Below are positions 1 to 63,284 of a DNA stretch of 63,284 nt, in pieces. The position numbers and the translations under genes are program-made. How positions within the stretch are numbered: position 1 is the stretch's first letter; every line of letters starts with the position of its first letter. Source of the DNA: Patescibacteria group bacterium (GTDB lineage Bacteria; Patescibacteriota; Patescibacteriia; S139-126; S139-133); the NCBI GenBank assembly GCA_049604715.1, contig JBMYTV010000006.1, positions 1 through 63,284 on the forward strand, written 5' to 3'. Below the pieces are notes generated by a model. The model had not been told where the DNA came from, did not search any database, and saw only the letters and a program-made list of their open reading frames with translations.

Positions 1-103
1 CATTTACCAAGTAAGATTCTTTAGTTCTTGATGCATAAGTCGGAACGATTAAAGGATTGTCCGCATATTTATCAAGTATTTTTTTGTCTATGTCGATCTT
101 CAT
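1..103 (-). CDS. partial small ORF just downstream of the orphan toxin cassette; candidate cognate immunity protein (runs off the window edge)
   Basis: Minus-strand ATG at 101-103, 10 nt after the stop of ORF 114..914. The frame stays open to the window edge (MKIDIDKKILDKYADNPLIVPTYASRTKESYLVN...). No clear SD. The call rests on position only. Confidence 0.3.
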   Translation of the reverse strand, partial: MKIDIDKKILDKYADNPLIVPTYASRTKESYLVN

Positions 104-113
104 ATTTTTTACA

Positions 114-914
114 TTAGTTGTCACTTATTTTACCTTGTGTTCTATTCCACTTTTGATTATCTGTCACATTATGAAACGTACTAATTTCTCCACTCTGATT
201 TATACCGACAATATTTCTTGTGTTAGTATCTACTATATCTGTAGTCCCTGGCCTCACTCCATCTACCTTAAAGATAGTCTTATTGTCTACTGAATTAATC
301 AGATCATTCGCCCTGTTATAGTAATCGCCAACATCTACAGCTCCAACTTCATCTCCATGTTTATAGAAATGACCCACCAAACTTGCTACATCATTACCAG
401 CCTCACCTTGGGACCATGCCTTACCAGTAAACTTGAATGTTGCATTTTTTGCAAATAAACCACCTAAATTGACTATATCATTAGCGTTATTTGCTACTCT
501 GTGGAAATATTTAGCAATCTTATATCCACGAGCTCCATTCTTAATGTAACCTGCTACGGCTGGTACCGGCAAGATAGTTCCTGCTGTGTCTAGCCCCAAG
601 AATAAACCGTTTACAAAGCTTCGCTCTCTACTAAAGTCATAAGCTGATAAACCAAGAGCTATTAAGTCGACTACCGTTTCCCAATACTCTCCAGTTACAT
701 CGACGTGTTTTAATGGGTTATTACGAGCGTAACTATAACTATTCAAGCTTTGGGGGTCTGCAAGATGAACTTCAAAGGAGCCTCCTGTCATTCTCTCAAC
801 CGCTGCTCTATTACCTACGGCAAGGTGAACTGGATCCTGCGAAATAAACCGTCCAATACTAGGATTCTGGTACCGCGCATTCATGTAATACAATCCACTA
901 TCGTCGTCATACAT
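114..914 (-). CDS. orphan Rhs/YD-repeat C-terminal cassette (Rhs core end + polymorphic toxin domain)
   Basis: The N-terminus YDDDSGLYYMNARYQNPSIGRFISQDP...DPQSLNSYSYARNNPLKHVDVTGE matches the Rhs-associated core of the 2584-aa protein (HMYDSDTGLTYMNARYYPGATGRFLSQDP...NPLYFVDPTGT). Homology continues upstream of the Met (FTGH, to nt 926) and then meets a stop, so this is a 5'-truncated cassette. A unique ~190-aa C-terminal domain follows, with an HFYKHGDE motif. Confidence 0.75.
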   Translation of the reverse strand: MYDDDSGLYYMNARYQNPSIGRFISQDPVHLAVGNRAAVERMTGGSFEVHLADPQSLNSYSYARNNPLKHVDVTGEYWETVVDLIALGLSAYDFSRERSFVNGLFLGLDTAGTILPVPAVAGYIKNGARGYKIAKYFHRVANNANDIVNLGGLFAKNATFKFTGKAWSQGEAGNDVASLVGHFYKHGDEVGAVDVGDYYNRANDLINSVDNKTIFKVDGVRPGTTDIVDTNTRNIVGINQSGEISTFHNVTDNQKWNRTQGKISDN

Positions 915-992
915 GTGCCCTGTGAAGACGCACTATTCAACAACCGACGTAACTATTTTGAGACAAATGAGACACTATAAAAAGAGTCTGCT

Positions 993-1460
993 TTATGTCT
1001 CAATTGTACCTATCGATGACTGTGACCATATGTACTCATACCAATTTTTTAATGTGTTTGCATATAGTTGATTAGTGATCCAAATAATCTCAATATCCTT
1101 GTTCGAATTAACAATTACTACATTGTCATCCCAAATAACTATAGATGAATAGACACTTAAACCTGAAGGGGCATTACGCACTTCCTTATCAATATTTTTG
1201 TAATCCGTATGGTTAGGTTTATCGACGTTTTTTTCATTTCCAAATCTAAGTGACTTAAGATGGATACCTGATTCCTTCCTCTTATGTATATACTCTTCAC
1301 TGTATTCTTCCCCAATCAGATAAACTAATGGTTTATCAACTAAAGCCGTTCTCAACATCTTTTCTTTATTATCTAGGGTTGCATCAAAAACTTCTCTCAG
1401 ACCGTTTGATCCTGTTAGAATTTTTGCATTCTCTAGTTGTGAAGATGTAGGTGCTTGCAT
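993..1460 (-). CDS. hypothetical protein resembling the C-terminal (non-HTH) domain of TrmB-type regulators
   Basis: 155-aa ORF. By eye it aligns with the C-terminal half of the TrmB-like protein at 58821..59561 (pattern ...LP..L....VV....VVI....). No N-terminal winged-helix region is present. Confidence 0.4.
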   Translation of the reverse strand: MQAPTSSQLENAKILTGSNGLREVFDATLDNKEKMLRTALVDKPLVYLIGEEYSEEYIHKRKESGIHLKSLRFGNEKNVDKPNHTDYKNIDKEVRNAPSGLSVYSSIVIWDDNVVIVNSNKDIEIIWITNQLYANTLKNWYEYIWSQSSIGTIET

Positions 1461-1468
1461 ATTAATAC

Positions 1469-1500
1469 CGTATCACAAAGCCAACAACTTACCAACAGCT
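1469..1500. repeat. copy A of a three-copy intergenic element (cgtatcaca...CCAACAACTTACCAACA)
   Basis: Shares 'cgtatcaca' and 'TTACCAACAG' with copy C (12708-12747). Shares the 17-mer CCAACAACTTACC(A/G)ACA, with 1 mismatch, with copy B (8985-9012). Confidence 0.6.
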
Positions 1501-1562
1501 AGAACCTGGACTTCCCCCACCCCAGCGGTATGATCACAGCTAGTAAAATAATTGAACTGTAA

Positions 1563-3239
1563 TTGTCTATGAAAAAAGCTGTGCTATATGCCCGTGTAAG
1601 TTCTGCGTTGCAGGAGAAAGAACGTACTATTGAAAGTCAGGTTGAAGAACTAAAGAAACAGATTATTAGTGATGGCAATGTATTAGTGCACGAATATATA
1701 GATGATGGCTATAGCGGAGCTATGTTAGATAGACCAGCGTTAAATCAACTGCGTGCTGATTTAAAAAGTACCATGTTTGATACTATTTACTTTTTAAATA
1801 CTGATCGTATAGCAAGAGATGTTACGTATCAAACTATCCTTATTGCAGAAATACTCAGATACAAAAAGTAGATAATAATTAACGGTAAAGACTATGTTCA
1901 TAATCCAGAAAACAAGTTTTCGTTAACCGTACTTGGAGCTGTTGCGGAATTAGAACGAGCAAAGATTATTGAACGTCTTACTCGTGGTAAACAACATAGA
2001 TTACGACAAGGGTATCTTTTAAGCCAAGGGCACAATACGTTTGGGTATGATTATATAAAACGAACCAAAGACTCACCTGCTCAAATGATACTAAACAAGA
2101 AAGAAGCAGCTGTGGTTAAAAAGATCTTTCAGATGTATGCCAAAGGCAATATTGGAATCAATAAGATATCTCAATACTTAGAAGAACAAAAGATTCCTAG
2201 AAAATGTGGTGGTAAAGTATGGCATAACTCTACCGTGAAATATATTTTGCAAAATGAAGTGTATACAGGAATTAGATACTACAATACTGAACACTATGTA
2301 CGAGAATATGCTAATCCTATACATGGTATTAAGTATTCTAGTGGTAAGAAAGTATATAGACCAAGAGAAGAATGGATTGGGGTTACAGTACCTCAAATAG
2401 TATCTATTGCTTTGTTTGAAAAAGTTAAAAAGAGGTTTGAATGGAATAAGAAGCATTATAGGAATCCCAAGAGAACACAACTACTTTCTAACCTCTTAGT
2501 CTGTGGTTCTTGTGGTAAGTCTATTGTTGCATATCAAAGGTATTACAAAGAAAAACGTCTTAAGGTAGAAAAGATATATCACAAGAAAGCATATAGGTGT
2601 AGCTATAAAGCTCAAGAAGTTATGCATGCAAAATCTACTAAGATGCAAAGGTGTGACAATAAAGAAATAAAGTCTGAGCTACTAGAAAATTGTGTTATGG
2701 ATATGTTTACTAATACTATCCTTATTCCTAAAGAATTAAAGAAACACTTAGAACATAGTAAAGAAAAAACTAAGGTTGCTCAGGAAAGAATGGAGAAAGG
2801 TCTTAAAGCTATAGACTTGAATATCAAAAAACTAAACAAAGAAAAAAAGCGTATCTTAGAACTATACGCTACAGGAGACTTAGACAGAGATATGTATGGA
2901 AAGAAAAGCTTAGAGTATGACAATGAGATTAACAAGGTGAAAATAGAGAGACATGAACTGATTCAAAAGATTCCAGTATTGCACAAGAAATCCGTAATAG
3001 ATGTAAGTGTGCGGCAGTACTGCGAACTACTCAAAGCTCAATTAGAAAAATGCACTGACTTTGAAACCAAAAGACAGTTTATGTTAGATCATGTTGAGAA
3101 GATTGTGTTTGTGAATGACCATGTGACACTTCACGGATTTGTGCCTGTGAAGTTAAAAGCGTATGAAGACCCTGATCAGCCGAGTGAGGCTAGTAAAATT
3201 CGATTTTGCGTTGAGGGGAAGATAAAAAGGATATATTAA
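1563..3239 (+). pseudogene. large serine recombinase interrupted by a single in-frame TAG (1869-1871)
   Basis: ORFs 1563..1871 and 2085..3239 are in the same frame, and translation of 1872-2084 has no further stops. The N-terminus has the resolvase catalytic domain (VLYARVSS...DDGYSG...DRIARD). After the TAG the frame reads ...LGAVAELERAKIIERLTRGK (alpha-E helix), then a recombinase domain, a Cys-rich zinc ribbon (CGSCGK...) and a coiled coil. The likely true start is the ATG at 1569. Confidence 0.85.
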
Positions 3240-3241
3240 AT

Positions 3242-3424
3242 TTACAACGGGTCACTTGGCCTACCTTTACAATAGTCACAGGTGTTATCTTGGTATGAAT
3301 GTTCTAGCCAAACATTACACTTAGGGCAAAAATAAGCATCATACTTTTCATGATAAATTTGTTTTTCGCCACAACTATGTTTTTCTTCGGCAATAAAGCC
3401 TGGAATTGCTTTGTTTCCAATCAT
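3242..3424 (-). CDS. small Cys-rich zinc-ribbon protein
   Basis: 60 aa with CxxC-type pairs (CGEK...CPKCN...CDYC). It starts 37 nt downstream of the HEPN gene on the same strand. Confidence 0.5.
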   Translation of the reverse strand: MIGNKAIPGFIAEEKHSCGEKQIYHEKYDAYFCPKCNVWLEHSYQDNTCDYCKGRPSDPL

Positions 3425-3461
3425 AACTACAGCATTATTTTCAATTTTTTTATGTCCATGA

Positions 3462-4310
3462 CTATTTATAATTTACAATTTCGTATATAGCTGCTTGAAG
3501 AACCTGCCAACTAATTTTTGCGGTGTGTTCGTGAGGATCGAAGCCTGAGCTCATTTGCTCATGAGGGTGTATATAATTCCTAAAATCCCTTAACGAATGG
3601 CTAAACTTTTTAACATCCTCACCAAGAATTCCTACGTCGCGCCCAACATCAATGAAACTAGATAAAGTCCAATCATAAAAAGGAAGTACTTTATTGTCCT
3701 TATTCGGAGCACACTTAGATTGATTAAACTCTTTTGGAAACTTACTTGCAACTCCAAGTAATATACCTTCAAGAGTACTACCACATAAGAATACAACAGC
3801 TAATGAAGCTTTTGCTTTTAAACACCCTTGGATTTCCTCTATACGTTGCTTGAGTACTTTGGTAATCACGCTATCAAATTCTAGCTCATCTACTGATATT
3901 TCTTGGAAATCTTTACTGATAAATTCATCTTCAGTCATCTCACCTTTATGGTCAGACCCTTGTTCTAAGCTACCGCTTAAGCTCGAGGCAATCTGCTTTG
4001 CCCGTTCTATAAGCGCTTTATCAAATTCTTCTTGATTAAACTTCTCTAATAATATTTGGTTTTCAATATACTCAATAAGTTCAATAATTGAACGAGCGAC
4101 TAAGGAATCGTCGCTCTCTGCCCAAAACCCTCTCATTCTATTTGCCTTAGAACCTGAAGCATAATTATATTTTTCTGAAAATATATCGATATCGAGATTA
4201 TCAATAAAAAACTCTCCTATTGTTCGATCTGAAAAATTCAAAACATAACCACTCTCCATTTGAAAGAGTTTTTCTAAAATCTGCTTATCATTTGTCTTTA
4301 AGTTTGACAT
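3462..4310 (-). CDS. HEPN-domain protein, AbiJ-like architecture
   Basis: The C-terminal region carries an Rx4-6H HEPN-type motif (SLRDFRNYIHPHEQ). The N-terminal region (GYVLNFSDRTIGEFF...SKANRMRGFWAESDD) resembles the N-terminal domain seen in AbiJ-type proteins (from memory, not searched). It starts 7 nt after the OLD gene. Confidence 0.55.
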   Translation of the reverse strand: MSNLKTNDKQILEKLFQMESGYVLNFSDRTIGEFFIDNLDIDIFSEKYNYASGSKANRMRGFWAESDDSLVARSIIELIEYIENQILLEKFNQEEFDKALIERAKQIASSLSGSLEQGSDHKGEMTEDEFISKDFQEISVDELEFDSVITKVLKQRIEEIQGCLKAKASLAVVFLCGSTLEGILLGVASKFPKEFNQSKCAPNKDNKVLPFYDWTLSSFIDVGRDVGILGEDVKKFSHSLRDFRNYIHPHEQMSSGFDPHEHTAKISWQVLQAAIYEIVNYK

Positions 4311-4317
4311 AGTTTAC

Positions 4318-5958
4318 TTAGAAAGGAATGTTGTCAATATCTTCATCTTCGTCAACATTTGCCACATCTTCCTGCTGCCCGGACTCTTCTTTTTTATTGA
4401 GCAAAGACTTGACTAAAAAATCTCTTACACTATCAAATTCTTCTGGAATATCTTCTTCTTTGACGTGAAGAGCCCAAAGATAGGAATCCTCAACTTTATG
4501 ATCGGTCCTAAAAGAACTTTGTGGGAACTTTTGTGATAAAAAGGACTCTATATTACCTGGAATTTCTAATCCCTTATTCTTACTTTGTAGATCAGATAAA
4601 TGATCATGGTTAGGGCTATAATTCTCATCATCACTATCCCAAATTGCAAAATAATCTTCGATTCCCATTAACTTACATACACCCACAAAATAATTCACTC
4701 CGCCCTTTCCTCCACACTCGATGACAGCTACTCCGCCCTTATTTAAATCAATACCCCACTTTTCCGAACAAAGCGTAGACCACAGTATTTTATCCGAATC
4801 ACCCTCTACCAACAAAACTTGCCGAGCAAAAAATAATTCATTCCTATCTGAGTTAAATTGAGTATAAATTTTAAATTGCTGCTGACCAGCCTCTTCTTGA
4901 TTAATAATTGGATCCTTTTCAAGAATAAAAGTACCTTCTTCTTGATTTTTTCTTACCAAGTGAACCTCATGAGCCCTTGAAGCATCAACAAAATTAGGGT
5001 TGTGTGTTGTATAAAATATTTGCGAACCAACAGAAAGCTCCTTAAATGAATCATACAAACTTCTTTGCGCTTGTGGATATAAAAATATCTCAGGCTCTTC
5101 AATGCCAAATATGACATTCCCACCCACTAAACGAGCATAAGATTGAAAAAGCGAAATTAATATAATATTCTGCATGCCAGATCCCACCTCCTCAACATCA
5201 AAAGTTTTCTCCGGAAACTCTTCTTTAATATGTATTTGTAAAGTCTTGTAGAACCAATTCAAGTTATAGATATCTAGACTTGGAATAAAAGCAGTAGCTA
5301 GGCCGGTACTATTACTTTGACAGTTGTTAACAAATTCATCAACAAAATTCTTAAAAGTAACAATATCTTGACTCTGATTAAAATCATTCTCAAGAAACTC
5401 TTTGGGCTGTTCCATTAGTTGCTCAAACTCTTCTTTTAAATCTTCTTCACTATCATATTCATTAACATAATTGTCATAGACCAGTTTCATTAACTTGCCT
5501 AGGAGAGTCCAGTTACTTACACGCATCTGAGCAGATAAATCCCGGTGTGCTGGAATATAAATAAAATGACATTGTTTTTTAAAAACATCATTCAAGTAGT
5601 AACCATCTCCGTTTTTATCGTTTGGATAATCACTCCAGAGTCTAACAGTACACTCTAGCGGTTGGTAAGACATTTCTAACGTAACACAATTCACGGCAAT
5701 ACTTTTTCCATAGTACAACCAAGGAATTCTTTCATTAAAAGTAATTTTGATGAAAATGTTTTGAGAAGTGTCATGAAATAATTCACGGGCTACTTTTGCT
5801 TTTGTGGCCCAACCCTCACCTAATACTAAATCTATAGCCTTTAAGATATTTGTCTTGCCCGAGCTATTCGGTCCGACTAAAGCATTCAAACTATTTGGCT
5901 CAATAATAAGTTCCTTGATTGAACGAAAATTGTTAATTTCTAATTTTTTTATTTCCAT
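4318..5958 (-). CDS. OLD-family ATP-dependent nuclease (ABC/AAA ATPase + TOPRIM)
   Basis: N-terminal MEIKKLEINNFRSIKEL...GPNSSGKTNILKAI (Walker A). ABC-type region IFGIEEPEIFLYPQ (Walker B-like). C-terminal TOPRIM motif VLLVEGDSDKILW. Confidence 0.8.
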   Translation of the reverse strand: MEIKKLEINNFRSIKELIIEPNSLNALVGPNSSGKTNILKAIDLVLGEGWATKAKVARELFHDTSQNIFIKITFNERIPWLYYGKSIAVNCVTLEMSYQPLECTVRLWSDYPNDKNGDGYYLNDVFKKQCHFIYIPAHRDLSAQMRVSNWTLLGKLMKLVYDNYVNEYDSEEDLKEEFEQLMEQPKEFLENDFNQSQDIVTFKNFVDEFVNNCQSNSTGLATAFIPSLDIYNLNWFYKTLQIHIKEEFPEKTFDVEEVGSGMQNIILISLFQSYARLVGGNVIFGIEEPEIFLYPQAQRSLYDSFKELSVGSQIFYTTHNPNFVDASRAHEVHLVRKNQEEGTFILEKDPIINQEEAGQQQFKIYTQFNSDRNELFFARQVLLVEGDSDKILWSTLCSEKWGIDLNKGGVAVIECGGKGGVNYFVGVCKLMGIEDYFAIWDSDDENYSPNHDHLSDLQSKNKGLEIPGNIESFLSQKFPQSSFRTDHKVEDSYLWALHVKEEDIPEEFDSVRDFLVKSLLNKKEESGQQEDVANVDEDEDIDNIPF

Positions 5959-6059
5959 AAATATTAGTTAAACACTAGGATTATCTCATTTTTAAGCTAA
6001 AGAATCAACTTATCCACAATTCTATCTAAACATAAAACTATGCTATACTTTCATAAAGT

Positions 6060-6284
6060 ACAACTGAATACATTCTATCAGTTCAGATCACTTGAACAGA
6101 GTACGCTCAATGCCTGGCCTATGGCAACAAAACAGAGCAGAAAGCGAGACTCGATAGATTTGTAGAAAGACTGTTTGTATAGTTCCAGCCAACGGCAAAG
6201 GAACTATTCTCTCAAGGGCTATAGATCATGATAATAAAACCACTACTTTGGTGTTGTTATTGTTATGATGTATAGTCTTTTTTT
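6060..6284 (+). ncRNA. candidate structured RNA or leader ending in a strong intrinsic terminator, upstream of the ParB-methyltransferase gene
   Basis: Successive hairpins at 6063-6086, at 6179-6207 (8 bp ATAGTTCC/GGAACTAT), and a 19-bp terminator stem at 6219-6275. No credible ORF. The 5' end is undefined. Confidence 0.35.
6219..6284 (+). terminator. rho-independent terminator (+ strand)
   Basis: The arm ctatagatcatgataataa (6219-6237) pairs with ttattgttatgatgtatag (6257-6275) at 18 of 19 positions. Two of those are G-U wobbles, which would be A-C mismatches on the other strand. The stem is followed by tcttttttt. Confidence 0.7.
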
Positions 6285-6360
6285 GTTGGGCATAACATTG
6301 CTAACCACTGTATGGTCAGCTATTTAGTTTGTACAAAATATTACTACTAACTACAACACT

Positions 6361-7671
6361 ATGCCCAATACTAAACTCTCGGTACAGTATGTACCAATCA
6401 ATAACCTCAAGCCTTCTGTATATAACCCTCGTAAATGGTCGAAGGAATCGCTTTCTGATCTTAAAGAAAGCATCAAACGCTTTGACTGTGTTGACCCAAT
6501 TATTGTTAACGGCTCACCAAAGCGTAAGAATATCGTTATTGGTGGTCATATGAGACTTACAGCTCTTAAAGAGCTTAAGCACAAAGAAGCTCCTGTTGCA
6601 TATATCAATATCGGCAGTGTGAAGAAGGAAAAGGAACTCAACATTCGCCTTAACAAGAATACTGGTGAATGGGACTGGGAAAAGCTAAAAGCGTTTGATG
6701 TAGATTCCCTACTTGATATTGGTTTTGACACCAGTGAACTAGAAGACGCTTGGGGTGATGTGCTCGAAACAGAAGATGATGACTTTGACGTAGAAAAAGA
6801 AATTAACGCTATTAAAAAACCCAAGACTAAACTTGGGCAAGTGTGGAAATTGGGTAATCACAGATTGATCTGCGGTGATGCTCATGATCCTGCTGTCATT
6901 AAGAAGTTAATGAGCACAACAAAAGCAGATATGCTGTATTGTGATCCTATCTACAACATTAACATTGATTACAATAAAGGCATTGGAGGTAAAGCTAATT
7001 ATGGCGGTACGGTAAAAGACAGTAAGTCAGATACTGACTATAAAGCGTTCTTGAGTTCTGGCTTACAAAATGCACTATCAGTAGCACACAAAGACTGTCA
7101 TGTATTTTACTGGTGTGACCAGAAGTACATTTGGCTGGTACAGCAACTCTTTGCTAAGTATAAGCTTAATAACAAGCGAGTATGTATGTGGATCAAGAAC
7201 TCACAGAACCCTACTCCACAAGTAGCATTTAATAAATGCTATGAACCATGTGTATATGCAACGCGTGGTAGACCATACTTAGCTAAAAAGCATGTTTCAT
7301 TTAACGAGATTCTAAACAAGCATATTGAGACTGGTAATAGCATAAGTGAAGATATCTTAGACATGCTTGATATCTGGCTGGTAAAAAGACTTAATGGCTC
7401 AGAATACCAACACGCTACTGCTAAACCACCAACACTACATGAAAAGGCATTACGTAGATGTACTAAGCCTAAAGATGTGATACTAGATCTCTATCTAGGC
7501 AGTGGTTCTACACTTGTCAGCTGTGAGCAAATGAATCGTGTTTGCTATGGCTGTGAAATAGAACCAATATTCTGTGACTTAATAATCAAACGATACGAAC
7601 ACCTAACTGGAACCAAAGCAGAGCTAATCAGTAATACCAAAGCTTATGGCCAGTCGAAAAAGAAAAAGTAA
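6361..7671 (+). CDS. ParB-like N-terminal domain fused to an N6-adenine/N4-cytosine DNA methyltransferase
   Basis: ParB/Srx-like N-terminus (VPINNLKPSVYNPRKW...GGHMRL). Catalytic DPPY-type motif as LYCDPIYNI. AdoMet motif DLYLGSGST near the C-terminus (beta-class order). Confidence 0.85.
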   Translation: MPNTKLSVQYVPINNLKPSVYNPRKWSKESLSDLKESIKRFDCVDPIIVNGSPKRKNIVIGGHMRLTALKELKHKEAPVAYINIGSVKKEKELNIRLNKNTGEWDWEKLKAFDVDSLLDIGFDTSELEDAWGDVLETEDDDFDVEKEINAIKKPKTKLGQVWKLGNHRLICGDAHDPAVIKKLMSTTKADMLYCDPIYNINIDYNKGIGGKANYGGTVKDSKSDTDYKAFLSSGLQNALSVAHKDCHVFYWCDQKYIWLVQQLFAKYKLNNKRVCMWIKNSQNPTPQVAFNKCYEPCVYATRGRPYLAKKHVSFNEILNKHIETGNSISEDILDMLDIWLVKRLNGSEYQHATAKPPTLHEKALRRCTKPKDVILDLYLGSGSTLVSCEQMNRVCYGCEIEPIFCDLIIKRYEHLTGTKAELISNTKAYGQSKKKK

Positions 7672-8107
7672 GTCTCAAGTTGTAGAAACCAGAATAGCCA
7701 AGCAAAAAGCTGCAATGCTTGAGATGTTAGAAAGATTGCCTGTGATACAAGTAGCCTGTAAAAAGGTTGGGATCAGTAAAGCTACGTATTACCGTTGGTA
7801 TCATGATGACCAAGAGTTTGCAGGACTAGCAGATATTGCAAAACGAGAAGGAACTACGACCATAAATGAACTAGCTCAATCCAAACTCATAGAACTCATA
7901 AGTCACAGTAATTTGTCTGCAATAATCTTCTGGCTCAAATGTAGAGATCCAGAGTTTACTGAGAAGAAACACTTTATCAATGAGATCAAACATGAAAAGC
8001 CAATTGATCCTAAGGCTAAAGATGCTGTAGACAACATCTTTGCACTCTTTGAAAAGAAAGCCAGAGAAGTTGCTCCTCAGTATACTGTGAGCGATGATGA
8101 AGACTAA
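7646..8107 (+). CDS. helix-turn-helix protein, terminase-small-subunit-like or phage-type regulator
   Basis: 153 aa with a basic N-terminus, then VACKKVGISKATYYRWYHDDQEF (HTH). It overlaps the methyltransferase 3' end by 26 nt. Confidence 0.45.
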   Translation: MASRKRKSKSQVVETRIAKQKAAMLEMLERLPVIQVACKKVGISKATYYRWYHDDQEFAGLADIAKREGTTTINELAQSKLIELISHSNLSAIIFWLKCRDPEFTEKKHFINEIKHEKPIDPKAKDAVDNIFALFEKKAREVAPQYTVSDDED

Positions 8108-8679
8108 CGATAGTCTTCTACCGTCATGGTGTAACTACCAATAGTATTAGCCTCAATGTAATACTCACCTGATCCGTAGAGAATAGTTTCATCCGCGACT
8201 GATTCTGTTGAGTTCATGATTAACTCGAGATCAAAGTCACTTCTAGTATTGTGTAGAAATGCCTGGCACAAATCACCATTACAATCGTACTTGATTTTGA
8301 ACCTACTACCAGTAATGGTAAATGGTTCTGATTTCTTGGCTCCATTACCACTGAAAGTAAATACCTGTTGGTATGACTTTTCTTGCACCTGTGGTTTTGG
8401 AGCTTCCTTGACGGGTTCTGGTTCTGCTACTTTCTGAGCTGGTGGTTGTGCTGGCTCTTCTGTTTTGGTAACAGGTTCTTGATTGCTAACTTGATTTGCT
8501 TCTGTAGTTTCTTGCACTATCTCTTGTTGAACTATGGGTTCAGTATTTACTACTTGTGTAGTACTTGATTGTTCATCATCTCCTGCTGCTGCAACAATGA
8601 CTACGAATAGAAAGAAATACAATACAAACGCCCATTTTCGTTTGTACCATTTCTTTTTTGGTTTATTATTATCGGACAT
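8104..8679 (-). CDS. membrane-anchored or secreted protein with a P/E/Q-rich linker, unknown function
   Basis: N-terminal TM helix (WAFVLYFFLFVVIVAAA), a low-complexity linker (EPAQPPAQKVAEPEPVKEAPKPQVQE), and a ~90-aa C-terminal globular region with two Cys. Confidence 0.5.
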   Translation of the reverse strand: MSDNNKPKKKWYKRKWAFVLYFFLFVVIVAAAGDDEQSSTTQVVNTEPIVQQEIVQETTEANQVSNQEPVTKTEEPAQPPAQKVAEPEPVKEAPKPQVQEKSYQQVFTFSGNGAKKSEPFTITGSRFKIKYDCNGDLCQAFLHNTRSDFDLELIMNSTESVADETILYGSGEYYIEANTIGSYTMTVEDYR

Positions 8680-8724
8680 AAAGTTATTTATTTAATTAGT
8701 TAATTGATTTTGAAATTGAGAACT

Positions 8725-8905
8725 AAAAAACGACCTTGCGTGAGTAGCTGGTCGTAAAACACAAAGCCCCACGCCAGCTGGATCTTGCGATCCCATACCA
8801 GTTTCCCGATATGACCCAACGAAGAGTCGCTGAACGTGAGGTTCAGTATCTTCGTTGGGTTTTAATACCATACCCATAGACACAAAATCTATGGGGTTAG
8901 GTATA
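8725..8905 (-). ncRNA. structured 5' leader or small RNA with an intrinsic terminator (riboswitch-like, unclassified)
   Basis: Read on the minus strand: a hairpin at 8866-8904; a long hairpin at 8815-8859 enclosing an inner hairpin at 8830-8846; a GGATC-GCAA-GATCC GNRA hairpin at 8780-8793; and a terminator stem at 8731-8754 followed by U6 (plus-strand A-run 8725-8730), ~45 nt upstream of the ATG at 8679. The segment AGCUGGCGU can alternatively pair with the terminator 5' arm ACGACCAGCU. Confidence 0.4.
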
Positions 8906-8984
8906 CCTCAATTGTCAATGACATTTTAGCTCTTATAGACCTAAAAGTCCAGTATATCCTAGTATATTTCACTGATTCTGCGAA

Positions 8985-9012
8985 GCTCGAGTTACCAACA
9001 ACTTACCGACAA
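8985..9012. repeat. copy B of the three-copy intergenic element
   Basis: gctcgaGTTACCAACAACTTACCGACAA. See copies A and C. Confidence 0.6.
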
Positions 9013-9062
9013 TAAAGACCAGGCTAGTGCCTGGTCTTTGTAAGCATAACATCAACCTAACT

Positions 9063-9878
9063 TTAGCGAGGATACTTAAAGTCTTTTGTTGAAGTAGCAG
9101 GGTCTTCAAAAATACGATGCTCGATGCCGTAATCGCCTATTGAGTTATTTCTATCTATTCTAGAATTTATATCTTCTATATTATCACGTTCATAAAAAGT
9201 TATCGGTATCAACAAATGTATTGTGTTTTCATTAATTAACTCTATTATGAGAGGATGATCGCCATACTTTACTTCATCCAACAATTTACCTTTATTGCTA
9301 TAGAGAGATAAAACTTTATGACCTGAATTAAATGAAGTAGGCGGTTCTTCGTCAAAGACTCTAAAAACTCGATCTTGATGGATTACTTCTTGCAACTGCT
9401 CTCTATCTAGATTTCCGTACAATAAGTAGTCACCTGCCTTAATCAAGGCAACCGTAGTTACTACTACAATTCCAACCACGATACCTGTAATTATTATTTT
9501 ACTTTTAATCTTACTACCTAGTTTTTTAACTGATAGCACATCAATAAAATAAGCAGTCCATATACCAATGACATTGGCGAACATATCAAGAAATGAGAAT
9601 GCGCGTATGGAAGACATGAGTTGAGTAAACTCTTCAATTATTGCCAATCCGGTAACCAGCAAAGGAGCTGCTGGGACTCTTGCAAAGTGTTTCCTATTGA
9701 GAGATCTATGGAGTAAATATGAGAGAATCCCCAACAAAACAAAGTGTCCTATAAAATCATAGAAAGGGATATATGCAATTTCGGTGGGAATAAATCCCAA
9801 GTAAGCTCCAGCTATAATAGCGGCCAATATTACAAGGTGCAAAAGCAATAATATTATCCAATACCTCTTACTATCCAT
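9063..9878 (-). CDS. multi-pass membrane protein (VanZ-like N-terminal region) with a C-terminal soluble domain
   Basis: Four predicted TM helices. A FIGHFVLLG...DMFANVIGIW pattern is reminiscent of VanZ-like proteins (weak, by eye). Confidence 0.4.
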   Translation of the reverse strand: MDSKRYWIILLLLHLVILAAIIAGAYLGFIPTEIAYIPFYDFIGHFVLLGILSYLLHRSLNRKHFARVPAAPLLVTGLAIIEEFTQLMSSIRAFSFLDMFANVIGIWTAYFIDVLSVKKLGSKIKSKIIITGIVVGIVVVTTVALIKAGDYLLYGNLDREQLQEVIHQDRVFRVFDEEPPTSFNSGHKVLSLYSNKGKLLDEVKYGDHPLIIELINENTIHLLIPITFYERDNIEDINSRIDRNNSIGDYGIEHRIFEDPATSTKDFKYPR

Positions 9879-9893
9879 TAAGAAATTTGTTAG

Positions 9894-10490
9894 TTACGGC
9901 CTCTTGTACAGATACCAATTTGAATCACCTATTTTGGTAAGCTCCTCGAAGTTTTCTTCTAAATACTGGTTATTGACATTTTCAGAGATTGAACCATCAG
10001 TTACATATACCAATCCTTCTTTATCAGAAGAATATTCTGATTTGAACATTACAGCCCTTTCCTTCCCGTATTTAAAATTAATATCACCTTCAATGCATTT
10101 CACTGACTCAAAAGCATTAACAAAATCCATGTAGTAGTCAAACTCTTCATCTGTGAGATCAATCTTCAGCAAAAACTCATTGTAGTTAAGCTCCTCTCCT
10201 CCAGCAGGTGCGGGATTAGATTTTACCACTGAATCCTTGGAGCTAAAGAAGTAACCGCCTATCTTATAGTCACGATCATTAGTCTTACAAAATTCATACA
10301 ATGGCGTGTAATCATCAATATACTTTTCAGCTATATCGGTAAAAGTTATTTGATTTTCACTAAATGTATCAACTATATCAGTACTGACTTTCTCATTGGA
10401 AGTTTGATAGTAGAAAACTCCAACAACTACTAACACGATGACCAAAATGACTAATGGTATAATTTTTTTCTTATCCATAGATTTAATCAC
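9894..10490 (-). CDS. membrane-anchored candidate immunity protein for orphan toxin cassette 1
   Basis: Its start overlaps the toxin ORF stop by 8 nt (10483-10490). It has an N-terminal TM/signal anchor (IIPLVILVIVLVVVGVFYY). The function is inferred from position. Confidence 0.45.
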   Translation of the reverse strand: MIKSMDKKKIIPLVILVIVLVVVGVFYYQTSNEKVSTDIVDTFSENQITFTDIAEKYIDDYTPLYEFCKTNDRDYKIGGYFFSSKDSVVKSNPAPAGGEELNYNEFLLKIDLTDEEFDYYMDFVNAFESVKCIEGDINFKYGKERAVMFKSEYSSDKEGLVYVTDGSISENVNNQYLEENFEELTKIGDSNWYLYKRP

Positions 10491-11217
10491 TAAATAATTT
10501 TATAACTTTATTTGTCAGATACCATCCTGTGCTAGCCGTTTTCGATATGGTTTTCACTATTGGATTAGAGTAGGCAGTATTAATGATACCTCTTTCTAAA
10601 TTAAATGTCCTACCGTGGTTTCTTCTATAAGAGTTTATACCAGTATTGATATTTCTCGTATCCCGTGGATCATCGTAATTCGCTATTGGATTAAATGTCT
10701 CTGTCCCGCTATACAATTGAGCAAAACCAGCTCCGTCGGTTAAGACACTTCTTGAAAACCCAGCGGCGGAACCAGTGTAACCGAAATGCAAATTTCCAAA
10801 ACTTTCTGGTGTTTCAAGTTGCCCATCAAAGAAATAATATTCTCTTCCTCTATCCACAACATCTTCACTGTTCTTGAAATCCCAAGGTCCTCCTGACCTA
10901 ACGTTATTGGCAAAATCTATACTACTCATATGCTTAGCCTGTTCAGCGTTATGATTTATCATATTAATGTCATCTTGCTCGCGATATGTGATTTCCGTTC
11001 CATCACTTACTCCTCTTGAAGTTTCAACAACGCTTCCATTGTTAAATTCATATTTGTCTAAACCAAGTGGATCAACGTATTTTAGAGGGTTATTATTGAC
11101 GTAGCTGTAACTGTTTAAATTTTGAGGATCGGCTAAGTATCCTTGGAGCGAACTACCTGCGCCAATTTCTACAACTCCAGGAATACCCATACCTAAGTAT
11201 ACTGGATCCTGACTCAA
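10483..11217 (-). CDS. orphan 5'-truncated Rhs C-terminal cassette 1 (core end + toxin domain); homology extends to ~11304 without a start codon
   Basis: Translation upstream of the listed Met reads VWERKFTGHEYDGDTDLTYANARYYPAKTGRWLSQDPVYLG..., matching the Rhs core. It is followed by ...DPQNLNSYSYVNNNPLKYVDPLGL and a unique ~190-aa toxin domain (GGPWDFK...FGNLHFGYTG). Confidence 0.75.
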   Translation of the reverse strand: MSQDPVYLGMGIPGVVEIGAGSSLQGYLADPQNLNSYSYVNNNPLKYVDPLGLDKYEFNNGSVVETSRGVSDGTEITYREQDDINMINHNAEQAKHMSSIDFANNVRSGGPWDFKNSEDVVDRGREYYFFDGQLETPESFGNLHFGYTGSAAGFSRSVLTDGAGFAQLYSGTETFNPIANYDDPRDTRNINTGINSYRRNHGRTFNLERGIINTAYSNPIVKTISKTASTGWYLTNKVIKLFSD

Positions 11218-11344
11218 CCATCTACCAGTCTTGGCTGGGTAGTATCTAGCATTCGCATACGTCAGATCAGTATCCCCGTCATATTCATGACCCGTGAACT
11301 TACGCTCCCATACACCCGCTCTACTTTTGATGATATGAAAACAT

Positions 11345-12673
11345 TTAATTCTTAAGTGATTCTAAACGTTCAATCGCCATTTCTCTTATCAAAGATAAAT
11401 CATCAAAAGTATAGCAGCTTGGACTGAAGAAAAAGTGTTCATCAAATAACTTTTCAAGAATGCTATACACAACCGCATCTAATCCCATAAGTAAGCGTAA
11501 CTTTTCAGCATCTTCTTTACTATCATCAACAAGTTCGAGCATCTCATCATAATCGTAACCCCAATGTGTGGCTAATTTGTTTTGAGAGGTAAAATTATAA
11601 ATATGCATCCCTCTATCAACATCATCATTTTCATATTCACGTAATTCATCGATAGCAAGCTCTTTCTGGTCTCTAACAAAATCAATCAAAGCCTCGTATA
11701 ATGCAATCTTGAATTCGACTTTGTTAAATGTTGGATACGCAGAAAGAATATAATCCAATACAGCAATACTCTCCTCTAATGCATTTATCCTCCCTTGAAT
11801 AGGAGCTTTCAGTTGCTCTTGTTGTTTATTTTGAATTACCACTTGAGGTGTATTATCTTCTTCTTTTTTTTCTATACTTTCAATCCATGTCTCGATTAAG
11901 TTTTTCCACTGTGACCAATTGTGAGCTTCTTCAAGCCTAGGGCCTAGTTCGTTATCAATATCTTCAATAATTTGGCTATCGGAGTATTGCCAATTTTTTT
12001 TCAAAGCTGCTACATATTGACTCAACAAAATAGCACCACGTCTCGGATCGTAATAATTAAATGAAGACTTTGCTTTATTTTTTATAAAAGCGAGTTTTTG
12101 ATCTATGGGACTAAGATTGCGATTAAACAAGATACCCCCTAGCTTACCTAAAAAAGTTTCCACACTATCTTTATCAAGCACGTTATCATTTGAAAATCGA
12201 AGATAAGTATCCGCCGATATATCTACCGCATCCAACAATGAAGGAATATCGTATTTGCGTAGTAAGTTTTTTATAGTCATTTCTCCGTTTTCATTGATTC
12301 TAAAAGGCGTAATTTTATAATGAATATATTCTTTTATCATCTCAATCGTCTCCTCATCTAATTTGGAAAGTGATTTCTTCCAAGCAAACATAAGCTCAAT
12401 TTGCTCTCTTCTTTCTTGCAGGTCTTCCACTTGTCTTCTTTGTTTTTCAATAACGGAGTTGTCACTTAATTGATTATTGCTTTTCCCCAAATTACATTCT
12501 TGACAACTAGTAATCAAATTAATTATGTCATTATCACCACCCTTTGAAACTGGTTCTATATGATCGATATGTAACAAGATATCTGGTGACTTTCGTCCAC
12601 AATACTGACAAGTAAATTTATCACGCTTAAAAACCTCAAATCGTACCTTCTTGGATAATGCCTTTCTTTTCAT
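11345..12673 (-). CDS. HNH endonuclease domain protein with a large uncharacterised C-terminal region
   Basis: N-terminal HNH motif FKRDKFTCQYCGRKSPDILLHIDHIEPVSKGGDNDIINLITSCQECNLGKSN. The remaining ~370 aa have no motif I recognise. Confidence 0.8.
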   Translation of the reverse strand: MKRKALSKKVRFEVFKRDKFTCQYCGRKSPDILLHIDHIEPVSKGGDNDIINLITSCQECNLGKSNNQLSDNSVIEKQRRQVEDLQERREQIELMFAWKKSLSKLDEETIEMIKEYIHYKITPFRINENGEMTIKNLLRKYDIPSLLDAVDISADTYLRFSNDNVLDKDSVETFLGKLGGILFNRNLSPIDQKLAFIKNKAKSSFNYYDPRRGAILLSQYVAALKKNWQYSDSQIIEDIDNELGPRLEEAHNWSQWKNLIETWIESIEKKEEDNTPQVVIQNKQQEQLKAPIQGRINALEESIAVLDYILSAYPTFNKVEFKIALYEALIDFVRDQKELAIDELREYENDDVDRGMHIYNFTSQNKLATHWGYDYDEMLELVDDSKEDAEKLRLLMGLDAVVYSILEKLFDEHFFFSPSCYTFDDLSLIREMAIERLESLKN

Positions 12674-12707
12674 AAACTCATTCTATGAATCCATAGTATG
12701 TCTTTAA

Positions 12708-12747
12708 CGTATCACAGGCTCGTAAAAGTTACCAACAGTTATCAACT
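12708..12747. repeat. copy C of the three-copy intergenic element (most complete copy)
   Basis: cgtatcacaggctcgtaaaaGTTACCAACAGTTATCAACtt. It shares its left part with copy A and its middle/right part with copy B. Confidence 0.6.
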
Positions 12748-12961
12748 TGCGCTATGTTTGTAAGTCCGTCATCAATATGATTGAGGTAAGTTTATAGCGG
12801 TAAGGCCACAGACAATTAGTCTAGCCTTTATAGGTGAGATGAACAAAACAGTGGATAGAGTGTGGTAAGAACCGCCTTTCCTAAACTCAGTAGGAATACT
12901 GGGCATGGAAGAAAAATCCCAAGAGTACTCCGCATGAGCTTGCCTCGTAATAAGTTAATAG

Positions 12962-13696
12962 CTAATCAGACAAAATAAATCCTAGGAAAGTCTTTCCAAA
13001 GTCGGTAATTCCCTTAGTCTTGGCTTCTACGCCTGAACCAAAATTATCAGCACCTAATGTGTATAAAAGATTCTTATAGCCCAACTGAAGCAACAATTGA
13101 TTTGTCTCAGATTTACCTTGATAACCTGAAGAAATAGGTTGTAAACCAGAATTACGCAAAATATTATCTAATTCAGAGACATCAATAGTAATATTGCGCG
13201 CTTGTGGATTTGTAGAGTAATATTGTTCAACAACACCATCATCTTTCCAATAGCTCAGTAACTCTACTTCTCTCAAACTAATCGAATTCAATACTGTTAC
13301 AAGTCTAGTATGCTCATCAAACTCATGAAACTTACCGCTAGCCATATTGATTATATAGTTCTTTATGTACAGCCTTCTTTGCTCATTGCCTTCGTTTATG
13401 TAATCACCCAGCATTTTAAAAAATACTGCTTTGAATTTATCTGATTCTACAATCTCTGACAAAAATCTGTCTTGGTGCTTAATAAGTTCTTCAATCAAAT
13501 TTATCGCCTTACTGCCTGCATAATCACTGTAATAACCGAGAATGCCAGACATTGTACCTATTAATAAAGCAAAAGCAGGATTAATTAAAGCGAGTTGTTG
13601 CAAAGCTGCAGCTAAAGGCGGGGCAAAGTTCTTGACTATTCTAATACTTGGGTCAATAATTTTATGTATTTTTACTTTTTCGTCAGACATACTCAA
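12962..13696 (-). CDS. hypothetical protein co-transcribed with the Rhs immunity genes
   Basis: 244-aa ORF. Its start overlaps the upstream gene stop by 4 nt. No recognisable motifs. Confidence 0.5.
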   Translation of the reverse strand: MSMSDEKVKIHKIIDPSIRIVKNFAPPLAAALQQLALINPAFALLIGTMSGILGYYSDYAGSKAINLIEELIKHQDRFLSEIVESDKFKAVFFKMLGDYINEGNEQRRLYIKNYIINMASGKFHEFDEHTRLVTVLNSISLREVELLSYWKDDGVVEQYYSTNPQARNITIDVSELDNILRNSGLQPISSGYQGKSETNQLLLQLGYKNLLYTLGADNFGSGVEAKTKGITDFGKTFLGFILSD

Positions 13697-14010
13697 TTAT
13701 GTTTAAGATCCGCTTGAACTAAATCTTGTAATTCTAGCATCTTATTTAGATACTCCTTGATATATTCGATTTCCTTCTTCTCTTCATCATTTTTTGCTTC
13801 ATACCCCTGTAGTCGCTTATTGATGCAACTCAGATCTATGGGCTGAAAGTTCTTACGTACATGAGCCAGATGACCCGTTACATATCCTGCCAGGTTGCCA
13901 TCTTCCAATGCTAACTCAGCAGCTATGTCTAAATCAATTGGAACAGAAGGGAATTTGAGTTTTTTGAACTCTTCAAATTTATCTTTTAGTCTTATGCCTC
14001 TCTCAATCAT
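13693..14010 (-). CDS. small immunity-like protein (paralog 2)
   Basis: 105 aa, alignable with the 112-aa neighbour: (KFPSVPIDLDIAAEL...LQGYEAKNDEEKKEIEYIKEYLNKMLELQDLV) vs (KFPPEPEGLDVIAEL...LSGYQPKNEEDEQSFKQFSDYFEMIEDLNDLV). The two genes overlap by 8 nt. Confidence 0.55.
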   Translation of the reverse strand: MIERGIRLKDKFEEFKKLKFPSVPIDLDIAAELALEDGNLAGYVTGHLAHVRKNFQPIDLSCINKRLQGYEAKNDEEKKEIEYIKEYLNKMLELQDLVQADLKHN

Positions 14011-14341
14011 TAGTCCTTATTTTTAGTTGTGCAACCAAATCATTTAGATCTTCTATCATTTCAAAATAATCTGAAAATTGTTTGAAGCTCTGTTCATCCT
14101 CTTCATTCTTCGGTTGATAACCACTTAAGGCATCTCTTAAATAACTGTGGTAATGTAAATCTTTAACATCCTCAAGACGACCCTCTAATAGAGCCTGCAC
14201 ATTTGATATGATGCCATCGCTTGTAGTATCTAGCTCCGCTATCACATCTAGCCCTTCTGGCTCGGGTGGAAATTTTGATTGTGTAAATATTTGAAATTTT
14301 GCTTTTAAATCTTCAATGGATTTGCTTGATTTCATAAACAA
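14003..14341 (-). CDS. small immunity-like protein (paralog 1) directly downstream of the Rhs toxin
   Basis: 112 aa, starting 9 nt after the rhs stop codon, the canonical immunity position. Confidence 0.55.
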   Translation of the reverse strand: MFMKSSKSIEDLKAKFQIFTQSKFPPEPEGLDVIAELDTTSDGIISNVQALLEGRLEDVKDLHYHSYLRDALSGYQPKNEEDEQSFKQFSDYFEMIEDLNDLVAQLKIRTND

Positions 14342-14349
14342 GTTATTAA

Positions 14350-17300
14350 TTATTCTACGCTAAATGATCTGTCATCATTGATTGGACCATGAGAAACCTG
14401 CTTTCCGTCTGAATCGTAAATTCCATAGTAATTATTTTCTTTAACTCTTATTTTTAAACCTGTTTCACCATTATTCAGTAGATGCGGTCTGCCTTGATCC
14501 TTATATTTGCTATAGAAACTATTTCCATCTTGAGTATACTCAGATATAGTCCTACCGGCTCCATGCACCCTATGATGATATTTGATTGTCTCAGTAATAC
14601 TGTTTTTATTCACGTTTCGCCAACTACCCAATACCTGTTTTGGTGTCATTACTACACTTCTACCACCAGATACTACCATAGCGCCAAATCCTAAGCCAAT
14701 TTGACCGCCTCGCAAGCCTTGTTCGTAATCAGAAAGCTGTGAGAACTCAGAAGCAGTAATAGCATAGCCTTGAGCTGCTTCGGTAAATACTTTATTTGGA
14801 TCATTAGCCACATCACCAATAAAGCCTTTCCACTGATCTCCAAAATACGAAATTGAATCACCAATCTGTCTCAATGTTTGCACAGGATGAGCTACAGCCT
14901 GTACTGTTTGAACTACATTATCCCATGCAGTTTGAGCTCCTCCTTGCACAAAACCTGACCAAAACTCTCTTTCGGTAGTACCTGTAGGGTCTACGAAGTA
15001 TAATGGATTATTAAGTACATAAGAATAGCTATTCAGGGTCTGCGGATTGCTCAAATCTCTATTTAACACAATAACAGCTGGATCCTGTGACAAAAACCTT
15101 CCTGTAGCCCCAGGGTAATATCTAGCATTCATGTAGGTAAGTCCTGTATCACTATCATACATGTGCCCTGTAAACTTTCTCTGCTCATCAAAGTCAGTAT
15201 ACTGCTCATTAATACGCAAATCACCAAACGGATAGTAATCATGCTCTCCTACAATAGTCCCTGAGCTATCTGTCATGACACTACTACCACCAAGGTGGTC
15301 TGTGTGAATATAATACAATGTACTCGTACTATCAGTATACTCTACTGTTGCAATTAGTGCAGGTCCTGCATAAATATGCTTTGTCTTAGTTATTCCATCT
15401 GTATTATAGTACTGATTCACATACGTTGTGGTTGCGGTGTTAGAAACAAGTAATGCTCTTTGTCCTGCATGATCATACCCATAACTCGCAACTGTACTGG
15501 TTACCACACCTGGTGTATCAACAGCAAATCTAACCTTATCAACATACATTGTACTTGCTATATCGCTTACTACCGTCATACCCCCAATAGTACTAGTGCC
15601 TACATTAAACTCAGTTATAGGTATATCTAACTCATACCATGTATCAGCATCTAGCGCACCATCAGTATAATCACTAACCTCAATGTACCCTAGTGGCTGG
15701 TCATCGTCATCATACAACCTTACTTCTGGCTCTTGCCCTGCAGTTGAACCACCATGTATTGCTAGGCGCAACCTCTCCATATCATCGATATTAACACCGT
15801 CGTCCGTATGCATGTAGAGCCCCGCCCAAGCAGCATTGTATACAACTTTAATGGAATCATTTCCATCATACACTTCTTCAGATGAGTCGTATGTCACTGT
15901 ACTAGACCATGACCAATCCTCCCACCCTGAGGCTAAACTGTCATCATACACAAACAGTTCATCTGTACTAGTACTAGCAGACAAAGTACCCACTTCAACA
16001 AGTCTATTATCATAATCCCAAACAAAACTCTGTGTACCATCACTTGTCATATTGCCATTGTCATCATAAGTAATAGTCTGACCATTAATGCTTGTGGCAG
16101 CATGAGGATTTGCTTTACTCGTTCCTTGGTCCCCTTGGTATAAATAATTACCTATATCAGACTTATTGGTTATATTACCAAGCGCATTGTAGGTGTATGT
16201 ACGTGAATAATCTCCTGGACTGGTACTGGTAGCAAGCGTACTTGATGCTGAGGTAAGACGGTAAAGGTCATCGTATCCAAAATCTAATGTCTTATATGTT
16301 TGGGTATCTGATGTATCTACGATTTGTGTTATATTCCCAACATTATCGTAATCGTAGGATATATCCTGAATTGAGCTAACATTATTTCCATTACCTACTG
16401 TGCTAGTAGAATATGTAACGTAAACCGAATACTTCTTATTATCCAAACTAGGGCTACTCAATGGGTCAGGATAATTTGTTGTATACGTTTTGTATTTATA
16501 CAAACCTTGATTTGTTGCACCTGTATCATATTTAGGAGATATACTATCAGTTGTTTCAGATCCCCATATAGCTACAATATAGTCTGTATCAGTAATGTTG
16601 ACATTGCTATCTAAGTTAAGTGTTAGCCATTCATCACTTATTGAACTAGCCTCAGCCGTCTGTTCCTCAAAATCATATCCGCTTGTAGCATCATATAAAC
16701 CGTATTTAAAGTTCACACCACCAACTGTCAAATCTCCGTATACTGTAATACTCTCAGCAGTACCGCTTGCACCAGCAAACTTACTTCCTACTATTTTATC
16801 TCCAGCATACCCCCAACTACTTCCTATAGTGTCGTAACCAAAAGTCGGGTCCACAATCACGGGATAGGCTGCTTGCTCCAAAAACTTTTCTGGCACTGTA
16901 ACGCTCAATTTGTTTCTTGATTCATCTATACTAAGCTCTCCCCATGTCCAATCACCACCTGAATCTTTTATCTTGGGTCTGTAAATATGTAATACTTTTC
17001 CTGATTTATAGTTCTTTCCATTCAGTTTTGAATAGTCGCCACTATATTCACTCGAATACACAGCATATGAGCCCACTACATTTTCTGGTCGATACTCAAC
17101 TACCTTCCCTTCTTTATAGCATCGAGTTTCCGTACATCGTTCAAATTCGCTACTTTCTGCATACTGAACATCTAAAGCGGGTTGATAATAAAAATCTAGA
17201 TCGTGAGTGCTTATATTGAACTCAAATACATTAGTTTTTGGCTTCGTGCTTAATACAACATCAAGCTCAAAGGCACCGTCTGGATACTGATCAGTACCTT

Positions 17301-20300
17301 CTATTTCATAGAAGCGGTAAGAACTATCGTTGTCATTGAACTCCAACTTATCACTATTAAACTGGACTTGGTAACCTTCTGAGTCACTTTTAAATGCTAC
17401 AGGTTCGATCGTTAACTTTGCATCTCCATTCCATTTTTTTATTGTTAACTCAGGAGCCAGGCCTAACTTTGACACATTACCAACCGAAACTTGAATTGTA
17501 TCATCTATTGGATTCTTTAATGCTAACAGTCTGCCGTCATAGGAGAACCTACTAACAAAGTAATTGTTCTGAGAGTACCCATCTAACACACTTACTTGAG
17601 ACTGCGGCACTAAGAAGATAAGCTCATCATCTTGAGTGGACACAGGAGAATGATTGGCAATACTAACACTCGGCGCTAAAGCAGGCGTCATTGCTGTCGA
17701 CAATGATGCCATTGCCATCTCCATTCCACTTAAGGATGTAACTTTGTGTTTCAGTCTGTAAAGCTCATCTTTATCATAGGTGTTTGTTGTAGCAGTGCCA
17801 TTGGCATTATCCTGATATGTGATTTGTCCCAGTGGTGAATAGTCAAAATCTTCTACCACATTACTCCATGCTGAACCACTGTCAGAGCGCCACTGAATTG
17901 TCTCTGCAAGCCCTGTATTGTTATACGTATACTTCACACTACTACCATCTGGGTAATCAAGCTGAGTGATATTACCTAACCGGTCATAATTATACCCTGT
18001 ATCATATGAGCTGCCATCAATAGTCTTTACTTCTTCTGTTACACGGCTCATTGGATCATACATAAAGTTAACCACAGCTGCTGTTGATGTAGCACTACAG
18101 AGTAAGCCTTCGCCATACTGACACCAGTCATATCCATACGCTACTTCTGTACCTGCTTCACCTGTATAATTTTCTGTTAAGACGCGGTTTATATCATCAT
18201 ACGTGTAGTTAATTGTTTGGCTTTTTGGATCTAGTTTTGAGGTTAGATTGCTAGAATTGTCATATCCATACGTCCAAGTACCATAGTAACTGTCAGCTGA
18301 AGCATGTGAGTCTTGGGCTGTTTTGAGTCGTCCTAAACCATCATACGTAAAGTTGCGAACATTACTTGCAGCATCAGTGATTTTGGTAAGATTTTGTAGT
18401 CCATTCCATTCATAATTTGTAGTATAGGTACTGACGCCTTCATGTTCTTCTACTTTTATAAGGTTTTGATACGCATCATGGTGAAGATCTTTAGTATTAC
18501 TTTCAGTATCAGTTATGGCTGTCTCCCATTGATCATACGCATATGAAGTGGTTCCAACTGCATTGACTACTGTTTTAATTCTTTCTAACGCATCGTACGT
18601 GTAACTGGTTAACATATCTGCGGTCGTTGTTGCGGTAGTACGACTGGTACCGGTACTAAAATATGGCAAACTTTCAGATTTAACTTGTCCTTTCTTAGTG
18701 TACGTATAGTCTTGAGCTGCGTATGTATTGGCAGCTTCCACCTGACTTCGTGTCTGCACTGGCCTATCAAAACCATCAAGGTACGTATACTGCGTAGTTG
18801 TATCTGTACCATTACGATAATTAGTTTGCTCAATCACACGTGGGTTCGTACCATCTGTATAAGTATATGTTGTTACTGTTTCAAGTGTACTTGGCGTATC
18901 TGTATTTGGCTGTTTTTGTTCTTTGACACGATCAAGTGCATCAAAGCTTGTGGTAAAGCTATGGCCATTTGCATTTATAACCTTCTTTGGCTGACCGAGT
19001 GAGTAGTCGTAATAAAACTCTTGTGTCTGACTAAGTGGATTAGTTGAAGTTGCAACAAAGAGATCGTACTGATCATACGTATAGTTTGTAGCCTTATCTC
19101 GTGGATCTTTTTCTTGGGTTACTAAACCATAGTTATTATATGTTTTTTCGGTATCAATGTATGTCGTACTTTCTACCCAGCGCTCTTGTTTTGTTTCATT
19201 TCCTTTGTCTACATTTCCATGTGAAAGGTTATCATAATAGTACTTAGTTTCTGCGACTTTGTTACTACTTTGATCTTCTAGTGTCTCTGTCTTAGGTAAT
19301 CCTAGGATATATGGTGTTGAACTAGCTGCATAGGCAATAGTAGTAGTGAATTTATCTGTACCAGTATCTGTATATGTGCCGTTATCTAATCCTGTCACTT
19401 CACCATACGTGACTTGTGAAGTAAGGTTACCATTGGTGTTGTCATACGAATATGTAATTGCTGTATCTTTATGATCTGCATCACCATCATAGAGGAAGCT
19501 CACTTCTTGCGTTTTCTTCACAAAGTCGGCATCACTACCAAGATCGTAGTTTTCCCATTTGTATATAGACTTTTCGTATAAATTGTCACTATCATCATAC
19601 TTTTCTACCCGATACACTTTTCCTATTTTTGATCTATCGTCGCTATATTCTCCTGTAGAGGTAGCGGTGTCATTGCCTTGATGGTAGAAAGTCTTGGTGA
19701 TATTGCCGTTTGGATCAGTGGTTATTACCTCTTCAAAACCACCAAATTGCTTCTCGTACGGACTTTCAAAGTAATAATACCCACCTGCGTATTCATAGGT
19801 TGTGGTAGCATAATTACCAAGTCCGTCATCCACAGTATTCGTGTATACCGTGAAAAACATCTGCGGCATATTAGTGTTTAGCACATCACCTGAACCATCC
19901 CGATATGTTGGTACTGACTTATACTGAACATCAAAAGCAAGGCTGCTACTTTCCTCTACTTCTTTGAGTAAATCAGCTGGGTTTGGTTTACCATGGTAAA
20001 CCTCCTTATATATGTCATGACCTGTGTCCATGCTCCTTAAAAAGTCAACCAAGCCATCGCCATTTACGTCAACAATTCTCGTGCCAACATCCTTATTTGA
20101 CTCTACAATATACTCTGGAATTGAATACCCTGTATCTTGTGCCCAACCTGTACCATCTCCTTTGTTGATATAAACTTTTTTCGTTGCAGTACTGTTTATA
20201 TAGCTACTACGTATGATGTCAACCAAGCCATCGCCGTTAATATCATAAAGACGCACTCCTATATCATCTCCATTTTCGCTGAAGTGTTCAGGTATAGAAT

Positions 20301-22104
20301 AATTCGAATCATAGACCCAACCTGTACCATCTCCTTTGTTGATATATGTCTTATCAACTGTTGAACCATTAAAATGCTCACGTAGTAAATCAACAAGACC
20401 GTCGCCATTCACATCTGCGAAACGAACACCTGCATCCTCACCTCCATTAATTATGTACTCAGGTATTGAATAATTTGTATCTTCTGTCCATCCTGTGCCG
20501 TCACCATCATTGATATAAACTTTCTTAATGCTCTCTCCTGAATCACTCCTGAGTATATCAACTAACCCGTCGCCATTAATATCAATTAGCACTATTCCTG
20601 CATCTTTAAAATCTTCAGGTATTGTGTAATTTGTATCTTCTGTCCATCCTGTGCCGTCTTTATCATTAATATAGACTTTATTCACACTAGCTGAAGTGTC
20701 TTTACGTAAGATATCCACAAAGCCATCGCCGTTTACATCTGCCAATCGTACGCCTAATGAAGTCCCGTTTCCACCTTCTACAAAATATTCAGGTATTGTG
20801 TAATTTGTATCTTCTGTCCATCCTGTTTCATCGCCATTATTTATATAAACATCCTTATAGTTTGTAGTATCATCATGGCTGCGGATTAAATCGATAAGAC
20901 CATCACCATTCAAATCAGCTAATCTTAAACCAAAATCTACCCCATTTCCATTTGTAAAAACTTCTGGAATAGTATATCCTGTTTGTTCCTCCCAAGAGGT
21001 ATCTTTAATATTGTAAGAAAAGTTATTGCTAGGCAACGTGAGGGTATTTGTTAATTCATCCTGACCTGACTCAGTAATGCTCGTTAGGATTGAAGAATAA
21101 CCATTATCACCTGTTCCGAATCCTAGAGCATATTTACGAATCCAGGTTCCATTCACTTTGATCTGAATTTCATCAATACGATAGCTCGTAGTTACTGCAA
21201 AGCCTGTATCATACCTAGTAGCATCATCTGTACGTGATTCTCTTATAAATTCAACTGTATAAATACCATCAGTTGTACCGTGTCCTGTATACGTAATTTT
21301 ACTGGGATACACTTGATTACTATCGTGGTAGTATTCGTAGGAAATATAGTTGTCATTGGTGTCTCTTACTTCTTCTAGCAGCCACTTAAATGTACTCGTA
21401 CTGTAGTATTGCCGTGTACTGGTGCTTGCTCCAAATGTATAAACAGTACCGAGTTTATCAGTTACCGTCCAAGTATTATGATAAAATTCGTATTTAAGAA
21501 AATTGCCGTTATTCACCTTAGCTTGAAACTCTCCAGCTGTAGTCGTTGTTGCAAGTTCTCCTGAAAGTGATGAGTAAAAATATAAATCATCATCATACAG
21601 TTTATCTACGCCGTATTTGTTCAAGCGTTCGATAAATGGAATATTGAGCGTCCAGCCGTATCCAAAAACACTACTATGATCACCTCGGTGACTATGGTAA
21701 TTAATCGCCAGATCAGGCTGCATGTTATTACGTCCTGGAGGGATAATGAGCGGAAACTGGTATAAAAGAGCACCTGATGTCTCATCAGTCGATAATCGCA
21801 ACTGTGAAAAACCAGGACTTTCAATATCACCAACTCCTTGTTCCCCAAAGGACATAAGCGCCTGAGCGCCTTCTGGTTGAAGTTCTTGAGTATCAGCTAC
21901 TTCTGTTAACTCTTCGTTCTCTGGCTCTAAAGCAACTTCTGTATTTTCTTTTACTGTTGTGCTCTCAGAGTTTGATGCAGCTTCTGTGGTAATCGCTTCC
22001 TGACTTACTGTTTCTTCAGCAGCCAAGAGCAGTCCTGGCTGACCTAAGACAAACAAAAAAACCACCACCAAAAGTGCTAGCTTGTTGAACTTTTTTGTAT
22101 ACAT
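14350..22104 (-). CDS. secreted giant polymorphic toxin: SpvB-like domain + FG-GAP/VCBS repeats + RHS/YD-repeat shell + Rhs core + C-terminal toxin (TcB-TcC fusion-like)
   Basis: Signal peptide (KLALLVVVFLFVLGQPGLLLAAE). SpvB/TcB-type N-terminal motif (GALLYQFPLIIPPGRNNMQPDLAINYHS...GYGWTLNIP). Six 'NGDGLVD' FG-GAP-like repeats. Dozens of YD repeats (YTYDxxGRL type). Core end FTGHMYDSDTGLTYMNARYY...NPLYFVDPTGT at nt ~14980-15178. A 209-aa C-terminal domain follows. Confidence 0.9.
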   Translation of the reverse strand: MYTKKFNKLALLVVVFLFVLGQPGLLLAAEETVSQEAITTEAASNSESTTVKENTEVALEPENEELTEVADTQELQPEGAQALMSFGEQGVGDIESPGFSQLRLSTDETSGALLYQFPLIIPPGRNNMQPDLAINYHSHRGDHSSVFGYGWTLNIPFIERLNKYGVDKLYDDDLYFYSSLSGELATTTTAGEFQAKVNNGNFLKYEFYHNTWTVTDKLGTVYTFGASTSTRQYYSTSTFKWLLEEVRDTNDNYISYEYYHDSNQVYPSKITYTGHGTTDGIYTVEFIRESRTDDATRYDTGFAVTTSYRIDEIQIKVNGTWIRKYALGFGTGDNGYSSILTSITESGQDELTNTLTLPSNNFSYNIKDTSWEEQTGYTIPEVFTNGNGVDFGLRLADLNGDGLIDLIRSHDDTTNYKDVYINNGDETGWTEDTNYTIPEYFVEGGNGTSLGVRLADVNGDGFVDILRKDTSASVNKVYINDKDGTGWTEDTNYTIPEDFKDAGIVLIDINGDGLVDILRSDSGESIKKVYINDGDGTGWTEDTNYSIPEYIINGGEDAGVRFADVNGDGLVDLLREHFNGSTVDKTYINKGDGTGWVYDSNYSIPEHFSENGDDIGVRLYDINGDGLVDIIRSSYINSTATKKVYINKGDGTGWAQDTGYSIPEYIVESNKDVGTRIVDVNGDGLVDFLRSMDTGHDIYKEVYHGKPNPADLLKEVEESSSLAFDVQYKSVPTYRDGSGDVLNTNMPQMFFTVYTNTVDDGLGNYATTTYEYAGGYYYFESPYEKQFGGFEEVITTDPNGNITKTFYHQGNDTATSTGEYSDDRSKIGKVYRVEKYDDSDNLYEKSIYKWENYDLGSDADFVKKTQEVSFLYDGDADHKDTAITYSYDNTNGNLTSQVTYGEVTGLDNGTYTDTGTDKFTTTIAYAASSTPYILGLPKTETLEDQSSNKVAETKYYYDNLSHGNVDKGNETKQERWVESTTYIDTEKTYNNYGLVTQEKDPRDKATNYTYDQYDLFVATSTNPLSQTQEFYYDYSLGQPKKVINANGHSFTTSFDALDRVKEQKQPNTDTPSTLETVTTYTYTDGTNPRVIEQTNYRNGTDTTTQYTYLDGFDRPVQTRSQVEAANTYAAQDYTYTKKGQVKSESLPYFSTGTSRTTATTTADMLTSYTYDALERIKTVVNAVGTTSYAYDQWETAITDTESNTKDLHHDAYQNLIKVEEHEGVSTYTTNYEWNGLQNLTKITDAASNVRNFTYDGLGRLKTAQDSHASADSYYGTWTYGYDNSSNLTSKLDPKSQTINYTYDDINRVLTENYTGEAGTEVAYGYDWCQYGEGLLCSATSTAAVVNFMYDPMSRVTEEVKTIDGSSYDTGYNYDRLGNITQLDYPDGSSVKYTYNNTGLAETIQWRSDSGSAWSNVVEDFDYSPLGQITYQDNANGTATTNTYDKDELYRLKHKVTSLSGMEMAMASLSTAMTPALAPSVSIANHSPVSTQDDELIFLVPQSQVSVLDGYSQNNYFVSRFSYDGRLLALKNPIDDTIQVSVGNVSKLGLAPELTIKKWNGDAKLTIEPVAFKSDSEGYQVQFNSDKLEFNDNDSSYRFYEIEGTDQYPDGAFELDVVLSTKPKTNVFEFNISTHDLDFYYQPALDVQYAESSEFERCTETRCYKEGKVVEYRPENVVGSYAVYSSEYSGDYSKLNGKNYKSGKVLHIYRPKIKDSGGDWTWGELSIDESRNKLSVTVPEKFLEQAAYPVIVDPTFGYDTIGSSWGYAGDKIVGSKFAGASGTAESITVYGDLTVGGVNFKYGLYDATSGYDFEEQTAEASSISDEWLTLNLDSNVNITDTDYIVAIWGSETTDSISPKYDTGATNQGLYKYKTYTTNYPDPLSSPSLDNKKYSVYVTYSTSTVGNGNNVSSIQDISYDYDNVGNITQIVDTSDTQTYKTLDFGYDDLYRLTSASSTLATSTSPGDYSRTYTYNALGNITNKSDIGNYLYQGDQGTSKANPHAATSINGQTITYDDNGNMTSDGTQSFVWDYDNRLVEVGTLSASTSTDELFVYDDSLASGWEDWSWSSTVTYDSSEEVYDGNDSIKVVYNAAWAGLYMHTDDGVNIDDMERLRLAIHGGSTAGQEPEVRLYDDDDQPLGYIEVSDYTDGALDADTWYELDIPITEFNVGTSTIGGMTVVSDIASTMYVDKVRFAVDTPGVVTSTVASYGYDHAGQRALLVSNTATTTYVNQYYNTDGITKTKHIYAGPALIATVEYTDSTSTLYYIHTDHLGGSSVMTDSSGTIVGEHDYYPFGDLRINEQYTDFDEQRKFTGHMYDSDTGLTYMNARYYPGATGRFLSQDPAVIVLNRDLSNPQTLNSYSYVLNNPLYFVDPTGTTEREFWSGFVQGGAQTAWDNVVQTVQAVAHPVQTLRQIGDSISYFGDQWKGFIGDVANDPNKVFTEAAQGYAITASEFSQLSDYEQGLRGGQIGLGFGAMVVSGGRSVVMTPKQVLGSWRNVNKNSITETIKYHHRVHGAGRTISEYTQDGNSFYSKYKDQGRPHLLNNGETGLKIRVKENNYYGIYDSDGKQVSHGPINDDRSFSVE
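20030..20960 (-). repeat. intragenic tandem coding repeats (FG-GAP-like modules) with near-identical nucleotide stretches
   Basis: aggtattg(a/t)(a/g)taatttgtatcttctgtccatcctgt occurs at 20461-20500, 20617-20658 and 20791-20826. ccaacctgtaccatctcctttgttgatata occurs at ~20146 and ~20317. Confidence 0.8.
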
Positions 22105-22311
22105 AATTTATTCTTACAACAATACTTATAAAATAGGATAATACATCACTATTAGATAATCATTATACTGCTGTAAAAATAACCATTCAAGTAAATGGGT
22201 CGATTTTGTCCAAACTTTCTGGGGATAACATTTTTTTGTACTTATCCTAGCTACACAGAGGCAGGATTTTGTTGTATCGTTTGGTGGACAGATCCAAAAT
22301 TTTATCACACC

Positions 22312-24477
22312 CTACAAATCTGCGTCTCGCTGTTTAACTTTATCAACCTCAACTCGTATAGCTTCAGCTTCTTGCAAACGACCCGCGCCCTCATATGCAT
22401 CAGCTAGCAGTGGCCAGTAGTTTGCGTTGTTTGGGTTATCATTTACAAGCTCCTCAAATACAGCTATAGCATTATCCCAATCACGAGCCTGAATATATAA
22501 CGACCCAACTGTTGTTTTTTGATCATTTTTCAAAACATCCCAGTGTGTATTTAAGACATCATCAGCAAGCTCAAGTGCCAGCTCATACTCACCCATTTGA
22601 TTCAGCTTCGTAACTACAGCCATAACTGTCTTTACACGTGTTGGCGCCAATTCAACTACTGTTTTATAATGCTCTATCGCCTGCGCATTGCGATTTTGCA
22701 GCTGTACTATCTCACCTAGTTGTAAGTAAAGATCAGGACGGTTAGGACTCACCTCTATGGCACGCTCCATAAACTCTTCAGCACGCACTATATACTGCGG
22801 CCCAAGGGGACGTGCAATAAGATTGATATTACCACCAAACGCTATAAATCGTGCATCATGTGGGTGCTTCTCTATAACATCATCAGTTGCGTCAATTGTA
22901 AACAACACTGCCTCTGTTTTGAACTCATCAGATAAGTTTTTATCAAGCAAGTATGAATTAAGCGCAAGCTGCAACTGCATCACTATCTCTTTATTTCCAA
23001 AGCTTTCATACTCGACTGCTTCTTTCAAATACTCATACGACTGCTCAGGTAGCGCACTAATGCGTGCTAAACCTTGAATAGTTGCAAGGTTCGCCTTATA
23101 TCCAGGCAAGTTAATAACAACTGTTAAAACCACAGAAGCGATAAGTGCACCTACAAAAAAGATTGGCGCATCACTGGCACGGTAAGCTGTATTCGCAAAA
23201 CGTGTAGGCTCAGCTTCGTCGCGCGACTCCCTGGCTATTTCACGAGAAAATCCCAGCAGAATAAAGAATGGGATATAGGTATTGAGTGAGTCAAAAACAA
23301 ACTGGTTTTGTACCACATAAGCACTCCACAGCCCAAGTAATATACCAGCCACCAGTGTATCCTTGCGTCTGTATTGCCAAAATGCGTAAAATGGATAACC
23401 AATAACTGCTAAATACGCAAGTAGCCCAACCAGGCCGTTCATTGATAGCTGATCAAGTAAGTTGTTGTGCGCCCTATCCACCCACTCTTCACCAATGTCT
23501 ACTGTATAGTATTTGTTGTAAATTAGATGAAAATTTTCTTGCCCCCAACCAAACACAGGTTTTTCTTTAAATCCTTCAATTGCAAGTTTCCAAATATTTA
23601 AACGAGAATTAACTGTACCTTCATCAAGACGGATTGTTACTACACGATTCACAATTCCAATATTCTGCACTACAGCAGTATCGCGTAACATCCAAACACT
23701 TCCCGCAAGCAAAATAAGTGCCACGAGCAAGCCTGCTGCAATATTACGCTGCCTGGCTTCCTCAGCTTTTGATAAATACACTGTAGTAAGTGTTGCCACA
23801 AAGAACCCTATAATAAGACCAATAGCTGCGCCACGAGTCTCAGACAATACAAGCGCAATTGTTGATATAACTAAGCTAAGTCCAGCAACTATGCGCACCC
23901 AAGTGATGCGGTCACGGAAAATAAGGTAAAGCGCTATGCCCATATGCACAACCATATATGCACCAATATATGCAGCATTACCAAGTGTAGACTCAATACG
24001 TGCTTGCCGTGCCACTAGCGCAGTATCAACCCCAGCTGCCTGCATGATACCGTAGATAGCAACCAAAGCAGCTGGCACAAGCGAAACACGGAATAGCCAT
24101 ATCCACTCATCACGGGTGCGAAATACACTAACAATCAAAAAGTAGTAAACACCAAGATAAAGCCACGTTAGAATACCTTCCATGCGTTCATAGCCTGACC
24201 AAAAACTATTGTATAAATTCTCACCAAATAATCCTGATAGCACCTTAGCTAGGATAACTGCCAATACTGCAAAATGCAGCCATGATTTTTTTGGACGAAG
24301 CTCCTTATAATACACCCACAACACTGCGAGCACAGCTGCTGCAATTGCAAGCAGTATACGAAACGCATAATTACGCGGTGTAATAAACGGAAACACAAAG
24401 CTGCTATGCACAAATAGCGGCAGAAATAATGATGCGTAGACTAAAAACTGACCAGTTTGATAAATGAATTTCAACAT
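22312..24477 (-). CDS. polytopic membrane protein of the O-antigen ligase/Wzy-like type with a C-terminal TPR domain
   Basis: ~12 TM helices with a large loop (ETRGAAIGL motif region), then TPR-like repeats (LGEIVQLQNRNAQAIEHYKTVVELAP...). Confidence 0.6.
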   Translation of the reverse strand: MLKFIYQTGQFLVYASLFLPLFVHSSFVFPFITPRNYAFRILLAIAAAVLAVLWVYYKELRPKKSWLHFAVLAVILAKVLSGLFGENLYNSFWSGYERMEGILTWLYLGVYYFLIVSVFRTRDEWIWLFRVSLVPAALVAIYGIMQAAGVDTALVARQARIESTLGNAAYIGAYMVVHMGIALYLIFRDRITWVRIVAGLSLVISTIALVLSETRGAAIGLIIGFFVATLTTVYLSKAEEARQRNIAAGLLVALILLAGSVWMLRDTAVVQNIGIVNRVVTIRLDEGTVNSRLNIWKLAIEGFKEKPVFGWGQENFHLIYNKYYTVDIGEEWVDRAHNNLLDQLSMNGLVGLLAYLAVIGYPFYAFWQYRRKDTLVAGILLGLWSAYVVQNQFVFDSLNTYIPFFILLGFSREIARESRDEAEPTRFANTAYRASDAPIFFVGALIASVVLTVVINLPGYKANLATIQGLARISALPEQSYEYLKEAVEYESFGNKEIVMQLQLALNSYLLDKNLSDEFKTEAVLFTIDATDDVIEKHPHDARFIAFGGNINLIARPLGPQYIVRAEEFMERAIEVSPNRPDLYLQLGEIVQLQNRNAQAIEHYKTVVELAPTRVKTVMAVVTKLNQMGEYELALELADDVLNTHWDVLKNDQKTTVGSLYIQARDWDNAIAVFEELVNDNPNNANYWPLLADAYEGAGRLQEAEAIRVEVDKVKQRDADL

Positions 24478-24490
24478 GTGCTAAATATTA

Positions 24491-25234
24491 TTATAAATCT
24501 TGTTCAAGCTTTTCAATCTCTTCACCAATCGATTCTTTGATGCTTTTTACTTCTGACTTTTCATAGGCTTTTCTCCAGTATTCAAGTGCAGCTACTTTGT
24601 CATCTTTTTCTTCATCTAGGTAGTCAGCATATGCTGTCAGTAGGTCAATATGCTCATCTGTCTTAGCTAAACCTGTCTCAAATATAAGCTCAGCAATTGA
24701 TTTATCAAATGCAAACTTCACAATCAAATCCCCTAGGCCCAAATATGAATTTGGGTTATCATCATTGAGATCAATAGCAGTAGCATAGAGATATGCAGCA
24801 TCTAAATATTTCCCAGTTCTACGATTAATCTCTGCTTGATTAAGATGCAATGTTACATTTGTCGGATATATTTCAGCAGCGCGATCAAGTACTACTAAGG
24901 CTTCTTCGTGATTTCCAAGAGATGACTGCAGGGTTGCTTCTTGCAAATACGGCTCTATTGAACCACCATCTTGCTGCTCTTGCCAGAGTACAATGCCGTC
25001 TCTAATCTCTTGTTTCTTTTCTTCAGACAAATTGTATATCACAGTAACATTATCTTCATCATTTGCAATATACGAAGCAAAGTCAATAGCGCTCATACCT
25101 TCCTCTGTTATCACAATATCGTCTGATTGTTCTTGTTCAGGTGCCTGTACCTCCTGTCGCTGCATCATAATAAGCGCTCCAGCAACAAATAGCACGATCA
25201 AAATGCCAATTATAATACTAATCTTTTTTTGCAT
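24491..25234 (-). CDS. membrane-anchored TPR-repeat protein
   Basis: N-terminal TM helix and TPR-like repeats (LGNHEEALVVLDRAAEIYP...). Confidence 0.55.
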   Translation of the reverse strand: MQKKISIIIGILIVLFVAGALIMMQRQEVQAPEQEQSDDIVITEEGMSAIDFASYIANDEDNVTVIYNLSEEKKQEIRDGIVLWQEQQDGGSIEPYLQEATLQSSLGNHEEALVVLDRAAEIYPTNVTLHLNQAEINRRTGKYLDAAYLYATAIDLNDDNPNSYLGLGDLIVKFAFDKSIAELIFETGLAKTDEHIDLLTAYADYLDEEKDDKVAALEYWRKAYEKSEVKSIKESIGEEIEKLEQDL

Positions 25235-25380
25235 AGTTTTCTAGTTAATTACTTATATCTTAGCAAAGAAAATTCATTTTGTACATTAGAGTGTCTTTCT
25301 TTTTATGTTAATGATTGATTAGTCATATACAAAAAATATATCCTTTTATAACTAAAAGGATGGCAGGAAATATTATACAA

Positions 25381-25412
25381 AACCAAAACCCCGCACCACT
25401 AAGGGTGCGGGG
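25381..25412 (-). terminator. rho-independent terminator of the surface-protein gene
   Basis: Stem ccccgcacc/ggtgcgggg (25389-25412). The plus-strand run aaccaaaa upstream gives uuuugguu after the stem on the minus strand. Confidence 0.7.
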
Positions 25413-25464
25413 TTGGTTGATAGTTTTTACACTATCGATCTAGCTCTTCTTAAAGAGACCCTGC

Positions 25465-28400
25465 TTACGGTGTAGCAAGTGCGCCACCGTAGAGGTCACC
25501 GCGGAAGATAATGTCACCGTGGTTGTATGAACCAGAGTTGTTAATACCCCAGTCAATGTCACCAGCAGTATCATCTAGCCAGAACTGAATGTTTTCACCG
25601 CTTGTAGCCAATTCTGAAGTATCTGCGTATACGAAGATTACTTCTGAAGTGCCTTGACCAACCTCAAGTGATTTGGTTGAGAAGTCAGCAGTAAATTCAC
25701 TGTTTTCATGAAGACCAGTTGTGGTTGACCACAATGTGTTACCCTGGTCATCTTTCAAGGTAATTACATCGTCAGCTGCACCAGCTGCTGCACCGTTTGA
25801 TGAGACCTGGAAGGTGAGGGTATTACCGTCACCATTTTCAAAGGTTACATCATCATTACCAGTTGCAGTAATCTGGACCTTAGCAATCAAGCTATTTGTA
25901 GCTGGGATGAGTGTTCCTGATGGTGTATCAGATGTGAAGGCTACAGTTGGGTAAGCCTTAAAGATCTGGTGAGTGTTTGGCAAGAGGTCATTAGCCTCAT
26001 TTACTGCACCACCACTTGTACCAGTCGTATCAGCTGTACCTGCGCTGTCAACAGCCTTGAATGTACCTGAGACATCGAAACCAACACGGAGGTTGTCATC
26101 GTTATCTGCACCACCTGAACCAGATGTTGATGCTACATCAACCTTTACGGTCATGACTGCATCGTCATCCTTCTCGATGTACATAGGAGCATCCTGGATG
26201 TAGAATGTTACGATTCCTGATGCACCGAAGTTACCAATAGCAGTAGCTGTACCGCTTTCGGTTGGGTATTCAACACTGACCTGTGATACAGAGTCAATAG
26301 CTGAAGTTGAAGCAATCAAGGTGAACTCGTGTAGCCAGAAGTCTGATGAAGTTGCATCAAACTTGAACTTAGCAACTGTTTGACCAGTTGATGGAGCTAC
26401 CAAGAGACTTGCTTCTGGTGATGAAGCATCTACAGAGATATTCAAGTCACCGCTACCGATAGTTACATCCTGCAAGAGAACGTTTGAAGCAGTAACTGAG
26501 TTACCAGTTACACTACCGGTTCCTGAACCTTCAGCACCAAGTTCAATAGTACCTGAAGCTGTGGTCTTGAGGTCTGCGTACAATTCAACAACCTTAGCTT
26601 GTCCCTTTGCAACGTTGAAGTTGACTGAGAACAAGTTACTGGTTGATGGTGATGTCTTGGTAGTACCAATTTGTTGACCATCCATCATAAGTTTCAAATT
26701 CTGGAGGTAACCTGCCTCAGTTGATGAAGCAGTAATAGTAATACCATCAACATCTACAGCCTCTGAAGAGCCTGACAAGATTTGAATAGCAGCAATCTTT
26801 ACGTCGTTAGCACCAGCCAATAGAGTCTGGTTACCAACAGCTGTGTACTCTGAGAATGTCAAGCTAGCATTTGATACAGTCAAGCTATTTGCTGCTGTGT
26901 CTGATGCTGGAGCATTAACAGTTGAGAGTGATTGCATACCTTGTGCATTTGATGAACCAGTTGCCAAGTAAACTTGAACTGTTTCAGCGTTTTGAAGGTT
27001 GGTTGAGGTTGAAGTCTTTGCATCAGCATAAAGATCAACAATATGAGTTTGACCTGCCTTTGCAATAAAGCTTGAACCTAGAGTAACTGTTGCTGTTGAT
27101 GAGTATTCAGTACAGTCAGTTGTTGAACCAACTTGTACACCATCAACAAGGATGCGACAGTTATCAAGACCACCATTGGTCTCAGAAGTTGCAGCTGCGA
27201 TCAAGAGGTTCTTAACCTTCATGTCTTCACCAGTTGCTTCGAACTCATACCGACCCATGTGAAGGTTGGTAGCACCAGCTGAAATTTGGCTGGTTGGTGA
27301 ATCAGCTGCTTTTTGAATAGACAATGATCCTGTACCAATGAGGTAATCACCACTTGGTTGGACTACTGACCATTCGTTATCCATTGAACTTAAGTCTGCT
27401 GGAACAAGAACACCGAAGCTTTGATCTTCGATGATCAAGTCGTCGCGGTACTGGAAGGTGAATTTGAAGTCACGGTTTGAACCACCGATAAGATCACCAC
27501 GAAGTGAGAACACACGTGATTCGCCCTTATCAATTGCAAATGGATTGTTTGAGAGATCAAAGTATACTTCGAAATCGTTATTCATCATTGCAACGGTACC
27601 GAGCTCTGTACCACCTTGTACAAGACGGAAGTTTTGGACGTCATCAGTATCTACGCTACCAACTTTGGTAAAGCGAAGACCTTTGATGTGAAGATCCTGG
27701 TCGTTAGCAGTCAAAGTGAACTTCCATAATTCGAAGTCCTCTTCACCACTATCAATGCTTGTATCATTGCTTGATGGAGTTGTGTAACTACCGCCAATGA
27801 TAGCAAAACCAAGATCAGATGCTTGTGCAGTAGACATGGTTGCGCCCAATGCTGGGAAGCTACCTGATACTGCTCCGCTTGAAGCGGTTACGTCAGATGC
27901 AGACTCAAGCTGGAATGCCATTGTCTGTCCTGAACTTGCATCTTCATTAAGGTCAATACGAAGGGTAATTGCCTTTGATTGACCTGCAGGAACTGTGAAC
28001 AAGCCATTTGGATTGTTAAAGGTAACGTAGTTGTTAGCCAATGAACCACCAAATGCTACACGTTCCATACCTTCGTAAAGGTATGTGTCCTGAATATCAG
28101 TGTCTGATGAGATACCAGTTCGCTTGAAGCGGAGGCTGGTAACAGTTACAGCACCATCAGCTGGAGCTGAGAATCGAACAGTGATAAATGGCACCAACGC
28201 TTGCGCGTGGGTAGCACCTGAATCAACAACAACTGTTGCTGCTGCTGGACTTGAAGAATCAAGTGAAACAGTCAAGTTGCTGCCGGTTGGTGGAGGAGTT
28301 ACCGCACCACCTGGAACTCCCATAGGAGTTGAGATACCGTGCTCAAAACCAGTTACCAATGCACCTGGGGTGTAAACCTCAGTGTCAGGAATGGTCAAAA

Positions 28401-28989
28401 CGGTATCAAAGCTGAGTCGGTTAGCAAAAAATGCTGACTCAGATTGGAATGCACGATAAGTGTTGTTGTCACCGATCAAAAATACTGCTGGATCATTAGC
28501 ATATTTGATGAGCTGACCTTTAACGTGCCAGTCTGCATTATCAATCATTGCACCCATTGGGTATTGATCAACAAATGCTTGTGATGTTTCAAAAACATCA
28601 CCGAAGTCGAGACCAAGTGCATAAAACACAGTCTCTGAAATAATTGGGTACAAAGTACCATCTGCTACATAGTAAGTGTCAGCCTTGTCAAATGACTTGA
28701 GCAATGAACCACTGCGAGCTTCTGCAGCTGCGCCCATGGTGTATGCAGACAAGTCAGGAACAGTTGTGACGTTATCAAAGCTGTAATTCCATGAATCGAA
28801 AATAGCAGCATTTGGGAAGAGGTGTAATGTAACACCATCTTGGTTTACTACGTATACAGTTGAACTTGAGGAAGATTTGATCAATTCGCCTGCTGCTGCA
28901 TTTGCAAAGTTGGCAGTAAAACCACCAAATGACATTGTAACAGACATAACGAAGGTCAATGTTCCTACAAAGAACTGTCGTAAATTCAT
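25465..28989 (-). CDS. large secreted cell-surface protein with repetitive beta-rich (Ig-like) modules
   Basis: Signal peptide. Three ~55-aa N-terminal repeats (VYVVNQDGVTLHLFPN.. / YYVADGTLYPIISE.. / VFLIGDNNTYRAFQSE..). A long T/S/A/G-rich modular region follows. No enzymatic motifs. Confidence 0.65.
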   Translation of the reverse strand: MNLRQFFVGTLTFVMSVTMSFGGFTANFANAAAGELIKSSSSSTVYVVNQDGVTLHLFPNAAIFDSWNYSFDNVTTVPDLSAYTMGAAAEARSGSLLKSFDKADTYYVADGTLYPIISETVFYALGLDFGDVFETSQAFVDQYPMGAMIDNADWHVKGQLIKYANDPAVFLIGDNNTYRAFQSESAFFANRLSFDTVLTIPDTEVYTPGALVTGFEHGISTPMGVPGGAVTPPPTGSNLTVSLDSSSPAAATVVVDSGATHAQALVPFITVRFSAPADGAVTVTSLRFKRTGISSDTDIQDTYLYEGMERVAFGGSLANNYVTFNNPNGLFTVPAGQSKAITLRIDLNEDASSGQTMAFQLESASDVTASSGAVSGSFPALGATMSTAQASDLGFAIIGGSYTTPSSNDTSIDSGEEDFELWKFTLTANDQDLHIKGLRFTKVGSVDTDDVQNFRLVQGGTELGTVAMMNNDFEVYFDLSNNPFAIDKGESRVFSLRGDLIGGSNRDFKFTFQYRDDLIIEDQSFGVLVPADLSSMDNEWSVVQPSGDYLIGTGSLSIQKAADSPTSQISAGATNLHMGRYEFEATGEDMKVKNLLIAAATSETNGGLDNCRILVDGVQVGSTTDCTEYSSTATVTLGSSFIAKAGQTHIVDLYADAKTSTSTNLQNAETVQVYLATGSSNAQGMQSLSTVNAPASDTAANSLTVSNASLTFSEYTAVGNQTLLAGANDVKIAAIQILSGSSEAVDVDGITITASSTEAGYLQNLKLMMDGQQIGTTKTSPSTSNLFSVNFNVAKGQAKVVELYADLKTTASGTIELGAEGSGTGSVTGNSVTASNVLLQDVTIGSGDLNISVDASSPEASLLVAPSTGQTVAKFKFDATSSDFWLHEFTLIASTSAIDSVSQVSVEYPTESGTATAIGNFGASGIVTFYIQDAPMYIEKDDDAVMTVKVDVASTSGSGGADNDDNLRVGFDVSGTFKAVDSAGTADTTGTSGGAVNEANDLLPNTHQIFKAYPTVAFTSDTPSGTLIPATNSLIAKVQITATGNDDVTFENGDGNTLTFQVSSNGAAAGAADDVITLKDDQGNTLWSTTTGLHENSEFTADFSTKSLEVGQGTSEVIFVYADTSELATSGENIQFWLDDTAGDIDWGINNSGSYNHGDIIFRGDLYGGALATP

Positions 28990-29402
28990 AACTAAACCTT
29001 TCTGTTAAGTAAGATGCTACACATATTTTAGGGAATGTGTAGTCGATGGATATACAAATCGTACAATCATTGTCGCAGGTTCGACCTTTACATTAACACT
29101 TAAGATCAAGGGGATACCCCTTTATAAGAGAAGTCCCTAGCGACGATTGCCGTACTTATACAGCGCCATCTAGAATGCCTTATTTTTAGGTAAGGCTTGC
29201 TAGCAAACCCCCTGCGCTCTCTACAAAACCTAGAGAACAAATGCTTCTGGCATTTCTTCGCAGGCAGAGAAAGACTATTGATCTTCCTGTGCCTACGAAG
29301 CAGCGAGTGCTAACTATTTTTCAATAAACTGATAACTCCGTGAAATGGAGTGCTGTACACACGTACACATGACATGCTACACAGCACTTCATTACATAAC
29401 TA

Positions 29403-30521
29403 TTATAAATTCTCAGGCGGGGTTGATGTTGATGCGTCTTCAGCCTCAGCTACCTCTTCTTCCTTCTCAGTCTCAATAATTTCGTCCACCTCTTCCTCTT
29501 CTACTGATTCGTCTACGATTTCTTCTTCTCCCTCTACAACCTCAGCAGTCATCACGTCATCTACCGTCTTGGTAATATCCTTAATATCCGCAATAGCAGC
29601 CAATACACCCATATAATCTTTCTCCCCAAACAATACTTCAATCTCAGCTACAGTCTCATCGTACTGACTTTGTAAATTTTCAAGTGCTTCTGACTGACCT
29701 TCTTCAACCTCAGTTGCTGCAGCTACCCAACCAGCGATGTTACGTTCTGCAAATTGTTCTTGAGCCATACGTACACGATCATCAAGCTTCTGTGCAATAT
29801 CATCTTCTGAAACAGTTGTGTCAAAAATACCGCCGCCGACAATTACCTCAAATGCTTCCTCATTGGTACTCTCTACAACTGCAGCTACTTCACGGATTTC
29901 CTCTTCCATACTTACTTGTACTTCTGTAGGTAGCACGCGTGCTACTTTCTCAATTTCTTGAACAAGCTTTGTAGTATCTTGCTCTACTTTTGTTGCTACC
30001 TCTATGATAGCTTCTTTGTCACCAGATTCTTTCACTGCTGCAAAACTTGCTTTTGCTGCTTCAATATCACGCTTGAGGTCACGAACTGTTCGATTAACAC
30101 TTTGCTCATTACCTTCACTAAGTTCAAATCGAATAGCCAATGACTTAAGCTCGTCCACTCGTTTACCAGCAAGCTCAGTTTGTTTTTCAACGCGCGCTGA
30201 GTCATTAACAGTCAAAACAACACTCGCCTTTTCCAAAACCTGCTTTACTGGATAAAGCACATCACCGTGTGTGGTCTCTTCTGCTGAAGCAACCATACTA
30301 AATGAACCAACAATAGCAACAACCACAACAGCGAACATATTAGCAACTGGCCGGAATACTGACGGATGACTCATAGTACAAGAAATCTTTTCCCAGATAC
30401 TCAACTCTCGCGCCTCAACTTTAGGAAGTTGGGCACGCAAAACTTCCCATTGCTTTTGTTGCCACTCAAGCGATGGGCTCACGTCCTTTAATTTCTTCAA
30501 TTGTCTGATTTCTTTACTCAT
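29403..30521 (-). CDS. anti-sigma-factor-like single-pass membrane protein with an acidic C-terminal tail
   Basis: Overlaps the sigma gene by 8 nt. TM helix (FAVVVVAIVGSFSMVASA), a coiled extracytoplasmic domain and a poly-E tail. The function is inferred from operon position. Confidence 0.45.
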   Translation of the reverse strand: MSKEIRQLKKLKDVSPSLEWQQKQWEVLRAQLPKVEARELSIWEKISCTMSHPSVFRPVANMFAVVVVAIVGSFSMVASAEETTHGDVLYPVKQVLEKASVVLTVNDSARVEKQTELAGKRVDELKSLAIRFELSEGNEQSVNRTVRDLKRDIEAAKASFAAVKESGDKEAIIEVATKVEQDTTKLVQEIEKVARVLPTEVQVSMEEEIREVAAVVESTNEEAFEVIVGGGIFDTTVSEDDIAQKLDDRVRMAQEQFAERNIAGWVAAATEVEEGQSEALENLQSQYDETVAEIEVLFGEKDYMGVLAAIADIKDITKTVDDVMTAEVVEGEEEIVDESVEEEEVDEIIETEKEEEVAEAEDASTSTPPENL

Positions 30522-31056
30522 TACTATGTAATGATTTTAGTTGTTTGATAGCTCGATGAATTTGAACCTTTACTGCACCTGTTGTCTTGTCCAAAACCTC
30601 TGCTATTTCATCGTGTGATAAATCTTCTATATATCTCAGTTGCAAAATTTCTTTATAACTATCCTGCAAATCATCCATCACCTTGAGCATTGCTCTGATA
30701 TCATCTTCAAGACTTACTGCTTCAAAAATATCCTCATCTGTAGTGATGTCAGTTGCTGTGTCTATATCAAGATGCTCTTTGCGTGTTCGGTAATGATCAA
30801 TAATTGCATTACGTGTCATCTTATAAAGAAGCGCTTGGAAGTTCTTGATACGTGTATCTGACTGAATCATCTCCCATATCTTTAGGAATAGATCATTTAC
30901 CATATCATCAATAATTGCCTGATCTTTTATCCTAAAATAGATAAAGCGATATATCTTTGCTGAATAGCGTTTAAAAAGTACTTCAAAAGCCCCGGTATCG
31001 CCAGCTGCTACTCGATCTACTAAAATTGCGTCTGTTAATTTATGGAGGGCTTTCAT
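30514..31056 (-). CDS. ECF-type RNA polymerase sigma-70 family factor
   Basis: Region 2 (YSAKIYRFIYFRI...DDMVNDLFLKIW) and region 4 HTH (LRYIEDLSHDEIAEVLDKTTGAVKVQIHRA). Confidence 0.85.
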   Translation of the reverse strand: MKALHKLTDAILVDRVAAGDTGAFEVLFKRYSAKIYRFIYFRIKDQAIIDDMVNDLFLKIWEMIQSDTRIKNFQALLYKMTRNAIIDHYRTRKEHLDIDTATDITTDEDIFEAVSLEDDIRAMLKVMDDLQDSYKEILQLRYIEDLSHDEIAEVLDKTTGAVKVQIHRAIKQLKSLHSNE

Positions 31057-31243
31057 ATAATAAGACGAAAATATGGTGTATAAGTTACACCAAAATTATG
31101 CTTGAAATACTATAAAATATCCAGTGAAGAATAACAAAAAATCACAGATTTGTAAAGGCCTTTTTGGCTAAAATACAGTATAATCCTTTATTTTCCTCTA
31201 CTTAAGAGGACGAATTCTTAGCCAAAAAGTAACACTTATCTAC

Positions 31244-31272
31244 TTGACAATAGAACGAATATTTATTATGAT
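31244..31272 (+). promoter_or_regulatory. sigma-70-type promoter for the HTH gene
   Basis: TTGACA (31244-31249), 17-nt spacer, TATGAT (31267-31272); about 30 nt upstream of the ATG at 31304. Confidence 0.5.
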
Positions 31273-31303
31273 ATATAATAAGTTCTAGAATAACCTATAC
31301 TTT

Positions 31304-31576
31304 ATGACTAAAATAGTAAGAGTTTCTGTTTCTGAGGCTGCTCGATTATTCGGAGTATCAGGCAAAACAATACGAAAAGCTATCCACAATCAAGAAATCA
31401 CCTATATTGTAGTTCGTGGTCGTTACAAGATAAATTTTGAATCTTTAGTAAAATGGTCACAAAAATCAACCAGACGTAAAAATCAACTTACTAACGATGG
31501 TATTGGGCAATTTGTAACAAACTGGTCAATTTCAAATACTAAATACTCCCCGTCTGAAGATCATATAGATAAATAA
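31304..31576 (+). CDS. small helix-turn-helix (excisionase/MerR-like) DNA-binding protein
   Basis: VSVSEAARLFGVSGKTIRKAIHNQEI... is an HTH typical of excisionase-family proteins. Confidence 0.55.
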   Translation: MTKIVRVSVSEAARLFGVSGKTIRKAIHNQEITYIVVRGRYKINFESLVKWSQKSTRRKNQLTNDGIGQFVTNWSISNTKYSPSEDHIDK

Positions 31577-31607
31577 AAAACAGCGTACCTTGTATGCTGT
31601 TTTTTTG
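31575..31607. terminator. bidirectional hairpin terminator
   Basis: aaaaaacagc...gctgttttttt, with an A-run and a T-run on either side. It lies between convergent genes. Confidence 0.55.
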
Positions 31608-31649
31608 TTTTCCTTTTGGAATCTACTATTTTTGAATTAACCTTTTTCG

Positions 31650-32105
31650 TTACGCTTTCGCCCATTTCACCATTGCTGTTGTAAGCAATCTCGGCACCCA
31701 TTCGAAAAATGAAAAATAAAGCATAAACGCTGCCATGCCGGCTACAATAACACTTACCAATAGTGAAAGACGCCACGGCTGCCCCGCTGTTTCCACAAAT
31801 ACCTGTACGGACTTTGCATAAAGCGGAATCGCTAGTAACAACCACCTGTTAAAGTGAATATCTTCCGAATCCATGCCACTAGGCATAACAAGTAGGTACA
31901 GCGACTGCAACATTGCTGCGCCGGCAAAAATTAAGGATAACTGAAAAGATGTCTCCGGAGCAAACGTAGAATCCGGCAATCCATCAACCATATCACTAAT
32001 GAGTTGAAACAAAAAGTAATTCCAGACCAGGTATGTAAACACACCTGTCAACAAAATGATAATGCCTTTTTTCCAGTTAAGCTCACTCCAATTCAGTTTA
32101 AGCAT
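31650..32105 (-). CDS. integral membrane protein, unknown function
   Basis: 151 aa with 4 predicted TM helices. Preferred over the overlapping ORF 31561..31845. Confidence 0.5.
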   Translation of the reverse strand: MLKLNWSELNWKKGIIILLTGVFTYLVWNYFLFQLISDMVDGLPDSTFAPETSFQLSLIFAGAAMLQSLYLLVMPSGMDSEDIHFNRWLLLAIPLYAKSVQVFVETAGQPWRLSLLVSVIVAGMAAFMLYFSFFEWVPRLLTTAMVKWAKA

Positions 32106-32114
32106 TTTTGTCCC

Positions 32115-33059
32115 CTATTCTTTTACGATTGAACTAAGCATGAATGCTACCAAATGTACAGTCCAGGAGAATAACAATGCGTGAATCATTAAACCGAGAA
32201 TAAACCCGGTCGGCAAAGAAATGATGAACAAGCGCTCAAATGATAGACCAGTTCCTCCGCCAGTCACAAACATCATAACGATGGTGAGCGTGGTGGTTAT
32301 AACCCATGGCCTGACAGATTTTTTGTTGATCTGATCGACTGTATTTGCAGGCGCCAGCCAATGATGCATTAACTGAGTAAACCCAGTGAATGCAATCAGC
32401 AATGCCACTCCTGGACTTCCGATCCAGCTAGACGACACATCCTTCACCCCAACAAGCTCGGCAACAAACGGTAGTGCCAAAAAATACAAAAAGATAAAGT
32501 AGATACCAAATCCCAGAGTCCCGGCAATGAGATGCCTGGTAGTCATTCTGCTGATGACATTTTTTACTTTTCGGGTTGCATCCCCACTGGTGATCTTTTC
32601 GAACATAGAATCCATCAAGGGGGTAATCCAGGAAAATAATAGATTATGAATTCCAAGGCCGACAATGATCCCGCCAAGCACTGAGCTAAAAATAAGTTCC
32701 AGGATGTGGATCTGATCAAACAAGCTCAAATTCACGACAGCAATCATAATTATTGACAGTACACAAGTAGTAATATTTGTGTTGATTGCCTTTCGATTTT
32801 CATCTTGCCGCGATCTATCAGGCAAAATCCACTCCTGAATCAACCTAATGAGACCCATAAATGAAAGAAACGATGCAACCTCAAAGCGACCAACCCATCC
32901 TTGTGAGACAACATCCTCATTAGTAGCTAATGCCATTATTGGCAAAATTAAATAATACAAAAGGATAAAATAAGCCACATACCCCAATACTCCTGCGAGC
33001 AAGTGTCTTGGCTTAACTTTGCTTCTGGTACGGTTTAGTGATGAATTAGAATTACTCAT
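32115..33059 (-). CDS. integral membrane protein built from an internal tandem duplication
   Basis: The two halves align: (RHLLAGVLGYVAYFILLYYLILP... / RHLIAGTLGFGIYFIFLYFLALP...) and (GLGIHNLLFSWITPL / GLMIHALLFSWTVHL). Confidence 0.55.
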   Translation of the reverse strand: MSNSNSSLNRTRSKVKPRHLLAGVLGYVAYFILLYYLILPIMALATNEDVVSQGWVGRFEVASFLSFMGLIRLIQEWILPDRSRQDENRKAINTNITTCVLSIIMIAVVNLSLFDQIHILELIFSSVLGGIIVGLGIHNLLFSWITPLMDSMFEKITSGDATRKVKNVISRMTTRHLIAGTLGFGIYFIFLYFLALPFVAELVGVKDVSSSWIGSPGVALLIAFTGFTQLMHHWLAPANTVDQINKKSVRPWVITTTLTIVMMFVTGGGTGLSFERLFIISLPTGFILGLMIHALLFSWTVHLVAFMLSSIVKE

Positions 33060-33213
33060 AACAAACCTCCGGTCAAAACAAACCTGTTAATGAAGCGTTT
33101 AAAGTAGATAATACATGATTTAAAAGAACCAAATAGCACGCTAAAAAGTAACACAATACCCTGCATTTGTCAATATATCACCTCAACTTAGCAAAAAACC
33201 ACATGTACCTTTA

Positions 33214-33241
33214 TTGACACTACTTTTGAATGCGCTATCAT
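33214..33241 (+). promoter_or_regulatory. sigma-70-type promoter of a short leader/small-ORF unit
   Basis: TTGACA (33214-33219), 16-nt spacer, TATCAT (33236-33241). The predicted TSS falls at about the ATG at 33248. Confidence 0.45.
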
Positions 33242-33247
33242 AAAAGC

Positions 33248-33340
33248 ATGGATAAAATATCTCGACCTAACATATCTACAGCACTTATCTGCTCATGCAG
33301 CAATGCTTGTACTATGCCTGATCGGGATATAACTTTGTAA
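33248..33340 (+). CDS. candidate 30-aa Cys/Ser-rich leader peptide or micropeptide (possibly leaderless)
   Basis: MDKISRPNISTALICSCSNACTMPDRDITL. There is no SD, but the ORF sits exactly between a good promoter and an intrinsic terminator. Confidence 0.3.
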   Translation: MDKISRPNISTALICSCSNACTMPDRDITL

Positions 33341-33365
33341 TACATACACGCGTTATACAAGAGAC

Positions 33366-33395
33366 TCCCGGTCAGGCACCGGGATTTTTATTTTT
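33366..33395 (+). terminator. rho-independent terminator/attenuator 24 nt upstream of the PIG-L deacetylase gene
   Basis: Stem tcccggt/accggga (33366-33384) followed by tttttattttt. Confidence 0.7.
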
Positions 33396-33418
33396 CTTAA
33401 AACACTAAATTACGCTGT

Positions 33419-34147
33419 ATGAACAACAAACAAGATCGCGTCCATCTACTAGCCTTTGGAGCGCATGCAGATGACGTAGAAGTTGGAGCAGGAGGAACAC
33501 TCATCCGTTATACAAAACAAAACAAAAAAACAGGTATTATAGACCTAACACAAAGCGAACGCTCAAGTAATGGCACCAAAGAATCACGAACAAAAGAAGC
33601 AAGCAATGCTGCAAATATTATGGGCACATCATTTCGAAAAGCACTTAATTTTCCAGATGGGAATGTAACAACCACAGAAGAATCTATAATGACTGTTGCT
33701 AACCTTATACGTATTCATCAACCAGAAGTAGTACTTGCCCCATACTGGGTCGATCGACATCCAGATCATGTTGCAACTAGTCATATTGTAAAAAACGCTG
33801 CACTCAAAGCAGGTATGAAAGCATTTGAGACTGACAGCCCACCGCATAAACCTCGCATAGTACTATACTATATGCTCCATGGAGAATTTACCCCTGATAT
33901 TACTATCAATATATCTGATTATTTTGAGGAAAAACTTCAAGCTATTGGTGCATACTCAAGCCAATTCGAGTACAAAGAAAATACTCAAAAAACAGCTATA
34001 AACTGTGGCCGATTTGCAAAATACATTTATGCGCGCTCGCAGGTACTTGGGTATCATATAGGCGCTGACTTTGGTGAAGGCTTTGTACTATCTGAACAGC
34101 GTATTGGCGCGGAGAACTTTGAACATATTCAAACAAAGCCTATATAA
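33419..34147 (+). CDS. PIG-L/LmbE-family N-acetylglucosaminide deacetylase (BshB1-like)
   Basis: LAFGAHADDVEVGAGGTLIRYTKQNKKTGIIDLTQSERSSNGTKESRTKEA...HPDH closely follows the pattern I recall for bacillithiol deacetylase BshB1 and MshB/LmbE proteins. Confidence 0.8.
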   Translation: MNNKQDRVHLLAFGAHADDVEVGAGGTLIRYTKQNKKTGIIDLTQSERSSNGTKESRTKEASNAANIMGTSFRKALNFPDGNVTTTEESIMTVANLIRIHQPEVVLAPYWVDRHPDHVATSHIVKNAALKAGMKAFETDSPPHKPRIVLYYMLHGEFTPDITINISDYFEEKLQAIGAYSSQFEYKENTQKTAINCGRFAKYIYARSQVLGYHIGADFGEGFVLSEQRIGAENFEHIQTKPI

Positions 34148-34153
34148 ACTGTT

Positions 34154-35020
34154 TTGACAATAATACATCTTATATGCGTAAATACATGTAGAAGCATAAA
34201 TACAATTTCTATGGAATTTCCTTGCGATGAATGCGGCCAGTATAAAACTCCATCACTTACCATTGATGGAATTGTACTTCATGAAGGCAAGATACTACTT
34301 ATTAAAAGAGGAGTAAAAGATGAAGCTTTTTATAATGAATACGCTCTCCCTGGCGGTTTTGTTGAATACGGAGAAGAAACTGAAAAAGCTACTATCCGCG
34401 AGGTGTGGGAAGAGACTGGCCTTAAAACAGAGATAAACCAACTGGTTGGTGTTTATAGCAAGCCGAACCGCGACCCTAGGCGGCATGTTATTTCAATAGC
34501 ATATTCACTAAAGGTAATCAGTGGCGACATCAAAGAATCATCAGAAACCAAAGATATCTCTTGGTTTGACTTAGATAATCTACCAAAACTAGCCTTTGAC
34601 CACCAAAGAATCATTACAGATTTTCGTGAGAGTAATAAAATGTTTAGTGACTATAACGGATGGCAACTTGATAAAAAATTAGTATTTTGTTCTCATTCAC
34701 GCCATTTCATGCATGCTTCACTTCTGATCTGTAAATATGTAATTGACCAAGGAGGTGTGCCAATAAATTCATTTACCAATTTTGGCTATTTTCTCTACGA
34801 ACTAGTCTCTAGGCACGACATTGCCGAGGGTATAAACAACATCATTAATCGCTGCGATGAACAATGGGTATTTGGCCCAATTGGTGGAGGTGTTGGTATG
34901 GAAATTGAAATGTGTAAAAAAATGGGCAAAAAAATACGCTTTTTTGATATTGAGGAAAATGACAACCCCATGATGATTACCGAAACCACTGAAGAAGCGC
35001 TCAGAAATAAATACCCCTGA
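34154..35020 (+). CDS. zinc-ribbon + Nudix hydrolase fused to an uncharacterised C-terminal domain (start more likely the ATG at 34211)
   Basis: Nudix box GGFVEYGEETEKATIREVWEETGL. N-terminal CDECG. The C-terminal ~120 aa (KLVFCSHS...WVFGPIGGGVGMEIEMC) may have a nucleoside-deoxyribosyltransferase-like fold (weak). Confidence 0.65.
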   Translation: MTIIHLICVNTCRSINTISMEFPCDECGQYKTPSLTIDGIVLHEGKILLIKRGVKDEAFYNEYALPGGFVEYGEETEKATIREVWEETGLKTEINQLVGVYSKPNRDPRRHVISIAYSLKVISGDIKESSETKDISWFDLDNLPKLAFDHQRIITDFRESNKMFSDYNGWQLDKKLVFCSHSRHFMHASLLICKYVIDQGGVPINSFTNFGYFLYELVSRHDIAEGINNIINRCDEQWVFGPIGGGVGMEIEMCKKMGKKIRFFDIEENDNPMMITETTEEALRNKYP

Positions 35021-35048
35021 AAAACCCCGCCACTCAGGCGGGATTTTT
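35021..35048. terminator. bidirectional terminator between convergent operons
   Basis: aaaa-cccgcc-actca-ggcggg-attttt. Confidence 0.7.
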
Positions 35049-35049
35049 A

Positions 35050-36159
35050 TTAAACTTCAATCTGTTCTAAGTACTTAAGTAATATATCATAAAATGTTTG
35101 CAATGACTCTATACTTACCCATTCACCATTATTATGCCAGTCTGCTCCATCCGGCCTGGTAATAAGCACGGGCATCTCTGCGCTTGAGAAGAAACGAGCA
35201 TCTGAGCCACCTGCCTCCACACCAAAGTTCACCTCACGACCTAGAATACCTTCAGCTACGCTCTTGTATTGCTGTAAATATTCGTCATTAAAATCAGTAA
35301 AACAAATATCACCTTGTGCTTGTATTTCAAAGTCAGCATCATGATCCTTAACAACCTTTTTGATAATTTCATACCACTCATCAAATGAGTGCTTTTCTGT
35401 AAGACGAACATCAAAGTATGCTTCGCATTTATCTGGCACTTGGTTGATAGCATTACCAGCCTGTATCTTTCCTATGTTGACTGATGGACGCCAATCATCC
35501 TCTGACTCTGGTTTTGGAAACTGTTTTTGTAAATCCTTATACAGTAAACACACTTTATTAATCGCATTGTCACCAAGCCACGGACGAGAGCCATGAGCAG
35601 CAGTCCCGTGGAGTGTTGCCTTGAAAAATATAAGCCCCTTTTGGGATGTGATAATAGCATCCATAGCACCACCATCAGGAACAATCACAAGCTTTGCCTT
35701 ATACCCCTGCTCGACTAAATACTGAGCTCCATTTTGCCCACCTACTTCTTCATCTGATGTAAGCATAAGCCCTAGCTTGAGCTCAGGTCTAGTCTTGTGA
35801 ACCTTTTGAAAGGCAAGAATACTTGCCGCAACTGAACCCTTCATATCCGCAGCACCACGGCCATACAATTTATCACCTTGTATACGCGGCACAAACTCCC
35901 TCTGCTCAGCTTCAATAACATCCAAATGTCCTGCGAGTAACACATCGAATTCTTTTGTATCGTGCGTTGATGCTACAAGTGACGGTTTATCATTTTGCAT
36001 GTATTTGCTAATTGTAAAACCATTTTCACTCAAATAATTCTCACAAAAATCAACCACATTTTGAAGATGGTGCGGCTTTTGTGCTGTTGACTGAAATAGA
36101 ATAAGCTCTTTTGTAAGCTCAACTATCTGTGTGTGTGGATTGTCTGTTTGAAACATCAT
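35050..36159 (-). CDS. M20-family metallopeptidase/deacylase (ArgE/DapE/LysK-like), paralog a
   Basis: LAGHLDVIEA, GRGAADMKGSVAA and TSDEEVGG motifs. About 50% identical by eye to 40581..41690. Confidence 0.8.
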   Translation of the reverse strand: MMFQTDNPHTQIVELTKELILFQSTAQKPHHLQNVVDFCENYLSENGFTISKYMQNDKPSLVASTHDTKEFDVLLAGHLDVIEAEQREFVPRIQGDKLYGRGAADMKGSVAASILAFQKVHKTRPELKLGLMLTSDEEVGGQNGAQYLVEQGYKAKLVIVPDGGAMDAIITSQKGLIFFKATLHGTAAHGSRPWLGDNAINKVCLLYKDLQKQFPKPESEDDWRPSVNIGKIQAGNAINQVPDKCEAYFDVRLTEKHSFDEWYEIIKKVVKDHDADFEIQAQGDICFTDFNDEYLQQYKSVAEGILGREVNFGVEAGGSDARFFSSAEMPVLITRPDGADWHNNGEWVSIESLQTFYDILLKYLEQIEV

Positions 36160-36170
36160 AAAGCGTGAGG

Positions 36171-37655
36171 TTATTTTGAATAAATGGATTTTAGGTACTC
36201 GATATAGTATTGGGGCTGCATAGCGTCACCAGTTGCATTCCTTAGCAAAGTCTCTGGTGCATACCGTTTACCGTGCTGCCAAATGTGACTACTAAACCAG
36301 TCACGTATAGATGTAAAATCGCCCCCAGCAAAGGCCTGGTCATACTCTGGGTACTCAAGTGTATATGCTTTCCACATTTGTGCAGCCTGTGCAGTACCTA
36401 GGACATAGTTTGGGAAATACCCAAGCATTCCATATGGCCAATGCACATCTTGAAGACATCCTTCACTAAGTGTTTTTGGCTCAGTACCAAAGTTCTTTTT
36501 CATATCTGCATCCCACCTCTTTGGCAAGTCTTCCATAGATAAAGCCCCATCAAGCAGATCTCGTTCAATCTGATAACGAATTGCAACATGTATGATATAA
36601 CCAACCTGGTCACTATTAACACGATTAAGTGAGGGTTGTATGCTTCGTGCATATTTTGCAACCTGCTTTGCGTCAATGTCTTTAGCACGCGGTTCAAACT
36701 CAGCAAGTTCACGAAGTGCATACTCCCAAAATCCATCGCAAAGCATAATATAACTATCAAACAAACGTGCTTGTGATTCATCAATACTAACAGACACAGC
36801 GCGGTCAAGATCTGTATCAGAGTATTCATCAAGTACATACTGGTCATACAAACCATGACCCATTTCATGTATTGCTATTTGAATTACTTTAAACAAGTCA
36901 TCATTTCCAAGTGGAACAAATAGTCTTGTGTCGTGTTTTGACACTTTACGCTCACGTCCATGAACAGCTGTACCTAGCACTCCGCGAGTAAAGTCAAACC
37001 CCATGCCAGCAAGTAGTGTTTCTAAGTAAGCTTTTTTGGTATGTGGATCAAGTTTTATACCCTTTAACGGGTCCGCTACTACCTCACTATGATTTTGAAC
37101 AAGATTCTGCGCAACAGGAAGTAGCTGAGAAAATAGCACCTCAACATCAGCGTAGGTGGTGCCTTCTTCATACACATCAAGTAACACATCATATACAGGA
37201 CGACGAGAGTCAATGATCTGGGCATACTCCCGACTCATAGCAATCATCTCTTCAAAATACGGTGCATACATTCTAAAATCATTTGCTTGTTTTGCTTTTG
37301 TCCATTGTTCAAATCCTTTGGCTTTAATCTCTGTATACTGTTGCACAAACTCTGCAGGTAGGCGAGCTTGTTTGTGATAACTCCGCATTGAGAGCTCTAC
37401 TCCGCGACGATCCGCCTCTGATAGATTTTCACGCTGATCATATAAATCATGCAACGCGCTCACATACTCTGATGATGTGAGAACCTCGTGCATCATACGC
37501 TCAAGCATACCAAACTCATGCGAACGCCTAGGCAGGGCCTGCTCAGGAAGTGCTTGCTCGCGATCCCAAAGCAAGACATCACTAATACTAGCTAGTTTCT
37601 TATACTGCTGTAGTGTTGATCTATATATTTGTAAACTTTGTTGTAGCGGTGACAT
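36171..37655 (-). CDS. M32 carboxypeptidase (Taq-type)
   Basis: HEMGHGLY zinc motif, a DVHW motif, and length and overall pattern typical of the M32 family. Confidence 0.8.
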   Translation of the reverse strand: MSPLQQSLQIYRSTLQQYKKLASISDVLLWDREQALPEQALPRRSHEFGMLERMMHEVLTSSEYVSALHDLYDQRENLSEADRRGVELSMRSYHKQARLPAEFVQQYTEIKAKGFEQWTKAKQANDFRMYAPYFEEMIAMSREYAQIIDSRRPVYDVLLDVYEEGTTYADVEVLFSQLLPVAQNLVQNHSEVVADPLKGIKLDPHTKKAYLETLLAGMGFDFTRGVLGTAVHGRERKVSKHDTRLFVPLGNDDLFKVIQIAIHEMGHGLYDQYVLDEYSDTDLDRAVSVSIDESQARLFDSYIMLCDGFWEYALRELAEFEPRAKDIDAKQVAKYARSIQPSLNRVNSDQVGYIIHVAIRYQIERDLLDGALSMEDLPKRWDADMKKNFGTEPKTLSEGCLQDVHWPYGMLGYFPNYVLGTAQAAQMWKAYTLEYPEYDQAFAGGDFTSIRDWFSSHIWQHGKRYAPETLLRNATGDAMQPQYYIEYLKSIYSK

Positions 37656-37762
37656 ATGAATATACTTACTATTGTACCATTAATACCTTTGAGTAACTCA
37701 AAAACATTATTAGTAGGCTCAGCTTTGCTGAGCCGTTTTATGTTAATTAGACAGAGATACAC

Positions 37763-39043
37763 TTATGACCATTTTCGATAGAACTCATCCGAGACGAAGA
37801 AAACCGGACAGACTCCGCATTCTACATGGTTATTAGCGCCAACGTTGTGCATGGTATTACCATCGCCCTTGTGCATTGCGCGTCTACCAAAGTAGTATGT
37901 GGTATCTTTACCAGTACGCATCTGACGAAGCTCCAAAGCAAAGTGATCACTTCCAACCTGGTTAGGCGTAGCAAAGCGCTCTTGAACATTTGACTGCGCC
38001 AACTGGTTACCGGCCTGCGTTGCAGCTCGCAAATCGCGAATCGACGGTTTGAGATTTAACCCATCACCACCAAATTCATTGGTGGGTTTCATGATGATAT
38101 TTTCCACACCCCCTAATCCAGGTAGAATATCACTTATGAAATAGTGATTCACAACCCAGGAAGGGACAACGCCATCAAGATGACCGGTATGAATCATCGA
38201 GCTTTTTTGCCCAATAAAAAACCATCTTGGATCGGGTGAGCAATTTACGTCAACCGGATTCTTAAAAAAGAAATCGACATAGCGCTCATATACCTCTGCA
38301 CCAGCCGCCTCAATATCAAGTGGCAGCGCTCGCCAGTGAATGCCGCGGATGTAAACCTTGGTACTGTTATCCCTATAATACAACCGTTTTCCTTCGCGAC
38401 GAATTACTTCAAATCCTATAACCGGCGTGCCAAAATAATGCTCCAAGGCAAAATGATCATGCCTTGTTTTTTGCTTTTCCGGTGCCACATCAACAACCAC
38501 ATCAATACCTTCAGTATCACCTTCAGGAAAAAGTACCTCCCTGACTTCCTTGATGTATTCATCCAGTGATGCGTGTCGCCAAAACGGACTTAAATCAGCC
38601 AATGCAGGGAACTCTTCTCTCCATGCTTCAGCCAAAACCAGTAGAAACATTTGCCACCCGGAAACATTGATATGATACTCAAGCATCAATGTCTTCCACG
38701 GCTTCTCTTTCTCTGGACGAACCACTGTATGATCCAAAGTGGCTGTTAGTACTTCTGGACCAGGGTGGTCTATCATATTTGTTTCAGGATATGGACTTTC
38801 TGCCCAATGCTGACGAATAAACTCATCTTGTCCGACAACATCCAAAACACCATTACCTTGTGCATTCATCCGTTCAGCTAAACTACGCCGAAGCAAAACG
38901 GGTGTAAAACCAAAGATATCCCAGGGGAATCTTGATGGGTCAACATTTATCATCCGGCAAGCGCGATCACGTACGCGCAAAAATGCGGCTTCAGATGATA
39001 TGTCTGCGAATAGTTCTTCGAAGAACCGATGATTCATACTCAT
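37763..39043 (-). CDS. ATP-grasp-like ligase (glutathionylspermidine-synthase / circularly-permuted ATP-grasp type)
   Basis: IIMKPTNEFGGDGL (ATP-grasp K-P...G-G-x-G motif) and a C-terminal ...RRAMHKGDGNTMHNV pattern. By-eye assignment. Confidence 0.45.
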   Translation of the reverse strand: MSMNHRFFEELFADISSEAAFLRVRDRACRMINVDPSRFPWDIFGFTPVLLRRSLAERMNAQGNGVLDVVGQDEFIRQHWAESPYPETNMIDHPGPEVLTATLDHTVVRPEKEKPWKTLMLEYHINVSGWQMFLLVLAEAWREEFPALADLSPFWRHASLDEYIKEVREVLFPEGDTEGIDVVVDVAPEKQKTRHDHFALEHYFGTPVIGFEVIRREGKRLYYRDNSTKVYIRGIHWRALPLDIEAAGAEVYERYVDFFFKNPVDVNCSPDPRWFFIGQKSSMIHTGHLDGVVPSWVVNHYFISDILPGLGGVENIIMKPTNEFGGDGLNLKPSIRDLRAATQAGNQLAQSNVQERFATPNQVGSDHFALELRQMRTGKDTTYYFGRRAMHKGDGNTMHNVGANNHVECGVCPVFFVSDEFYRKWS

Positions 39044-39105
39044 GCTACTACCTCGATCTTTTGAGGAATTGAGTTTAAAGGGCTCTTATGTATAACCCCT
39101 ACCAA

Positions 39106-40266
39106 TTAAAGACCCAGCTCAGCAGCGAGCCGGTTATGTGCTTCCATGTACGGATTTCTTCCTGCTTGAAAATCGCGCATCATTCGCATTGCACCATTTT
39201 CTTGATTTTTAACTTGCTGTATCAATGCTGCGTGCTGCGGTTGATACTGAAGTTCATTCATAAATGGTGCTACAAAACGAATCAACCCTTCCAGCGCATC
39301 GCCAAGACATCCTTCCTTACCGCGGTTAAAGGGATTGTAGAAATGAGCATCCATATTCTGCAATCCAAGTGTCGCAATTCCTATATTAACGCGCAGTTTC
39401 TCATCATGTTTAAAGTCATCTTCTGGAACGTCCAAATTAACACCTTCTACAAAAAAGGCATGAAAGAGTGATGCAATAGTTGCTGTCAAAGTCTGCGCTT
39501 CAGACGGCAAGCCAGGCAAATCACAAATGCGGCTTTCCGCAGTATAAATACTAAATCTGTTAAAAAACCACAAACGCGTCCATTGCTGTGCTACTTTATG
39601 CTTTAAAGCATACTCCATCTTCTCCAGAAAACTTTTAACATCCTGAACTTCAGGGGGTATAAAACGAACCAACTGAAACGACAACCACCTCTGCAAACGC
39701 ATTGAATGGTATGAATAACCACACTCAGTGTCATACGAATTTGCAGAGATCGCTGCTAAAAGCGGGGACAGCATATCCATCATCTTCAAAACTCTGATAC
39801 CACGATCAGTAAGCTCTTTCACTCCGAAATGAACGTGGAGAGAAAAAGCATTTGCAGCTTCTAATACTTGTGGTTTGCGATTCTTCAACAGTTCATACCC
39901 CTCGTCAGCAGGTATTCCAGCGAGATGACTCCCAGGTAGCCATGCTACTGGTATCATATTGTATCTGTGCTTCAGCCCTGCTTTGAACAACTGCTCATAC
40001 AAACAGCGAATGCCTTGCATTGACTGTCCGTTCCCTGTCCAAACACTCGGTGTCTTACCTTCTATGGTATGAAACCGCCATTCTGGACATGCTGTCACGC
40101 AGTTACTGCTGTTAATCACTTCCATCACCATCCTTTGACCATCCTCATCCATAGGGGTAATGACTCGTCCATCAGGACTAACAAATGTTACAAAGGGCGC
40201 TTCTATTTCACCGGCAAGCGTGCCTAAAACGTCACTTCCAATAAATTCCTTTCCAGGTAGTGCCAT
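39106..40266 (-). CDS. glutamate-cysteine-ligase family 2 (YbdK-type carboxylate-amine ligase), paralog a
   Basis: AFSLHVHFGVKELTDRGIRVLKMMDMLSPLLAAISANSY matches the GCS2 signature (lHVHvGv....P.LlAlsAnSP). Confidence 0.65.
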   Translation of the reverse strand: MALPGKEFIGSDVLGTLAGEIEAPFVTFVSPDGRVITPMDEDGQRMVMEVINSSNCVTACPEWRFHTIEGKTPSVWTGNGQSMQGIRCLYEQLFKAGLKHRYNMIPVAWLPGSHLAGIPADEGYELLKNRKPQVLEAANAFSLHVHFGVKELTDRGIRVLKMMDMLSPLLAAISANSYDTECGYSYHSMRLQRWLSFQLVRFIPPEVQDVKSFLEKMEYALKHKVAQQWTRLWFFNRFSIYTAESRICDLPGLPSEAQTLTATIASLFHAFFVEGVNLDVPEDDFKHDEKLRVNIGIATLGLQNMDAHFYNPFNRGKEGCLGDALEGLIRFVAPFMNELQYQPQHAALIQQVKNQENGAMRMMRDFQAGRNPYMEAHNRLAAELGL

Positions 40267-40355
40267 ATTTGTATCTCCTATAATTATTTCAACGTGCTAT
40301 TTATTAAACTTTTTTGTTTTTATACAGACACGCATGTGTAGTATGTATACCCTAT

Positions 40356-40390
40356 AAAAACAAAAATCTCGGATCCCTTTTGGGTCCGAG
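40356..40390 (-). terminator. rho-independent terminator ~200 nt downstream of M20 paralog b
   Basis: Minus strand: ctcggaccc-aaaa-gggatccgag followed by atttttgttttt. Confidence 0.7.
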
Positions 40391-40580
40391 TACGTTTTCC
40401 TTAATTTTGTATAGAAACGTTTACACTGACCCAACTACCGGCATAATCAAAATAACCAAGACCAAAATAATAGCTGTCTTAGCTACGATCATGTTGTATG
40501 TAGTGGGTTTTGTAAGCAATTTCGTTTCCATACAAAGCTTAGGATAAAGCATGTATGTAGCTTTGTCAAATTAAACTTAG

Positions 40581-41690
40581 CTAGTTTTCCACAGAGTGGC
40601 AATCTAATAAAAACTTGCTTAGAACCTCATAATACTGATATAACGACTCAAGTTCAATATATTCTCCACCATTATGGATGTTATCACCAACTGGATTACT
40701 TATAATTACGGGCATGCCACGACTTGAGAAATACCGAGCATCAGAAGCACCTGCTTCAACACCAAACCGCACCTCTCTTCCAAGGATAAGCTCGTTTGCC
40801 TTTTTAAACAGTTGTAAATACGGGTCATTAAAATCAGTAAAACACATATCGCCTATGATCTCTATCTCCACCTCTACACCACGCGCGTCACAAATACTAG
40901 TAATTATTCCAACCCACTCTTCAACTTCATGCTCCTCAGTGAAACGCATATCAAGTCCAGCAGTACAGAGCGCGGGTACTTTATTAACAGCTGTACCTGC
41001 ACTTATAGTGCCCATATTAATAGACGGCTTCCAATCTTCTTCAGCAGTAGGACCAGGAAATGCTCTCACCAAATCACCATTAAGACCCATCATGATAGCA
41101 ATAGCATTTTTACCAAGCCACGGACGTGATCCATGCGCTGACTCACCTTTGGCAGTTAATTTAAACCTTATAACCCCTTTTTGAGCAGTAACAATACGAT
41201 CAATATCACCACCATCTGGAACAACAACGACATCTGCTGTGTATTCTTCAGCCTCAAGAAGATATCCCACACCATCAGGACCACCAATCTCTTCATCACT
41301 TGTTAGCATCAATCCTATACTATGATCTGGATAGTTTTGACCATGCTGCTTCATAGCCATCATCAAAGCCGCAACTGGCCCTTTCATATCAAGTGCACCG
41401 CGTCCATATAATTTACCATCACTGATCTTGGGTACAAAGTCTGATTGATTTGCACCTACAACATCAACATGCCCATTAAGCAGAACATTAAAATGTTTTG
41501 TTTTTTTGTTGCTCACAACAATTGATGGGACATTATTGTGCTCATATCGTCTTATGAATAAACCACTCTCCTCAAAAAACTGCGCACAAAAATCTACAAC
41601 ATTATTTAAATGATGTGGCTTATCAGCAGTTGATTGAAACACAATCAACTCCTGGGTCAAGGTTTTAATGTCTTGATATATTTTGTTCAT
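40581..41690 (-). CDS. M20-family metallopeptidase/deacylase, paralog b
   Basis: LNGHVDVVGA, GRGALDMKGPVAA and TSDEEIGG motifs. Confidence 0.8.
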   Translation of the reverse strand: MNKIYQDIKTLTQELIVFQSTADKPHHLNNVVDFCAQFFEESGLFIRRYEHNNVPSIVVSNKKTKHFNVLLNGHVDVVGANQSDFVPKISDGKLYGRGALDMKGPVAALMMAMKQHGQNYPDHSIGLMLTSDEEIGGPDGVGYLLEAEEYTADVVVVPDGGDIDRIVTAQKGVIRFKLTAKGESAHGSRPWLGKNAIAIMMGLNGDLVRAFPGPTAEEDWKPSINMGTISAGTAVNKVPALCTAGLDMRFTEEHEVEEWVGIITSICDARGVEVEIEIIGDMCFTDFNDPYLQLFKKANELILGREVRFGVEAGASDARYFSSRGMPVIISNPVGDNIHNGGEYIELESLYQYYEVLSKFLLDCHSVEN

Positions 41691-41779
41691 AGGCTCATTG
41701 TTATGTATCTCTTCACCTTTGTCTATGCTTGATAAACAAAACTGAAGAGATGGCGTCGATTTTCGACGCCAGATGAAAA

Positions 41780-42931
41780 TTAAGAAGTAAACGTATTAAA
41801 TGCGTACACACGGATAGCATTGTGATCTGCCAGCTGCAGCGAACGAATACGCTCAGCACCGGTTGCGGCACCATCAAGAATAGTTGTCACAAAATCTGTA
41901 CATGGAAGCGCATCATACACATCCACTACTATACCAACAAGCTGGCGCAAGAACATCTCAATCTGTACGCTTTCATTTTGAAAGTTCTGCGTTACAGCAT
42001 CACGCCAATTACCAGACCAATTCGCAAGTTGGATATTCTGCTGATCTAGCATTGAGGGTTCGAATTGCTCGGGATAAAAATCTGGGCGCTGAAAATGAAA
42101 AATAGACATCAGTCGAACCATGAGCTCAGCAATATGCTCTATATGCTGAGGTAAGAACGACATATCTCCCATCGCCAATTCCAATCGATAAAACTCATTA
42201 GTTCCACCATTTGGAATTTGCTTAATCCTTATCCACGGCCACCCTTTGTGTACTATGCTTTCCGGCTTACTTCCTTGAAACGGCATGCCAAATTTGTTGA
42301 TAAATTCATCATAATCATCTAGCGAATCTATCCACAAAGGCTTGATCGTGTGATCAACAAACCGCCAATACATACCACGTTCGCAATGCCCAGTGTCACT
42401 GTACGACGACAACAGCGCCATAAAAGGATTAATAAAAAAGTTAGCGATATTGAACATACGAACAATGTCACTAGCTGGTATCGCAACACTTACATGAAGC
42501 GCAGCATACCTGTTGAACCTGATATTTGCCTGTCGTTTCTGTATAAGCATGTTTTGCCATGCTTCCTGATAGTATCCACGGCCCGCTACCTTTGACACAT
42601 ACTCCTCTGTTACCTCAAAATCAGAATCAAAAATGCCTGAAAATGGTACTACCATAATACCAGTACGATTGAACAGTTCGCGTAATCGGTTTTGAGTCTC
42701 TGTTATAAAGCCAGCAATAGAGTTGAACTCAGTGAAAACGTCGCTTTGGATCTCTGCCTGCAAAGCAAGAAATTCGTAATCAAGCCAATCAGGGCGCTCA
42801 TCTGCATTAAACTGACACAATCGTTCAAACGATAGCAGTTTCCCATTTTGGTCAGTTAGAATACCCTCAAACTCAAATCCGTGATTCAAAATCTGATCTG
42901 GATTTTCCAGACGCGTACGTTGCATTTGCAT
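41780..42931 (-). CDS. divergent GCS2-type carboxylate-amine ligase, paralog b (start revised to MQMQRTR)
   Basis: GFEFEGIL near the N-terminus and YAALHVSVAIPASD...FMALLSSYSD (degenerate GCS2 signature). AAGGAG lies 6 nt upstream of the ATG at 42929-42931. Confidence 0.5.
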   Translation of the reverse strand: MQMQRTRLENPDQILNHGFEFEGILTDQNGKLLSFERLCQFNADERPDWLDYEFLALQAEIQSDVFTEFNSIAGFITETQNRLRELFNRTGIMVVPFSGIFDSDFEVTEEYVSKVAGRGYYQEAWQNMLIQKRQANIRFNRYAALHVSVAIPASDIVRMFNIANFFINPFMALLSSYSDTGHCERGMYWRFVDHTIKPLWIDSLDDYDEFINKFGMPFQGSKPESIVHKGWPWIRIKQIPNGGTNEFYRLELAMGDMSFLPQHIEHIAELMVRLMSIFHFQRPDFYPEQFEPSMLDQQNIQLANWSGNWRDAVTQNFQNESVQIEMFLRQLVGIVVDVYDALPCTDFVTTILDGAATGAERIRSLQLADHNAIRVYAFNTFTS

Positions 42932-43152
42932 ACGTATCTCCTTTTTAATCATGTATGAATATTTCGATGTACTTTTATGTGCTACTATAAATTCTTTAAA
43001 CTTGAAGCAGTACACAAAAAAACTGACCTGTGGCCAGTTGCGCTTTCATCTAAATTTGGGTGATTATACGAAAAAGCTGCTAGCCACGTGCCAGATTAAA
43101 GAAGTAATAAAAGAAAAACCAATTGTTGGATAGCATTTGTTTCATAATGCAT

Positions 43153-43181
43153 GTACTATAACGATGCGTCTCCATATTGTC
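43153..43181 (-). promoter_or_regulatory. sigma-70-type promoter for GCS2 paralog b
   Basis: Minus strand: TTGACA (43176-43181), 17-nt spacer, TATAGT (43153-43158). Confidence 0.5.
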
Positions 43182-43196
43182 AAACATCTTTTTCCA

Positions 43197-43226
43197 CAAT
43201 AAAAAACGCGAGTTATTACTCGCGTT
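43197..43226 (-). terminator. rho-independent terminator after the T-box-controlled gene
   Basis: Minus strand: aaacgcgag-taataa-ctcgcguuuuu. Confidence 0.7.
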
Positions 43227-43231
43227 TTAGT

Positions 43232-43987
43232 TTATAGTGCCTGAGAGACGAGATACAAAACTGCATCAACGTAACTCCGAAGAACAGATAAGTCTTCATG
43301 AGTACCAAACATACGGAACTCAAGTGTATGCGTTGATGGCTTCCATCTTATCCAATCCCAATTATCTTTTGGGTTAAAATTATTCCGATATGTATGACGA
43401 TAAAGCTCGCTGATTGTACTCATACTCGGATGAAACCCAGATTCATGTGTGACCAAAGTATATGCCTTCAATCTTTTGCCTTCAGAATTGTCGCCCAGTT
43501 CCAGCAAATCCCTTACCACTGATTCATTAGCGTACTTAAGAATGCGCACTGCCTCATCTGGCGTAACACCAACATGAATCTGAAACGATGCAACTTGTGA
43601 TGCTGCCACGCGTACACTGTAATCAAGCGTTTGCCATAAGCGTAAGTGACGATCATTGCATGGATTCACAAGCAGCTGCCCAAGTTCATCCTCTGGCACA
43701 AACTCCACATGCATAATAGACGCACCAAATCCGACGGCTGTATCAGAGAGGTAATTACGTAATACTTTAATTTGTGAAAACAACTCATCCACATTACTAC
43801 ACGGAACGCTTTTGACCTCAATTTGGCCTGCAAATAACTCTGTTGAAAACTGTGTCGGAAGTAAATTACGCTCCAAACATCCTTGCACAAGTAACTGCAA
43901 CACATCAGCTACGCGGGGTATAACTATACCATCCTTTACTATAAAGCCCTCATCCTCTATACCAAGAGTTCGAAATGATTGTTTCAT
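43232..43987 (-). CDS. short GCS2-type carboxylate-amine ligase-like protein, paralog c (start revised to MKQSFRTLGIEDEG)
   Basis: TLGIEDEGFIV (GvE.E motif) and SFQIHVGVTPDEAVRILKYAN (HvGv signature). AGGAG lies 6 nt upstream of the ATG at 43985-43987. 251 aa, lacking the usual C-terminal third. Confidence 0.55.
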   Translation of the reverse strand: MKQSFRTLGIEDEGFIVKDGIVIPRVADVLQLLVQGCLERNLLPTQFSTELFAGQIEVKSVPCSNVDELFSQIKVLRNYLSDTAVGFGASIMHVEFVPEDELGQLLVNPCNDRHLRLWQTLDYSVRVAASQVASFQIHVGVTPDEAVRILKYANESVVRDLLELGDNSEGKRLKAYTLVTHESGFHPSMSTISELYRHTYRNNFNPKDNWDWIRWKPSTHTLEFRMFGTHEDLSVLRSYVDAVLYLVSQAL

Positions 43988-44026
43988 ATTTGTCTCCTTT
44001 CGACATATGATTATATGGTAATGAAC

Positions 44027-44316
44027 AAAAAACTTCCATCCTTGTATACATACCAAATAGATACGTATACAAGGACGGAAGCTTTACTCCGCGGTACCAC
44101 CTTGTTTATGTAAAAAAATATCCGCCAGCAGCGGATACATATTACATCACTTTACTGACTCAGTCTCTACGTGAGTAGACGACATCAGATGTAGTTGATT
44201 ACGGGCTACAAACCCCGAGCTATCACACCACACTCTGTATACACACAGTATGTAGCAATAACCATCCATAATCCGCAGACCCAACCCTAAAGCTTTTGAC
44301 TTTAGGATCTGCAGGG
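44027..44316 (-). promoter_or_regulatory. T-box riboswitch leader (tRNA-sensing transcription antiterminator)
   Basis: Minus strand reads ACAAGG-UGGUACC-GCGGAG-UAAAG-CUUCCGU-CCUUGU, i.e. the conserved T-box sequence GGUGGUACCGCG (44089-44105) folded as helix A1 (ACAAGG/CCUUGU), a 7-nt UGGN bulge and helix A2. The competing terminator CUUCCGUCCUUGUAUAC/GUAUACAAGGAUGGAAG has 17 bp including one G-U and is followed by U6 (44027-44081). Stem III candidate at 44119-44137. Upstream helices contain ACAGAGUG...GGUGUGA (AG-bulge/distal-loop-like) and a CCGUAA (F-box-like) element. Confidence 0.85.
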
Positions 44317-44369
44317 ATATTATATTTGTAAATGTATTTCTAGGGTATCAAAAACCAAATACCTGTCAA

Positions 44370-45641
44370 CTACTCATCGAGCACACTGCTTGTGAGCAGC
44401 AAATCAACTTCGCGTATCTCACCACTATTTTGCACCGTCAACTGCACCACATCACCAATACGATACTCTTGCAAAAGTGAAGTTACTGAATGGCGAGCAT
44501 CCACATCATCATCATTAACCTTCAAAACAATATCTCCAACAGACAACCCAGCATCAGCCGCAGGTGAATCAGAATCGATCGCTGTGACTGCATGTTCCCG
44601 ATCACCAAAAACAAGTGCACCTACTTGGAGATCCTCGCTAAGCAGTGTTGGTAAACCAATGGTATGGGCTAAATCAATATATCTAAAACCTACATAAGGA
44701 CGCTCAATCTCTCCACTACGCAGAAATCGCTCAAATACATCCATGAAGTTCTGTGCTGGGATAACTTTACCATCAGTATAATAAAGCCCAATAATAGCAC
44801 CCTCCATATCAATAAGCGGACTACCATCAAAAGCAGCATCAATATCTTCTTGTACCTTTATAAATGTTGCGTACTTTTCAGTAGACAAAAATGTGTCAGC
44901 AAATCCATCTGCAGGCCTATAATACTGGTGCTCTACAGCAGTAATTACTGACTGTGATGATGGACCTAGGATCGTTTGGCCAATAAGAACTGCTGGTAAA
45001 CCTGGATACACATCACCTTCATCAGCAAACTTGATGACTTTCAAATTCTCTGCTGTCACTTTCAAAAAAACTATATCAGAGACAGGATCAAGCACAACAC
45101 GCTCAATAGGAAGTAATGTATTTGATTCTGTAATAATCACAAGCTCTTTATTTGGCTCATCTGGCATACCTGTAACAGTAGTAGCTAACCAACCATCACT
45201 TGTTAAAACAAGCGCATTGCCTACTTTATCTTCTGGACGATACACTTGGTCAACAAGCTCATCTCCGCCACGTTTTAGGTAAATGCCAACAACAACTTGT
45301 TCAATATTTTCAAGTAATGTTTTTGTTTGATTATTAGCTTCTGTGATTTCTTCTTTTTTAAATACAATAACTTGCTCATCTCCGGTTTCTTCATTCTGCC
45401 TCTCAACTAAACGCGTAGCGTCATAACCTTGGTAGTACAAATAATTATTGATGACGAGCTCACCAACAATACCACCTAGTAAACTAATAATAGCCACGGC
45501 CAGAGCATACAATGCAAAACTCCCACGCCGTGAATGTGGTCTTTCGATCATGCCAATTTCTCCCTCATCTTCATACATTGAATCAACAATCTCGTCGAGG
45601 TTTTCTTCTTTTGCGTCTTTTTTTAGTTTCTTCTTTGCCAT
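44370..45641 (-). CDS. membrane-anchored HtrA/DegP-like trypsin-fold + PDZ protein, apparently lacking the catalytic His and Ser
   Basis: TM helix. Protease-fold motifs GNALVLTSDGWLATTVTG (His position is V), DIVFLKV (Asp kept) and AAFDGSPLIDMEGAIIGL (GNSGGPL-equivalent has D in place of Ser). C-terminal PDZ (AADAGLSVGDIVLKVNDDDV). Confidence 0.6.
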   Translation of the reverse strand: MAKKKLKKDAKEENLDEIVDSMYEDEGEIGMIERPHSRRGSFALYALAVAIISLLGGIVGELVINNYLYYQGYDATRLVERQNEETGDEQVIVFKKEEITEANNQTKTLLENIEQVVVGIYLKRGGDELVDQVYRPEDKVGNALVLTSDGWLATTVTGMPDEPNKELVIITESNTLLPIERVVLDPVSDIVFLKVTAENLKVIKFADEGDVYPGLPAVLIGQTILGPSSQSVITAVEHQYYRPADGFADTFLSTEKYATFIKVQEDIDAAFDGSPLIDMEGAIIGLYYTDGKVIPAQNFMDVFERFLRSGEIERPYVGFRYIDLAHTIGLPTLLSEDLQVGALVFGDREHAVTAIDSDSPAADAGLSVGDIVLKVNDDDVDARHSVTSLLQEYRIGDVVQLTVQNSGEIREVDLLLTSSVLDE

Positions 45642-45686
45642 ATGTCTAGTATATATTACTTTTGTTATATTCGTAAAATATGCACC

Positions 45687-46454
45687 CTAGTACCAAGGGG
45701 TGGTAGCTAATAGTATACCACTTATAATGAAAAACAGCAGAATCAATGTCAACACACTCTTTCTATTCCACACGCCTTTGAGACTGTTCTCATACAACTC
45801 CATAACCACAAAATAAACTAACATAAAGACAATTCCTTTTACATAAACCAAAAAAGGTAAAAATGCTATAGCTATGAACACTTGTGTGAGCAGAAATGCC
45901 CCGACAATGGCAGTCAACCGTTCAGTTCTGAGCAAACGCTGTATATACACATGCTGCATGAGTAAAAGTACCAAAAGTACAAACTGTATACTAGCAGTTA
46001 CAACAAGAGAAAAGTTCAAAAATATCTCTACCGCATACAAAAAGGTAGCCACAAAAAACATACTCACTACATTGATATACTTTATTTGTATTTGTAGAGA
46101 GTTTGGTTGGTACTTAACAGAATGCCAGAAAAAGAAATAAAGAGCCCTTAATATAAAAAATAATCCGAAAGCGACAAGAACCGACTGGACAGTACGAAGC
46201 ATATCAGAATCAGCAAGTACAAAAAATGCGAGCCCACTTACCAAAAGTAAAAACGGACTACCAGCCATAATCACATACTCATTTTGTAAACGCTTTATAC
46301 CTATAATACTTACCCACACAACCAAAAACAGTATCGCAAGTCCTGAAAAAACGTACCAAATATACTCAACATATTGCTCATAATAAACAAGCGCGATTAA
46401 TAAAAGCGCGCTATAACCATATGCTGCTGATGCTGCAAGAATTCTTTTGAACAT
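45687..46454 (-). CDS. polytopic membrane protein, unknown function
   Basis: 255 aa with ~8 hydrophobic helices. Confidence 0.5.
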   Translation of the reverse strand: MFKRILAASAAYGYSALLLIALVYYEQYVEYIWYVFSGLAILFLVVWVSIIGIKRLQNEYVIMAGSPFLLLVSGLAFFVLADSDMLRTVQSVLVAFGLFFILRALYFFFWHSVKYQPNSLQIQIKYINVVSMFFVATFLYAVEIFLNFSLVVTASIQFVLLVLLLMQHVYIQRLLRTERLTAIVGAFLLTQVFIAIAFLPFLVYVKGIVFMLVYFVVMELYENSLKGVWNRKSVLTLILLFFIISGILLATTPWY

Positions 46455-46457
46455 ACA

Positions 46458-46955
46458 TTACAAACTTAACCACGGATACCCAGCAATAAACACATTCATT
46501 CGGTTACGTACTTCCTCCAATGTATCAATATCTACTTCACCATCAACGTATGCATTCATTGTGTCTACTAACTGCTTAAATGAAACACTAAGTGCGACAT
46601 GAAAATCTTGGTACTCGCGAGGTACATGAAGTCTCAACAACTTGTCATAAGCTAGGGTATAAGCACGGGCTGCTGCATGGTAGTTGAGTGTCTCAGAATT
46701 GTAAACTGCAAGTAGCTCACGAATGTCAGACTCATACTTCTCTGTAGTCACCACTTGCTTAGCTGCTGCTGGTTTTGCTACTTCATAAGCTGGTAGTACT
46801 GATTCTTGTTGAATTGACTCAAATCGCGGCTCAAACACTTCCGCATACCTACCTCCAAGTGAGTGCGAATAATGAAGTGACATGATCATACCTACCATAG
46901 TAATAACCACTATGGTTCCTGCAACTAAAAATGAATCTGTATGAAAGACTTTCAT
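46458..46955 (-). CDS. membrane-anchored hypothetical protein
   Basis: 165 aa with an N-terminal TM helix. It ends 4 nt upstream of the start of the downstream gene (45687..46454). Confidence 0.45.
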   Translation of the reverse strand: MKVFHTDSFLVAGTIVVITMVGMIMSLHYSHSLGGRYAEVFEPRFESIQQESVLPAYEVAKPAAAKQVVTTEKYESDIRELLAVYNSETLNYHAAARAYTLAYDKLLRLHVPREYQDFHVALSVSFKQLVDTMNAYVDGEVDIDTLEEVRNRMNVFIAGYPWLSL

Positions 46956-46986
46956 GTTGTTAGTATAGCAAATTTAGACTTAAATG

Positions 46987-48375
46987 TTATTTGAGTTCAA
47001 ACTGCTGTCCAAGCTCAGGAGTATGCACTTTCACTGTTTCTTTCATCTTTTCTATCTCCATTTTCATTTCGTCTTGTGCATTTTCTTCACCATGAACTAA
47101 GAAAGTTTCTTTAATACCTCTAACTGGTTTTATATGATCAAGTAGCTCGTGTTTACCAGCATGCGCTGAAAAAGAATTAATAACAAATACTTTTGCATTC
47201 AAATCATACATACGATCAAATATTTTGATCTGCTTTTCTCTTTCTACGATTCTCCTACCAAGCGTGTGCTGCGCCATAAATCCAACAACCATAACAACAT
47301 TACGACTGTCTTCAACCGCATGCTTAAGATGATGCCTGATACGTCCTGTTTCAGCCATTCCTGAAGTTGAAAGAATCAGCATTGGTCCTTTTTGATAATT
47401 AAGCGCCTTTGAATCCTCAGCACTTGGTGTGTACCTAAGGTTTCTAAATGAAAATGGGTCATCTTCATCAGCAAAGAAACTGGTAATTTCATCGTCAAAA
47501 AATTCTTGGTTTTTTGTAAAAACCTCCGTGAGCTCAGTTGCCATTGGCGAGTCAACATAAATAGGTATACGCGGAATCTTCCCTTCATCTGTCAACTTGT
47601 GCAGAATGTATACAATACCCTGCGTTCTGCCAAGTGCAAAGGCTGGTACAATAATTTTTCCTTTTTGCTGCGCTGCTGTTAGTACTACCTCTTGCACGCG
47701 TGCTTCAAGCTCATCAAGTGGTTCGTGTAACCGATTGCCATATGTACTCTCAGACACTAGATAATCCAATGTATCAAAGTATGCCGGATCTTTTAGGATT
47801 GGTAGCCCACGTCTACCCAAATCACCGGTAAACCCAAGCTTCACGCGTTTATCACCTTCTTTTAAATGAAGCACTACCTGCGCTGAACCTAAAATATGAC
47901 CAGCTTCTATAAATGTAACCTCAACACCTGGGAAAATTTCTGTATGAGTATCAAATTCTACTGCCTGCATCTGCTTTAGCACTCCAGCAACTTCCTCGTG
48001 AGTATAAATTGGATCTATCCATTCTGCCTCTGGTTTATACTTGTTGATATGTCTAGCATCAGAAATCTGAATATCAGCAGCATCTTCAAGCATAATCTTG
48101 GTCACATCACATGTTGGCCGTGTTGCGTACACCGGTCCCCTGAAACCTGTCTTATAAAGTGTTGGCAAACTACCACAATGATCCATATGTGCATGCGACA
48201 ACACTACCGCATCTATACTACTCCCCTCAAAGGGCAAGTTTCTATTTTTTTCTTCTGCCTCAGCGCGCCTACCCTGGAACATGCCACAGTCAAGTAAAAT
48301 CTTTTTACCATTTACTTCAAGCAAATGCTTTGACCCAGTTACCTCCCGCGCAGCTCCCCAAAATGTTATGTTCAT
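46987..48375 (-). CDS. metallo-beta-lactamase fold beta-CASP family RNase (CPSF/RNase J-like)
   Basis: VVLSHAHMDHCGSLP (HxHxDH), followed by a beta-CASP region and a C-terminal H motif (SAHAG). Confidence 0.8.
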   Translation of the reverse strand: MNITFWGAAREVTGSKHLLEVNGKKILLDCGMFQGRRAEAEEKNRNLPFEGSSIDAVVLSHAHMDHCGSLPTLYKTGFRGPVYATRPTCDVTKIMLEDAADIQISDARHINKYKPEAEWIDPIYTHEEVAGVLKQMQAVEFDTHTEIFPGVEVTFIEAGHILGSAQVVLHLKEGDKRVKLGFTGDLGRRGLPILKDPAYFDTLDYLVSESTYGNRLHEPLDELEARVQEVVLTAAQQKGKIIVPAFALGRTQGIVYILHKLTDEGKIPRIPIYVDSPMATELTEVFTKNQEFFDDEITSFFADEDDPFSFRNLRYTPSAEDSKALNYQKGPMLILSTSGMAETGRIRHHLKHAVEDSRNVVMVVGFMAQHTLGRRIVEREKQIKIFDRMYDLNAKVFVINSFSAHAGKHELLDHIKPVRGIKETFLVHGEENAQDEMKMEIEKMKETVKVHTPELGQQFELK

Positions 48376-48384
48376 AAAAATACA

Positions 48385-48855
48385 TTAATAATGATACGGA
48401 CGACCGCTAATAATCATGTGTGCTCGGTACAGCTGCTCAAACAGCATAACTCGAACAAATTCATGTGTAAATGTCATACGAGATAAACTAACAACAGAAT
48501 CTGCGCGCGCATGTATAGTTTTATCAAGTCCAAAGGTACCGCCAATAATCGCACAAATACTGCCACCTGATTCAACAATCTTTTTATCTAAAAAATTTGC
48601 AAACTCCGGCGAGGTATATTCTTTACCTGCTTCATCAAATGCTAGCACATATGAATTTTTAGGTATTTCTTTTTCGATTGCCTCTGCCTCCATCCTTTTA
48701 ATAGCATCATGTGACTGATTGGTTTGTTCACTTGCTGCTTTTACCACACGTACTGTTACGTCTGCGAAATGGCCAAGACGCTCCATGTACACTGCCTCAA
48801 GTGCTTGTATGTCTTTATTCTTAGTCTTTCCTACTACGATAATCTTGTACTGCAT
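48385..48855 (-). CDS. rlmH: 23S rRNA (pseudouridine1915-N3)-methyltransferase RlmH (start revised to MQYKIIVVGK)
   Basis: SPOUT-family pattern: IIVVGKTK..., IIGGTFGL, FTHEFVRVMLFEQLYRA...GRPYH. Confidence 0.85.
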   Translation of the reverse strand: MQYKIIVVGKTKNKDIQALEAVYMERLGHFADVTVRVVKAASEQTNQSHDAIKRMEAEAIEKEIPKNSYVLAFDEAGKEYTSPEFANFLDKKIVESGGSICAIIGGTFGLDKTIHARADSVVSLSRMTFTHEFVRVMLFEQLYRAHMIISGRPYHY

Positions 48856-48856
48856 A

Positions 48857-49435
48857 TTATTTTTCGAAAACCTTCCATTCAAAATCATGCAAAACCACCA
48901 GCTCTAAATCTTGGGAATATTTCTCCATATCCTGTATAGACTGTTCGTTCACATCAAACTCTTCCGCCTCGCTTTCAAAATGACAGATGACCCGTATTGG
49001 TAGCAACCCTAAACCTTTGTTAATTTTTCCAGTTGAAGCAGAATGATAATACGTTGAAAATAAGTACACCCCAGCTGATGAACCAGCTACTATCTTTCCT
49101 TGAATCGCTTCTACAAATTCTGGATGCTCATTCACAGTTGCTAATAACTTATCTGTTATACCCCCACGAAAATAAATTGCTTTGGCACTTTTTATTTGAT
49201 CAATAAAAAATTCTTTATTAGCAACTTCGAACTGTACTTTTGTTTCACCTGCACATTCTGTAATAAACGTAGTATCTTGTGCTGTCAATTTCTCGTACTC
49301 ATTATCCTCACGAGAAAAATATACCAATAGAACAATATCACCATCAGAAAGTTCGCTGACCATTTCAGTAAAAAAACTTTTGTTTAATTCATTACGAGTC
49401 CGCGCAAAACCACCATGTAAAATAAACTTTGTCAT
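48857..49435 (-). CDS. peptidase S51 (dipeptidase E)-like / class I glutamine amidotransferase-like protein
   Basis: ILHGGF..., IYFRGGIT and VAGSSAGV motifs. Confidence 0.55.
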   Translation of the reverse strand: MTKFILHGGFARTRNELNKSFFTEMVSELSDGDIVLLVYFSREDNEYEKLTAQDTTFITECAGETKVQFEVANKEFFIDQIKSAKAIYFRGGITDKLLATVNEHPEFVEAIQGKIVAGSSAGVYLFSTYYHSASTGKINKGLGLLPIRVICHFESEAEEFDVNEQSIQDMEKYSQDLELVVLHDFEWKVFEK

Positions 49436-49447
49436 AAAATTTACTAA

Positions 49448-50449
49448 TTATTTAAATAAAGTCTTACCATACTCCCATATTGCTGGCATATTGTGGACTT
49501 CTTTAAGCCAATACCACCATTCAACACCCCACATAAGTACTGTATCAAAGCCTGTGTCTCTAGCAAATGCTACATTTTGCTGAATCTTTTCTAAATCTAT
49601 TGACTCAAACTGTTGATTTAATGGAAATGAAGTCATAGGAACTGGGGTCCATGGCTCTGTTTGTAGCTCACTGCTAATAACCATAGTTCCTGGAAATGCT
49701 TTTTCAACATGACTTGCCTTATAGTGGTAAAAAGCAGGAGGTAGTGGGTAGTTGAAATATCCCCAAAACGGGTTCCATGTATTTTCGTACATCGACACAC
49801 CAACAATATCTGCGATCTTTGCGCCGTGTCGCCATGATGACAACTCACCACTCTCAGTAATCATTATAGGCAAAGATACACGCTCCTGTACAAAATCAAT
49901 TTCTTTTAACAGAAGCTCTTCATCAAGCGGTGGGCACTCACCAAACACTCCTAAGAATGGTTCATTCTCAATCTGCCAGGCAACTATTGCATCGTGAGTT
50001 TGGTAGCGTTCAATAGTTGCATCAATATAATCAAACAGCTCTTGCTCAAACACTTCACTTGATTCAATCTCACCAAGCCATATAGGATCGTGACACTCAG
50101 GCCAGCGTGGCAACCTTCGTCCTACTGCCAAAATCACTTCAGCATCACGCTTTGCTGCCTCATCAAGCATCCAATCGATTTCATACCAATCAAATTCACC
50201 ACGCTCACGCTCTACCCTATTCCAATACACTGGGATACGGTACAATCTCACACCCAAATCATCAAGTGTCGCGGTAAATGTCTCTTGCCAATCAAGACCA
50301 AGCTCTTCTGCGTATAACGTTGAAAATGTAAATCCAAATGTTGTACCTTTTTCACTTTGAAAACTCTGTCCAGCTATAGCAAAAATAACCACTGCAATAA
50401 GCACCGGAAGTGACCAAAGAATATATGAGATAATTTTTTTCTTTTTCAT
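49448..50449 (-). CDS. membrane-anchored (beta/alpha)8 glycoside hydrolase, clan GH-A-like (start revised to MKKKK)
   Basis: WQIENEP (acid/base NEP motif) and SELQTEPW (candidate nucleophile). N-terminal TM anchor. Confidence 0.55.
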   Translation of the reverse strand: MKKKKIISYILWSLPVLIAVVIFAIAGQSFQSEKGTTFGFTFSTLYAEELGLDWQETFTATLDDLGVRLYRIPVYWNRVERERGEFDWYEIDWMLDEAAKRDAEVILAVGRRLPRWPECHDPIWLGEIESSEVFEQELFDYIDATIERYQTHDAIVAWQIENEPFLGVFGECPPLDEELLLKEIDFVQERVSLPIMITESGELSSWRHGAKIADIVGVSMYENTWNPFWGYFNYPLPPAFYHYKASHVEKAFPGTMVISSELQTEPWTPVPMTSFPLNQQFESIDLEKIQQNVAFARDTGFDTVLMWGVEWWYWLKEVHNMPAIWEYGKTLFK

Positions 50450-50450
50450 A

Positions 50451-51344
50451 CTATGGAAGAACACTTAATGCCAAACCTATAATCAGCACCAATATTGCAA
50501 GGGTTTTCTGTAATACAACTGACTTAGTAAGTGGCTCATCAAGCATTCGTGGGTGCCATCTAGCAACTAATACTATGAATACAAATAAAAAGGCATACTG
50601 GATTCCTTGAAGCGCATTGATAATAGTGACGGGACCAAGCGAGATGGCGTATGACACTAGTAAGAAACTAACTGCACCCAAAATCTGACCTACAACAAAC
50701 CATTCTTTAGCAGCAGGTTTTGATTTCTTTGAACTTTTTGTAATCAACTTCCAGTTTCCAGGAAGTGCTGCCAAGATTGCGACAAATGCAAATGTACCAA
50801 TACGCGTCCACACAAATCCTGATACAAATCCCTGCTCTATATAGACTAACTTCAGCAGTGCATATGACAAACCAAACAACACACTTGAAAGCAGAATGTA
50901 TTTGACGCTCTCAGTAAACAAACGCTTTTTGTTAACTTCCAGTGCTAGAAATATAGTACTAAATACAATCAAAGCAATACCTATGTACTGCTTGAAAACT
51001 AAAGTCTCTGGTAAAAACCACCAAGCAAACGCGAGCACAAACACTGGCTGCAGTCCACCAATCATAGGAGCTACCTGTGATGCCTGGTCTTTGTTAAGTG
51101 CTACCGCTAAGTAATACATAGCCCAAGCATAACTTGCACCTGAAATAAGTGCTATGAGTATTTGTAGTGCTGAGGGAACATAAAAACCAAATGGAATCAA
51201 CACCAGCGCCACTAAATTAAATACGCCTATATAAAACGTAAACACTACTGGCTCTGGAATATCCTTAATTAGCAACCACTTTGAAATAAGTGTTGCGAGT
51301 GCATTAAGTATGTATCCAATAAGCGCAAGTACAAGCCAGAGCAT
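50451..51344 (-). CDS. EamA/DMT-family transporter
   Basis: 10 TM helices in a two-fold EamA-like arrangement. Confidence 0.65.
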   Translation of the reverse strand: MLWLVLALIGYILNALATLISKWLLIKDIPEPVVFTFYIGVFNLVALVLIPFGFYVPSALQILIALISGASYAWAMYYLAVALNKDQASQVAPMIGGLQPVFVLAFAWWFLPETLVFKQYIGIALIVFSTIFLALEVNKKRLFTESVKYILLSSVLFGLSYALLKLVYIEQGFVSGFVWTRIGTFAFVAILAALPGNWKLITKSSKKSKPAAKEWFVVGQILGAVSFLLVSYAISLGPVTIINALQGIQYAFLFVFIVLVARWHPRMLDEPLTKSVVLQKTLAILVLIIGLALSVLP

Positions 51345-51904
51345 TATATAACTTTGTTTAATAATTCTTTAAATTCTTTCAAAGGCAATCCCATTGCAGT
51401 GCTTTTTTCACCAATTACTGTAATGAAAGGTAAGAGCAGTGGTTCTTCTGTAGCAATACCCGCTGCATACCGACCATACACTCCTTTTGCAATAACTTTT
51501 TCAAGTACATCATCGGGTATATTACTGTATGTGACTGTTGCTGTGTCAACAGCACTAAGTTGTATATTGTTCTTCGTGTCTGTCACCACCACACTACTGA
51601 TAAACTGCAAGGGCATCTTTTGTGTCCATTCGATGTTCCGTCTGTATTCTTCCTCTGAGGTCGGTTTTTCTAAAATCTCATCATTACAGTACCCAACAGT
51701 ATCTCCAGTAATTAGTATATGGCTTGGAAATGCATCTTTTAGTGCATCTGCTTTTGCTCTTGCTATTTTGTCAGTTAATGCATAAGGATCGTTATCACGA
51801 ATGCTTTTTTCATCAATATCAGCAGGAGCCACCTCAAATTCATACCCAGCACTTTTTAGCACTTTCTTTCTCCCCCAAGACTGTGATCCTAGTATTAATT
51901 GCAT
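51344..51904 (-). CDS. maf: Maf-family nucleoside-triphosphate pyrophosphatase
   Basis: LILGSQSWGRKKVLKSAGYEFEV..ADIDEK is the Maf N-terminal signature. Confidence 0.8.
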   Translation of the reverse strand: MQLILGSQSWGRKKVLKSAGYEFEVAPADIDEKSIRDNDPYALTDKIARAKADALKDAFPSHILITGDTVGYCNDEILEKPTSEEEYRRNIEWTQKMPLQFISSVVVTDTKNNIQLSAVDTATVTYSNIPDDVLEKVIAKGVYGRYAAGIATEEPLLLPFITVIGEKSTAMGLPLKEFKELLNKVI

Positions 51905-51907
51905 ATG

Positions 51908-53272
51908 CTAGTATTGCAGAACAACCTGTGGTTCTTCAGCTTCGGATTCTTCATGTGTTATTATTTTCTCTATATTTAGCGTACCGTATTTCGCAGCTTC
52001 AAAATATCCATGCATCGCAGCCTCTGCAAACCAACCGCTCTTGAGCCAATCAAACAACCATTCATCAGTATAACGTGGCGTTTCCTGGTTTATTGCAGCG
52101 CCTATTGTCAAAAGCCAACGTCGGTTAAAGAACTCCTGGGATCCAATAGGTGGGGCCATAATAATAGGCAAACCAAGTCCAACATAAAAAGACAATTCAC
52201 TTGGTTTTGTCCACAAAATATCTGTATGCCTGATAACTTCGTTAAACTTTTTGAAATAAGTATACTTGTCTTCTGCGTAAACAATTTCAATACTGTTCCC
52301 AAGTTCCTTGTGTAACCCAAATCGCTCAAGCTCTGTATGAAAGTACTGTGCTATGTGCTTGTGGGTACCTGCAATAAGATTTATTTTTACTTGATTAAGC
52401 AGCAACTTTCCACGAAGCGCCTTTACAATAACCATACCTATTTCACGCTGTGCTCCAGCTCCGCCTACCGCAAATGTCAATGTAATCCGCCCACCCGTTG
52501 GGATTGTATGCAAATCAACTTCAAGCTCTTTTTCAAGCATGTCTTTGTACTTGATACAGTACTTACATTCTGGATCAAGGCGACGGAGCCTATGTGCGAG
52601 ATCATTTTTTAGTATCTCAGAATCTTTGTGTCCAATATTTTCAAGTGGTAACGGAAATCCAGTGTAGTAAATATTCTCTTTTGGCACGCCATACTGCTTT
52701 AAACGTTCTACTACACGTTTTGACGGTGCGAGATACTTTATACGACTCTTTTTTGGATCATACGCAGCCCATGCACGCGATACATCAGCATCACACACTA
52801 TCAAATAAATATCTTCAGAGTAGTTAAAGTGATCTGCCATATAAGCAGGAATAAAAAAACTAGTGACAAGCGGCTTTGGATCTTTTTCAAGCATATCAAT
52901 CAAATGCTTGCCCCACTGTCTTTTTTTAATCATGTTCATAGTACTCCACAGCTGCATTGTAGGCCGAGAAAGATCCCTACGCGGATAAAAATCCTGAATT
53001 TTTTGAAACTGATCAAAAAGCCTCCATGCTGGTTCACCAACTATAGGTAATTTCTTAAACCGTGACATAAACTCATAAAACTTTCTTGATGAAAGCCATA
53101 TGTCCTGGTCCTGCTTAGGGATACCTTCGTAATTATTCGCATGAATAATAGTACTATCCATTGCTAAATGCTGCAGTGGATATGCAGCGCGTTGGTGGCC
53201 GTATCCCATATCAACAGACACCACATAGACCTTTGGAGTGCTTGTGGATTCTTTTTTTTGCTTCCTTGGCAT
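51908..53272 (-). CDS. glycosyltransferase-like protein (GT-B, MGDG-synthase/UgtP-like N-terminal motif)
   Basis: VVSVDMGYGHQRAA resembles the G-x-GH motif of MGDG-synthase-type GT28 enzymes. Weak, by eye. Confidence 0.4.
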   Translation of the reverse strand: MPRKQKKESTSTPKVYVVSVDMGYGHQRAAYPLQHLAMDSTIIHANNYEGIPKQDQDIWLSSRKFYEFMSRFKKLPIVGEPAWRLFDQFQKIQDFYPRRDLSRPTMQLWSTMNMIKKRQWGKHLIDMLEKDPKPLVTSFFIPAYMADHFNYSEDIYLIVCDADVSRAWAAYDPKKSRIKYLAPSKRVVERLKQYGVPKENIYYTGFPLPLENIGHKDSEILKNDLAHRLRRLDPECKYCIKYKDMLEKELEVDLHTIPTGGRITLTFAVGGAGAQREIGMVIVKALRGKLLLNQVKINLIAGTHKHIAQYFHTELERFGLHKELGNSIEIVYAEDKYTYFKKFNEVIRHTDILWTKPSELSFYVGLGLPIIMAPPIGSQEFFNRRWLLTIGAAINQETPRYTDEWLFDWLKSGWFAEAAMHGYFEAAKYGTLNIEKIITHEESEAEEPQVVLQY

Positions 53273-53336
53273 GCAAAGATACGTTATTTACTATATATGC
53301 GTATTATAACGTACCAATGGCTATCAAACAATCCAC

Positions 53337-54575
53337 TTAAATCTCACCCCGACGTACATCAACTGTTTTACGAAATCCTATACGATCATGTGCTTGTTTC
53401 TCCAGGCCATACATAATCCCAGGATACACCACATACTCACCATATTGATCATTAATAGCATCAAGTGCCTTGTTGAGTTTATATGATTTAATATCATTTC
53501 GTATAAACGACAACTGCGGTACAAACGGCCTCAAACCACCAACACTCACTGCAATCATAGAAACCGTATCCTCAAATGTCGCATCTGCAATTACCTTTTT
53601 ACCCTCTTCCCATATATCACGTGTAGTAAACAATGGGTAACTAACGGTCCTGCGTTTCCACAAACCGCCGCCGTGTGTATAACGAAAACCACTATGAATG
53701 GTCGTTGCAATACGTTCTTTCCTGCGCAAACGCCTACCAGCACGCTCACATAGTTTATACAACACTTCTTGTAAATATTCTTTATCTTTACCACGTTTTG
53801 GCACGCAGTACGAATGACCTATACTTTTTGGCTCATGCTGCTCCTCCCGTGTCCATCCTGGTATTTCTATACCATTAACATGCGCCCACATGTAGTAGCC
53901 GTATTTACCAAACGCAGTAAGCAGTGTTTGTGGATTTGAACTTTGGAGCTGACCAAGTGTATGAATACCAAGTGTGCGTATACGTTTTTCCATACGTGGA
54001 CCTATACCACACGCATGCTGCAAGGGTCTGTCTTGAAACAATTTCTTAATATCATCTGGCGCAACAACAAATAAACCATCAGGTTTATACTCTTCAGATG
54101 CAAATTTAGATAACCACTGTGTGTATGAGATACCAACTGAGCACTTAAGCCAATCTCCAATTTCTTCTCTGATTCGCTTTTTAATTGTTTTACCAAGCTC
54201 AGCTGCAGTGCCAAAATCTTTTTGCCAACCAGTCAAGTCTAAAAACGCCTCATCAATAGAATACGGCGATACATAATCGGTGTATTCTGCGAACAATGAA
54301 AAAAGTTTATCTGAAATAGTACGGTATTTAGCTGGTTCATTCTCAACCAAAATAATATCTGGGCATAACTTGCGAGCGTCTTGCACACGCATAGCTGTTT
54401 TAACTCCACGCTGCTTTGCTTCTATAGATGCTGCGATAATACAACCACGCTCTGACAAATATGCACACACCCCTACTGGTTTACCACGAAGCAATGGATT
54501 TGCTTGCTGCTCAACAGTGGCAAAGTAGGAGTTCATATCAATATGCATAATAATGCGGTTTGTAGATTTGTTCAT
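53337..54575 (-). CDS. dinB: DNA polymerase IV (Y-family)
   Basis: IMHIDMNSYFATVEQQANPLLRGKPVGV..., SIDEAFLDL, and little-finger region. Confidence 0.9.
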   Translation of the reverse strand: MNKSTNRIIMHIDMNSYFATVEQQANPLLRGKPVGVCAYLSERGCIIAASIEAKQRGVKTAMRVQDARKLCPDIILVENEPAKYRTISDKLFSLFAEYTDYVSPYSIDEAFLDLTGWQKDFGTAAELGKTIKKRIREEIGDWLKCSVGISYTQWLSKFASEEYKPDGLFVVAPDDIKKLFQDRPLQHACGIGPRMEKRIRTLGIHTLGQLQSSNPQTLLTAFGKYGYYMWAHVNGIEIPGWTREEQHEPKSIGHSYCVPKRGKDKEYLQEVLYKLCERAGRRLRRKERIATTIHSGFRYTHGGGLWKRRTVSYPLFTTRDIWEEGKKVIADATFEDTVSMIAVSVGGLRPFVPQLSFIRNDIKSYKLNKALDAINDQYGEYVVYPGIMYGLEKQAHDRIGFRKTVDVRRGEI

Positions 54576-54618
54576 AAAAAAATGCGCAGCTTTCGCTGCG
54601 CTTCAACTATTAGGTGTT

Positions 54619-54864
54619 TTAATCAGTGTACATATCTTCAAGTGTCCACTGCAGCGTATTGGTTGAAAATAGTAATCGAAAAAAATTAATCCCATCAGTA
54701 ACCGAGAAAAAATAGTTCATATCCCGCCCCTTTCGCTCTTTGTGAATAAGCGTCACTTTTAGCACTATATACTCACGACCTCGCCACAAAAAACGTCTTG
54801 GCTTTACTGTGTTATCAGAAAAACTCACAATAACATTAATTGGTTCCTGTACATGCTCAAGCAT
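54619..54864 (-). CDS. small conserved-looking protein upstream of dinB, unknown function
   Basis: 81-aa ORF ending 43 nt upstream of the dinB start on the same strand. Contains the motif KPRRFLWRGREYIV. Confidence 0.45.
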   Translation of the reverse strand: MLEHVQEPINVIVSFSDNTVKPRRFLWRGREYIVLKVTLIHKERKGRDMNYFFSVTDGINFFRLLFSTNTLQWTLEDMYTD

Positions 54865-55041
54865 AGCTATAGAATGTGAAGAACATACTTACTAGATAGT
54901 CGACCAACACGTTTAAATGATCTTACACGACGAAATGTAAGTGCATAAAAACTTTTGTGTGGAAACGCGTATTGGTTTTTTGGTTTTGTTACTTTGAGAT
55001 ATGGCATAGGTTTTGTATTAATAATTTTCCACAAAAAAATA

Positions 55042-55161
55042 TTGACGAAATTTTAATGATTCCTATAATGACAGTACACCACAAAACGTGACTAAAGGGT
55101 CACCGTGAGTGTCAAAACGTCCGTCTAAGTTTTTCACGAAGCCTAACGGGCGTTTTGTTTT
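55042..55161 (+). ncRNA. candidate ~85-nt small RNA (promoter + two hairpins + terminator)
   Basis: TTGACG (55042-55047), 16-nt spacer, TATAAT (55064-55069). Hairpin gtgac-taaagg-gtcac. Terminator stem aacguccgu/acgggcguu (55116-55154, one G-U wobble) followed by a U-run. The hairpin may equally serve as the terminator of the convergent Nudix gene. Confidence 0.3.
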
Positions 55162-55171
55162 GTACTCACAC

Positions 55172-55621
55172 TTATATCCAACCGTGTTCGCTGTAAAAAT
55201 GTTTTGTATGAATCTTTTCCAATGCTTGCCTTATATATGGAATTGTATTGTCAGGTAGCTCCTTGATATGAAACCATGAGACATCATCACACTTGTGTGG
55301 TTCTTTGTTTATAGGTTCGCCGCTCCATGTCGTTGCTATAAAAAATACATCAACTCGCTCACTGTACTCGTCTTTACCTGAATTACGGTGCATAACATGT
55401 ACTACCTGTAGGTGATCTGGATGAACAATAACACCCGCCTCTTCCTTTGCTTCTCGTATCACACAATCTGTAAAGTTCTCCCCAGATTCTACATGACCTG
55501 CCACTAGTGAATAATTACCATCTTCATATCCTGTGTTGTGTCTACGAAGTAATAATACCTGGTCATCTTGAAAAAGAACGAGATATGATGCTGGTACATT
55601 TTGGTGTCGTTGCTTATTCAT
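55172..55621 (-). CDS. Nudix hydrolase
   Basis: Nudix box GHVESGENFTDCVIREAKEEAGV. Confidence 0.85.
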   Translation of the reverse strand: MNKQRHQNVPASYLVLFQDDQVLLLRRHNTGYEDGNYSLVAGHVESGENFTDCVIREAKEEAGVIVHPDHLQVVHVMHRNSGKDEYSERVDVFFIATTWSGEPINKEPHKCDDVSWFHIKELPDNTIPYIRQALEKIHTKHFYSEHGWI

Positions 55622-55633
55622 ATCAATACTATG

Positions 55634-56254
55634 TTAAACCATTTGATAATTTCGGATGACACCTCGTACGATTCCTTGAATTGAAAGGTCAGTCACATAA
55701 ATAGGTTTGTACTTACCATTTGCAGGCTGTAATCTAATACGCTTTGCTTCTCGATAAAATCTTTTTAGTGTTGCGTAGGCATTATCAAGTAGCGCAACCA
55801 CAATATCGCCGTTGTCAGGATAAAAATTGCGCTCAACTACCACATAGTCGCCAGATAAAATCCCATCATCTTTCATTGAGTCTCCTTTGACGCGTAAGAC
55901 GAATGTATTTTCTTGGCTAAAAACTAGATTAGACGGAATTGCAATAGTCTCATTGTCCTCAATAGCCTCAATGGGCTCACCAGCTGTAATCAATCCAACC
56001 AATGGGAGGTTAAATGCTTGCGCAGTATCAAGCTCGTTTTGACCAACAAGCTCCAAGCCACGCTTGGCATGATCATCAGCAGACAAATATCCCTTGGTTT
56101 TTAATGCTTCCACATGCTGATGAATTGTCGCTGGACTTGAGAGTCCAAACGCGCTTGCAATCTCAACATAACTTGGCGCATAATCATGCTCTACAATGAA
56201 ATCCTCAATAAACCCCAATATTTCTTTTTGTCGTTTTGTGAGTTTATGACTCAT
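55634..56254 (-). CDS. lexA: LexA repressor (S24 peptidase)
   Basis: N-terminal winged HTH (LTKRQKEILGFIEDFI...PSYVEIASAF). Cleavage/catalytic region VKGDSMKDDGI...TLKRF. Confidence 0.9.
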   Translation of the reverse strand: MSHKLTKRQKEILGFIEDFIVEHDYAPSYVEIASAFGLSSPATIHQHVEALKTKGYLSADDHAKRGLELVGQNELDTAQAFNLPLVGLITAGEPIEAIEDNETIAIPSNLVFSQENTFVLRVKGDSMKDDGILSGDYVVVERNFYPDNGDIVVALLDNAYATLKRFYREAKRIRLQPANGKYKPIYVTDLSIQGIVRGVIRNYQMV

Positions 56255-56284
56255 ACTTTTCCACAGTAGTATTTAGATATATAC

Positions 56285-56312
56285 ATTATACCGAAAATAA
56301 ACCGAAAGTCAA
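56285..56312 (-). promoter_or_regulatory. sigma-70-type promoter of lexA
   Basis: Minus strand: TTGACT (56307-56312), 16-nt spacer, TATAAT (56285-56290). Confidence 0.55.
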
Positions 56313-56318
56313 TTGTGT

Positions 56319-56346
56319 AAAAAATCCGCACACATTTGGTGCGGAG
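56319..56346 (-). terminator. rho-independent terminator of the 133-aa gene
   Basis: Minus strand: uccgcac-caaaug-gugcgga followed by uuuuuu. Confidence 0.7.
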
Positions 56347-56353
56347 TTAATAG

Positions 56354-56755
56354 CTAATCTATTTTTTTAATATCACAAAGTTTTACATCAGGAGATTGGT
56401 GTCCATCATCCCAAATAACAAAAGCACGAAATCGATCACCTGCATACTCACGCCTCTCATTGTTTGACCGCGGTCTTACATAGATGAGCTTGCCGGTAAC
56501 CGCTTGATTCATTGCATGACACACATGTGTACCTGGGGGATATGCACACGTAACTCTCCGACTTGCCTCAAACAAACGTTTGCGATTTGCTGGCATACGA
56601 CCAGCATTTATAAACTTACAGAACCAACCACCAATATGCAGTCGATACTTTTTGCCTTTTGGCAACTTCACTCCCTGTGAGAGCAAATACTTAATATCAA
56701 CTCGCTCTGGAAATTCTCCTTCTCTATCTGATGACTTCTTTATATTTTTCTTCAC
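56354..56755 (-). CDS. basic hypothetical protein
   Basis: 133-aa ORF, Lys/Arg-rich with several Cys/His. No motif recognised. Confidence 0.45.
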   Translation of the reverse strand: MKKNIKKSSDREGEFPERVDIKYLLSQGVKLPKGKKYRLHIGGWFCKFINAGRMPANRKRLFEASRRVTCAYPPGTHVCHAMNQAVTGKLIYVRPRSNNERREYAGDRFRAFVIWDDGHQSPDVKLCDIKKID

Positions 56756-56917
56756 AACCAGCCCCCTTTATGCATGGTAAGTGAATGTAGTATTTGGAGT
56801 GGATTAAATGTTTTTAAAAAGCAAAAACAACGCTGTAATCTTTACACTATTTACTAAAAATTTGCAATACGTTATAAAAAAGGTAACCTAGAACATTTTA
56901 CAAAAGGACCAATTGCC

Positions 56918-57106
56918 ATGAAAACAATACTACGCACTATCGTCAAGCATCTTTATGCTGGGTGGCCGTTTCTTTATCCTGGCATGGCAATAGTACTCAT
57001 TGCATCATTCTACGCTGGGAATATGGTTTTCTTTGCCATTGAGCTGATCATTTGCGCTGCAAGCATTGCGATTGTGTATATATTCCCAGAAGAGATGAGC
57101 CCGTAA
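56918..57106 (+). CDS. small two-helix membrane protein
   Basis: 62 aa with two hydrophobic helices, followed by a terminator. Confidence 0.4.
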   Translation: MKTILRTIVKHLYAGWPFLYPGMAIVLIASFYAGNMVFFAIELIICAASIAIVYIFPEEMSP

Positions 57107-57110
57107 CAAC

Positions 57111-57136
57111 AAATCATCGCCAATGGCGATGATTTT
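57111..57136. terminator. bidirectional hairpin terminator
   Basis: aaatcatcgc-caat-gcgatgatttt. Confidence 0.65.
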
Positions 57137-57494
57137 ACTTTTGTATAGTATGTAGTGCGTCAAATGGTAGCAGTGCGCACTTAAGCCTAGCTGGACTCAC
57201 CTCTATATCAAGTTCTGTGACTATATTATCAGTAGACAATGCCCTTACCTTATCAAGTGTCATGCCGATAATTTTTTCACTAATAATTGATGACGCTGCC
57301 TGCGACAAAGAGCATCCCTCACCTTCCCAACCTACGTCTATAATCTTGTCATCAGCCACCTCCAAATACATAGTAAGCGTATCACCGCATGATGGATTTT
57401 CTGCAACTAAAGTATGTGTAGGATTTTCTAGTGTACCTTTATTTTGTGGGTTCTTGGTATGACGAAAAACTTTTTGTGAATATAGTTTGCTCAT
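57135..57494 (-). CDS. sufU: SufU/IscU-type Fe-S cluster scaffold
   Basis: NPSCGDTLTMYLEV and GEGCSLSQAS motifs. Confidence 0.85.
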   Translation of the reverse strand: MSKLYSQKVFRHTKNPQNKGTLENPTHTLVAENPSCGDTLTMYLEVADDKIIDVGWEGEGCSLSQAASSIISEKIIGMTLDKVRALSTDNIVTELDIEVSPARLKCALLPFDALHTIQK

Positions 57495-57537
57495 ATATTT
57501 TTCCGGATCACCTGATCAAGTCAGGGGATGACTTTGT

Positions 57538-58779
57538 TTAAATATTCTTCCTCCAATATTCTATCGCTTGCTTTAGTGCGAATATAAAATAATCAATATC
57601 TTCTTTGGTTGTATAAACCCCCACGCTTGCCCGAGCGCTAGCAATCACACCAAGACATGCATGTAGTGGCTGAGCGCAGTGATGACCCGTCCTGATTGCC
57701 ACTCCCTTTTCATTAAGAAGAGTTGCGATGTCGTGTGCATGCATATTCTCAATAGTAAATGATACTATTCCGCTACGTTGTTCTGGCTTTGGTCCCAAAA
57801 TGGCAATTTCATTGATTTCACTAAGTTTGTCATATAAATAATCAACCAGCAGTGTGTCATGGTGCAAAATCTTTTTCATACCAATACCAGAGAGATAATC
57901 AAGTGTCTCGCCAAATGCAAAAACTTGCGCAAGCGGCATAGTTCCTGCCTCAAGTAGCCATGGCATTGGCTTGTAATCGATTTGCTCTTTGGTAACCTTG
58001 CGGATCATATCACCACCACCCTCAAATGGCTTAAGCTCTGCGAATCGATCCGGATGTACATATAAAACACCTAGGCCAGTAGGGCCATACATTTTGTGGC
58101 TTGAAAAAGCTAGAAAATCAACTTGCAGCTCTTCAACATCAACCGGCATATGCCCCACGCTCTGTGCTGCATCAACTACGACGACCACGCCTCGCTTATG
58201 CGCTTCCCCTATAATATCCTGAATAGGATTAACTGTTCCTAAAACATTTGACACATGCACTAAAGAAAGTAATTTTACACCTTTGAATAACTCATCATAC
58301 GACACATCTTCAAGTAAGCCCTCATCAGTAATTGGCCAATACTTTACTTTGATGTTTTTTTCCTCTGCAAGCATATGCCACGGCACCACGTTTGCGTGAT
58401 GCTCCATTTCAGTAAGTAACAAGGTATCACCTTCTTGCAAATTGTGCGCGGCCCAACTGCGAACAATAGCATTGATACTACTAGTGGTTCCGCGGGTAAA
58501 GACTATACTCTTTGGATTGGTCGCATGCAGAAACTGTGCTGTTTTACCACGAACTCCCTCAAAAAAGTCAGTTGCTCGCTCAGACAAATCATAAGCACCA
58601 CGGTGGACATTGGCATTAAATGACTCATACCATTTTGTTTCAGCGTCAATAACATTTTGCGGTTTCTGCGTTGTAGCAGCAGAATCCAAATACACAAAAT
58701 CGCCCTTAGCCTCTTTCTGAACTAACAGTGGAAATTGCTTTAAAATTGTGTTTTCTTCTGACATATGCTGATTATACAC
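57538..58779 (-). CDS. sufS: cysteine desulfurase SufS (class V aminotransferase)
   Basis: FSSHKMYGPTGLGVLY (PLP lysine) and RTGHHCAQP (active-site Cys loop). Confidence 0.9.
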   Translation of the reverse strand: MYNQHMSEENTILKQFPLLVQKEAKGDFVYLDSAATTQKPQNVIDAETKWYESFNANVHRGAYDLSERATDFFEGVRGKTAQFLHATNPKSIVFTRGTTSSINAIVRSWAAHNLQEGDTLLLTEMEHHANVVPWHMLAEEKNIKVKYWPITDEGLLEDVSYDELFKGVKLLSLVHVSNVLGTVNPIQDIIGEAHKRGVVVVVDAAQSVGHMPVDVEELQVDFLAFSSHKMYGPTGLGVLYVHPDRFAELKPFEGGGDMIRKVTKEQIDYKPMPWLLEAGTMPLAQVFAFGETLDYLSGIGMKKILHHDTLLVDYLYDKLSEINEIAILGPKPEQRSGIVSFTIENMHAHDIATLLNEKGVAIRTGHHCAQPLHACLGVIASARASVGVYTTKEDIDYFIFALKQAIEYWRKNI

Positions 58780-58820
58780 AAAATACTCTCTTCCCTCATT
58801 TTACATGATACATATAGTAG

Positions 58821-59561
58821 CTACAATGACGACCACATAATCTCGAACATTTCTTTGTGTGTCTTCACCACGCTGCTATTTTCAACAACAATAGCAGACA
58901 TTGGTGGTAACAAATTGTGTATCACTACTTTACGTGGCAACACAACAACGTTTGTAGATAACTCTACGGAAGAAGGTAGAAGTTTTATCTCCTGGTTGTG
59001 ATTTTTTTCAAACTTTTTATAATGCCGCGCAATCTCTGAATCTTGTAAGATAATACGTATATTTATTGAGAGCTTTGACCGTCTTTCAATAAACTTTGAA
59101 AAAAACTTAGGATCAAGATCGTGCCACTTAGTACTGTCACCAAAGACAAGGTAATCCTCTTTGGGTCTTATGCTTGTTAGCAAACTATCATACACGTGTT
59201 TTATTTGCTCCTTACCTTCATACTGCTTTACTCGGCCTTGCTCACCCTGTGTATTATACATAGACAACAAATCGGGCAATGACTGGGTCAATGTCTGTTT
59301 TTTAATGTCTAACATAAGCTCTAGTCTCTCAGGTGATTCAGCCACAAAAACACGCTTAAGCCCTTTGATTTCGATTCGTACTAAACCTTTTTCTTTAAGA
59401 CTCTCAAGCGCTAAATACACAGTTGTTCGCTTAACCTGTGACTGTTTTGACAGCTCAAGAGCTGTTGTGGGCCCCAATGAGAGCATTGCAACATAAACTC
59501 TAGCCTCATTCTCAGTAAGCCCCAAATCCTGTAATAAACTGTTGATTGATGATGTGTTCAT
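58821..59561 (-). CDS. TrmB-family transcriptional regulator
   Basis: LGLTENEARVYVAMLSLGPTTALELSKQSQVKRTTVYLALESLKEKGLV (winged HTH) plus the TrmB C-terminal domain. Confidence 0.75.
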   Translation of the reverse strand: MNTSSINSLLQDLGLTENEARVYVAMLSLGPTTALELSKQSQVKRTTVYLALESLKEKGLVRIEIKGLKRVFVAESPERLELMLDIKKQTLTQSLPDLLSMYNTQGEQGRVKQYEGKEQIKHVYDSLLTSIRPKEDYLVFGDSTKWHDLDPKFFSKFIERRSKLSINIRIILQDSEIARHYKKFEKNHNQEIKLLPSSVELSTNVVVLPRKVVIHNLLPPMSAIVVENSSVVKTHKEMFEIMWSSL

Positions 59562-59630
59562 AATTTTGTCAATTATTCTGACAACTTATAATACCTTAGA
59601 ACAAAGTGAAAAATAAGTCAAAATAGTATT

Positions 59631-60362
59631 TTGGTGACAAAAATGACAAAATACTATGCATTGCTAAGCTATATACCACGCACATTTACAAAGGAGAAAG
59701 CTATGAAAAAATTTATTAACGCAGTTGGCACTATCGCAATACTCATTGGTTTGTTATGCATCACAGTACCACTTATCAAAAAAGTTCCAGACGTCAACCA
59801 CCCTGATCTCTATATAAGTGCTTTTTCTGCAGTTGTTGCTATTATTAGTAGTATTTACATTATTGTTGTTATTCTCTCCTCTGGAGACATAGGATTTTTT
59901 ACTAAATCAATTCCAAAAAACTATGTACTGCTAAAAAAAGGAGTCCCCGTAAAAATTCTCAAAAAACGCACAACATTTTGGCGAAGTGAACTAAAAGGAT
60001 TTACCTACGAATACATACCAGACGAAATCCATCTACGCTACGGCCCTATAGCGTACCAAGGACACAGGATAAAGAGCAAAATTGACAAAATCTCTTACAG
60101 GATCGTATTTTATATTCCCCCCAACCTTGTAAATCTTAAAAAGTATTACCGAGCTGGTGGCGGTAGAGAGGTAACAAAAAAACTACACAAGCGAAATGTA
60201 TCTATCCTCAATAAGCAACCACAGCTACTCATACCCTTTATTAACACAATTGTTTTTGGATATGATCAAAAATCATTTAAAGAGCTAATGGAAAAGGTGT
60301 TTGATCAGGAGTGTTATAGATACGGATGTAAAATCAAATCAACCAAGTATTCGATTAGGTAA
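59631..60362 (+). CDS. membrane protein, unknown function (start probably MKKFINAVG at 59703)
   Basis: Two TM helices, then a basic soluble domain. A hairpin terminator at 60373-60397 follows. Confidence 0.45.
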   Translation: MVTKMTKYYALLSYIPRTFTKEKAMKKFINAVGTIAILIGLLCITVPLIKKVPDVNHPDLYISAFSAVVAIISSIYIIVVILSSGDIGFFTKSIPKNYVLLKKGVPVKILKKRTTFWRSELKGFTYEYIPDEIHLRYGPIAYQGHRIKSKIDKISYRIVFYIPPNLVNLKKYYRAGGGREVTKKLHKRNVSILNKQPQLLIPFINTIVFGYDQKSFKELMEKVFDQECYRYGCKIKSTKYSIR

Positions 60363-60419
60363 CGCCAACACAAAAGACAGACTAAAAGTCTGTCTTTGAA
60401 TTATTATATGCAATCTACT

Positions 60420-60980
60420 CTACATCGCTTCTAGACGCTTGCATGCGTCATCATAAAAAGGCTTTGCAAATTTTTTACCTTCACTTGAAGTAATGCGGTT
60501 ATACATAAAGTCAAACTTTCCTTGCACAGCTTCCTTGCCAAACATTTCAACATGTTTACTCAAAAAAGTATCAATATTGTTTTCCAAAAAACTAATACTG
60601 TCAGCATCTTTGAGTAAATTCTGATCATCATCTCCACCAACTTCATGCCGCGAAATTAAATGGACCACACGGTCTATAAAGCCTTTTTCTACATTCTCTT
60701 TTTCTAAAAAATCTTTTACAATCTCTGCACTTGCTTCTGAATGATTTTTTAAATAATCAGGATCTTGATAATGAGTTTTCTTTGTGGTCTCAGGATCAAT
60801 CGGGACTATCTTTTGTGATCTCTCAATATCATGCGCAAGCGCTGCTACGCAAAATGCCTCATCAGTATCAGGCTTTAGCTCTTTTGCCCAATAAACAGTA
60901 CGATAAAAATGATCAAGTGACCTTTTACCGCCGTAGGATTCTTTTACAAACTCTTCTACTTTAGGATATATTTTTAGCAT
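60420..60980 (-). CDS. HD-domain phosphohydrolase (start revised to MLKIYPK)
   Basis: ALAHDIER (HD motif) and ...SRHE. Confidence 0.7.
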   Translation of the reverse strand: MLKIYPKVEEFVKESYGGKRSLDHFYRTVYWAKELKPDTDEAFCVAALAHDIERSQKIVPIDPETTKKTHYQDPDYLKNHSEASAEIVKDFLEKENVEKGFIDRVVHLISRHEVGGDDDQNLLKDADSISFLENNIDTFLSKHVEMFGKEAVQGKFDFMYNRITSSEGKKFAKPFYDDACKRLEAM

Positions 60981-60987
60981 ATACACT

Positions 60988-62052
60988 TCATTTTCTATTA
61001 TACCTCTCACTAGCTGACTTTAAAAATCCTTTTATAATAACTTTTTCAGCTAACTTTTTTGATAATCCACGGGATTGCAAATACCGTAGCTGCTGCTCAT
61101 CAACCATACCAAGTGTTGCACCATGCGATGCAACCACATCATTATTTAAAATTTCTAAATTTGGCACTGCGCGGACATTAGCCTTCTCGGACAAAAGAAG
61201 AACGTCTTGCTGAAGATATGAGTTTGTATCAAGAGCCTTTTTGCCAATATCAATCCAACCATCAATCTTAACATTTGCTCGATTGCGGCCAACAGACTTA
61301 ACTACCACATCTGCAGTAGTATGCTTTGCTTTGTGATAGTTCACAATATTACCGTACACATGTGACTGCTTATGAGCATCAAGCATCCAGGTATGACTTG
61401 TTTTTGTCTCTACACCACTGTGTACTACATGATGAGTATGTAGCTGTGTTGTCTGCGGACTCATCTGTTGCAATGCGGTTAGAGTTGAGCATTTTGCTAA
61501 ATAAAAAACATAATGTGACTGATATGTGTATTTTGCATAAGCTTCTATATGATACCGAACACTTGCTCCAGCACCCACATCAACGAATACACTTGCCCCA
61601 CCAAAAGGGGCATCTTGTATACTATGTGTGTCACGTATTTCAACCTCTGCATTTTTACCAATACGCAAGTATACACACCCCCAATAATCAAATAGCTGGT
61701 TTGTAAAATCTAGCCGTACTTTTGAGTTTGATTTAATATCTATAACTATATGTGTTTTGGCATGAGCTTGCTGCGTGAATACAGACTTACTGGTGTGTTT
61801 GCCTTGTGACTGCAACAACTTTACAAAACGTTTTTGAGTAGCTGAATTTGTCTTTTGTATATCATATATACGGACAGCACCCGGCTTACCATCATACCAA
61901 ATAATATTAGTGGCAAAATCTCTTGCCTTGAGTGTCTCACTTGGTTTACTCTTGAGCAAAACTTTCCAATCCCAAGATCTTACTCCACGCTCCCATTCCA
62001 TGTTACGTGATTTCTTCTTAAACTCATTTTGTATTGTCTTAATTTCTTTCAT
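60988..62052 (-). CDS. sufD: Fe-S cluster assembly protein SufD (start revised to MKEIKTIQ)
   Basis: It follows sufB. C-terminal pattern ...ASHGATLGMVDEQQLRYLQSRGLSKKLAEKVIIKGF is typical of the SufB/SufD family. Confidence 0.75.
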   Translation of the reverse strand: MKEIKTIQNEFKKKSRNMEWERGVRSWDWKVLLKSKPSETLKARDFATNIIWYDGKPGAVRIYDIQKTNSATQKRFVKLLQSQGKHTSKSVFTQQAHAKTHIVIDIKSNSKVRLDFTNQLFDYWGCVYLRIGKNAEVEIRDTHSIQDAPFGGASVFVDVGAGASVRYHIEAYAKYTYQSHYVFYLAKCSTLTALQQMSPQTTQLHTHHVVHSGVETKTSHTWMLDAHKQSHVYGNIVNYHKAKHTTADVVVKSVGRNRANVKIDGWIDIGKKALDTNSYLQQDVLLLSEKANVRAVPNLEILNNDVVASHGATLGMVDEQQLRYLQSRGLSKKLAEKVIIKGFLKSASERYNRK

Positions 62053-62056
62053 ATGA

Positions 62057-63284
62057 TTACCCAACGCTTCCCTCCATTTCCATTTCAATGAGACGATTCA
62101 ACTCCAAGGCATACTCCATTGGAAGCTCCTTAGCAAAAACTTCCATAAACCCAGCCACTATAAGTCTTTCAGCATCTTCTTGTGTGAGGCCTCTGGACAT
62201 AAGGTACATGAGCTGACTTTCCGATACTTTTGAGACAGTTGCCTCATGTTCAATACTAACGCGTTTGTTATCTACTTGCATAGTTGGGTAAGTATCAGTT
62301 CGCGATGCTTCATCAAGCAGCAGTGCATCACAGTTTACTTTTACTTTTACGTCTGTTGCATGTGGCGCCACTTGTACCAATCCACGGTATGAACTTCGTC
62401 CGCCGTCTTTGGAAATAGATTTTGAAATAATCTTTGATGATGTACGAGGTGCCAAATGAATTACCTTAGCACCTGCATCTTGATGCTGATTTTTCCCAGC
62501 AAATGCCACAGAAATAATATCAGCTTTAGCACCTGGTTCCTTCATAATAACTGCTGGGTACTTCATGGTCAGCTTTGACCCCAAATTTCCATCTATCCAC
62601 TCAACTAAAGAGTCCTGATAAGCAATAGCGCGTTTTGTCACTAAGTTATAAATATTATGTGACCAGTTTTGTATAGTGGTATACCTAACCTTTGCGTCTT
62701 TAAGTGCTACAATCTCTACAACTGCGGCGTGGAGTGAATCTTTTGAATACATTGGTGCAGTGCATCCTTCGATATAGTGAATACTTGCACCCTCATCAAC
62801 AATAATAAGAGTTCGCTCAAATTGGCCTATACTAGGAGCATTAATACGAAAATACGCTTGAAGCGGCGCACTCACATGCACGCCTTTGGGTACATAAATA
62901 AACGAGCCACCAGACCATACTGCGCTATTGAGACTAGCAAACTTGTTGTCACCGAGCGGCACAGCTGTGCCAAAATGTTTTTTTACAAGATCAGGATACA
63001 GCCGCGGCGCTTCTGACATATCGCAAAAAACAACACCAAGTTTGGTCCATTGCTCTTTGAGTTTGTGGTAAATAACCTCAGATTCGTACTGCGCGCCAAC
63101 GCCAGCTAAAAACTTACGCTCTGCTTGCGGGATACCAAGTCGATCAAATGTATTTTTGATATAATCTGGTACGTCATTCCAGTCAGTGGACTGTTTTTCA
63201 TTCGGGCGAAAATAATATGTAATAGCATCAAAGTCAATGCTGCTCATGTCACCACCCCAAGCAGGCATTTCTTTTTTCTTAAAT
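62057..63284 (-). CDS. sufB: Fe-S cluster assembly protein SufB (5' end outside the window)
   Basis: ...[21 protein letters not shown]..., [34 protein letters not shown]. The frame stays open upstream of the listed Met to the window edge. Confidence 0.9.

Follow-up and report, generated by a model that had tools for sequence, protein, structure and literature searches.

The closest studied analogue of the locus described here is the hmrA-ldmS operon of S. aureus, in which an M20D carboxydipeptidase is paired with an ATP-grasp L-Asp-L-Met ligase under S-box riboswitch or CodY/CymR control, and where the paradox of a ligase, LdmS, being induced while its substrate is scarce has already been noted (PMC9486568). 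As to leader-peptide attenuators, pheL/pheA, ilvL/ilvGMEDA, and the leucine-rich ilv leader of S. aureus serve for comparison (PMC3082878, PMC5794164, PMC1262725), while among T-boxes those of the transcriptional type usually require a Stem I platform (PMC7583486). With the same logic present in hmrA-ldmS (PMC9486568), and with amidoligases linked in conserved gene neighbourhoods being established comparative genomics (PMC4431377), an earlier note on this DNA went too far in recognising no described pathway here.

The window, by which we mean the whole 63,284-nucleotide stretch analysed (contig JBMYTV010000006.1, from an uncultivated Patescibacteria group bacterium), contains all seven minus-strand genes that the note had reported, each at its reported position and correctly classified. 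We read the region best as a variable, lineage-specific island of ATP-dependent amide ligases beside metallopeptidases, an explanation that as a whole we hold at a little under even confidence. The cluster is not a single T-box operon. Instead, there are three units, each with a separate leader predicted to sense amino acids, as judged from the terminator after GCS2-c and the strong promoters at 43183-43155 and 40569-40541. Unit 1 runs from a short-Stem-I T-box through the mini-GCS2-c to a terminator, unit 2 from a promoter through a leaderless ORF of 21 codons, which encodes WFFFYYFF, and then an attenuator to GCS2-b and M20-b, and unit 3 from a promoter through a leader ORF of 36 codons, rich in Ile/Leu/Val, and then a terminator to GCS2-a, the ATP-grasp, M32, and M20-a. 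As a point against this tidy three-unit picture, M32 and M20-a may have a promoter of their own. The features are as follows.

44068-44237, minus strand: T-box leader of unit 1 (Rfam RF00230 match, sequence, and fold)
44026-44085, minus strand: T-box terminator hairpin, a stem of about 20 bp with a U-run, overlapping the 3' half of the antiterminator
43232-43987, minus strand: GCS2-c, a predicted 251-aa "mini" YbdK/GCS2 carboxylate-amine ligase
43203-43228, minus strand: intrinsic terminator at the end of unit 1, an 11-bp stem and T-run directly after GCS2-c
43155-43198, minus strand: unit 2 promoter, TTGACA-17-TATAGT (11/12 matches), with TGTGGAAAA upstream at 43190-43198
43080-43145, minus strand: leaderless aromatic leader ORF, MKQMLSNNWFFFYYFFNLARG and stop, with eight consecutive aromatic codons
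43013-43094, minus strand: unit 2 attenuator RNA, with hairpin 1 at 43094-43080, antiterminator GUGGCUAG:CUGGCCAC, and terminator at 43039-43021 plus T-run
41780-42931, minus strand: GCS2-b, 383 aa from an ATG with a GGAG Shine-Dalgarno, highly divergent and GCS2-like
40581-41690, minus strand: M20-b, an ArgE/DapE-type M20 metallopeptidase/deacylase (Pfam M20, 102 bits, and M20_dimer)
40541-40593, minus strand: unit 3 promoter, TTGACA-17-TATCCT (10/12 matches), with TGTGGAAAA upstream at 40585-40593
40421-40531, minus strand: leaderless 36-codon Ile/Leu/Val leader ORF, METKLLTKPTTYNMIVAKTAIILVLVILIMPVVGSV and stop, with a run of nine Ile/Leu/Val
40356-40390, minus strand: unit 3 leader terminator hairpin, CUCGGACCC/GGGAUCCGAG plus U-run
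39106-40266, minus strand: GCS2-a, a predicted 386-aa YbdK/GCS2 carboxylate-amine ligase
37763-39043, minus strand: orphan ATP-grasp ligase, modelled in the circularly permuted glutathione-synthetase/glutathionylspermidine-synthetase clade
36171-37655, minus strand: M32 carboxypeptidase, Taq-type, with HEMGH
35050-36159, minus strand: M20-a, an ArgE/DapE-type M20 metallopeptidase/deacylase (Pfam Peptidase_M20 and M20_dimer)
35026-35042, strand. : bidirectional terminator closing both the island and a convergent NUDIX gene

The T-box that had been proposed for GCS2-c was borne out, and it governs this gene only, GCS2-c then having its own terminator. While its RF00230 score of 39 bits lies far below the gathering score of 93, the match is significant (E 3.3e-7 locally and 3.8e-5 for the whole window), and the element carries the AAGGUGGUACCGCG core with an antiterminator/terminator pair. 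Its parts are a short Stem I, in which the distal platform is absent, a Stem II-like hairpin, a Stem III, and the bulge UGGUACC in the antiterminator. The specifier is ambiguous among AUC-A in a side loop and GUA-G and UUU-G in the apical loop, with Ile (AUC then A) probably the one to favour. The UGGU of the bulge implies discriminator A73, which excludes tRNA-Cys, and this, along with leaders rich in aromatic and branched-chain residues, tells against the thiol-like metabolite that the note had suggested.

Among the three GCS2 proteins, Pfam GCS2 recognises GCS2-c (31.2 bits, cut-off 21) and GCS2-a (39.1 bits), for which hhalign gave 94.7% (residues 7-228 against 4-232 of a 363-aa GCS2) and 90.5%, respectively. 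GCS2-c amounts to the catalytic core, without the roughly 130-aa helical domain at the C-terminus, and retains the ExE, E..E, H, and E.R motifs; all core motifs are retained in GCS2-a. GCS2-b, which most likely starts at 42931 (a correction of an earlier start), has no match in Pfam and weak matches to NCBIfam YbdK (E 5e-4), and its predicted membership of GCS2 is by profile-profile comparison only, where hhalign against a diverse GCS2 profile gave 95% probability, E 3.6e-8, and a score of 63, as against 15.8 +/- 2.8 for 40 shuffled versions. At the predicted catalytic sites of GCS2-b, Ala stands in place of an Arg and Ser in place of the second His of HxH, and given these changes it may possibly be no ligase. 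Since no pair of the three paralogs shows significant BLASTP similarity, they are very divergent, just as had been described.

In the unit 2 leader, the stop codon of the aromatic ORF lies inside hairpin 1, and the classical 1:2, 2:3, and 3:4 alternative hairpins are found. Constrained folds of this leader gave the terminator with a ribosome at the stop codon and the antiterminator with one stalled at the aromatic codons, and the same switch was seen for three leaders (L082_aro, L082_bcaa, and L082_first) of L082, a syntenic relative whose flanking genes are 45-82% identical to those of the window. The match of the attenuator to Rfam Phe_leader is weak (E 0.067), and minimum-free-energy folds of the window's Ile/Leu/Val leader gave no convincing antiterminator. 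Both leader ORFs appear to be leaderless, their ATG lying exactly 9 nt downstream of the -10 box, and they hold the sole 8/8-aromatic and the sole 8/8-Ile/Leu/Val stretches of eight residues among the window's intergenic small ORFs. Moreover, L082 retains both ORFs in the same promoter-ORF-hairpin-terminator layout: the aromatic one as the homolog MQKVLNKNWFSFYFFMTG, the Ile/Leu/Val one with 36 codons and with its hydrophobic run and a Pro in matching places. Conservation of the peptides extends beyond the hydrophobic runs, and the unit 2 attenuator is conserved with one-sided stem changes. The motif TGTGGAAAA precedes all five island leader promoters (two in the window and three in L082); these three are its only matches in L082, and L091, a close relative, has none.

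A very improbable reading is that the two small ORFs encode RiPP precursors or scaffold peptides, which the ligases would extend or modify and M32 and the M20s would trim, with the hairpins setting the precursor-to-enzyme ratio. A small ORF that follows a promoter and is separated from enzyme genes by a partial terminator is also a classic RiPP layout, the peptides are conserved outside their hydrophobic runs, and peptide modification by ATP-grasp and GS-like amidoligases is known (PMC4431377). Against it, the stop codons lie within hairpin 1 and in the folds the position of the ribosome decides between the alternative pairings, the leader composition mirrors that of pheL and ilvL-type leaders, and a T-box holds the equivalent position in unit 1. 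Cores rich in Asp/Glu/Lys/Ser/Thr are likewise missing, as are a dedicated leader peptidase and an exporter, and a PADLOC scan returned no match.

In L082, the genes behind the leaders are a classical ATP-grasp (ATP-grasp_3) with an M20, and a GNAT with an M20, whereas in L091 the island is absent and its site holds a C26 peptidase only. The distant CPR contig L088 encodes a C26 peptidase, two GCS2 proteins, a dipeptide epimerase (L-Ala-D/L-Glu-type), and two M20s, adjoining Mur ligase, MraY, FtsW, and MurG. In Bacteroidota, the order R2K ATP-grasp, GCS2, GATase1, and orphan-type ATP-grasp family occurs in 29/80 loci. Neighbourhood conservation, which the note had put forward as a check, is partial: the theme is kept in one island-bearing syntenic relative (L082) and one distant contig (L088), which form the base of our comparative support, while the gene content is not. 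Gene content at the locus differs among three relatives. The BshB1-like gene, which had been considered as possibly related to the cluster, was rejected as a member, being present in L091 and absent from L082, and is a backbone gene. Co-location by chance of functionally unrelated genes, with fortuitous small ORFs and hairpins, was already disfavoured and is barely credible; it would accord with this variable content and with most M20-a homologs standing alone, but not with the leader ORFs, promoters, hairpins, and upstream motif conserved in L082, the ligase-hydrolase pairing recurring in L082, L088, and Bacteroidota, or the run of eight aromatic codons unique among the window's intergenic ORFs.

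As for the orphan ATP-grasp, we found no match in Pfam or NCBIfam, itself as the only match in a k-mer search, 118 distant matches at about 22% identity, and a profile match to YgiC (E 4e-4). Its alignment-based AlphaFold model (pLDDT 81, pTM 0.84) matched 3n6x (E 6e-14), 2hgs, 1m0w, 7uk8, 2io7, and 9cjn in Foldseek, circularly permuted ATP-grasps that include eukaryotic glutathione synthetases, YgiC/YjfC, GspS, and Cp1B, such that the protein once called "ATP-grasp-like" models as a glutathione-synthetase/GspS-type ATP-grasp. It lies 62 nt from GCS2-a with no terminator in between. This adjacency, together with the resemblance of the model to glutathione synthetases, a conserved Bacteroidota operon of GCS2, gamma-glutamyl-hydrolase-like GATase, and ATP-grasp, and the C26 peptidases of L088 and L091, would suit a dedicated small peptide metabolite, with GCS2-a and the ATP-grasp acting like GshA/GshB to yield a gamma-glutamyl tripeptide, M20/M32 degrading or recycling it as a Dug1-type M20 dipeptidase does Cys-Gly, and the leaders merely coupling production to precursor supply. 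We regard this as unlikely: there is no Cys link, tRNA-Cys having U73 rather than the A73 read from the T-box bulge, NCBIfam glutamate-cysteine ligase scores are all far under cut-off, the island is missing in L091 and composed differently in L082, and leaders of the starvation type are an odd control for making a product that uses up a scarce amino acid.

The M32 assignment holds, with Pfam at 429.8 bits and 256 bits against the B. subtilis M32 structure 3hq2, and the enzyme is canonical. M20-a scores 206.8 bits against TIGR01910, slightly below the cut-off of 217.6, and its best PDB match is 2rb7, a protein without known function. The two M20s, formerly described as clear recent paralogs, are 54% identical and reciprocal best matches among 5.8 billion proteins; on sequence comparison they are paralogs and each other's closest relatives, though not especially recent ones. 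In CPR genomes, the homologs of M20-a are mostly solitary, with cell-envelope genes often nearby, and some sit beside MraY-like, glycosyltransferase, or MurB genes. Salvage or remodelling of cell-wall peptides, that is, of muropeptide-derived gamma-D-Glu peptides from a host or the cell's own wall, could draw on these neighbours, on the Mur-associated cluster of L088, and on DapE and ArgE being the top-scoring named families for the M20s. Yet we consider it quite improbable, as no epimerase, amidase, or Mur gene lies in the window's island, the amino acids that the regulators are predicted to sense, aromatic and branched-chain ones, are not peptidoglycan constituents, and DapE equivalog cut-offs are not reached.

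To the gene families, RNA elements, and ORFs that we observed, and their conservation in a relative, we add the inference that the leaders act as starvation sensors. Each cassette would lie behind a transcription attenuator of its own that reads how far the tRNAs for hydrophobic amino acids are charged: a T-box reading an A73 tRNA, most likely Ile, in unit 1, a Trp/Phe/Tyr-rich leader peptide in unit 2, and an Ile/Leu/Val-rich leader peptide with terminator in unit 3. Scarcity of the matching charged tRNA would allow read-through and turn the unit on. More tentatively, the enzymes may manage hydrophobic amino-acid supply via small peptides, in that M20 and M32 would release free amino acids from di-/oligopeptides or gamma-glutamyl/N-acyl conjugates, and the ligases would form di- or tripeptides, possibly gamma-glutamyl, to buffer or trap hydrophobic amino acids. 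Starvation-induced ligase and dipeptidase cassettes for hydrophobic amino-acid homeostasis are, by analogy, a reading to which we give somewhat less than an even chance; against it stands the paradox of a ligase that consumes amino acids yet is induced in starvation. Of the note's interpretations, the general one, that of enzymes making amide bonds beside enzymes cleaving them under RNA control that responds to amino acids, stands with three leaders in place of one, and the best-fitting hypotheses are gamma-glutamyl-type salvage and a scavenging of peptides in tune with tRNA charging. The island is a testable lead to the role of YbdK/GCS2-type ligases.

Compared with LysW/LysX/LysK, which the note had invoked, the island also pairs an ATP-grasp ligase with an M20 deacylase, but the analogy fails on the carrier, there being no LysW-like small ORF in the island, nor a kinase, reductase, or aminotransferase, and the ATP-grasp is of a different clade. 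Unlike Puu-type gamma-glutamylation (PuuA/PuuD), the island is without tailoring enzymes such as oxidases or dehydrogenases. Amidoligase gene neighbourhoods, for which Iyer, Abhiman, Burroughs, and Aravind (2009; cited in PMC4431377) reportedly predicted roles in making secondary metabolites or in protein modification, similarly link ATP-grasp, GS-like COOH-NH2 ligases, and GNAT in operons with hydrolases, and the L082 island holds all three ligase classes; those neighbourhoods are not known to have been linked to amino-acid-sensing leaders.

With pheL/ilvL attenuators, the island leaders share a run of regulatory codons in a short ORF, a stop next to hairpin 1, antiterminator and terminator helices that exclude one another, and a U-run. 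Yet what they precede are ligase/peptidase cassettes in place of biosynthetic operons or genes for aminoacyl-tRNA synthetases, both ORFs seem to be leaderless, and the window's Ile/Leu/Val leader is without a clear antiterminator. To our knowledge, no such attenuators have been described in this lineage. The T-box resembles RF00230 members, especially the short or intermediate Stem I types of actinobacterial ileS (PMC7583486), in core sequence, in its UGGN bulge, in the purine motif beside Stem III, in an antiterminator helix that competes with the terminator, and in a short Stem I whose candidate specifier is AUC-A. It differs in being of the transcriptional (terminator) type yet without the distal platform, in its low bit score, and in preceding a GCS2 ligase gene and not a synthetase, biosynthesis, or transporter gene. 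Finally, as in hmrA-ldmS, where an ATP-dependent amino-acid ligase and an M20 dipeptidase share a transcript, putative ligases stand with M20 enzymes under amino-acid-responsive control, here predicted, that is de-repressed on limitation. In contrast, the island's ligases are of GCS2/YbdK-type and GS-like ATP-grasp, not LdmS homologs, its M20s are ArgE/DapE-like, its sensors are a T-box and hydrophobic leader peptides in place of sulfur amino-acid signals, and three cassettes together with an M32 enzyme are found in a CPR-like host.

The seven minus-strand genes between 35050 and 43987 lie in the order that the earlier note had described, namely GCS2-c, GCS2-b, M20-b, GCS2-a, the ATP-grasp gene, M32, and M20-a. 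However, the cluster as a whole is not one T-box operon: a strong terminator (43228-43203) stands immediately 3' of GCS2-c, and the genes that follow have separate promoters. Regulation is thus that of three units, not one: the T-box with GCS2-c (unit 1), an aromatic leader ORF with GCS2-b and M20-b (unit 2), and an Ile/Leu/Val leader ORF with GCS2-a, ATP-grasp, M32, and M20-a (unit 3).

Leaders, promoters, and Pfam-matched GCS2 genes of the island
44237-44068, minus: T-box-like leader of unit 1 (Rfam RF00230)
43232-43987, minus: GCS2-c, 251 aa, Pfam GCS2 (PF04107) at 31.2 bits
43183-43155, minus: promoter of unit 2, near-consensus (11/12 matches)
40569-40541, minus: promoter of unit 3
39106-40266, minus: GCS2-a, Pfam GCS2 (PF04107) at 39.1 bits

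The leader of unit 1 scored 39 bits, below the Rfam gathering score of 93 but significant (E-value of 3.8e-5 for the whole window), and contains the T-box core AAGGUGGUACCGCG along with a terminator of ~20 bp (44085-44029) that overlaps and competes with the antiterminator bearing the UGGN bulge. Moreover, a purine motif flanks Stem III, as has been described for T-boxes (PMC7583486). Stem I is shortened to ~44 nt (30 nt versus 89 in the model), with the distal tRNA-elbow platform being absent, and this makes the element atypical, because T-boxes that act on transcription normally need the platform and a terminator type with a truncated Stem I is unusual (PMC7583486). In the internal loop, the 3' side carries AUC (Ile) followed by A, the best candidate for the specifier; two alternative candidates, GUA-G (Val) and UUU-G (Phe), lie in the apical loop. 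A UGGU bulge calls for a tRNA with A73; by established tRNA identity rules, the tRNAs for Ile, Val, Phe, and Leu are compatible with this, and those for Cys, Gly, Ser, and Asn are excluded. Because the bulge is UGGU, a T-box specific for Cys, and with it a thiol-specific one, was ruled out by this discriminator rule. Rfam searches of the two other gaps in the window and of L082, a syntenic relative with a different island, returned no riboswitch, and matches to Phe_leader and Trp_leader were insignificant. Of all Rfam families, only the LOOT RNA (RF03000) exceeded its threshold in the window; it was found at full length at 8780-8903 (minus) with 93.7 bits against a gathering score of 46.4.

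In unit 2, the leader ORF MKQMLSNNWFFFYYFFNLARG (peptides are given here up to their stop codons) starts with an ATG at 43145 (minus), 9 nt 3' of the -10 box, and its stop codon falls within a small hairpin that is followed by a terminator (43039-43021). The leader ORF of unit 3, METKLLTKPTTYNMIVAKTAIILVLVILIMPVVGSV, likewise has its ATG (40531, minus) 9 nt 3' of the -10 box, with a terminator at 40390-40356. As both ATGs come exactly 9 nt after the -10 hexamers, their placement implies that the two ORFs would be translated in a leaderless or near-leaderless manner. In L082, the aromatic leader ORF begins 8 nt after the -10 box, and the Ile/Leu/Val leader ORF ~20 nt after it. No small intergenic ORF in the window other than the leaders of units 2 and 3 has a stretch of residues that is aromatic, or Ile/Leu/Val, in eight positions out of eight. 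Constrained folding of the aromatic leader gave the terminator when the ribosome was placed at the stop codon, and the antiterminator GUGGCUAG:CUGGCCAC with its extensions when the ribosome was stalled on the aromatic codons. Such switching between antiterminator and terminator with ribosome position was seen in all three leaders of L082, and the Ile/Leu/Val leader of the window yielded only a weak candidate antiterminator.

By analogy with pheL and ilvL-type attenuators (PMC3082878, PMC5794164, PMC1262725) and with T-boxes, we infer that the leaders would sense starvation for hydrophobic amino acids. Taking the small ORFs as RiPP precursors or scaffold peptides agrees with the layout, but less well with stop codons embedded in the switching helices, with a composition like that of pheL and ilvL, and with the presence of a T-box at the corresponding place in unit 1. 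Additionally, all five leader-ORF promoters of the two islands have TGTGGAAAA at a distance of 4-15 nt upstream of their -35 box (window, 43190-43198 and 40585-40593, minus; L082, 3258, 4735, and 7436, plus), and this motif could serve a common regulator or act as an UP-like element. L082 has no occurrences beyond these three, and the motif is missing from L091, an island-less relative; the window has five matches (0.9 expected), the others at 38100, 55025, and 56257 being differently arranged.

Conservation of these arrangements was examined in L082, a 15.3-kb Logan contig that we reached via a 48%-identical M20 homolog.

Flanking genes of L082 and their identity to the orthologs in the window
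Membrane protein, 45%
HtrA-like, 50%
NUDIX-DUF7768, 66%
HTH_17, 82%
ECF sigma, 53%

Between HtrA and NUDIX, the island of L082 holds a GCS2 gene (391 aa), an ATP-grasp_3-type ligase paired with an M20, and a GNAT-type protein paired with a divergent M20. A promoter, MQKVLNKNWFSFYFFMTG, a hairpin, and a terminator precede the ATP-grasp/M20 pair, and a promoter, the 36-codon MHNSAVKIIDVLEKQIKMLGILVIILILVAPWAVGI, and a terminator precede the GNAT/M20 pair. The aromatic leaders of the window and L082 can be aligned as DNA, with one-sided changes that preserve the helices. Hence, the leader ORFs, their structure, and the promoter/leader/terminator arrangements are conserved in one relative, which is also the only island-bearing one in the collections searched, and one ligase superfamily has been replaced by another behind conserved leaders. 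A third leader ORF in L082 (3328-3485, plus), MIPQSDNRVNKDKLAVTAYWYESGESGSFS, precedes the GCS2 gene in the position taken by the T-box in the window; it comes with a terminator and with an antiterminator, GAGUCGGG:CCCGACUC, whose 8 bp pair perfectly. Single-sequence PDB searches with the L082 ATP-grasp and GNAT proteins were uninformative.

The metagenome-assembled genome 'bacterium isolate 8_bin.40' (L091) has the same backbone as the window, including the BshB1-like gene, although its NUDIX-HtrA interval contains nothing but a gene for Peptidase_C26 and an ORF of 95 aa. This synteny marks the island as accessory and variable and places BshB1 in the backbone. The Peptidase_C26 is of the gamma-glutamyl-hydrolase type (8025-8732, minus; 154 bits), and as even this island-less relative holds such a gene, an enzyme acting on amide bonds is always present at the locus. 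BshB1 itself is well assigned (TIGR04001, 259.9 bits against a cut-off of 182.5), but the functional link to the island that had been suggested for it was rejected on synteny, given its presence in L091 and its absence from island-bearing L082. Conservation of the neighborhood is thus partial: leaders and flanks are retained in L082, but the gene content differs there and L091 has no island. The NUDIX-DUF7768 fusion (window, 34211-35020, plus; L082, 10080-10883; L091, 6829-7650) is unusually conserved in the three relatives (66-72% identity), and its gene is convergent with the island, a terminator being common to both.

Farther afield, the names attached to the nearest homologs of M20-a are Patescibacteria, Dojkabacteria, Peregrinibacteria, Gracilibacteria, or Absconditicoccus, and on this account the organism is probably a CPR bacterium. 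The 2584-aa ORF (14350-22104, minus) and the 1174-aa ORF (25465-28989, minus; no Pfam match) near a Wzy_C and TPR protein (22312-24477) represent gene content typical of CPR-like cell-surface loci. No additional ligase and M20 islands emerged from the contexts of close M20 homologs and of P0003 (a weak GCS2-a match), nor any relatives from a scan of JGI metagenomes with the NUDIX anchor. In L088, a distant CPR contig, the gene order over 2947-19006 is Peptidase_C26, GCS2, a 631-aa unknown, GCS2, MR_MLE (dipeptide-epimerase type), and two M20s, with MR_MLE overlapping the first M20; the remaining M20-a homologs examined are solitary, without a ligase island. Next in L088 are a Fem/ATE-like GNAT, a Mur ligase, MraY, a LysW-like Zn-ribbon ORF, PALP, ATP-grasp_3, FtsW, and MurG. 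Salvage of muropeptides is suggested by this L088 gene set lying beside mur/dcw genes and by M20 homologs that sit among cell-envelope genes, though the amino acids sensed here lend it no support. Anti-phage defense was also considered and dropped, as no PADLOC model matched any of the nine proteins scanned.

Turning to the ligases, GCS2-a and GCS2-c both exceed the Pfam GCS2 gathering cut-off of 21 bits, and so two of the three memberships claimed in the earlier note stand on Pfam. GCS2-b had no Pfam match and only weak NCBIfam matches to YbdK (E-value of 5e-4), and its family placement comes only from a profile-profile comparison, in which 206 columns aligned with a probability of 95%, an E-value of 3.6e-8, and a score of 63 (40 shuffles gave 15.8 ± 2.8, with a maximum of 23.4). 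The GCS2 profile used here was a mix of Bacteroidota, CPR, and window sequences. Pairwise comparison of the three paralogs gave no significant similarity, in agreement with their having been called very divergent. We then inspected the core motifs (GxExE, E..(6)..E, HxHxG, NS, and ExR) and found both N-terminal glutamate motifs in all three proteins and the full set intact in GCS2-a. While GCS2-c has Q,H where H,H is expected and retains E.R, GCS2-b shows H,S (the second His of HxH is gone), E.A (the Arg is gone), and YS for NS, and because of these substitutions it may be catalytically altered. The same Arg-to-Ala change occurs in one GCS2 of L088. Both GCS2-a and GCS2-b are full length (two-part architecture of ~360 aa), unlike GCS2-c, which aligns to 4-232 of a 363-aa reference and lacks the C-terminal helical domain (~130 aa). 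The most likely start of GCS2-b is 42931, which has a GGAG Shine-Dalgarno sequence. Against the glutamate-cysteine ligase equivalogs (NF010043, TIGR02048, and others), the best scores were 30-40 bits versus cut-offs of 176-425. Single-sequence PDB searches with the three proteins gave nothing informative, and a k-mer-seeded homolog search with GCS2-a gave one weak match.

The ATP-grasp protein matched no model in Pfam (GSP_synth, CP_ATPgrasp, and GSH_synth_ATP included) or NCBIfam. A k-mer-seeded search recovered the query alone, a single-query genome scan had no match, and a single-sequence PDB search was uninformative. With HMMER, however, 118 distant relatives were found among 1.8 billion cluster representatives (~22% identity, typically ~397 aa), of which only four of 35 matched GSP_synth, and weakly, and the family profile reached YgiC at an E-value of 4e-4. 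AlphaFold prediction from an alignment of 34 relatives gave a pLDDT of 81.3 and a pTM of 0.84, as compared to a pLDDT of 36 from the single sequence. Foldseek matched this model to 3n6x (E-value of 6e-14) and 2hgs (1.5e-11), and also to 1m0w, 7uk8, 2io7, and 9cjn, with query-normalized TM-scores of 0.52-0.61. Included among these matches were human, yeast, and plant glutathione synthetases, E. coli YgiC and YjfC, glutathionylspermidine and trypanothione synthetases, and the fungal E-64 ligase Cp1B. Going by the predicted model, the protein is at the fold level a circularly permuted ATP-grasp of the glutathione-synthetase/GspS/YgiC clade. The "ATP-grasp-like" label was therefore right for fold and clade, in a family that is uncurated. 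The family-invariant Lys, Glu, and Arg columns (K280, K319, E371, and R373) are conserved; the putative activity would be ATP-dependent carboxylate-amine ligation.

Relatives of this protein are widespread in Bacteroidota, where an operon comprises a RimK/R2K-like ATP-grasp, a canonical GCS2 (NF010039, 537 bits), a class-I GATase-like hydrolase, and then the window-type ATP-grasp. Of 80 Bacteroidota loci (L002-L081), 29 have all four genes in this order and 33 have a GCS2 gene. Examples are L020 (4963-9200) and L076 (5936-9197), and the GS-like ATP-grasp of the operon (~397 aa) is without a Pfam or NCBIfam model. The operon has the look of a peptide or gamma-glutamyl pathway not yet described in Bacteroidota. 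The window locus defines an uncurated ATP-grasp family that is also found in this conserved operon. For the island itself, GCS2-a and the GS-like ATP-grasp could possibly form a glutathione-like pathway to a gamma-glutamyl tripeptide, but there is no link to Cys, and both the leaders and the variability of the island would be left unexplained.

Among the peptidases, M20-a and M20-b are both above the Pfam cut-offs for Peptidase_M20 and M20_dimer, share 54% identity, and are reciprocal best matches among 5.8 billion proteins. Neither DapE nor ArgE equivalogs were reached (NF006399, 208 versus 381 bits; TIGR01910, 206.8 versus 217.6), and the best PDB match of M20-a was 2rb7, a structure of unknown function. 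M32 covers positions 3-488 of the 489 in the Pfam profile (429.8 bits), carries HEMGH (HEXXH) in its translation, and scored 256 bits against the 3hq2 structure. Genome scans gave no match with M32 as single query, and with an M20 alignment the patterns were too generic, returning mostly unrelated M20s. A TACAAT box is located ~15 nt upstream of the M32 ATG, which lacks a Shine-Dalgarno sequence, and M32 and M20-a may be transcribed from their own promoter. After GCS2-b (41740-41770, minus) and after the ATP-grasp gene (37716-37734, minus) there are stable hairpins that lack an immediate U-run, and these may be partial terminators or RNA-stability elements.

With regard to function, the observation in the earlier note is upheld and refined, and its interpretation is supported in part. 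A LysW-type carrier, one of its proposals, finds no candidate, as none of 44 small ORFs (30-120 aa; 34900-44400) has two CxxC motifs, as in a Zn-ribbon carrier, or an acidic tail. More weakly than for starvation sensing, we infer that the cassettes manage hydrophobic amino acids via small peptides, with peptidases that would release these amino acids from peptides and ligases whose products would be di- or tripeptides, possibly of the gamma-glutamyl type. What YbdK/GCS2-type carboxylate-amine ligases do physiologically has long been a blank, and here three GCS2 ligases sit behind sensors that name relevant amino acids and so narrow the substrate panels. Moreover, the swapping of non-homologous ligases behind conserved leaders offers natural evidence for equivalent jobs with the M20 partner. 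The lineage, probably CPR, has no amino acid synthesis of its own, and aromatic and branched-chain (hydrophobic) amino acids are those that cross membranes most readily. A bolder and, in our estimate, rather improbable extension is that the cassettes drive amino acid acquisition with ATP in a reduced-genome symbiont, the ligase trapping, the peptidase releasing, and three ligase superfamilies being interchangeable. Uncharged tRNAs would then cause the ligase to trap aromatic or branched-chain amino acids inside the cell as charged gamma-glutamyl or dipeptide conjugates, from which the paired M20 or M32 peptidase would free them for translation. Such 'vectorial ligation' would be a cytoplasmic counterpart of the gamma-glutamyl cycle, with the unrelated GCS2, ATP-grasp, and GNAT superfamilies swapping freely behind the same sensors.

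To our knowledge, attenuator and T-box regulation is essentially uncharted in this lineage, and the locus would now add to it attenuators with leaderless leader peptides and a minimal T-box of the transcriptional type. The closest studied case is hmrA-ldmS from S. aureus, in which S-box or CodY/CymR control acts on the genes for an M20D dipeptidase and an ATP-grasp L-Asp-L-Met ligase, and its logic would extend well beyond staphylococci. The authors of that study raised the paradox of a ligase being induced under limitation (PMC9486568), and the island shares it. That ATP-grasp, COOH-NH2 (GS-like), and GNAT ligases are combined in operons to carry out successive peptide ligations is likewise a recognized theme of comparative genomics (PMC4431377). 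While operons of a ligase and an M20 under amino acid control are therefore already known as a kind, what is notable here is the triple, differently specified gating, the swapping of ligase classes, and the probable CPR lineage.

Follow-up and report, generated by a model that had tools for sequence, protein, structure and literature searches.

A leader RNA on the minus strand of a Patescibacteria contig is very probably a transcription-attenuating T-box riboswitch specific for tRNA-Trp that controls the gene of a 251-amino-acid carboxylate-amine ligase. As judged by sequence comparison, this ligase belongs to a tRNA-Trp regulon found across CPR bacteria. The leader occupies positions 44316-44027 (minus strand) of the window, by which we mean the whole 63,284-nucleotide stretch of DNA analysed here, and lies between an HtrA-like gene (stop at ~44370) and an ATG at 43987.

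The leader and its transcription switch

The features of the leader and of the gene behind it are as follows, in the direction of transcription:

44324-44319, minus strand: possible -10 box TATAAT, with no good -35 box
44314-44273, minus strand: truncated Stem I, with lower helix CUGCAGA/UCUGCGG, a U-G pair, cap helix CCUAAAG/CUUUAGG and cap loop UCAAAAG
44283-44281, minus strand: predicted specifier UGG (Trp), inside the 5-nt 3′ bulge U-UGG-G (44284-44280)
44263-44218, minus strand: Stem II, helix GGUUAU/AUAGCU closed by UGC/GUG
44209-44191, minus strand: Stem IIA-type hairpin GUAG-CCCGUAAUCAA-CUAC, with the F-box-like CCGUAA at 44204-44199
44188-44155, minus strand: linker hairpin CUGAUGUC...UGAGUCAG (consensus of relatives ACCGAUGUCGG...GAGUCGGU)
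44153-44106, minus strand: purine string AAAGUG (44153-44148), then Stem III (44147-44108), then AA
44105-44069, minus strand: antiterminator, with A1 ACAAGG/CCUUGU, 7-nt bulge UGGUACC (44099-44093) and A2 GCGGA/UCCGU
44101-44090, minus strand: T-box sequence GGUGGUACCGCG, from reading of the sequence and the RF00230 alignment
44081-44027, minus strand: intrinsic terminator, with a stem of ~22 bp (44081-44033), loop UAUUU and U6 at 44032-44027
44026-44020, minus strand: GUUCAUU, the window copy of a GUUCNUU motif
43998-43994, minus strand: Shine-Dalgarno (SD) sequence AGGAG, preceding the ATG at 43987
43987-43232, minus strand: coding sequence of the 251-aa compact GCS2/YbdK-like carboxylate-amine ligase
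43228-43203, minus strand: terminator after the ligase stop codon, an 11-bp stem and U-run
43183-43155, minus strand: promoter-like TTGACA-17-TATAGT (11/12 match), preceding the next gene

Sequence reading and folding placed the T-box sequence, the antiterminator and the AGGAG with its ATG exactly where the initial annotation had put them. Both antiterminator helices are fully paired in the window (A1 6/6, A2 5/5). The competing terminator with its U6 also stands as described, but not its size: the stem is ~22 bp with three G-U pairs rather than 17 bp with one, reaches 26 bp with an AAAG/UUUU extension, and has a predicted dG of -34 kcal/mol. Its 5′ arm contains the 3′ strands of A2 and A1, and all 6/6 A1 3′ bases lie inside the arm, so the two structures are mutually exclusive. 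The expression platform is thus a hairpin with U6 and not an SD sequestrator, and the SD sits ~29 nt past the U-tract, outside the terminator hairpin. The fold of the 297-nt leader has a z-score of -9.4 against dinucleotide shuffles. Of 34 distinct upstream regions, 20 contain the GUUCNUU motif 20-35 nt before the start codon; it occurs in both of the leader classes described below and is possibly an anti-SD element. A promoter scan of the window listed no minus-strand promoter at the leader; TTGACA at 44369-44364 aligns with the TTGACT promoter of a related locus, L009.

Standard covariance models overlook this RNA. At its gathering score, RF00230 found no T-box anywhere in the window. Applied to a 601-nt region alone, the same model returned 39 bits (E = 3.6e-7) against a gathering score of 93; the RF00230 search that the initial annotation had proposed thus recovers the element by E-value but falls short of the threshold. 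The alignment is clean in the 3′ half and deletes 89 model positions of Stem I. The low score reflects the shortened Stem I with its missing tRNA-elbow platform. The gathering score was likewise not reached by any of 14 related loci, members with a long Stem I included. A profile built from the related leaders (nhmmer) matches the window at 44294-44017 with E = 3.8e-24. By sequence, the leader is a genuine T-box but not the textbook example it had been called: the T-box leader and its switch are present, whereas Stem I is cut short and carries no platform.

Comparison with relatives covered ~110 loci with ligase homologues, some of which are one organism recovered from different metagenomes, so that locus counts from this set are lower bounds over loci that are not phylogenetically independent. 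Such homologues are scarce and belong to CPR bacteria. In at least ~45 loci the ligase gene is preceded, at a distance of 100-350 nt, by a canonical T-box core, and the nhmmer profile recovers at least ~50 with a homologous leader directly upstream of the same ~250-aa ligase family. The question raised earlier, whether orthologous ligase genes also carry T-boxes, is thereby answered for at least ~50 CPR/Patescibacteria loci. Named hosts are Komeilibacteria, Torokbacteria, Staskawiczbacteria, Nealsonbacteria and metagenome-assembled genomes labelled Saccharibacteria. The housekeeping beta-CASP RNase encoded in the window is ~50% identical to Peregrinibacteria / Gracilibacteria proteins.

The switch itself is conserved. 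Of 40 distinct leaders, 37 have an intact A1 and all 40 an intact A2, and a stable hairpin with a U-run follows in 39. The 3′ strand of A1 lies inside the 5′ arm of the terminator in 38 of the 40, so the objection that the alternative pairing might not be conserved falls away. L009 retains the features of the window with compensatory changes. At least ~20 other loci of the ligase family carry a second type of leader with no visible specifier. In the literature covered, outside which many subscription papers fell, we found no work joining T-boxes with CPR, Patescibacteria, GCS2-type ligases or gamma-glutamyl chemistry.

Stem I, the specifier and the discriminator base

The distal AG bulge and T-loop platform are absent from the window Stem I, which is capped by a 7-bp helix and a 7-nt loop. 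Relatives share this plan: a lower helix of 5-7 bp, then a U:R pair, a cap helix whose length varies, and a 3′ bulge of 5 nt, N-UGG-G. The trailing G of the window bulge, U-UGG-G, corresponds to a conserved purine position. When 34 distinct sequences were aligned in register, GAAA standing in for the cap interiors, pairing was seen in 99.4% of cells, a percentage (though not the double substitutions) that is inflated by picking rows through their best-register parse. Eight of the ten pairs vary on both sides. The covariation score was 0.745 versus 0.27 for shuffled alignments, and slid registers were only 26-58% paired. The window keeps 10/10 of these pairs.

UGG-G never changes across leaders of the truncated class. 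The base before it can be U, G, A or C, which excludes specifier frames of the form NUG. A long, canonical Stem I persists in L014 and L033, where the corresponding segments read GAA-UGG-A and GAAA-UGG-A, and in L087, L065 and L015 the UGG sits in an apical loop. From these comparisons the specifier is UGG, predicted to be read by the CCA anticodon of tRNA-Trp.

The remaining leader domains are recognizable, with local departures in the window. In many relatives UGA and GAG flank the lower helix of Stem I; a check for this K-turn pair found it not obvious in the window or in L009. Stem II ends in a GNNA tetraloop in relatives (UGC-GNNA-GUG) and in an inserted hairpin in the window. Its six helix pairs are 96-100% paired among relatives with two to three pair types each, and beneath them lie conserved non-Watson-Crick positions (U.C, R.G and G.G). 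The stem of the IIA hairpin covaries through UCCU/AGGA, CCCC/GGGG, UCUC/GAGA, GUUC/GAAC and GUAG/CUAC around a conserved CCGUAAYCA loop; the F-box of N. farcinica is CCGUCA (PMC7583486). The Stem IIA that Rfam places in the window (CGU-CUACUC-ACG) was rejected, as neither Rfam's own alignment of L009 nor the covarying CCGUAA hairpin agrees with it. A search for the IIB pseudoknot and the S-turn gave no convincing partner or register. Farther downstream, the purines and Stem III of the window fit the published discriminator motif 5′-RRRxG-Stem III-AA-3′ (PMC7583486). A terminator-like hairpin with U7 (44138-44118) is nested within Stem III.

The antiterminator bulge provides a second contact with the tRNA. 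The window carries UGGU, and among the leaders listed the variable base gives UGGC in 27 and UGGU in 14. UGGU had initially been taken to imply a tRNA with discriminator A73. That deduction does not hold, because UGGU is common in Trp T-boxes: in TBDB, 46% of them carry U here opposite a G73 tRNA (PMC7778990). Relatives tell the same story. Genes for tRNA-Trp(CCA) adjoin the ligase in at least six loci, well ahead of any other tRNA gene in that position; of six such ligase-adjacent genes, five encode G73 and one A73, and in L028, L033 and L079 a G73 tRNA-Trp occurs together with a UGGC bulge. A search of the window for tRNA genes found none.

The ligase family and its tryptophan context

The target gene is, as first described, a GCS2-like ligase and not an aminoacyl-tRNA synthetase, a recognized biosynthetic gene or a transporter. 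The protein matches Pfam GCS2 (PF04107) at 31.2 bits against a cut-off of 21, over profile positions 1-143 of 291, that is, the N-terminal half. Among NCBIfam models the highest score is 38.9 bits, where the cut-offs are 176-409, which places the protein outside the curated YbdK/GCL families. An AlphaFold model built on a 10-sequence alignment has a pLDDT of 90.8, and Foldseek gives YbdK (1TT4/1R8G) as the best match of this model (TM 0.69, E = 6e-8, 18% identity); glutamate-cysteine ligases and glutamine synthetases come next. No PDB sequence was matched in a profile search with the ligase. The predicted glutamine synthetase-like fold and the Pfam match thus resemble those of YbdK/GCS2 carboxylate-amine ligases, whereas the length (~250 aa versus ~370 aa), the missing sequence-level PDB match and the low NCBIfam scores set the protein apart. 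The invariant E-x-E, E...Q-E, H and E-F-R presumably correspond to the predicted metal/ATP-site pattern of this fold.

An exhaustive HMM search of 1.84 billion representatives recovered only 264 clusters, almost all of 245-300 aa. The family is small, separate and compact, and its members are not truncated YbdK proteins, contrary to the impression given by the single sequence. Tryptophan makes up four of the 251 residues, two of them invariant. Such a content is odd in a protein made under tryptophan shortage, and this observation speaks against a role of the ligase in tryptophan supply.

In the window the ligase stands alone. The terminator reported directly behind the gene was recovered at 43228-43203. 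Together with the promoter-like site of the next gene it indicates that the T-box unit is monocistronic, so the ligase is transcriptionally separate from the ligase/peptidase cluster that it had been thought to head. The subsequent minus-strand genes encode a distant GCS2-like protein, an M20 peptidase, a 386-aa GCS2 protein, a 426-aa protein of unknown function, an M32 carboxypeptidase and a second M20 peptidase. No hydrolase lies within the T-box unit of the window.

Among relatives the surroundings of the ligase point to tryptophan. Genes for TrpRS above the TIGR00233 trpS cut-off lie near it in at least 18 loci, and in L102 a TrpRS gene is part of the T-box unit itself, after the ligase and an M20 peptidase. 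In L015 the leader heads a series of genes for a HAD protein, PfkB-IGPS (TrpC), TrpB, TrpA, the ligase, a class-I glutamine amidotransferase (GATase) and a GNAT protein. In L010 the leader stands before the genes for a dehydrogenase, matched best by the tryptophan dehydrogenase ScyB (E = 8e-87), and then an aminotransferase. A chorismate-mutase-methyltransferase fusion neighbours the ligase in at least 12 loci.

The other recurrent neighbour is a hydrolase. Directly after the ligase on the same strand stands an AstE/AspA-type deacylase in at least ~52 loci, a GGACT gamma-glutamyl(amine) cyclotransferase in at least nine, a class-II GATase closest to EgtC in at least eight, a class-I GATase/peptidase C26 in at least six, and an M20 peptidase in at least four to six; one lineage has a peptidase S51 downstream of the ligase after a gap. 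These six unrelated folds all cleave amides of acidic acyl groups, which suggests a module that ligates and then cleaves. By analogy with EgtA/EgtC and the Puu pathway, the ligase and its amidohydrolase may form such a module for tryptophan supply, the likeliest handle being of the gamma-glutamyl type. The pairing of a ligase with a gamma-glutamyl-removing amidohydrolase recalls EgtA-EgtC of ergothioneine synthesis, down to the EgtC-like class-II GATase; unlike that system, the partner here is swapped among six folds. We also considered the class-I GATase as TrpG with the ligase as a substitute for TrpE. This idea was rejected: the trpG models score only 36 bits against a cut-off of 121, and partners in other lineages are not GATases.

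Proposed mechanism, alternatives and significance

The proposed switch would work as follows. The CCA anticodon of tRNA-Trp would pair with the UGG specifier in the 3′ bulge of the platform-less Stem I, and Stem II and the F-box hairpin would probably support this codon pairing, as in actinobacterial T-boxes with a truncated Stem I. If the tRNA is uncharged, its free 3′ end would pair with the UGGU of the bulge and stabilize the antiterminator, so that RNA polymerase could pass the 22-bp terminator and transcribe the ligase gene. With charged tRNA-Trp this stabilization is not possible, and the terminator would form. Read-through would thus require uncharged tRNA-Trp, and the ligase would be induced as charging of tRNA-Trp drops. 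Several observations sit uneasily with this reading. RF00230 scores are low in the window and in relatives alike, and the window shows no evident promoter or K-turn and has no tRNA gene. In addition, rapid capture of the tRNA by transcriptional T-boxes is generally considered to depend on the Stem I platform (PMC7583486), which is missing here.

What the ligase does for the cell is a more tentative matter. It may use ATP to join an acidic acyl group, likeliest gamma-glutamyl, to tryptophan or a precursor, and a partner amidohydrolase may then remove the group, although we would put this chemistry forward as a working idea and not as the expected outcome. The hydrolase would be the gene next to the ligase in relatives and, in the window, probably an M20 peptidase of the adjacent cluster. 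Together the two enzymes could enlarge the tryptophan pool through tag-and-release, as a salvage or trapping step. Counting against this explanation, a ligase and a hydrolase alone amount to a futile cycle, and the partner hydrolases are chemically heterogeneous. With similar reserve, we suggest that the ligase and its interchangeable amidohydrolase could be a hitherto unrecognized tryptophan salvage or trapping pathway that is the main tRNA-Trp-sensing output in CPR bacteria, under two RNA devices that go unannotated today. One device would be the transcriptional T-box without an elbow-binding platform, possibly helped by the hairpin-plus-U-tract of Stem III as a pause site. The other, in other lineages, would be the ~250-nt leader with a core like the T-box discriminator and no Stem I.

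Three other readings compete with parts of this account. It is conceivable, if on balance doubtful, that tRNA-Trp is sensed as a general starvation signal, tryptophan being the scarcest amino acid, and that the ligase and amidohydrolase form a stress, peptide-modification or small-molecule module. No tryptophan pathway is known to use a glutamine synthetase-fold ligase, the partner hydrolases are diverse, the ligase is itself relatively rich in tryptophan, the window gene adjoins a general peptidase cluster (M20, M32, M20), and the at least ~20 loci with the other leader show no visible specifier. However, the tRNA-Trp, TrpRS, trpC-B-A (L015) and chorismate-mutase-fusion contexts occur far above chance, and every other target of this T-box type is tryptophan-specific. 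A specifier other than UGG is very hard to sustain by comparison. The bulge segment GUUGGG does hold overlapping triplets, among them UUG (Leu) and GGG (Gly), and GGR is conserved as well (GGG in the truncated class, GGA in L014 and L033). Yet the variable base before UGG leaves no NUG frame, UGGC and UGGU bulges imply G73 or A73 whereas bacterial tRNA-Gly has U73, and the genomic context is that of tryptophan throughout. The two candidates of the initial annotation fare no better: ACU(A), for Thr, lies in the stem and loop of the IIA/F-box hairpin, the stem of which covaries in relatives, and the UCAAAAG cap loop differs in both sequence and length among them.

The window element could also be a decaying or translationally acting relative of the functional leaders, with expression set by a constitutive terminator or by masking of the SD through GUUCAUU, but we consider this improbable. 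It is true that no members diverge more than the window and L009, that the family profile gives the window 83 bits where most members reach 130-200, and that this local match excludes Stem I; the insertion in Stem II, the apparent absence of the K-turn flanks seen in relatives and the conserved anti-SD-like motif fit such a reading too. Against decay, the ten Stem I pairs, UGG-G, the F-box loop, the purine string, the A1 and A2 helices and the terminator overlap are all intact in the window, L009 keeps the same features with compensatory changes, and the distance of ~29 nt between U-tract and SD leaves the SD clear of the terminator hairpin.

On the preferred reading, a tRNA-Trp-specific transcriptional T-box, the RNA belongs to a known kind of riboswitch. 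It shares much with the transcriptional Trp T-boxes of Firmicutes and Chloroflexi that govern trpS, the trp operon and rtpA/anti-TRAP (RF00230): UGG followed by a purine, a UGGN bulge with U or C, Stem II, the F-box, a purine-flanked Stem III and an antiterminator opposed to an intrinsic terminator. The predicted logic is the same, with uncharged tRNA-Trp switching expression on. The CPR clade differs in its truncated Stem I, with neither AG bulge nor distal-loop platform and sub-threshold RF00230 scores, and in its main target, a compact GCS2-like ligase that usually comes with an amidohydrolase in place of aminoacyl-tRNA synthetases, trp genes, a transporter or anti-TRAP. The lack of an elbow platform is instead shared with those ileS T-boxes of actinobacteria (Mycobacterium, Nocardia; 6UFG, 6UFM) whose Stem I is intermediate or ultrashort. 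In both groups the specifier lies in a side bulge or an apical loop (the latter in L087, L065 and L015), and both retain Stem II and the IIA/B F-box element, which are presumably essential. The actinobacterial switches are translational SD sequestrators that respond to Ile, whereas the CPR leaders place a long hairpin and U-tract before the SD and read Trp. What appears to be new is the use of a plain intrinsic terminator with a Stem I that has no platform, together with a new regulatory target.

These leaders extend T-box regulation to the CPR/Patescibacteria. Because the Rfam threshold misses the whole clade, the switches are currently unannotated. They also offer a natural counter-example to the platform requirement of transcriptional T-boxes, one in which the kinetics of tRNA capture become testable in a new system. 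The specifier gives an orphan ligase family and its partner hydrolases a physiological context, that of low Trp-tRNA charging. CPR bacteria are thought to live by scavenging amino acids, and the ligase/hydrolase module is a testable lead to a new route of tryptophan supply.

A second leader class upstream of the ligase family

At related loci without a T-box, a leader of a second conserved type, ∼250-300 nt long, lies immediately 5′ of the same family of compact GCS2-like ligases. This leader class lies outside the window and comprises the five fetched loci listed here and ∼15 further ones, with locus counts being lower bounds.

Second-class leaders at related loci
L088, 2707-3007: second-class leader
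L037, 5708-6007: second-class leader
L018, 5722-6013: second-class leader
L023, 5697-5993: second-class leader
L001, 4614-4901: second-class leader

In these leaders, an outer helix, CCAAAGCA/UGCUUUGG, surrounds a core, AAAUUGG-UGGUGG-GGCUUUGC...GCAAAGUCC-UAGUUU, that resembles the T-box discriminator. A terminator-like hairpin follows 3′ of the core, nested within a long-range helix, AGCCAUCAA/UUGAUGGCU. Neither a Stem I nor a specifier is present in the second leader, and an Rfam search with it returned no matches at E <= 1. This leader may represent either a riboswitch not yet described or a derivative of the T-box.

Both leader classes share a GUUCNUU motif 20-35 nt 5′ of the start codon. 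The window copy lies at 44020-44026 (minus strand), and of 34 distinct relatives, 20 have the motif at the corresponding position. Many loci also carry a hairpin, CCAGCAC...GUGCUGG, 5′ of the motif, and at the related locus L033 this 3′ module of hairpin and GUUCNUU is located after a true T-box. Because the motif is complementary to AAGGAG, it may mask the Shine-Dalgarno sequence.

A hairpin and U-tract within Stem III

Stem III of the window's T-box contains a GC hairpin followed by U7 (44118-44138, minus strand), which a terminator scan classed as terminator-like. The same arrangement is found at six related loci (L009, L016, L063, L081, L092 and L111). It could act as a programmed pause, giving a T-box whose truncated Stem I lacks the distal, tRNA-elbow-binding platform time to capture its tRNA.

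Neighbouring genes and other features of the window

Downstream of the T-box and its ligase gene lie the following features:

42931-43183, minus strand: promoter match and leader region of the next gene (383 aa, distant GCS2-like)
35050-43015, minus strand: dense ligase/peptidase cluster (distant GCS2-like, M20, 386-aa GCS2, 426-aa, M32 carboxypeptidase and second M20 genes)

The 383-aa gene has a strong promoter match of its own and a leader of ∼220 nt that is conserved with the related locus L009. With its pyrimidine-rich tract and two terminator-like hairpins (43094-43080 and 43039-43021), this leader may be a separate attenuator. A family search with the 426-aa protein of the cluster gave no match. 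LOOT RNA (RF03000), on the minus strand at 8780-8903, is the sole Rfam family to pass its threshold anywhere in the window, scoring 93.7 bits (gathering score 46.4; E = 1.2e-16). At 14350-22104, the same strand carries a very large open reading frame, 2584 aa in length.

Other targets of homologous tryptophan T-boxes

At two related loci, homologous tRNA-Trp T-boxes control other genes:

L015, 1191-7539: Trp T-box operon
L010, 4333-4061, minus strand: Trp T-box; controlled genes 4041-1854

The L015 operon encodes a fusion of a PfkB-family sugar kinase to IGPS (TrpC), a HAD phosphatase, TrpB and TrpA, with TrpD, TrpE and TrpF all missing from the operon. This gene content suggests an unusual entry to the late tryptophan pathway. 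The L010 T-box controls a ScyB-like tryptophan dehydrogenase and a class I/II aminotransferase, a pairing which suggests that this lineage salvages tryptophan from indole-3-pyruvate.
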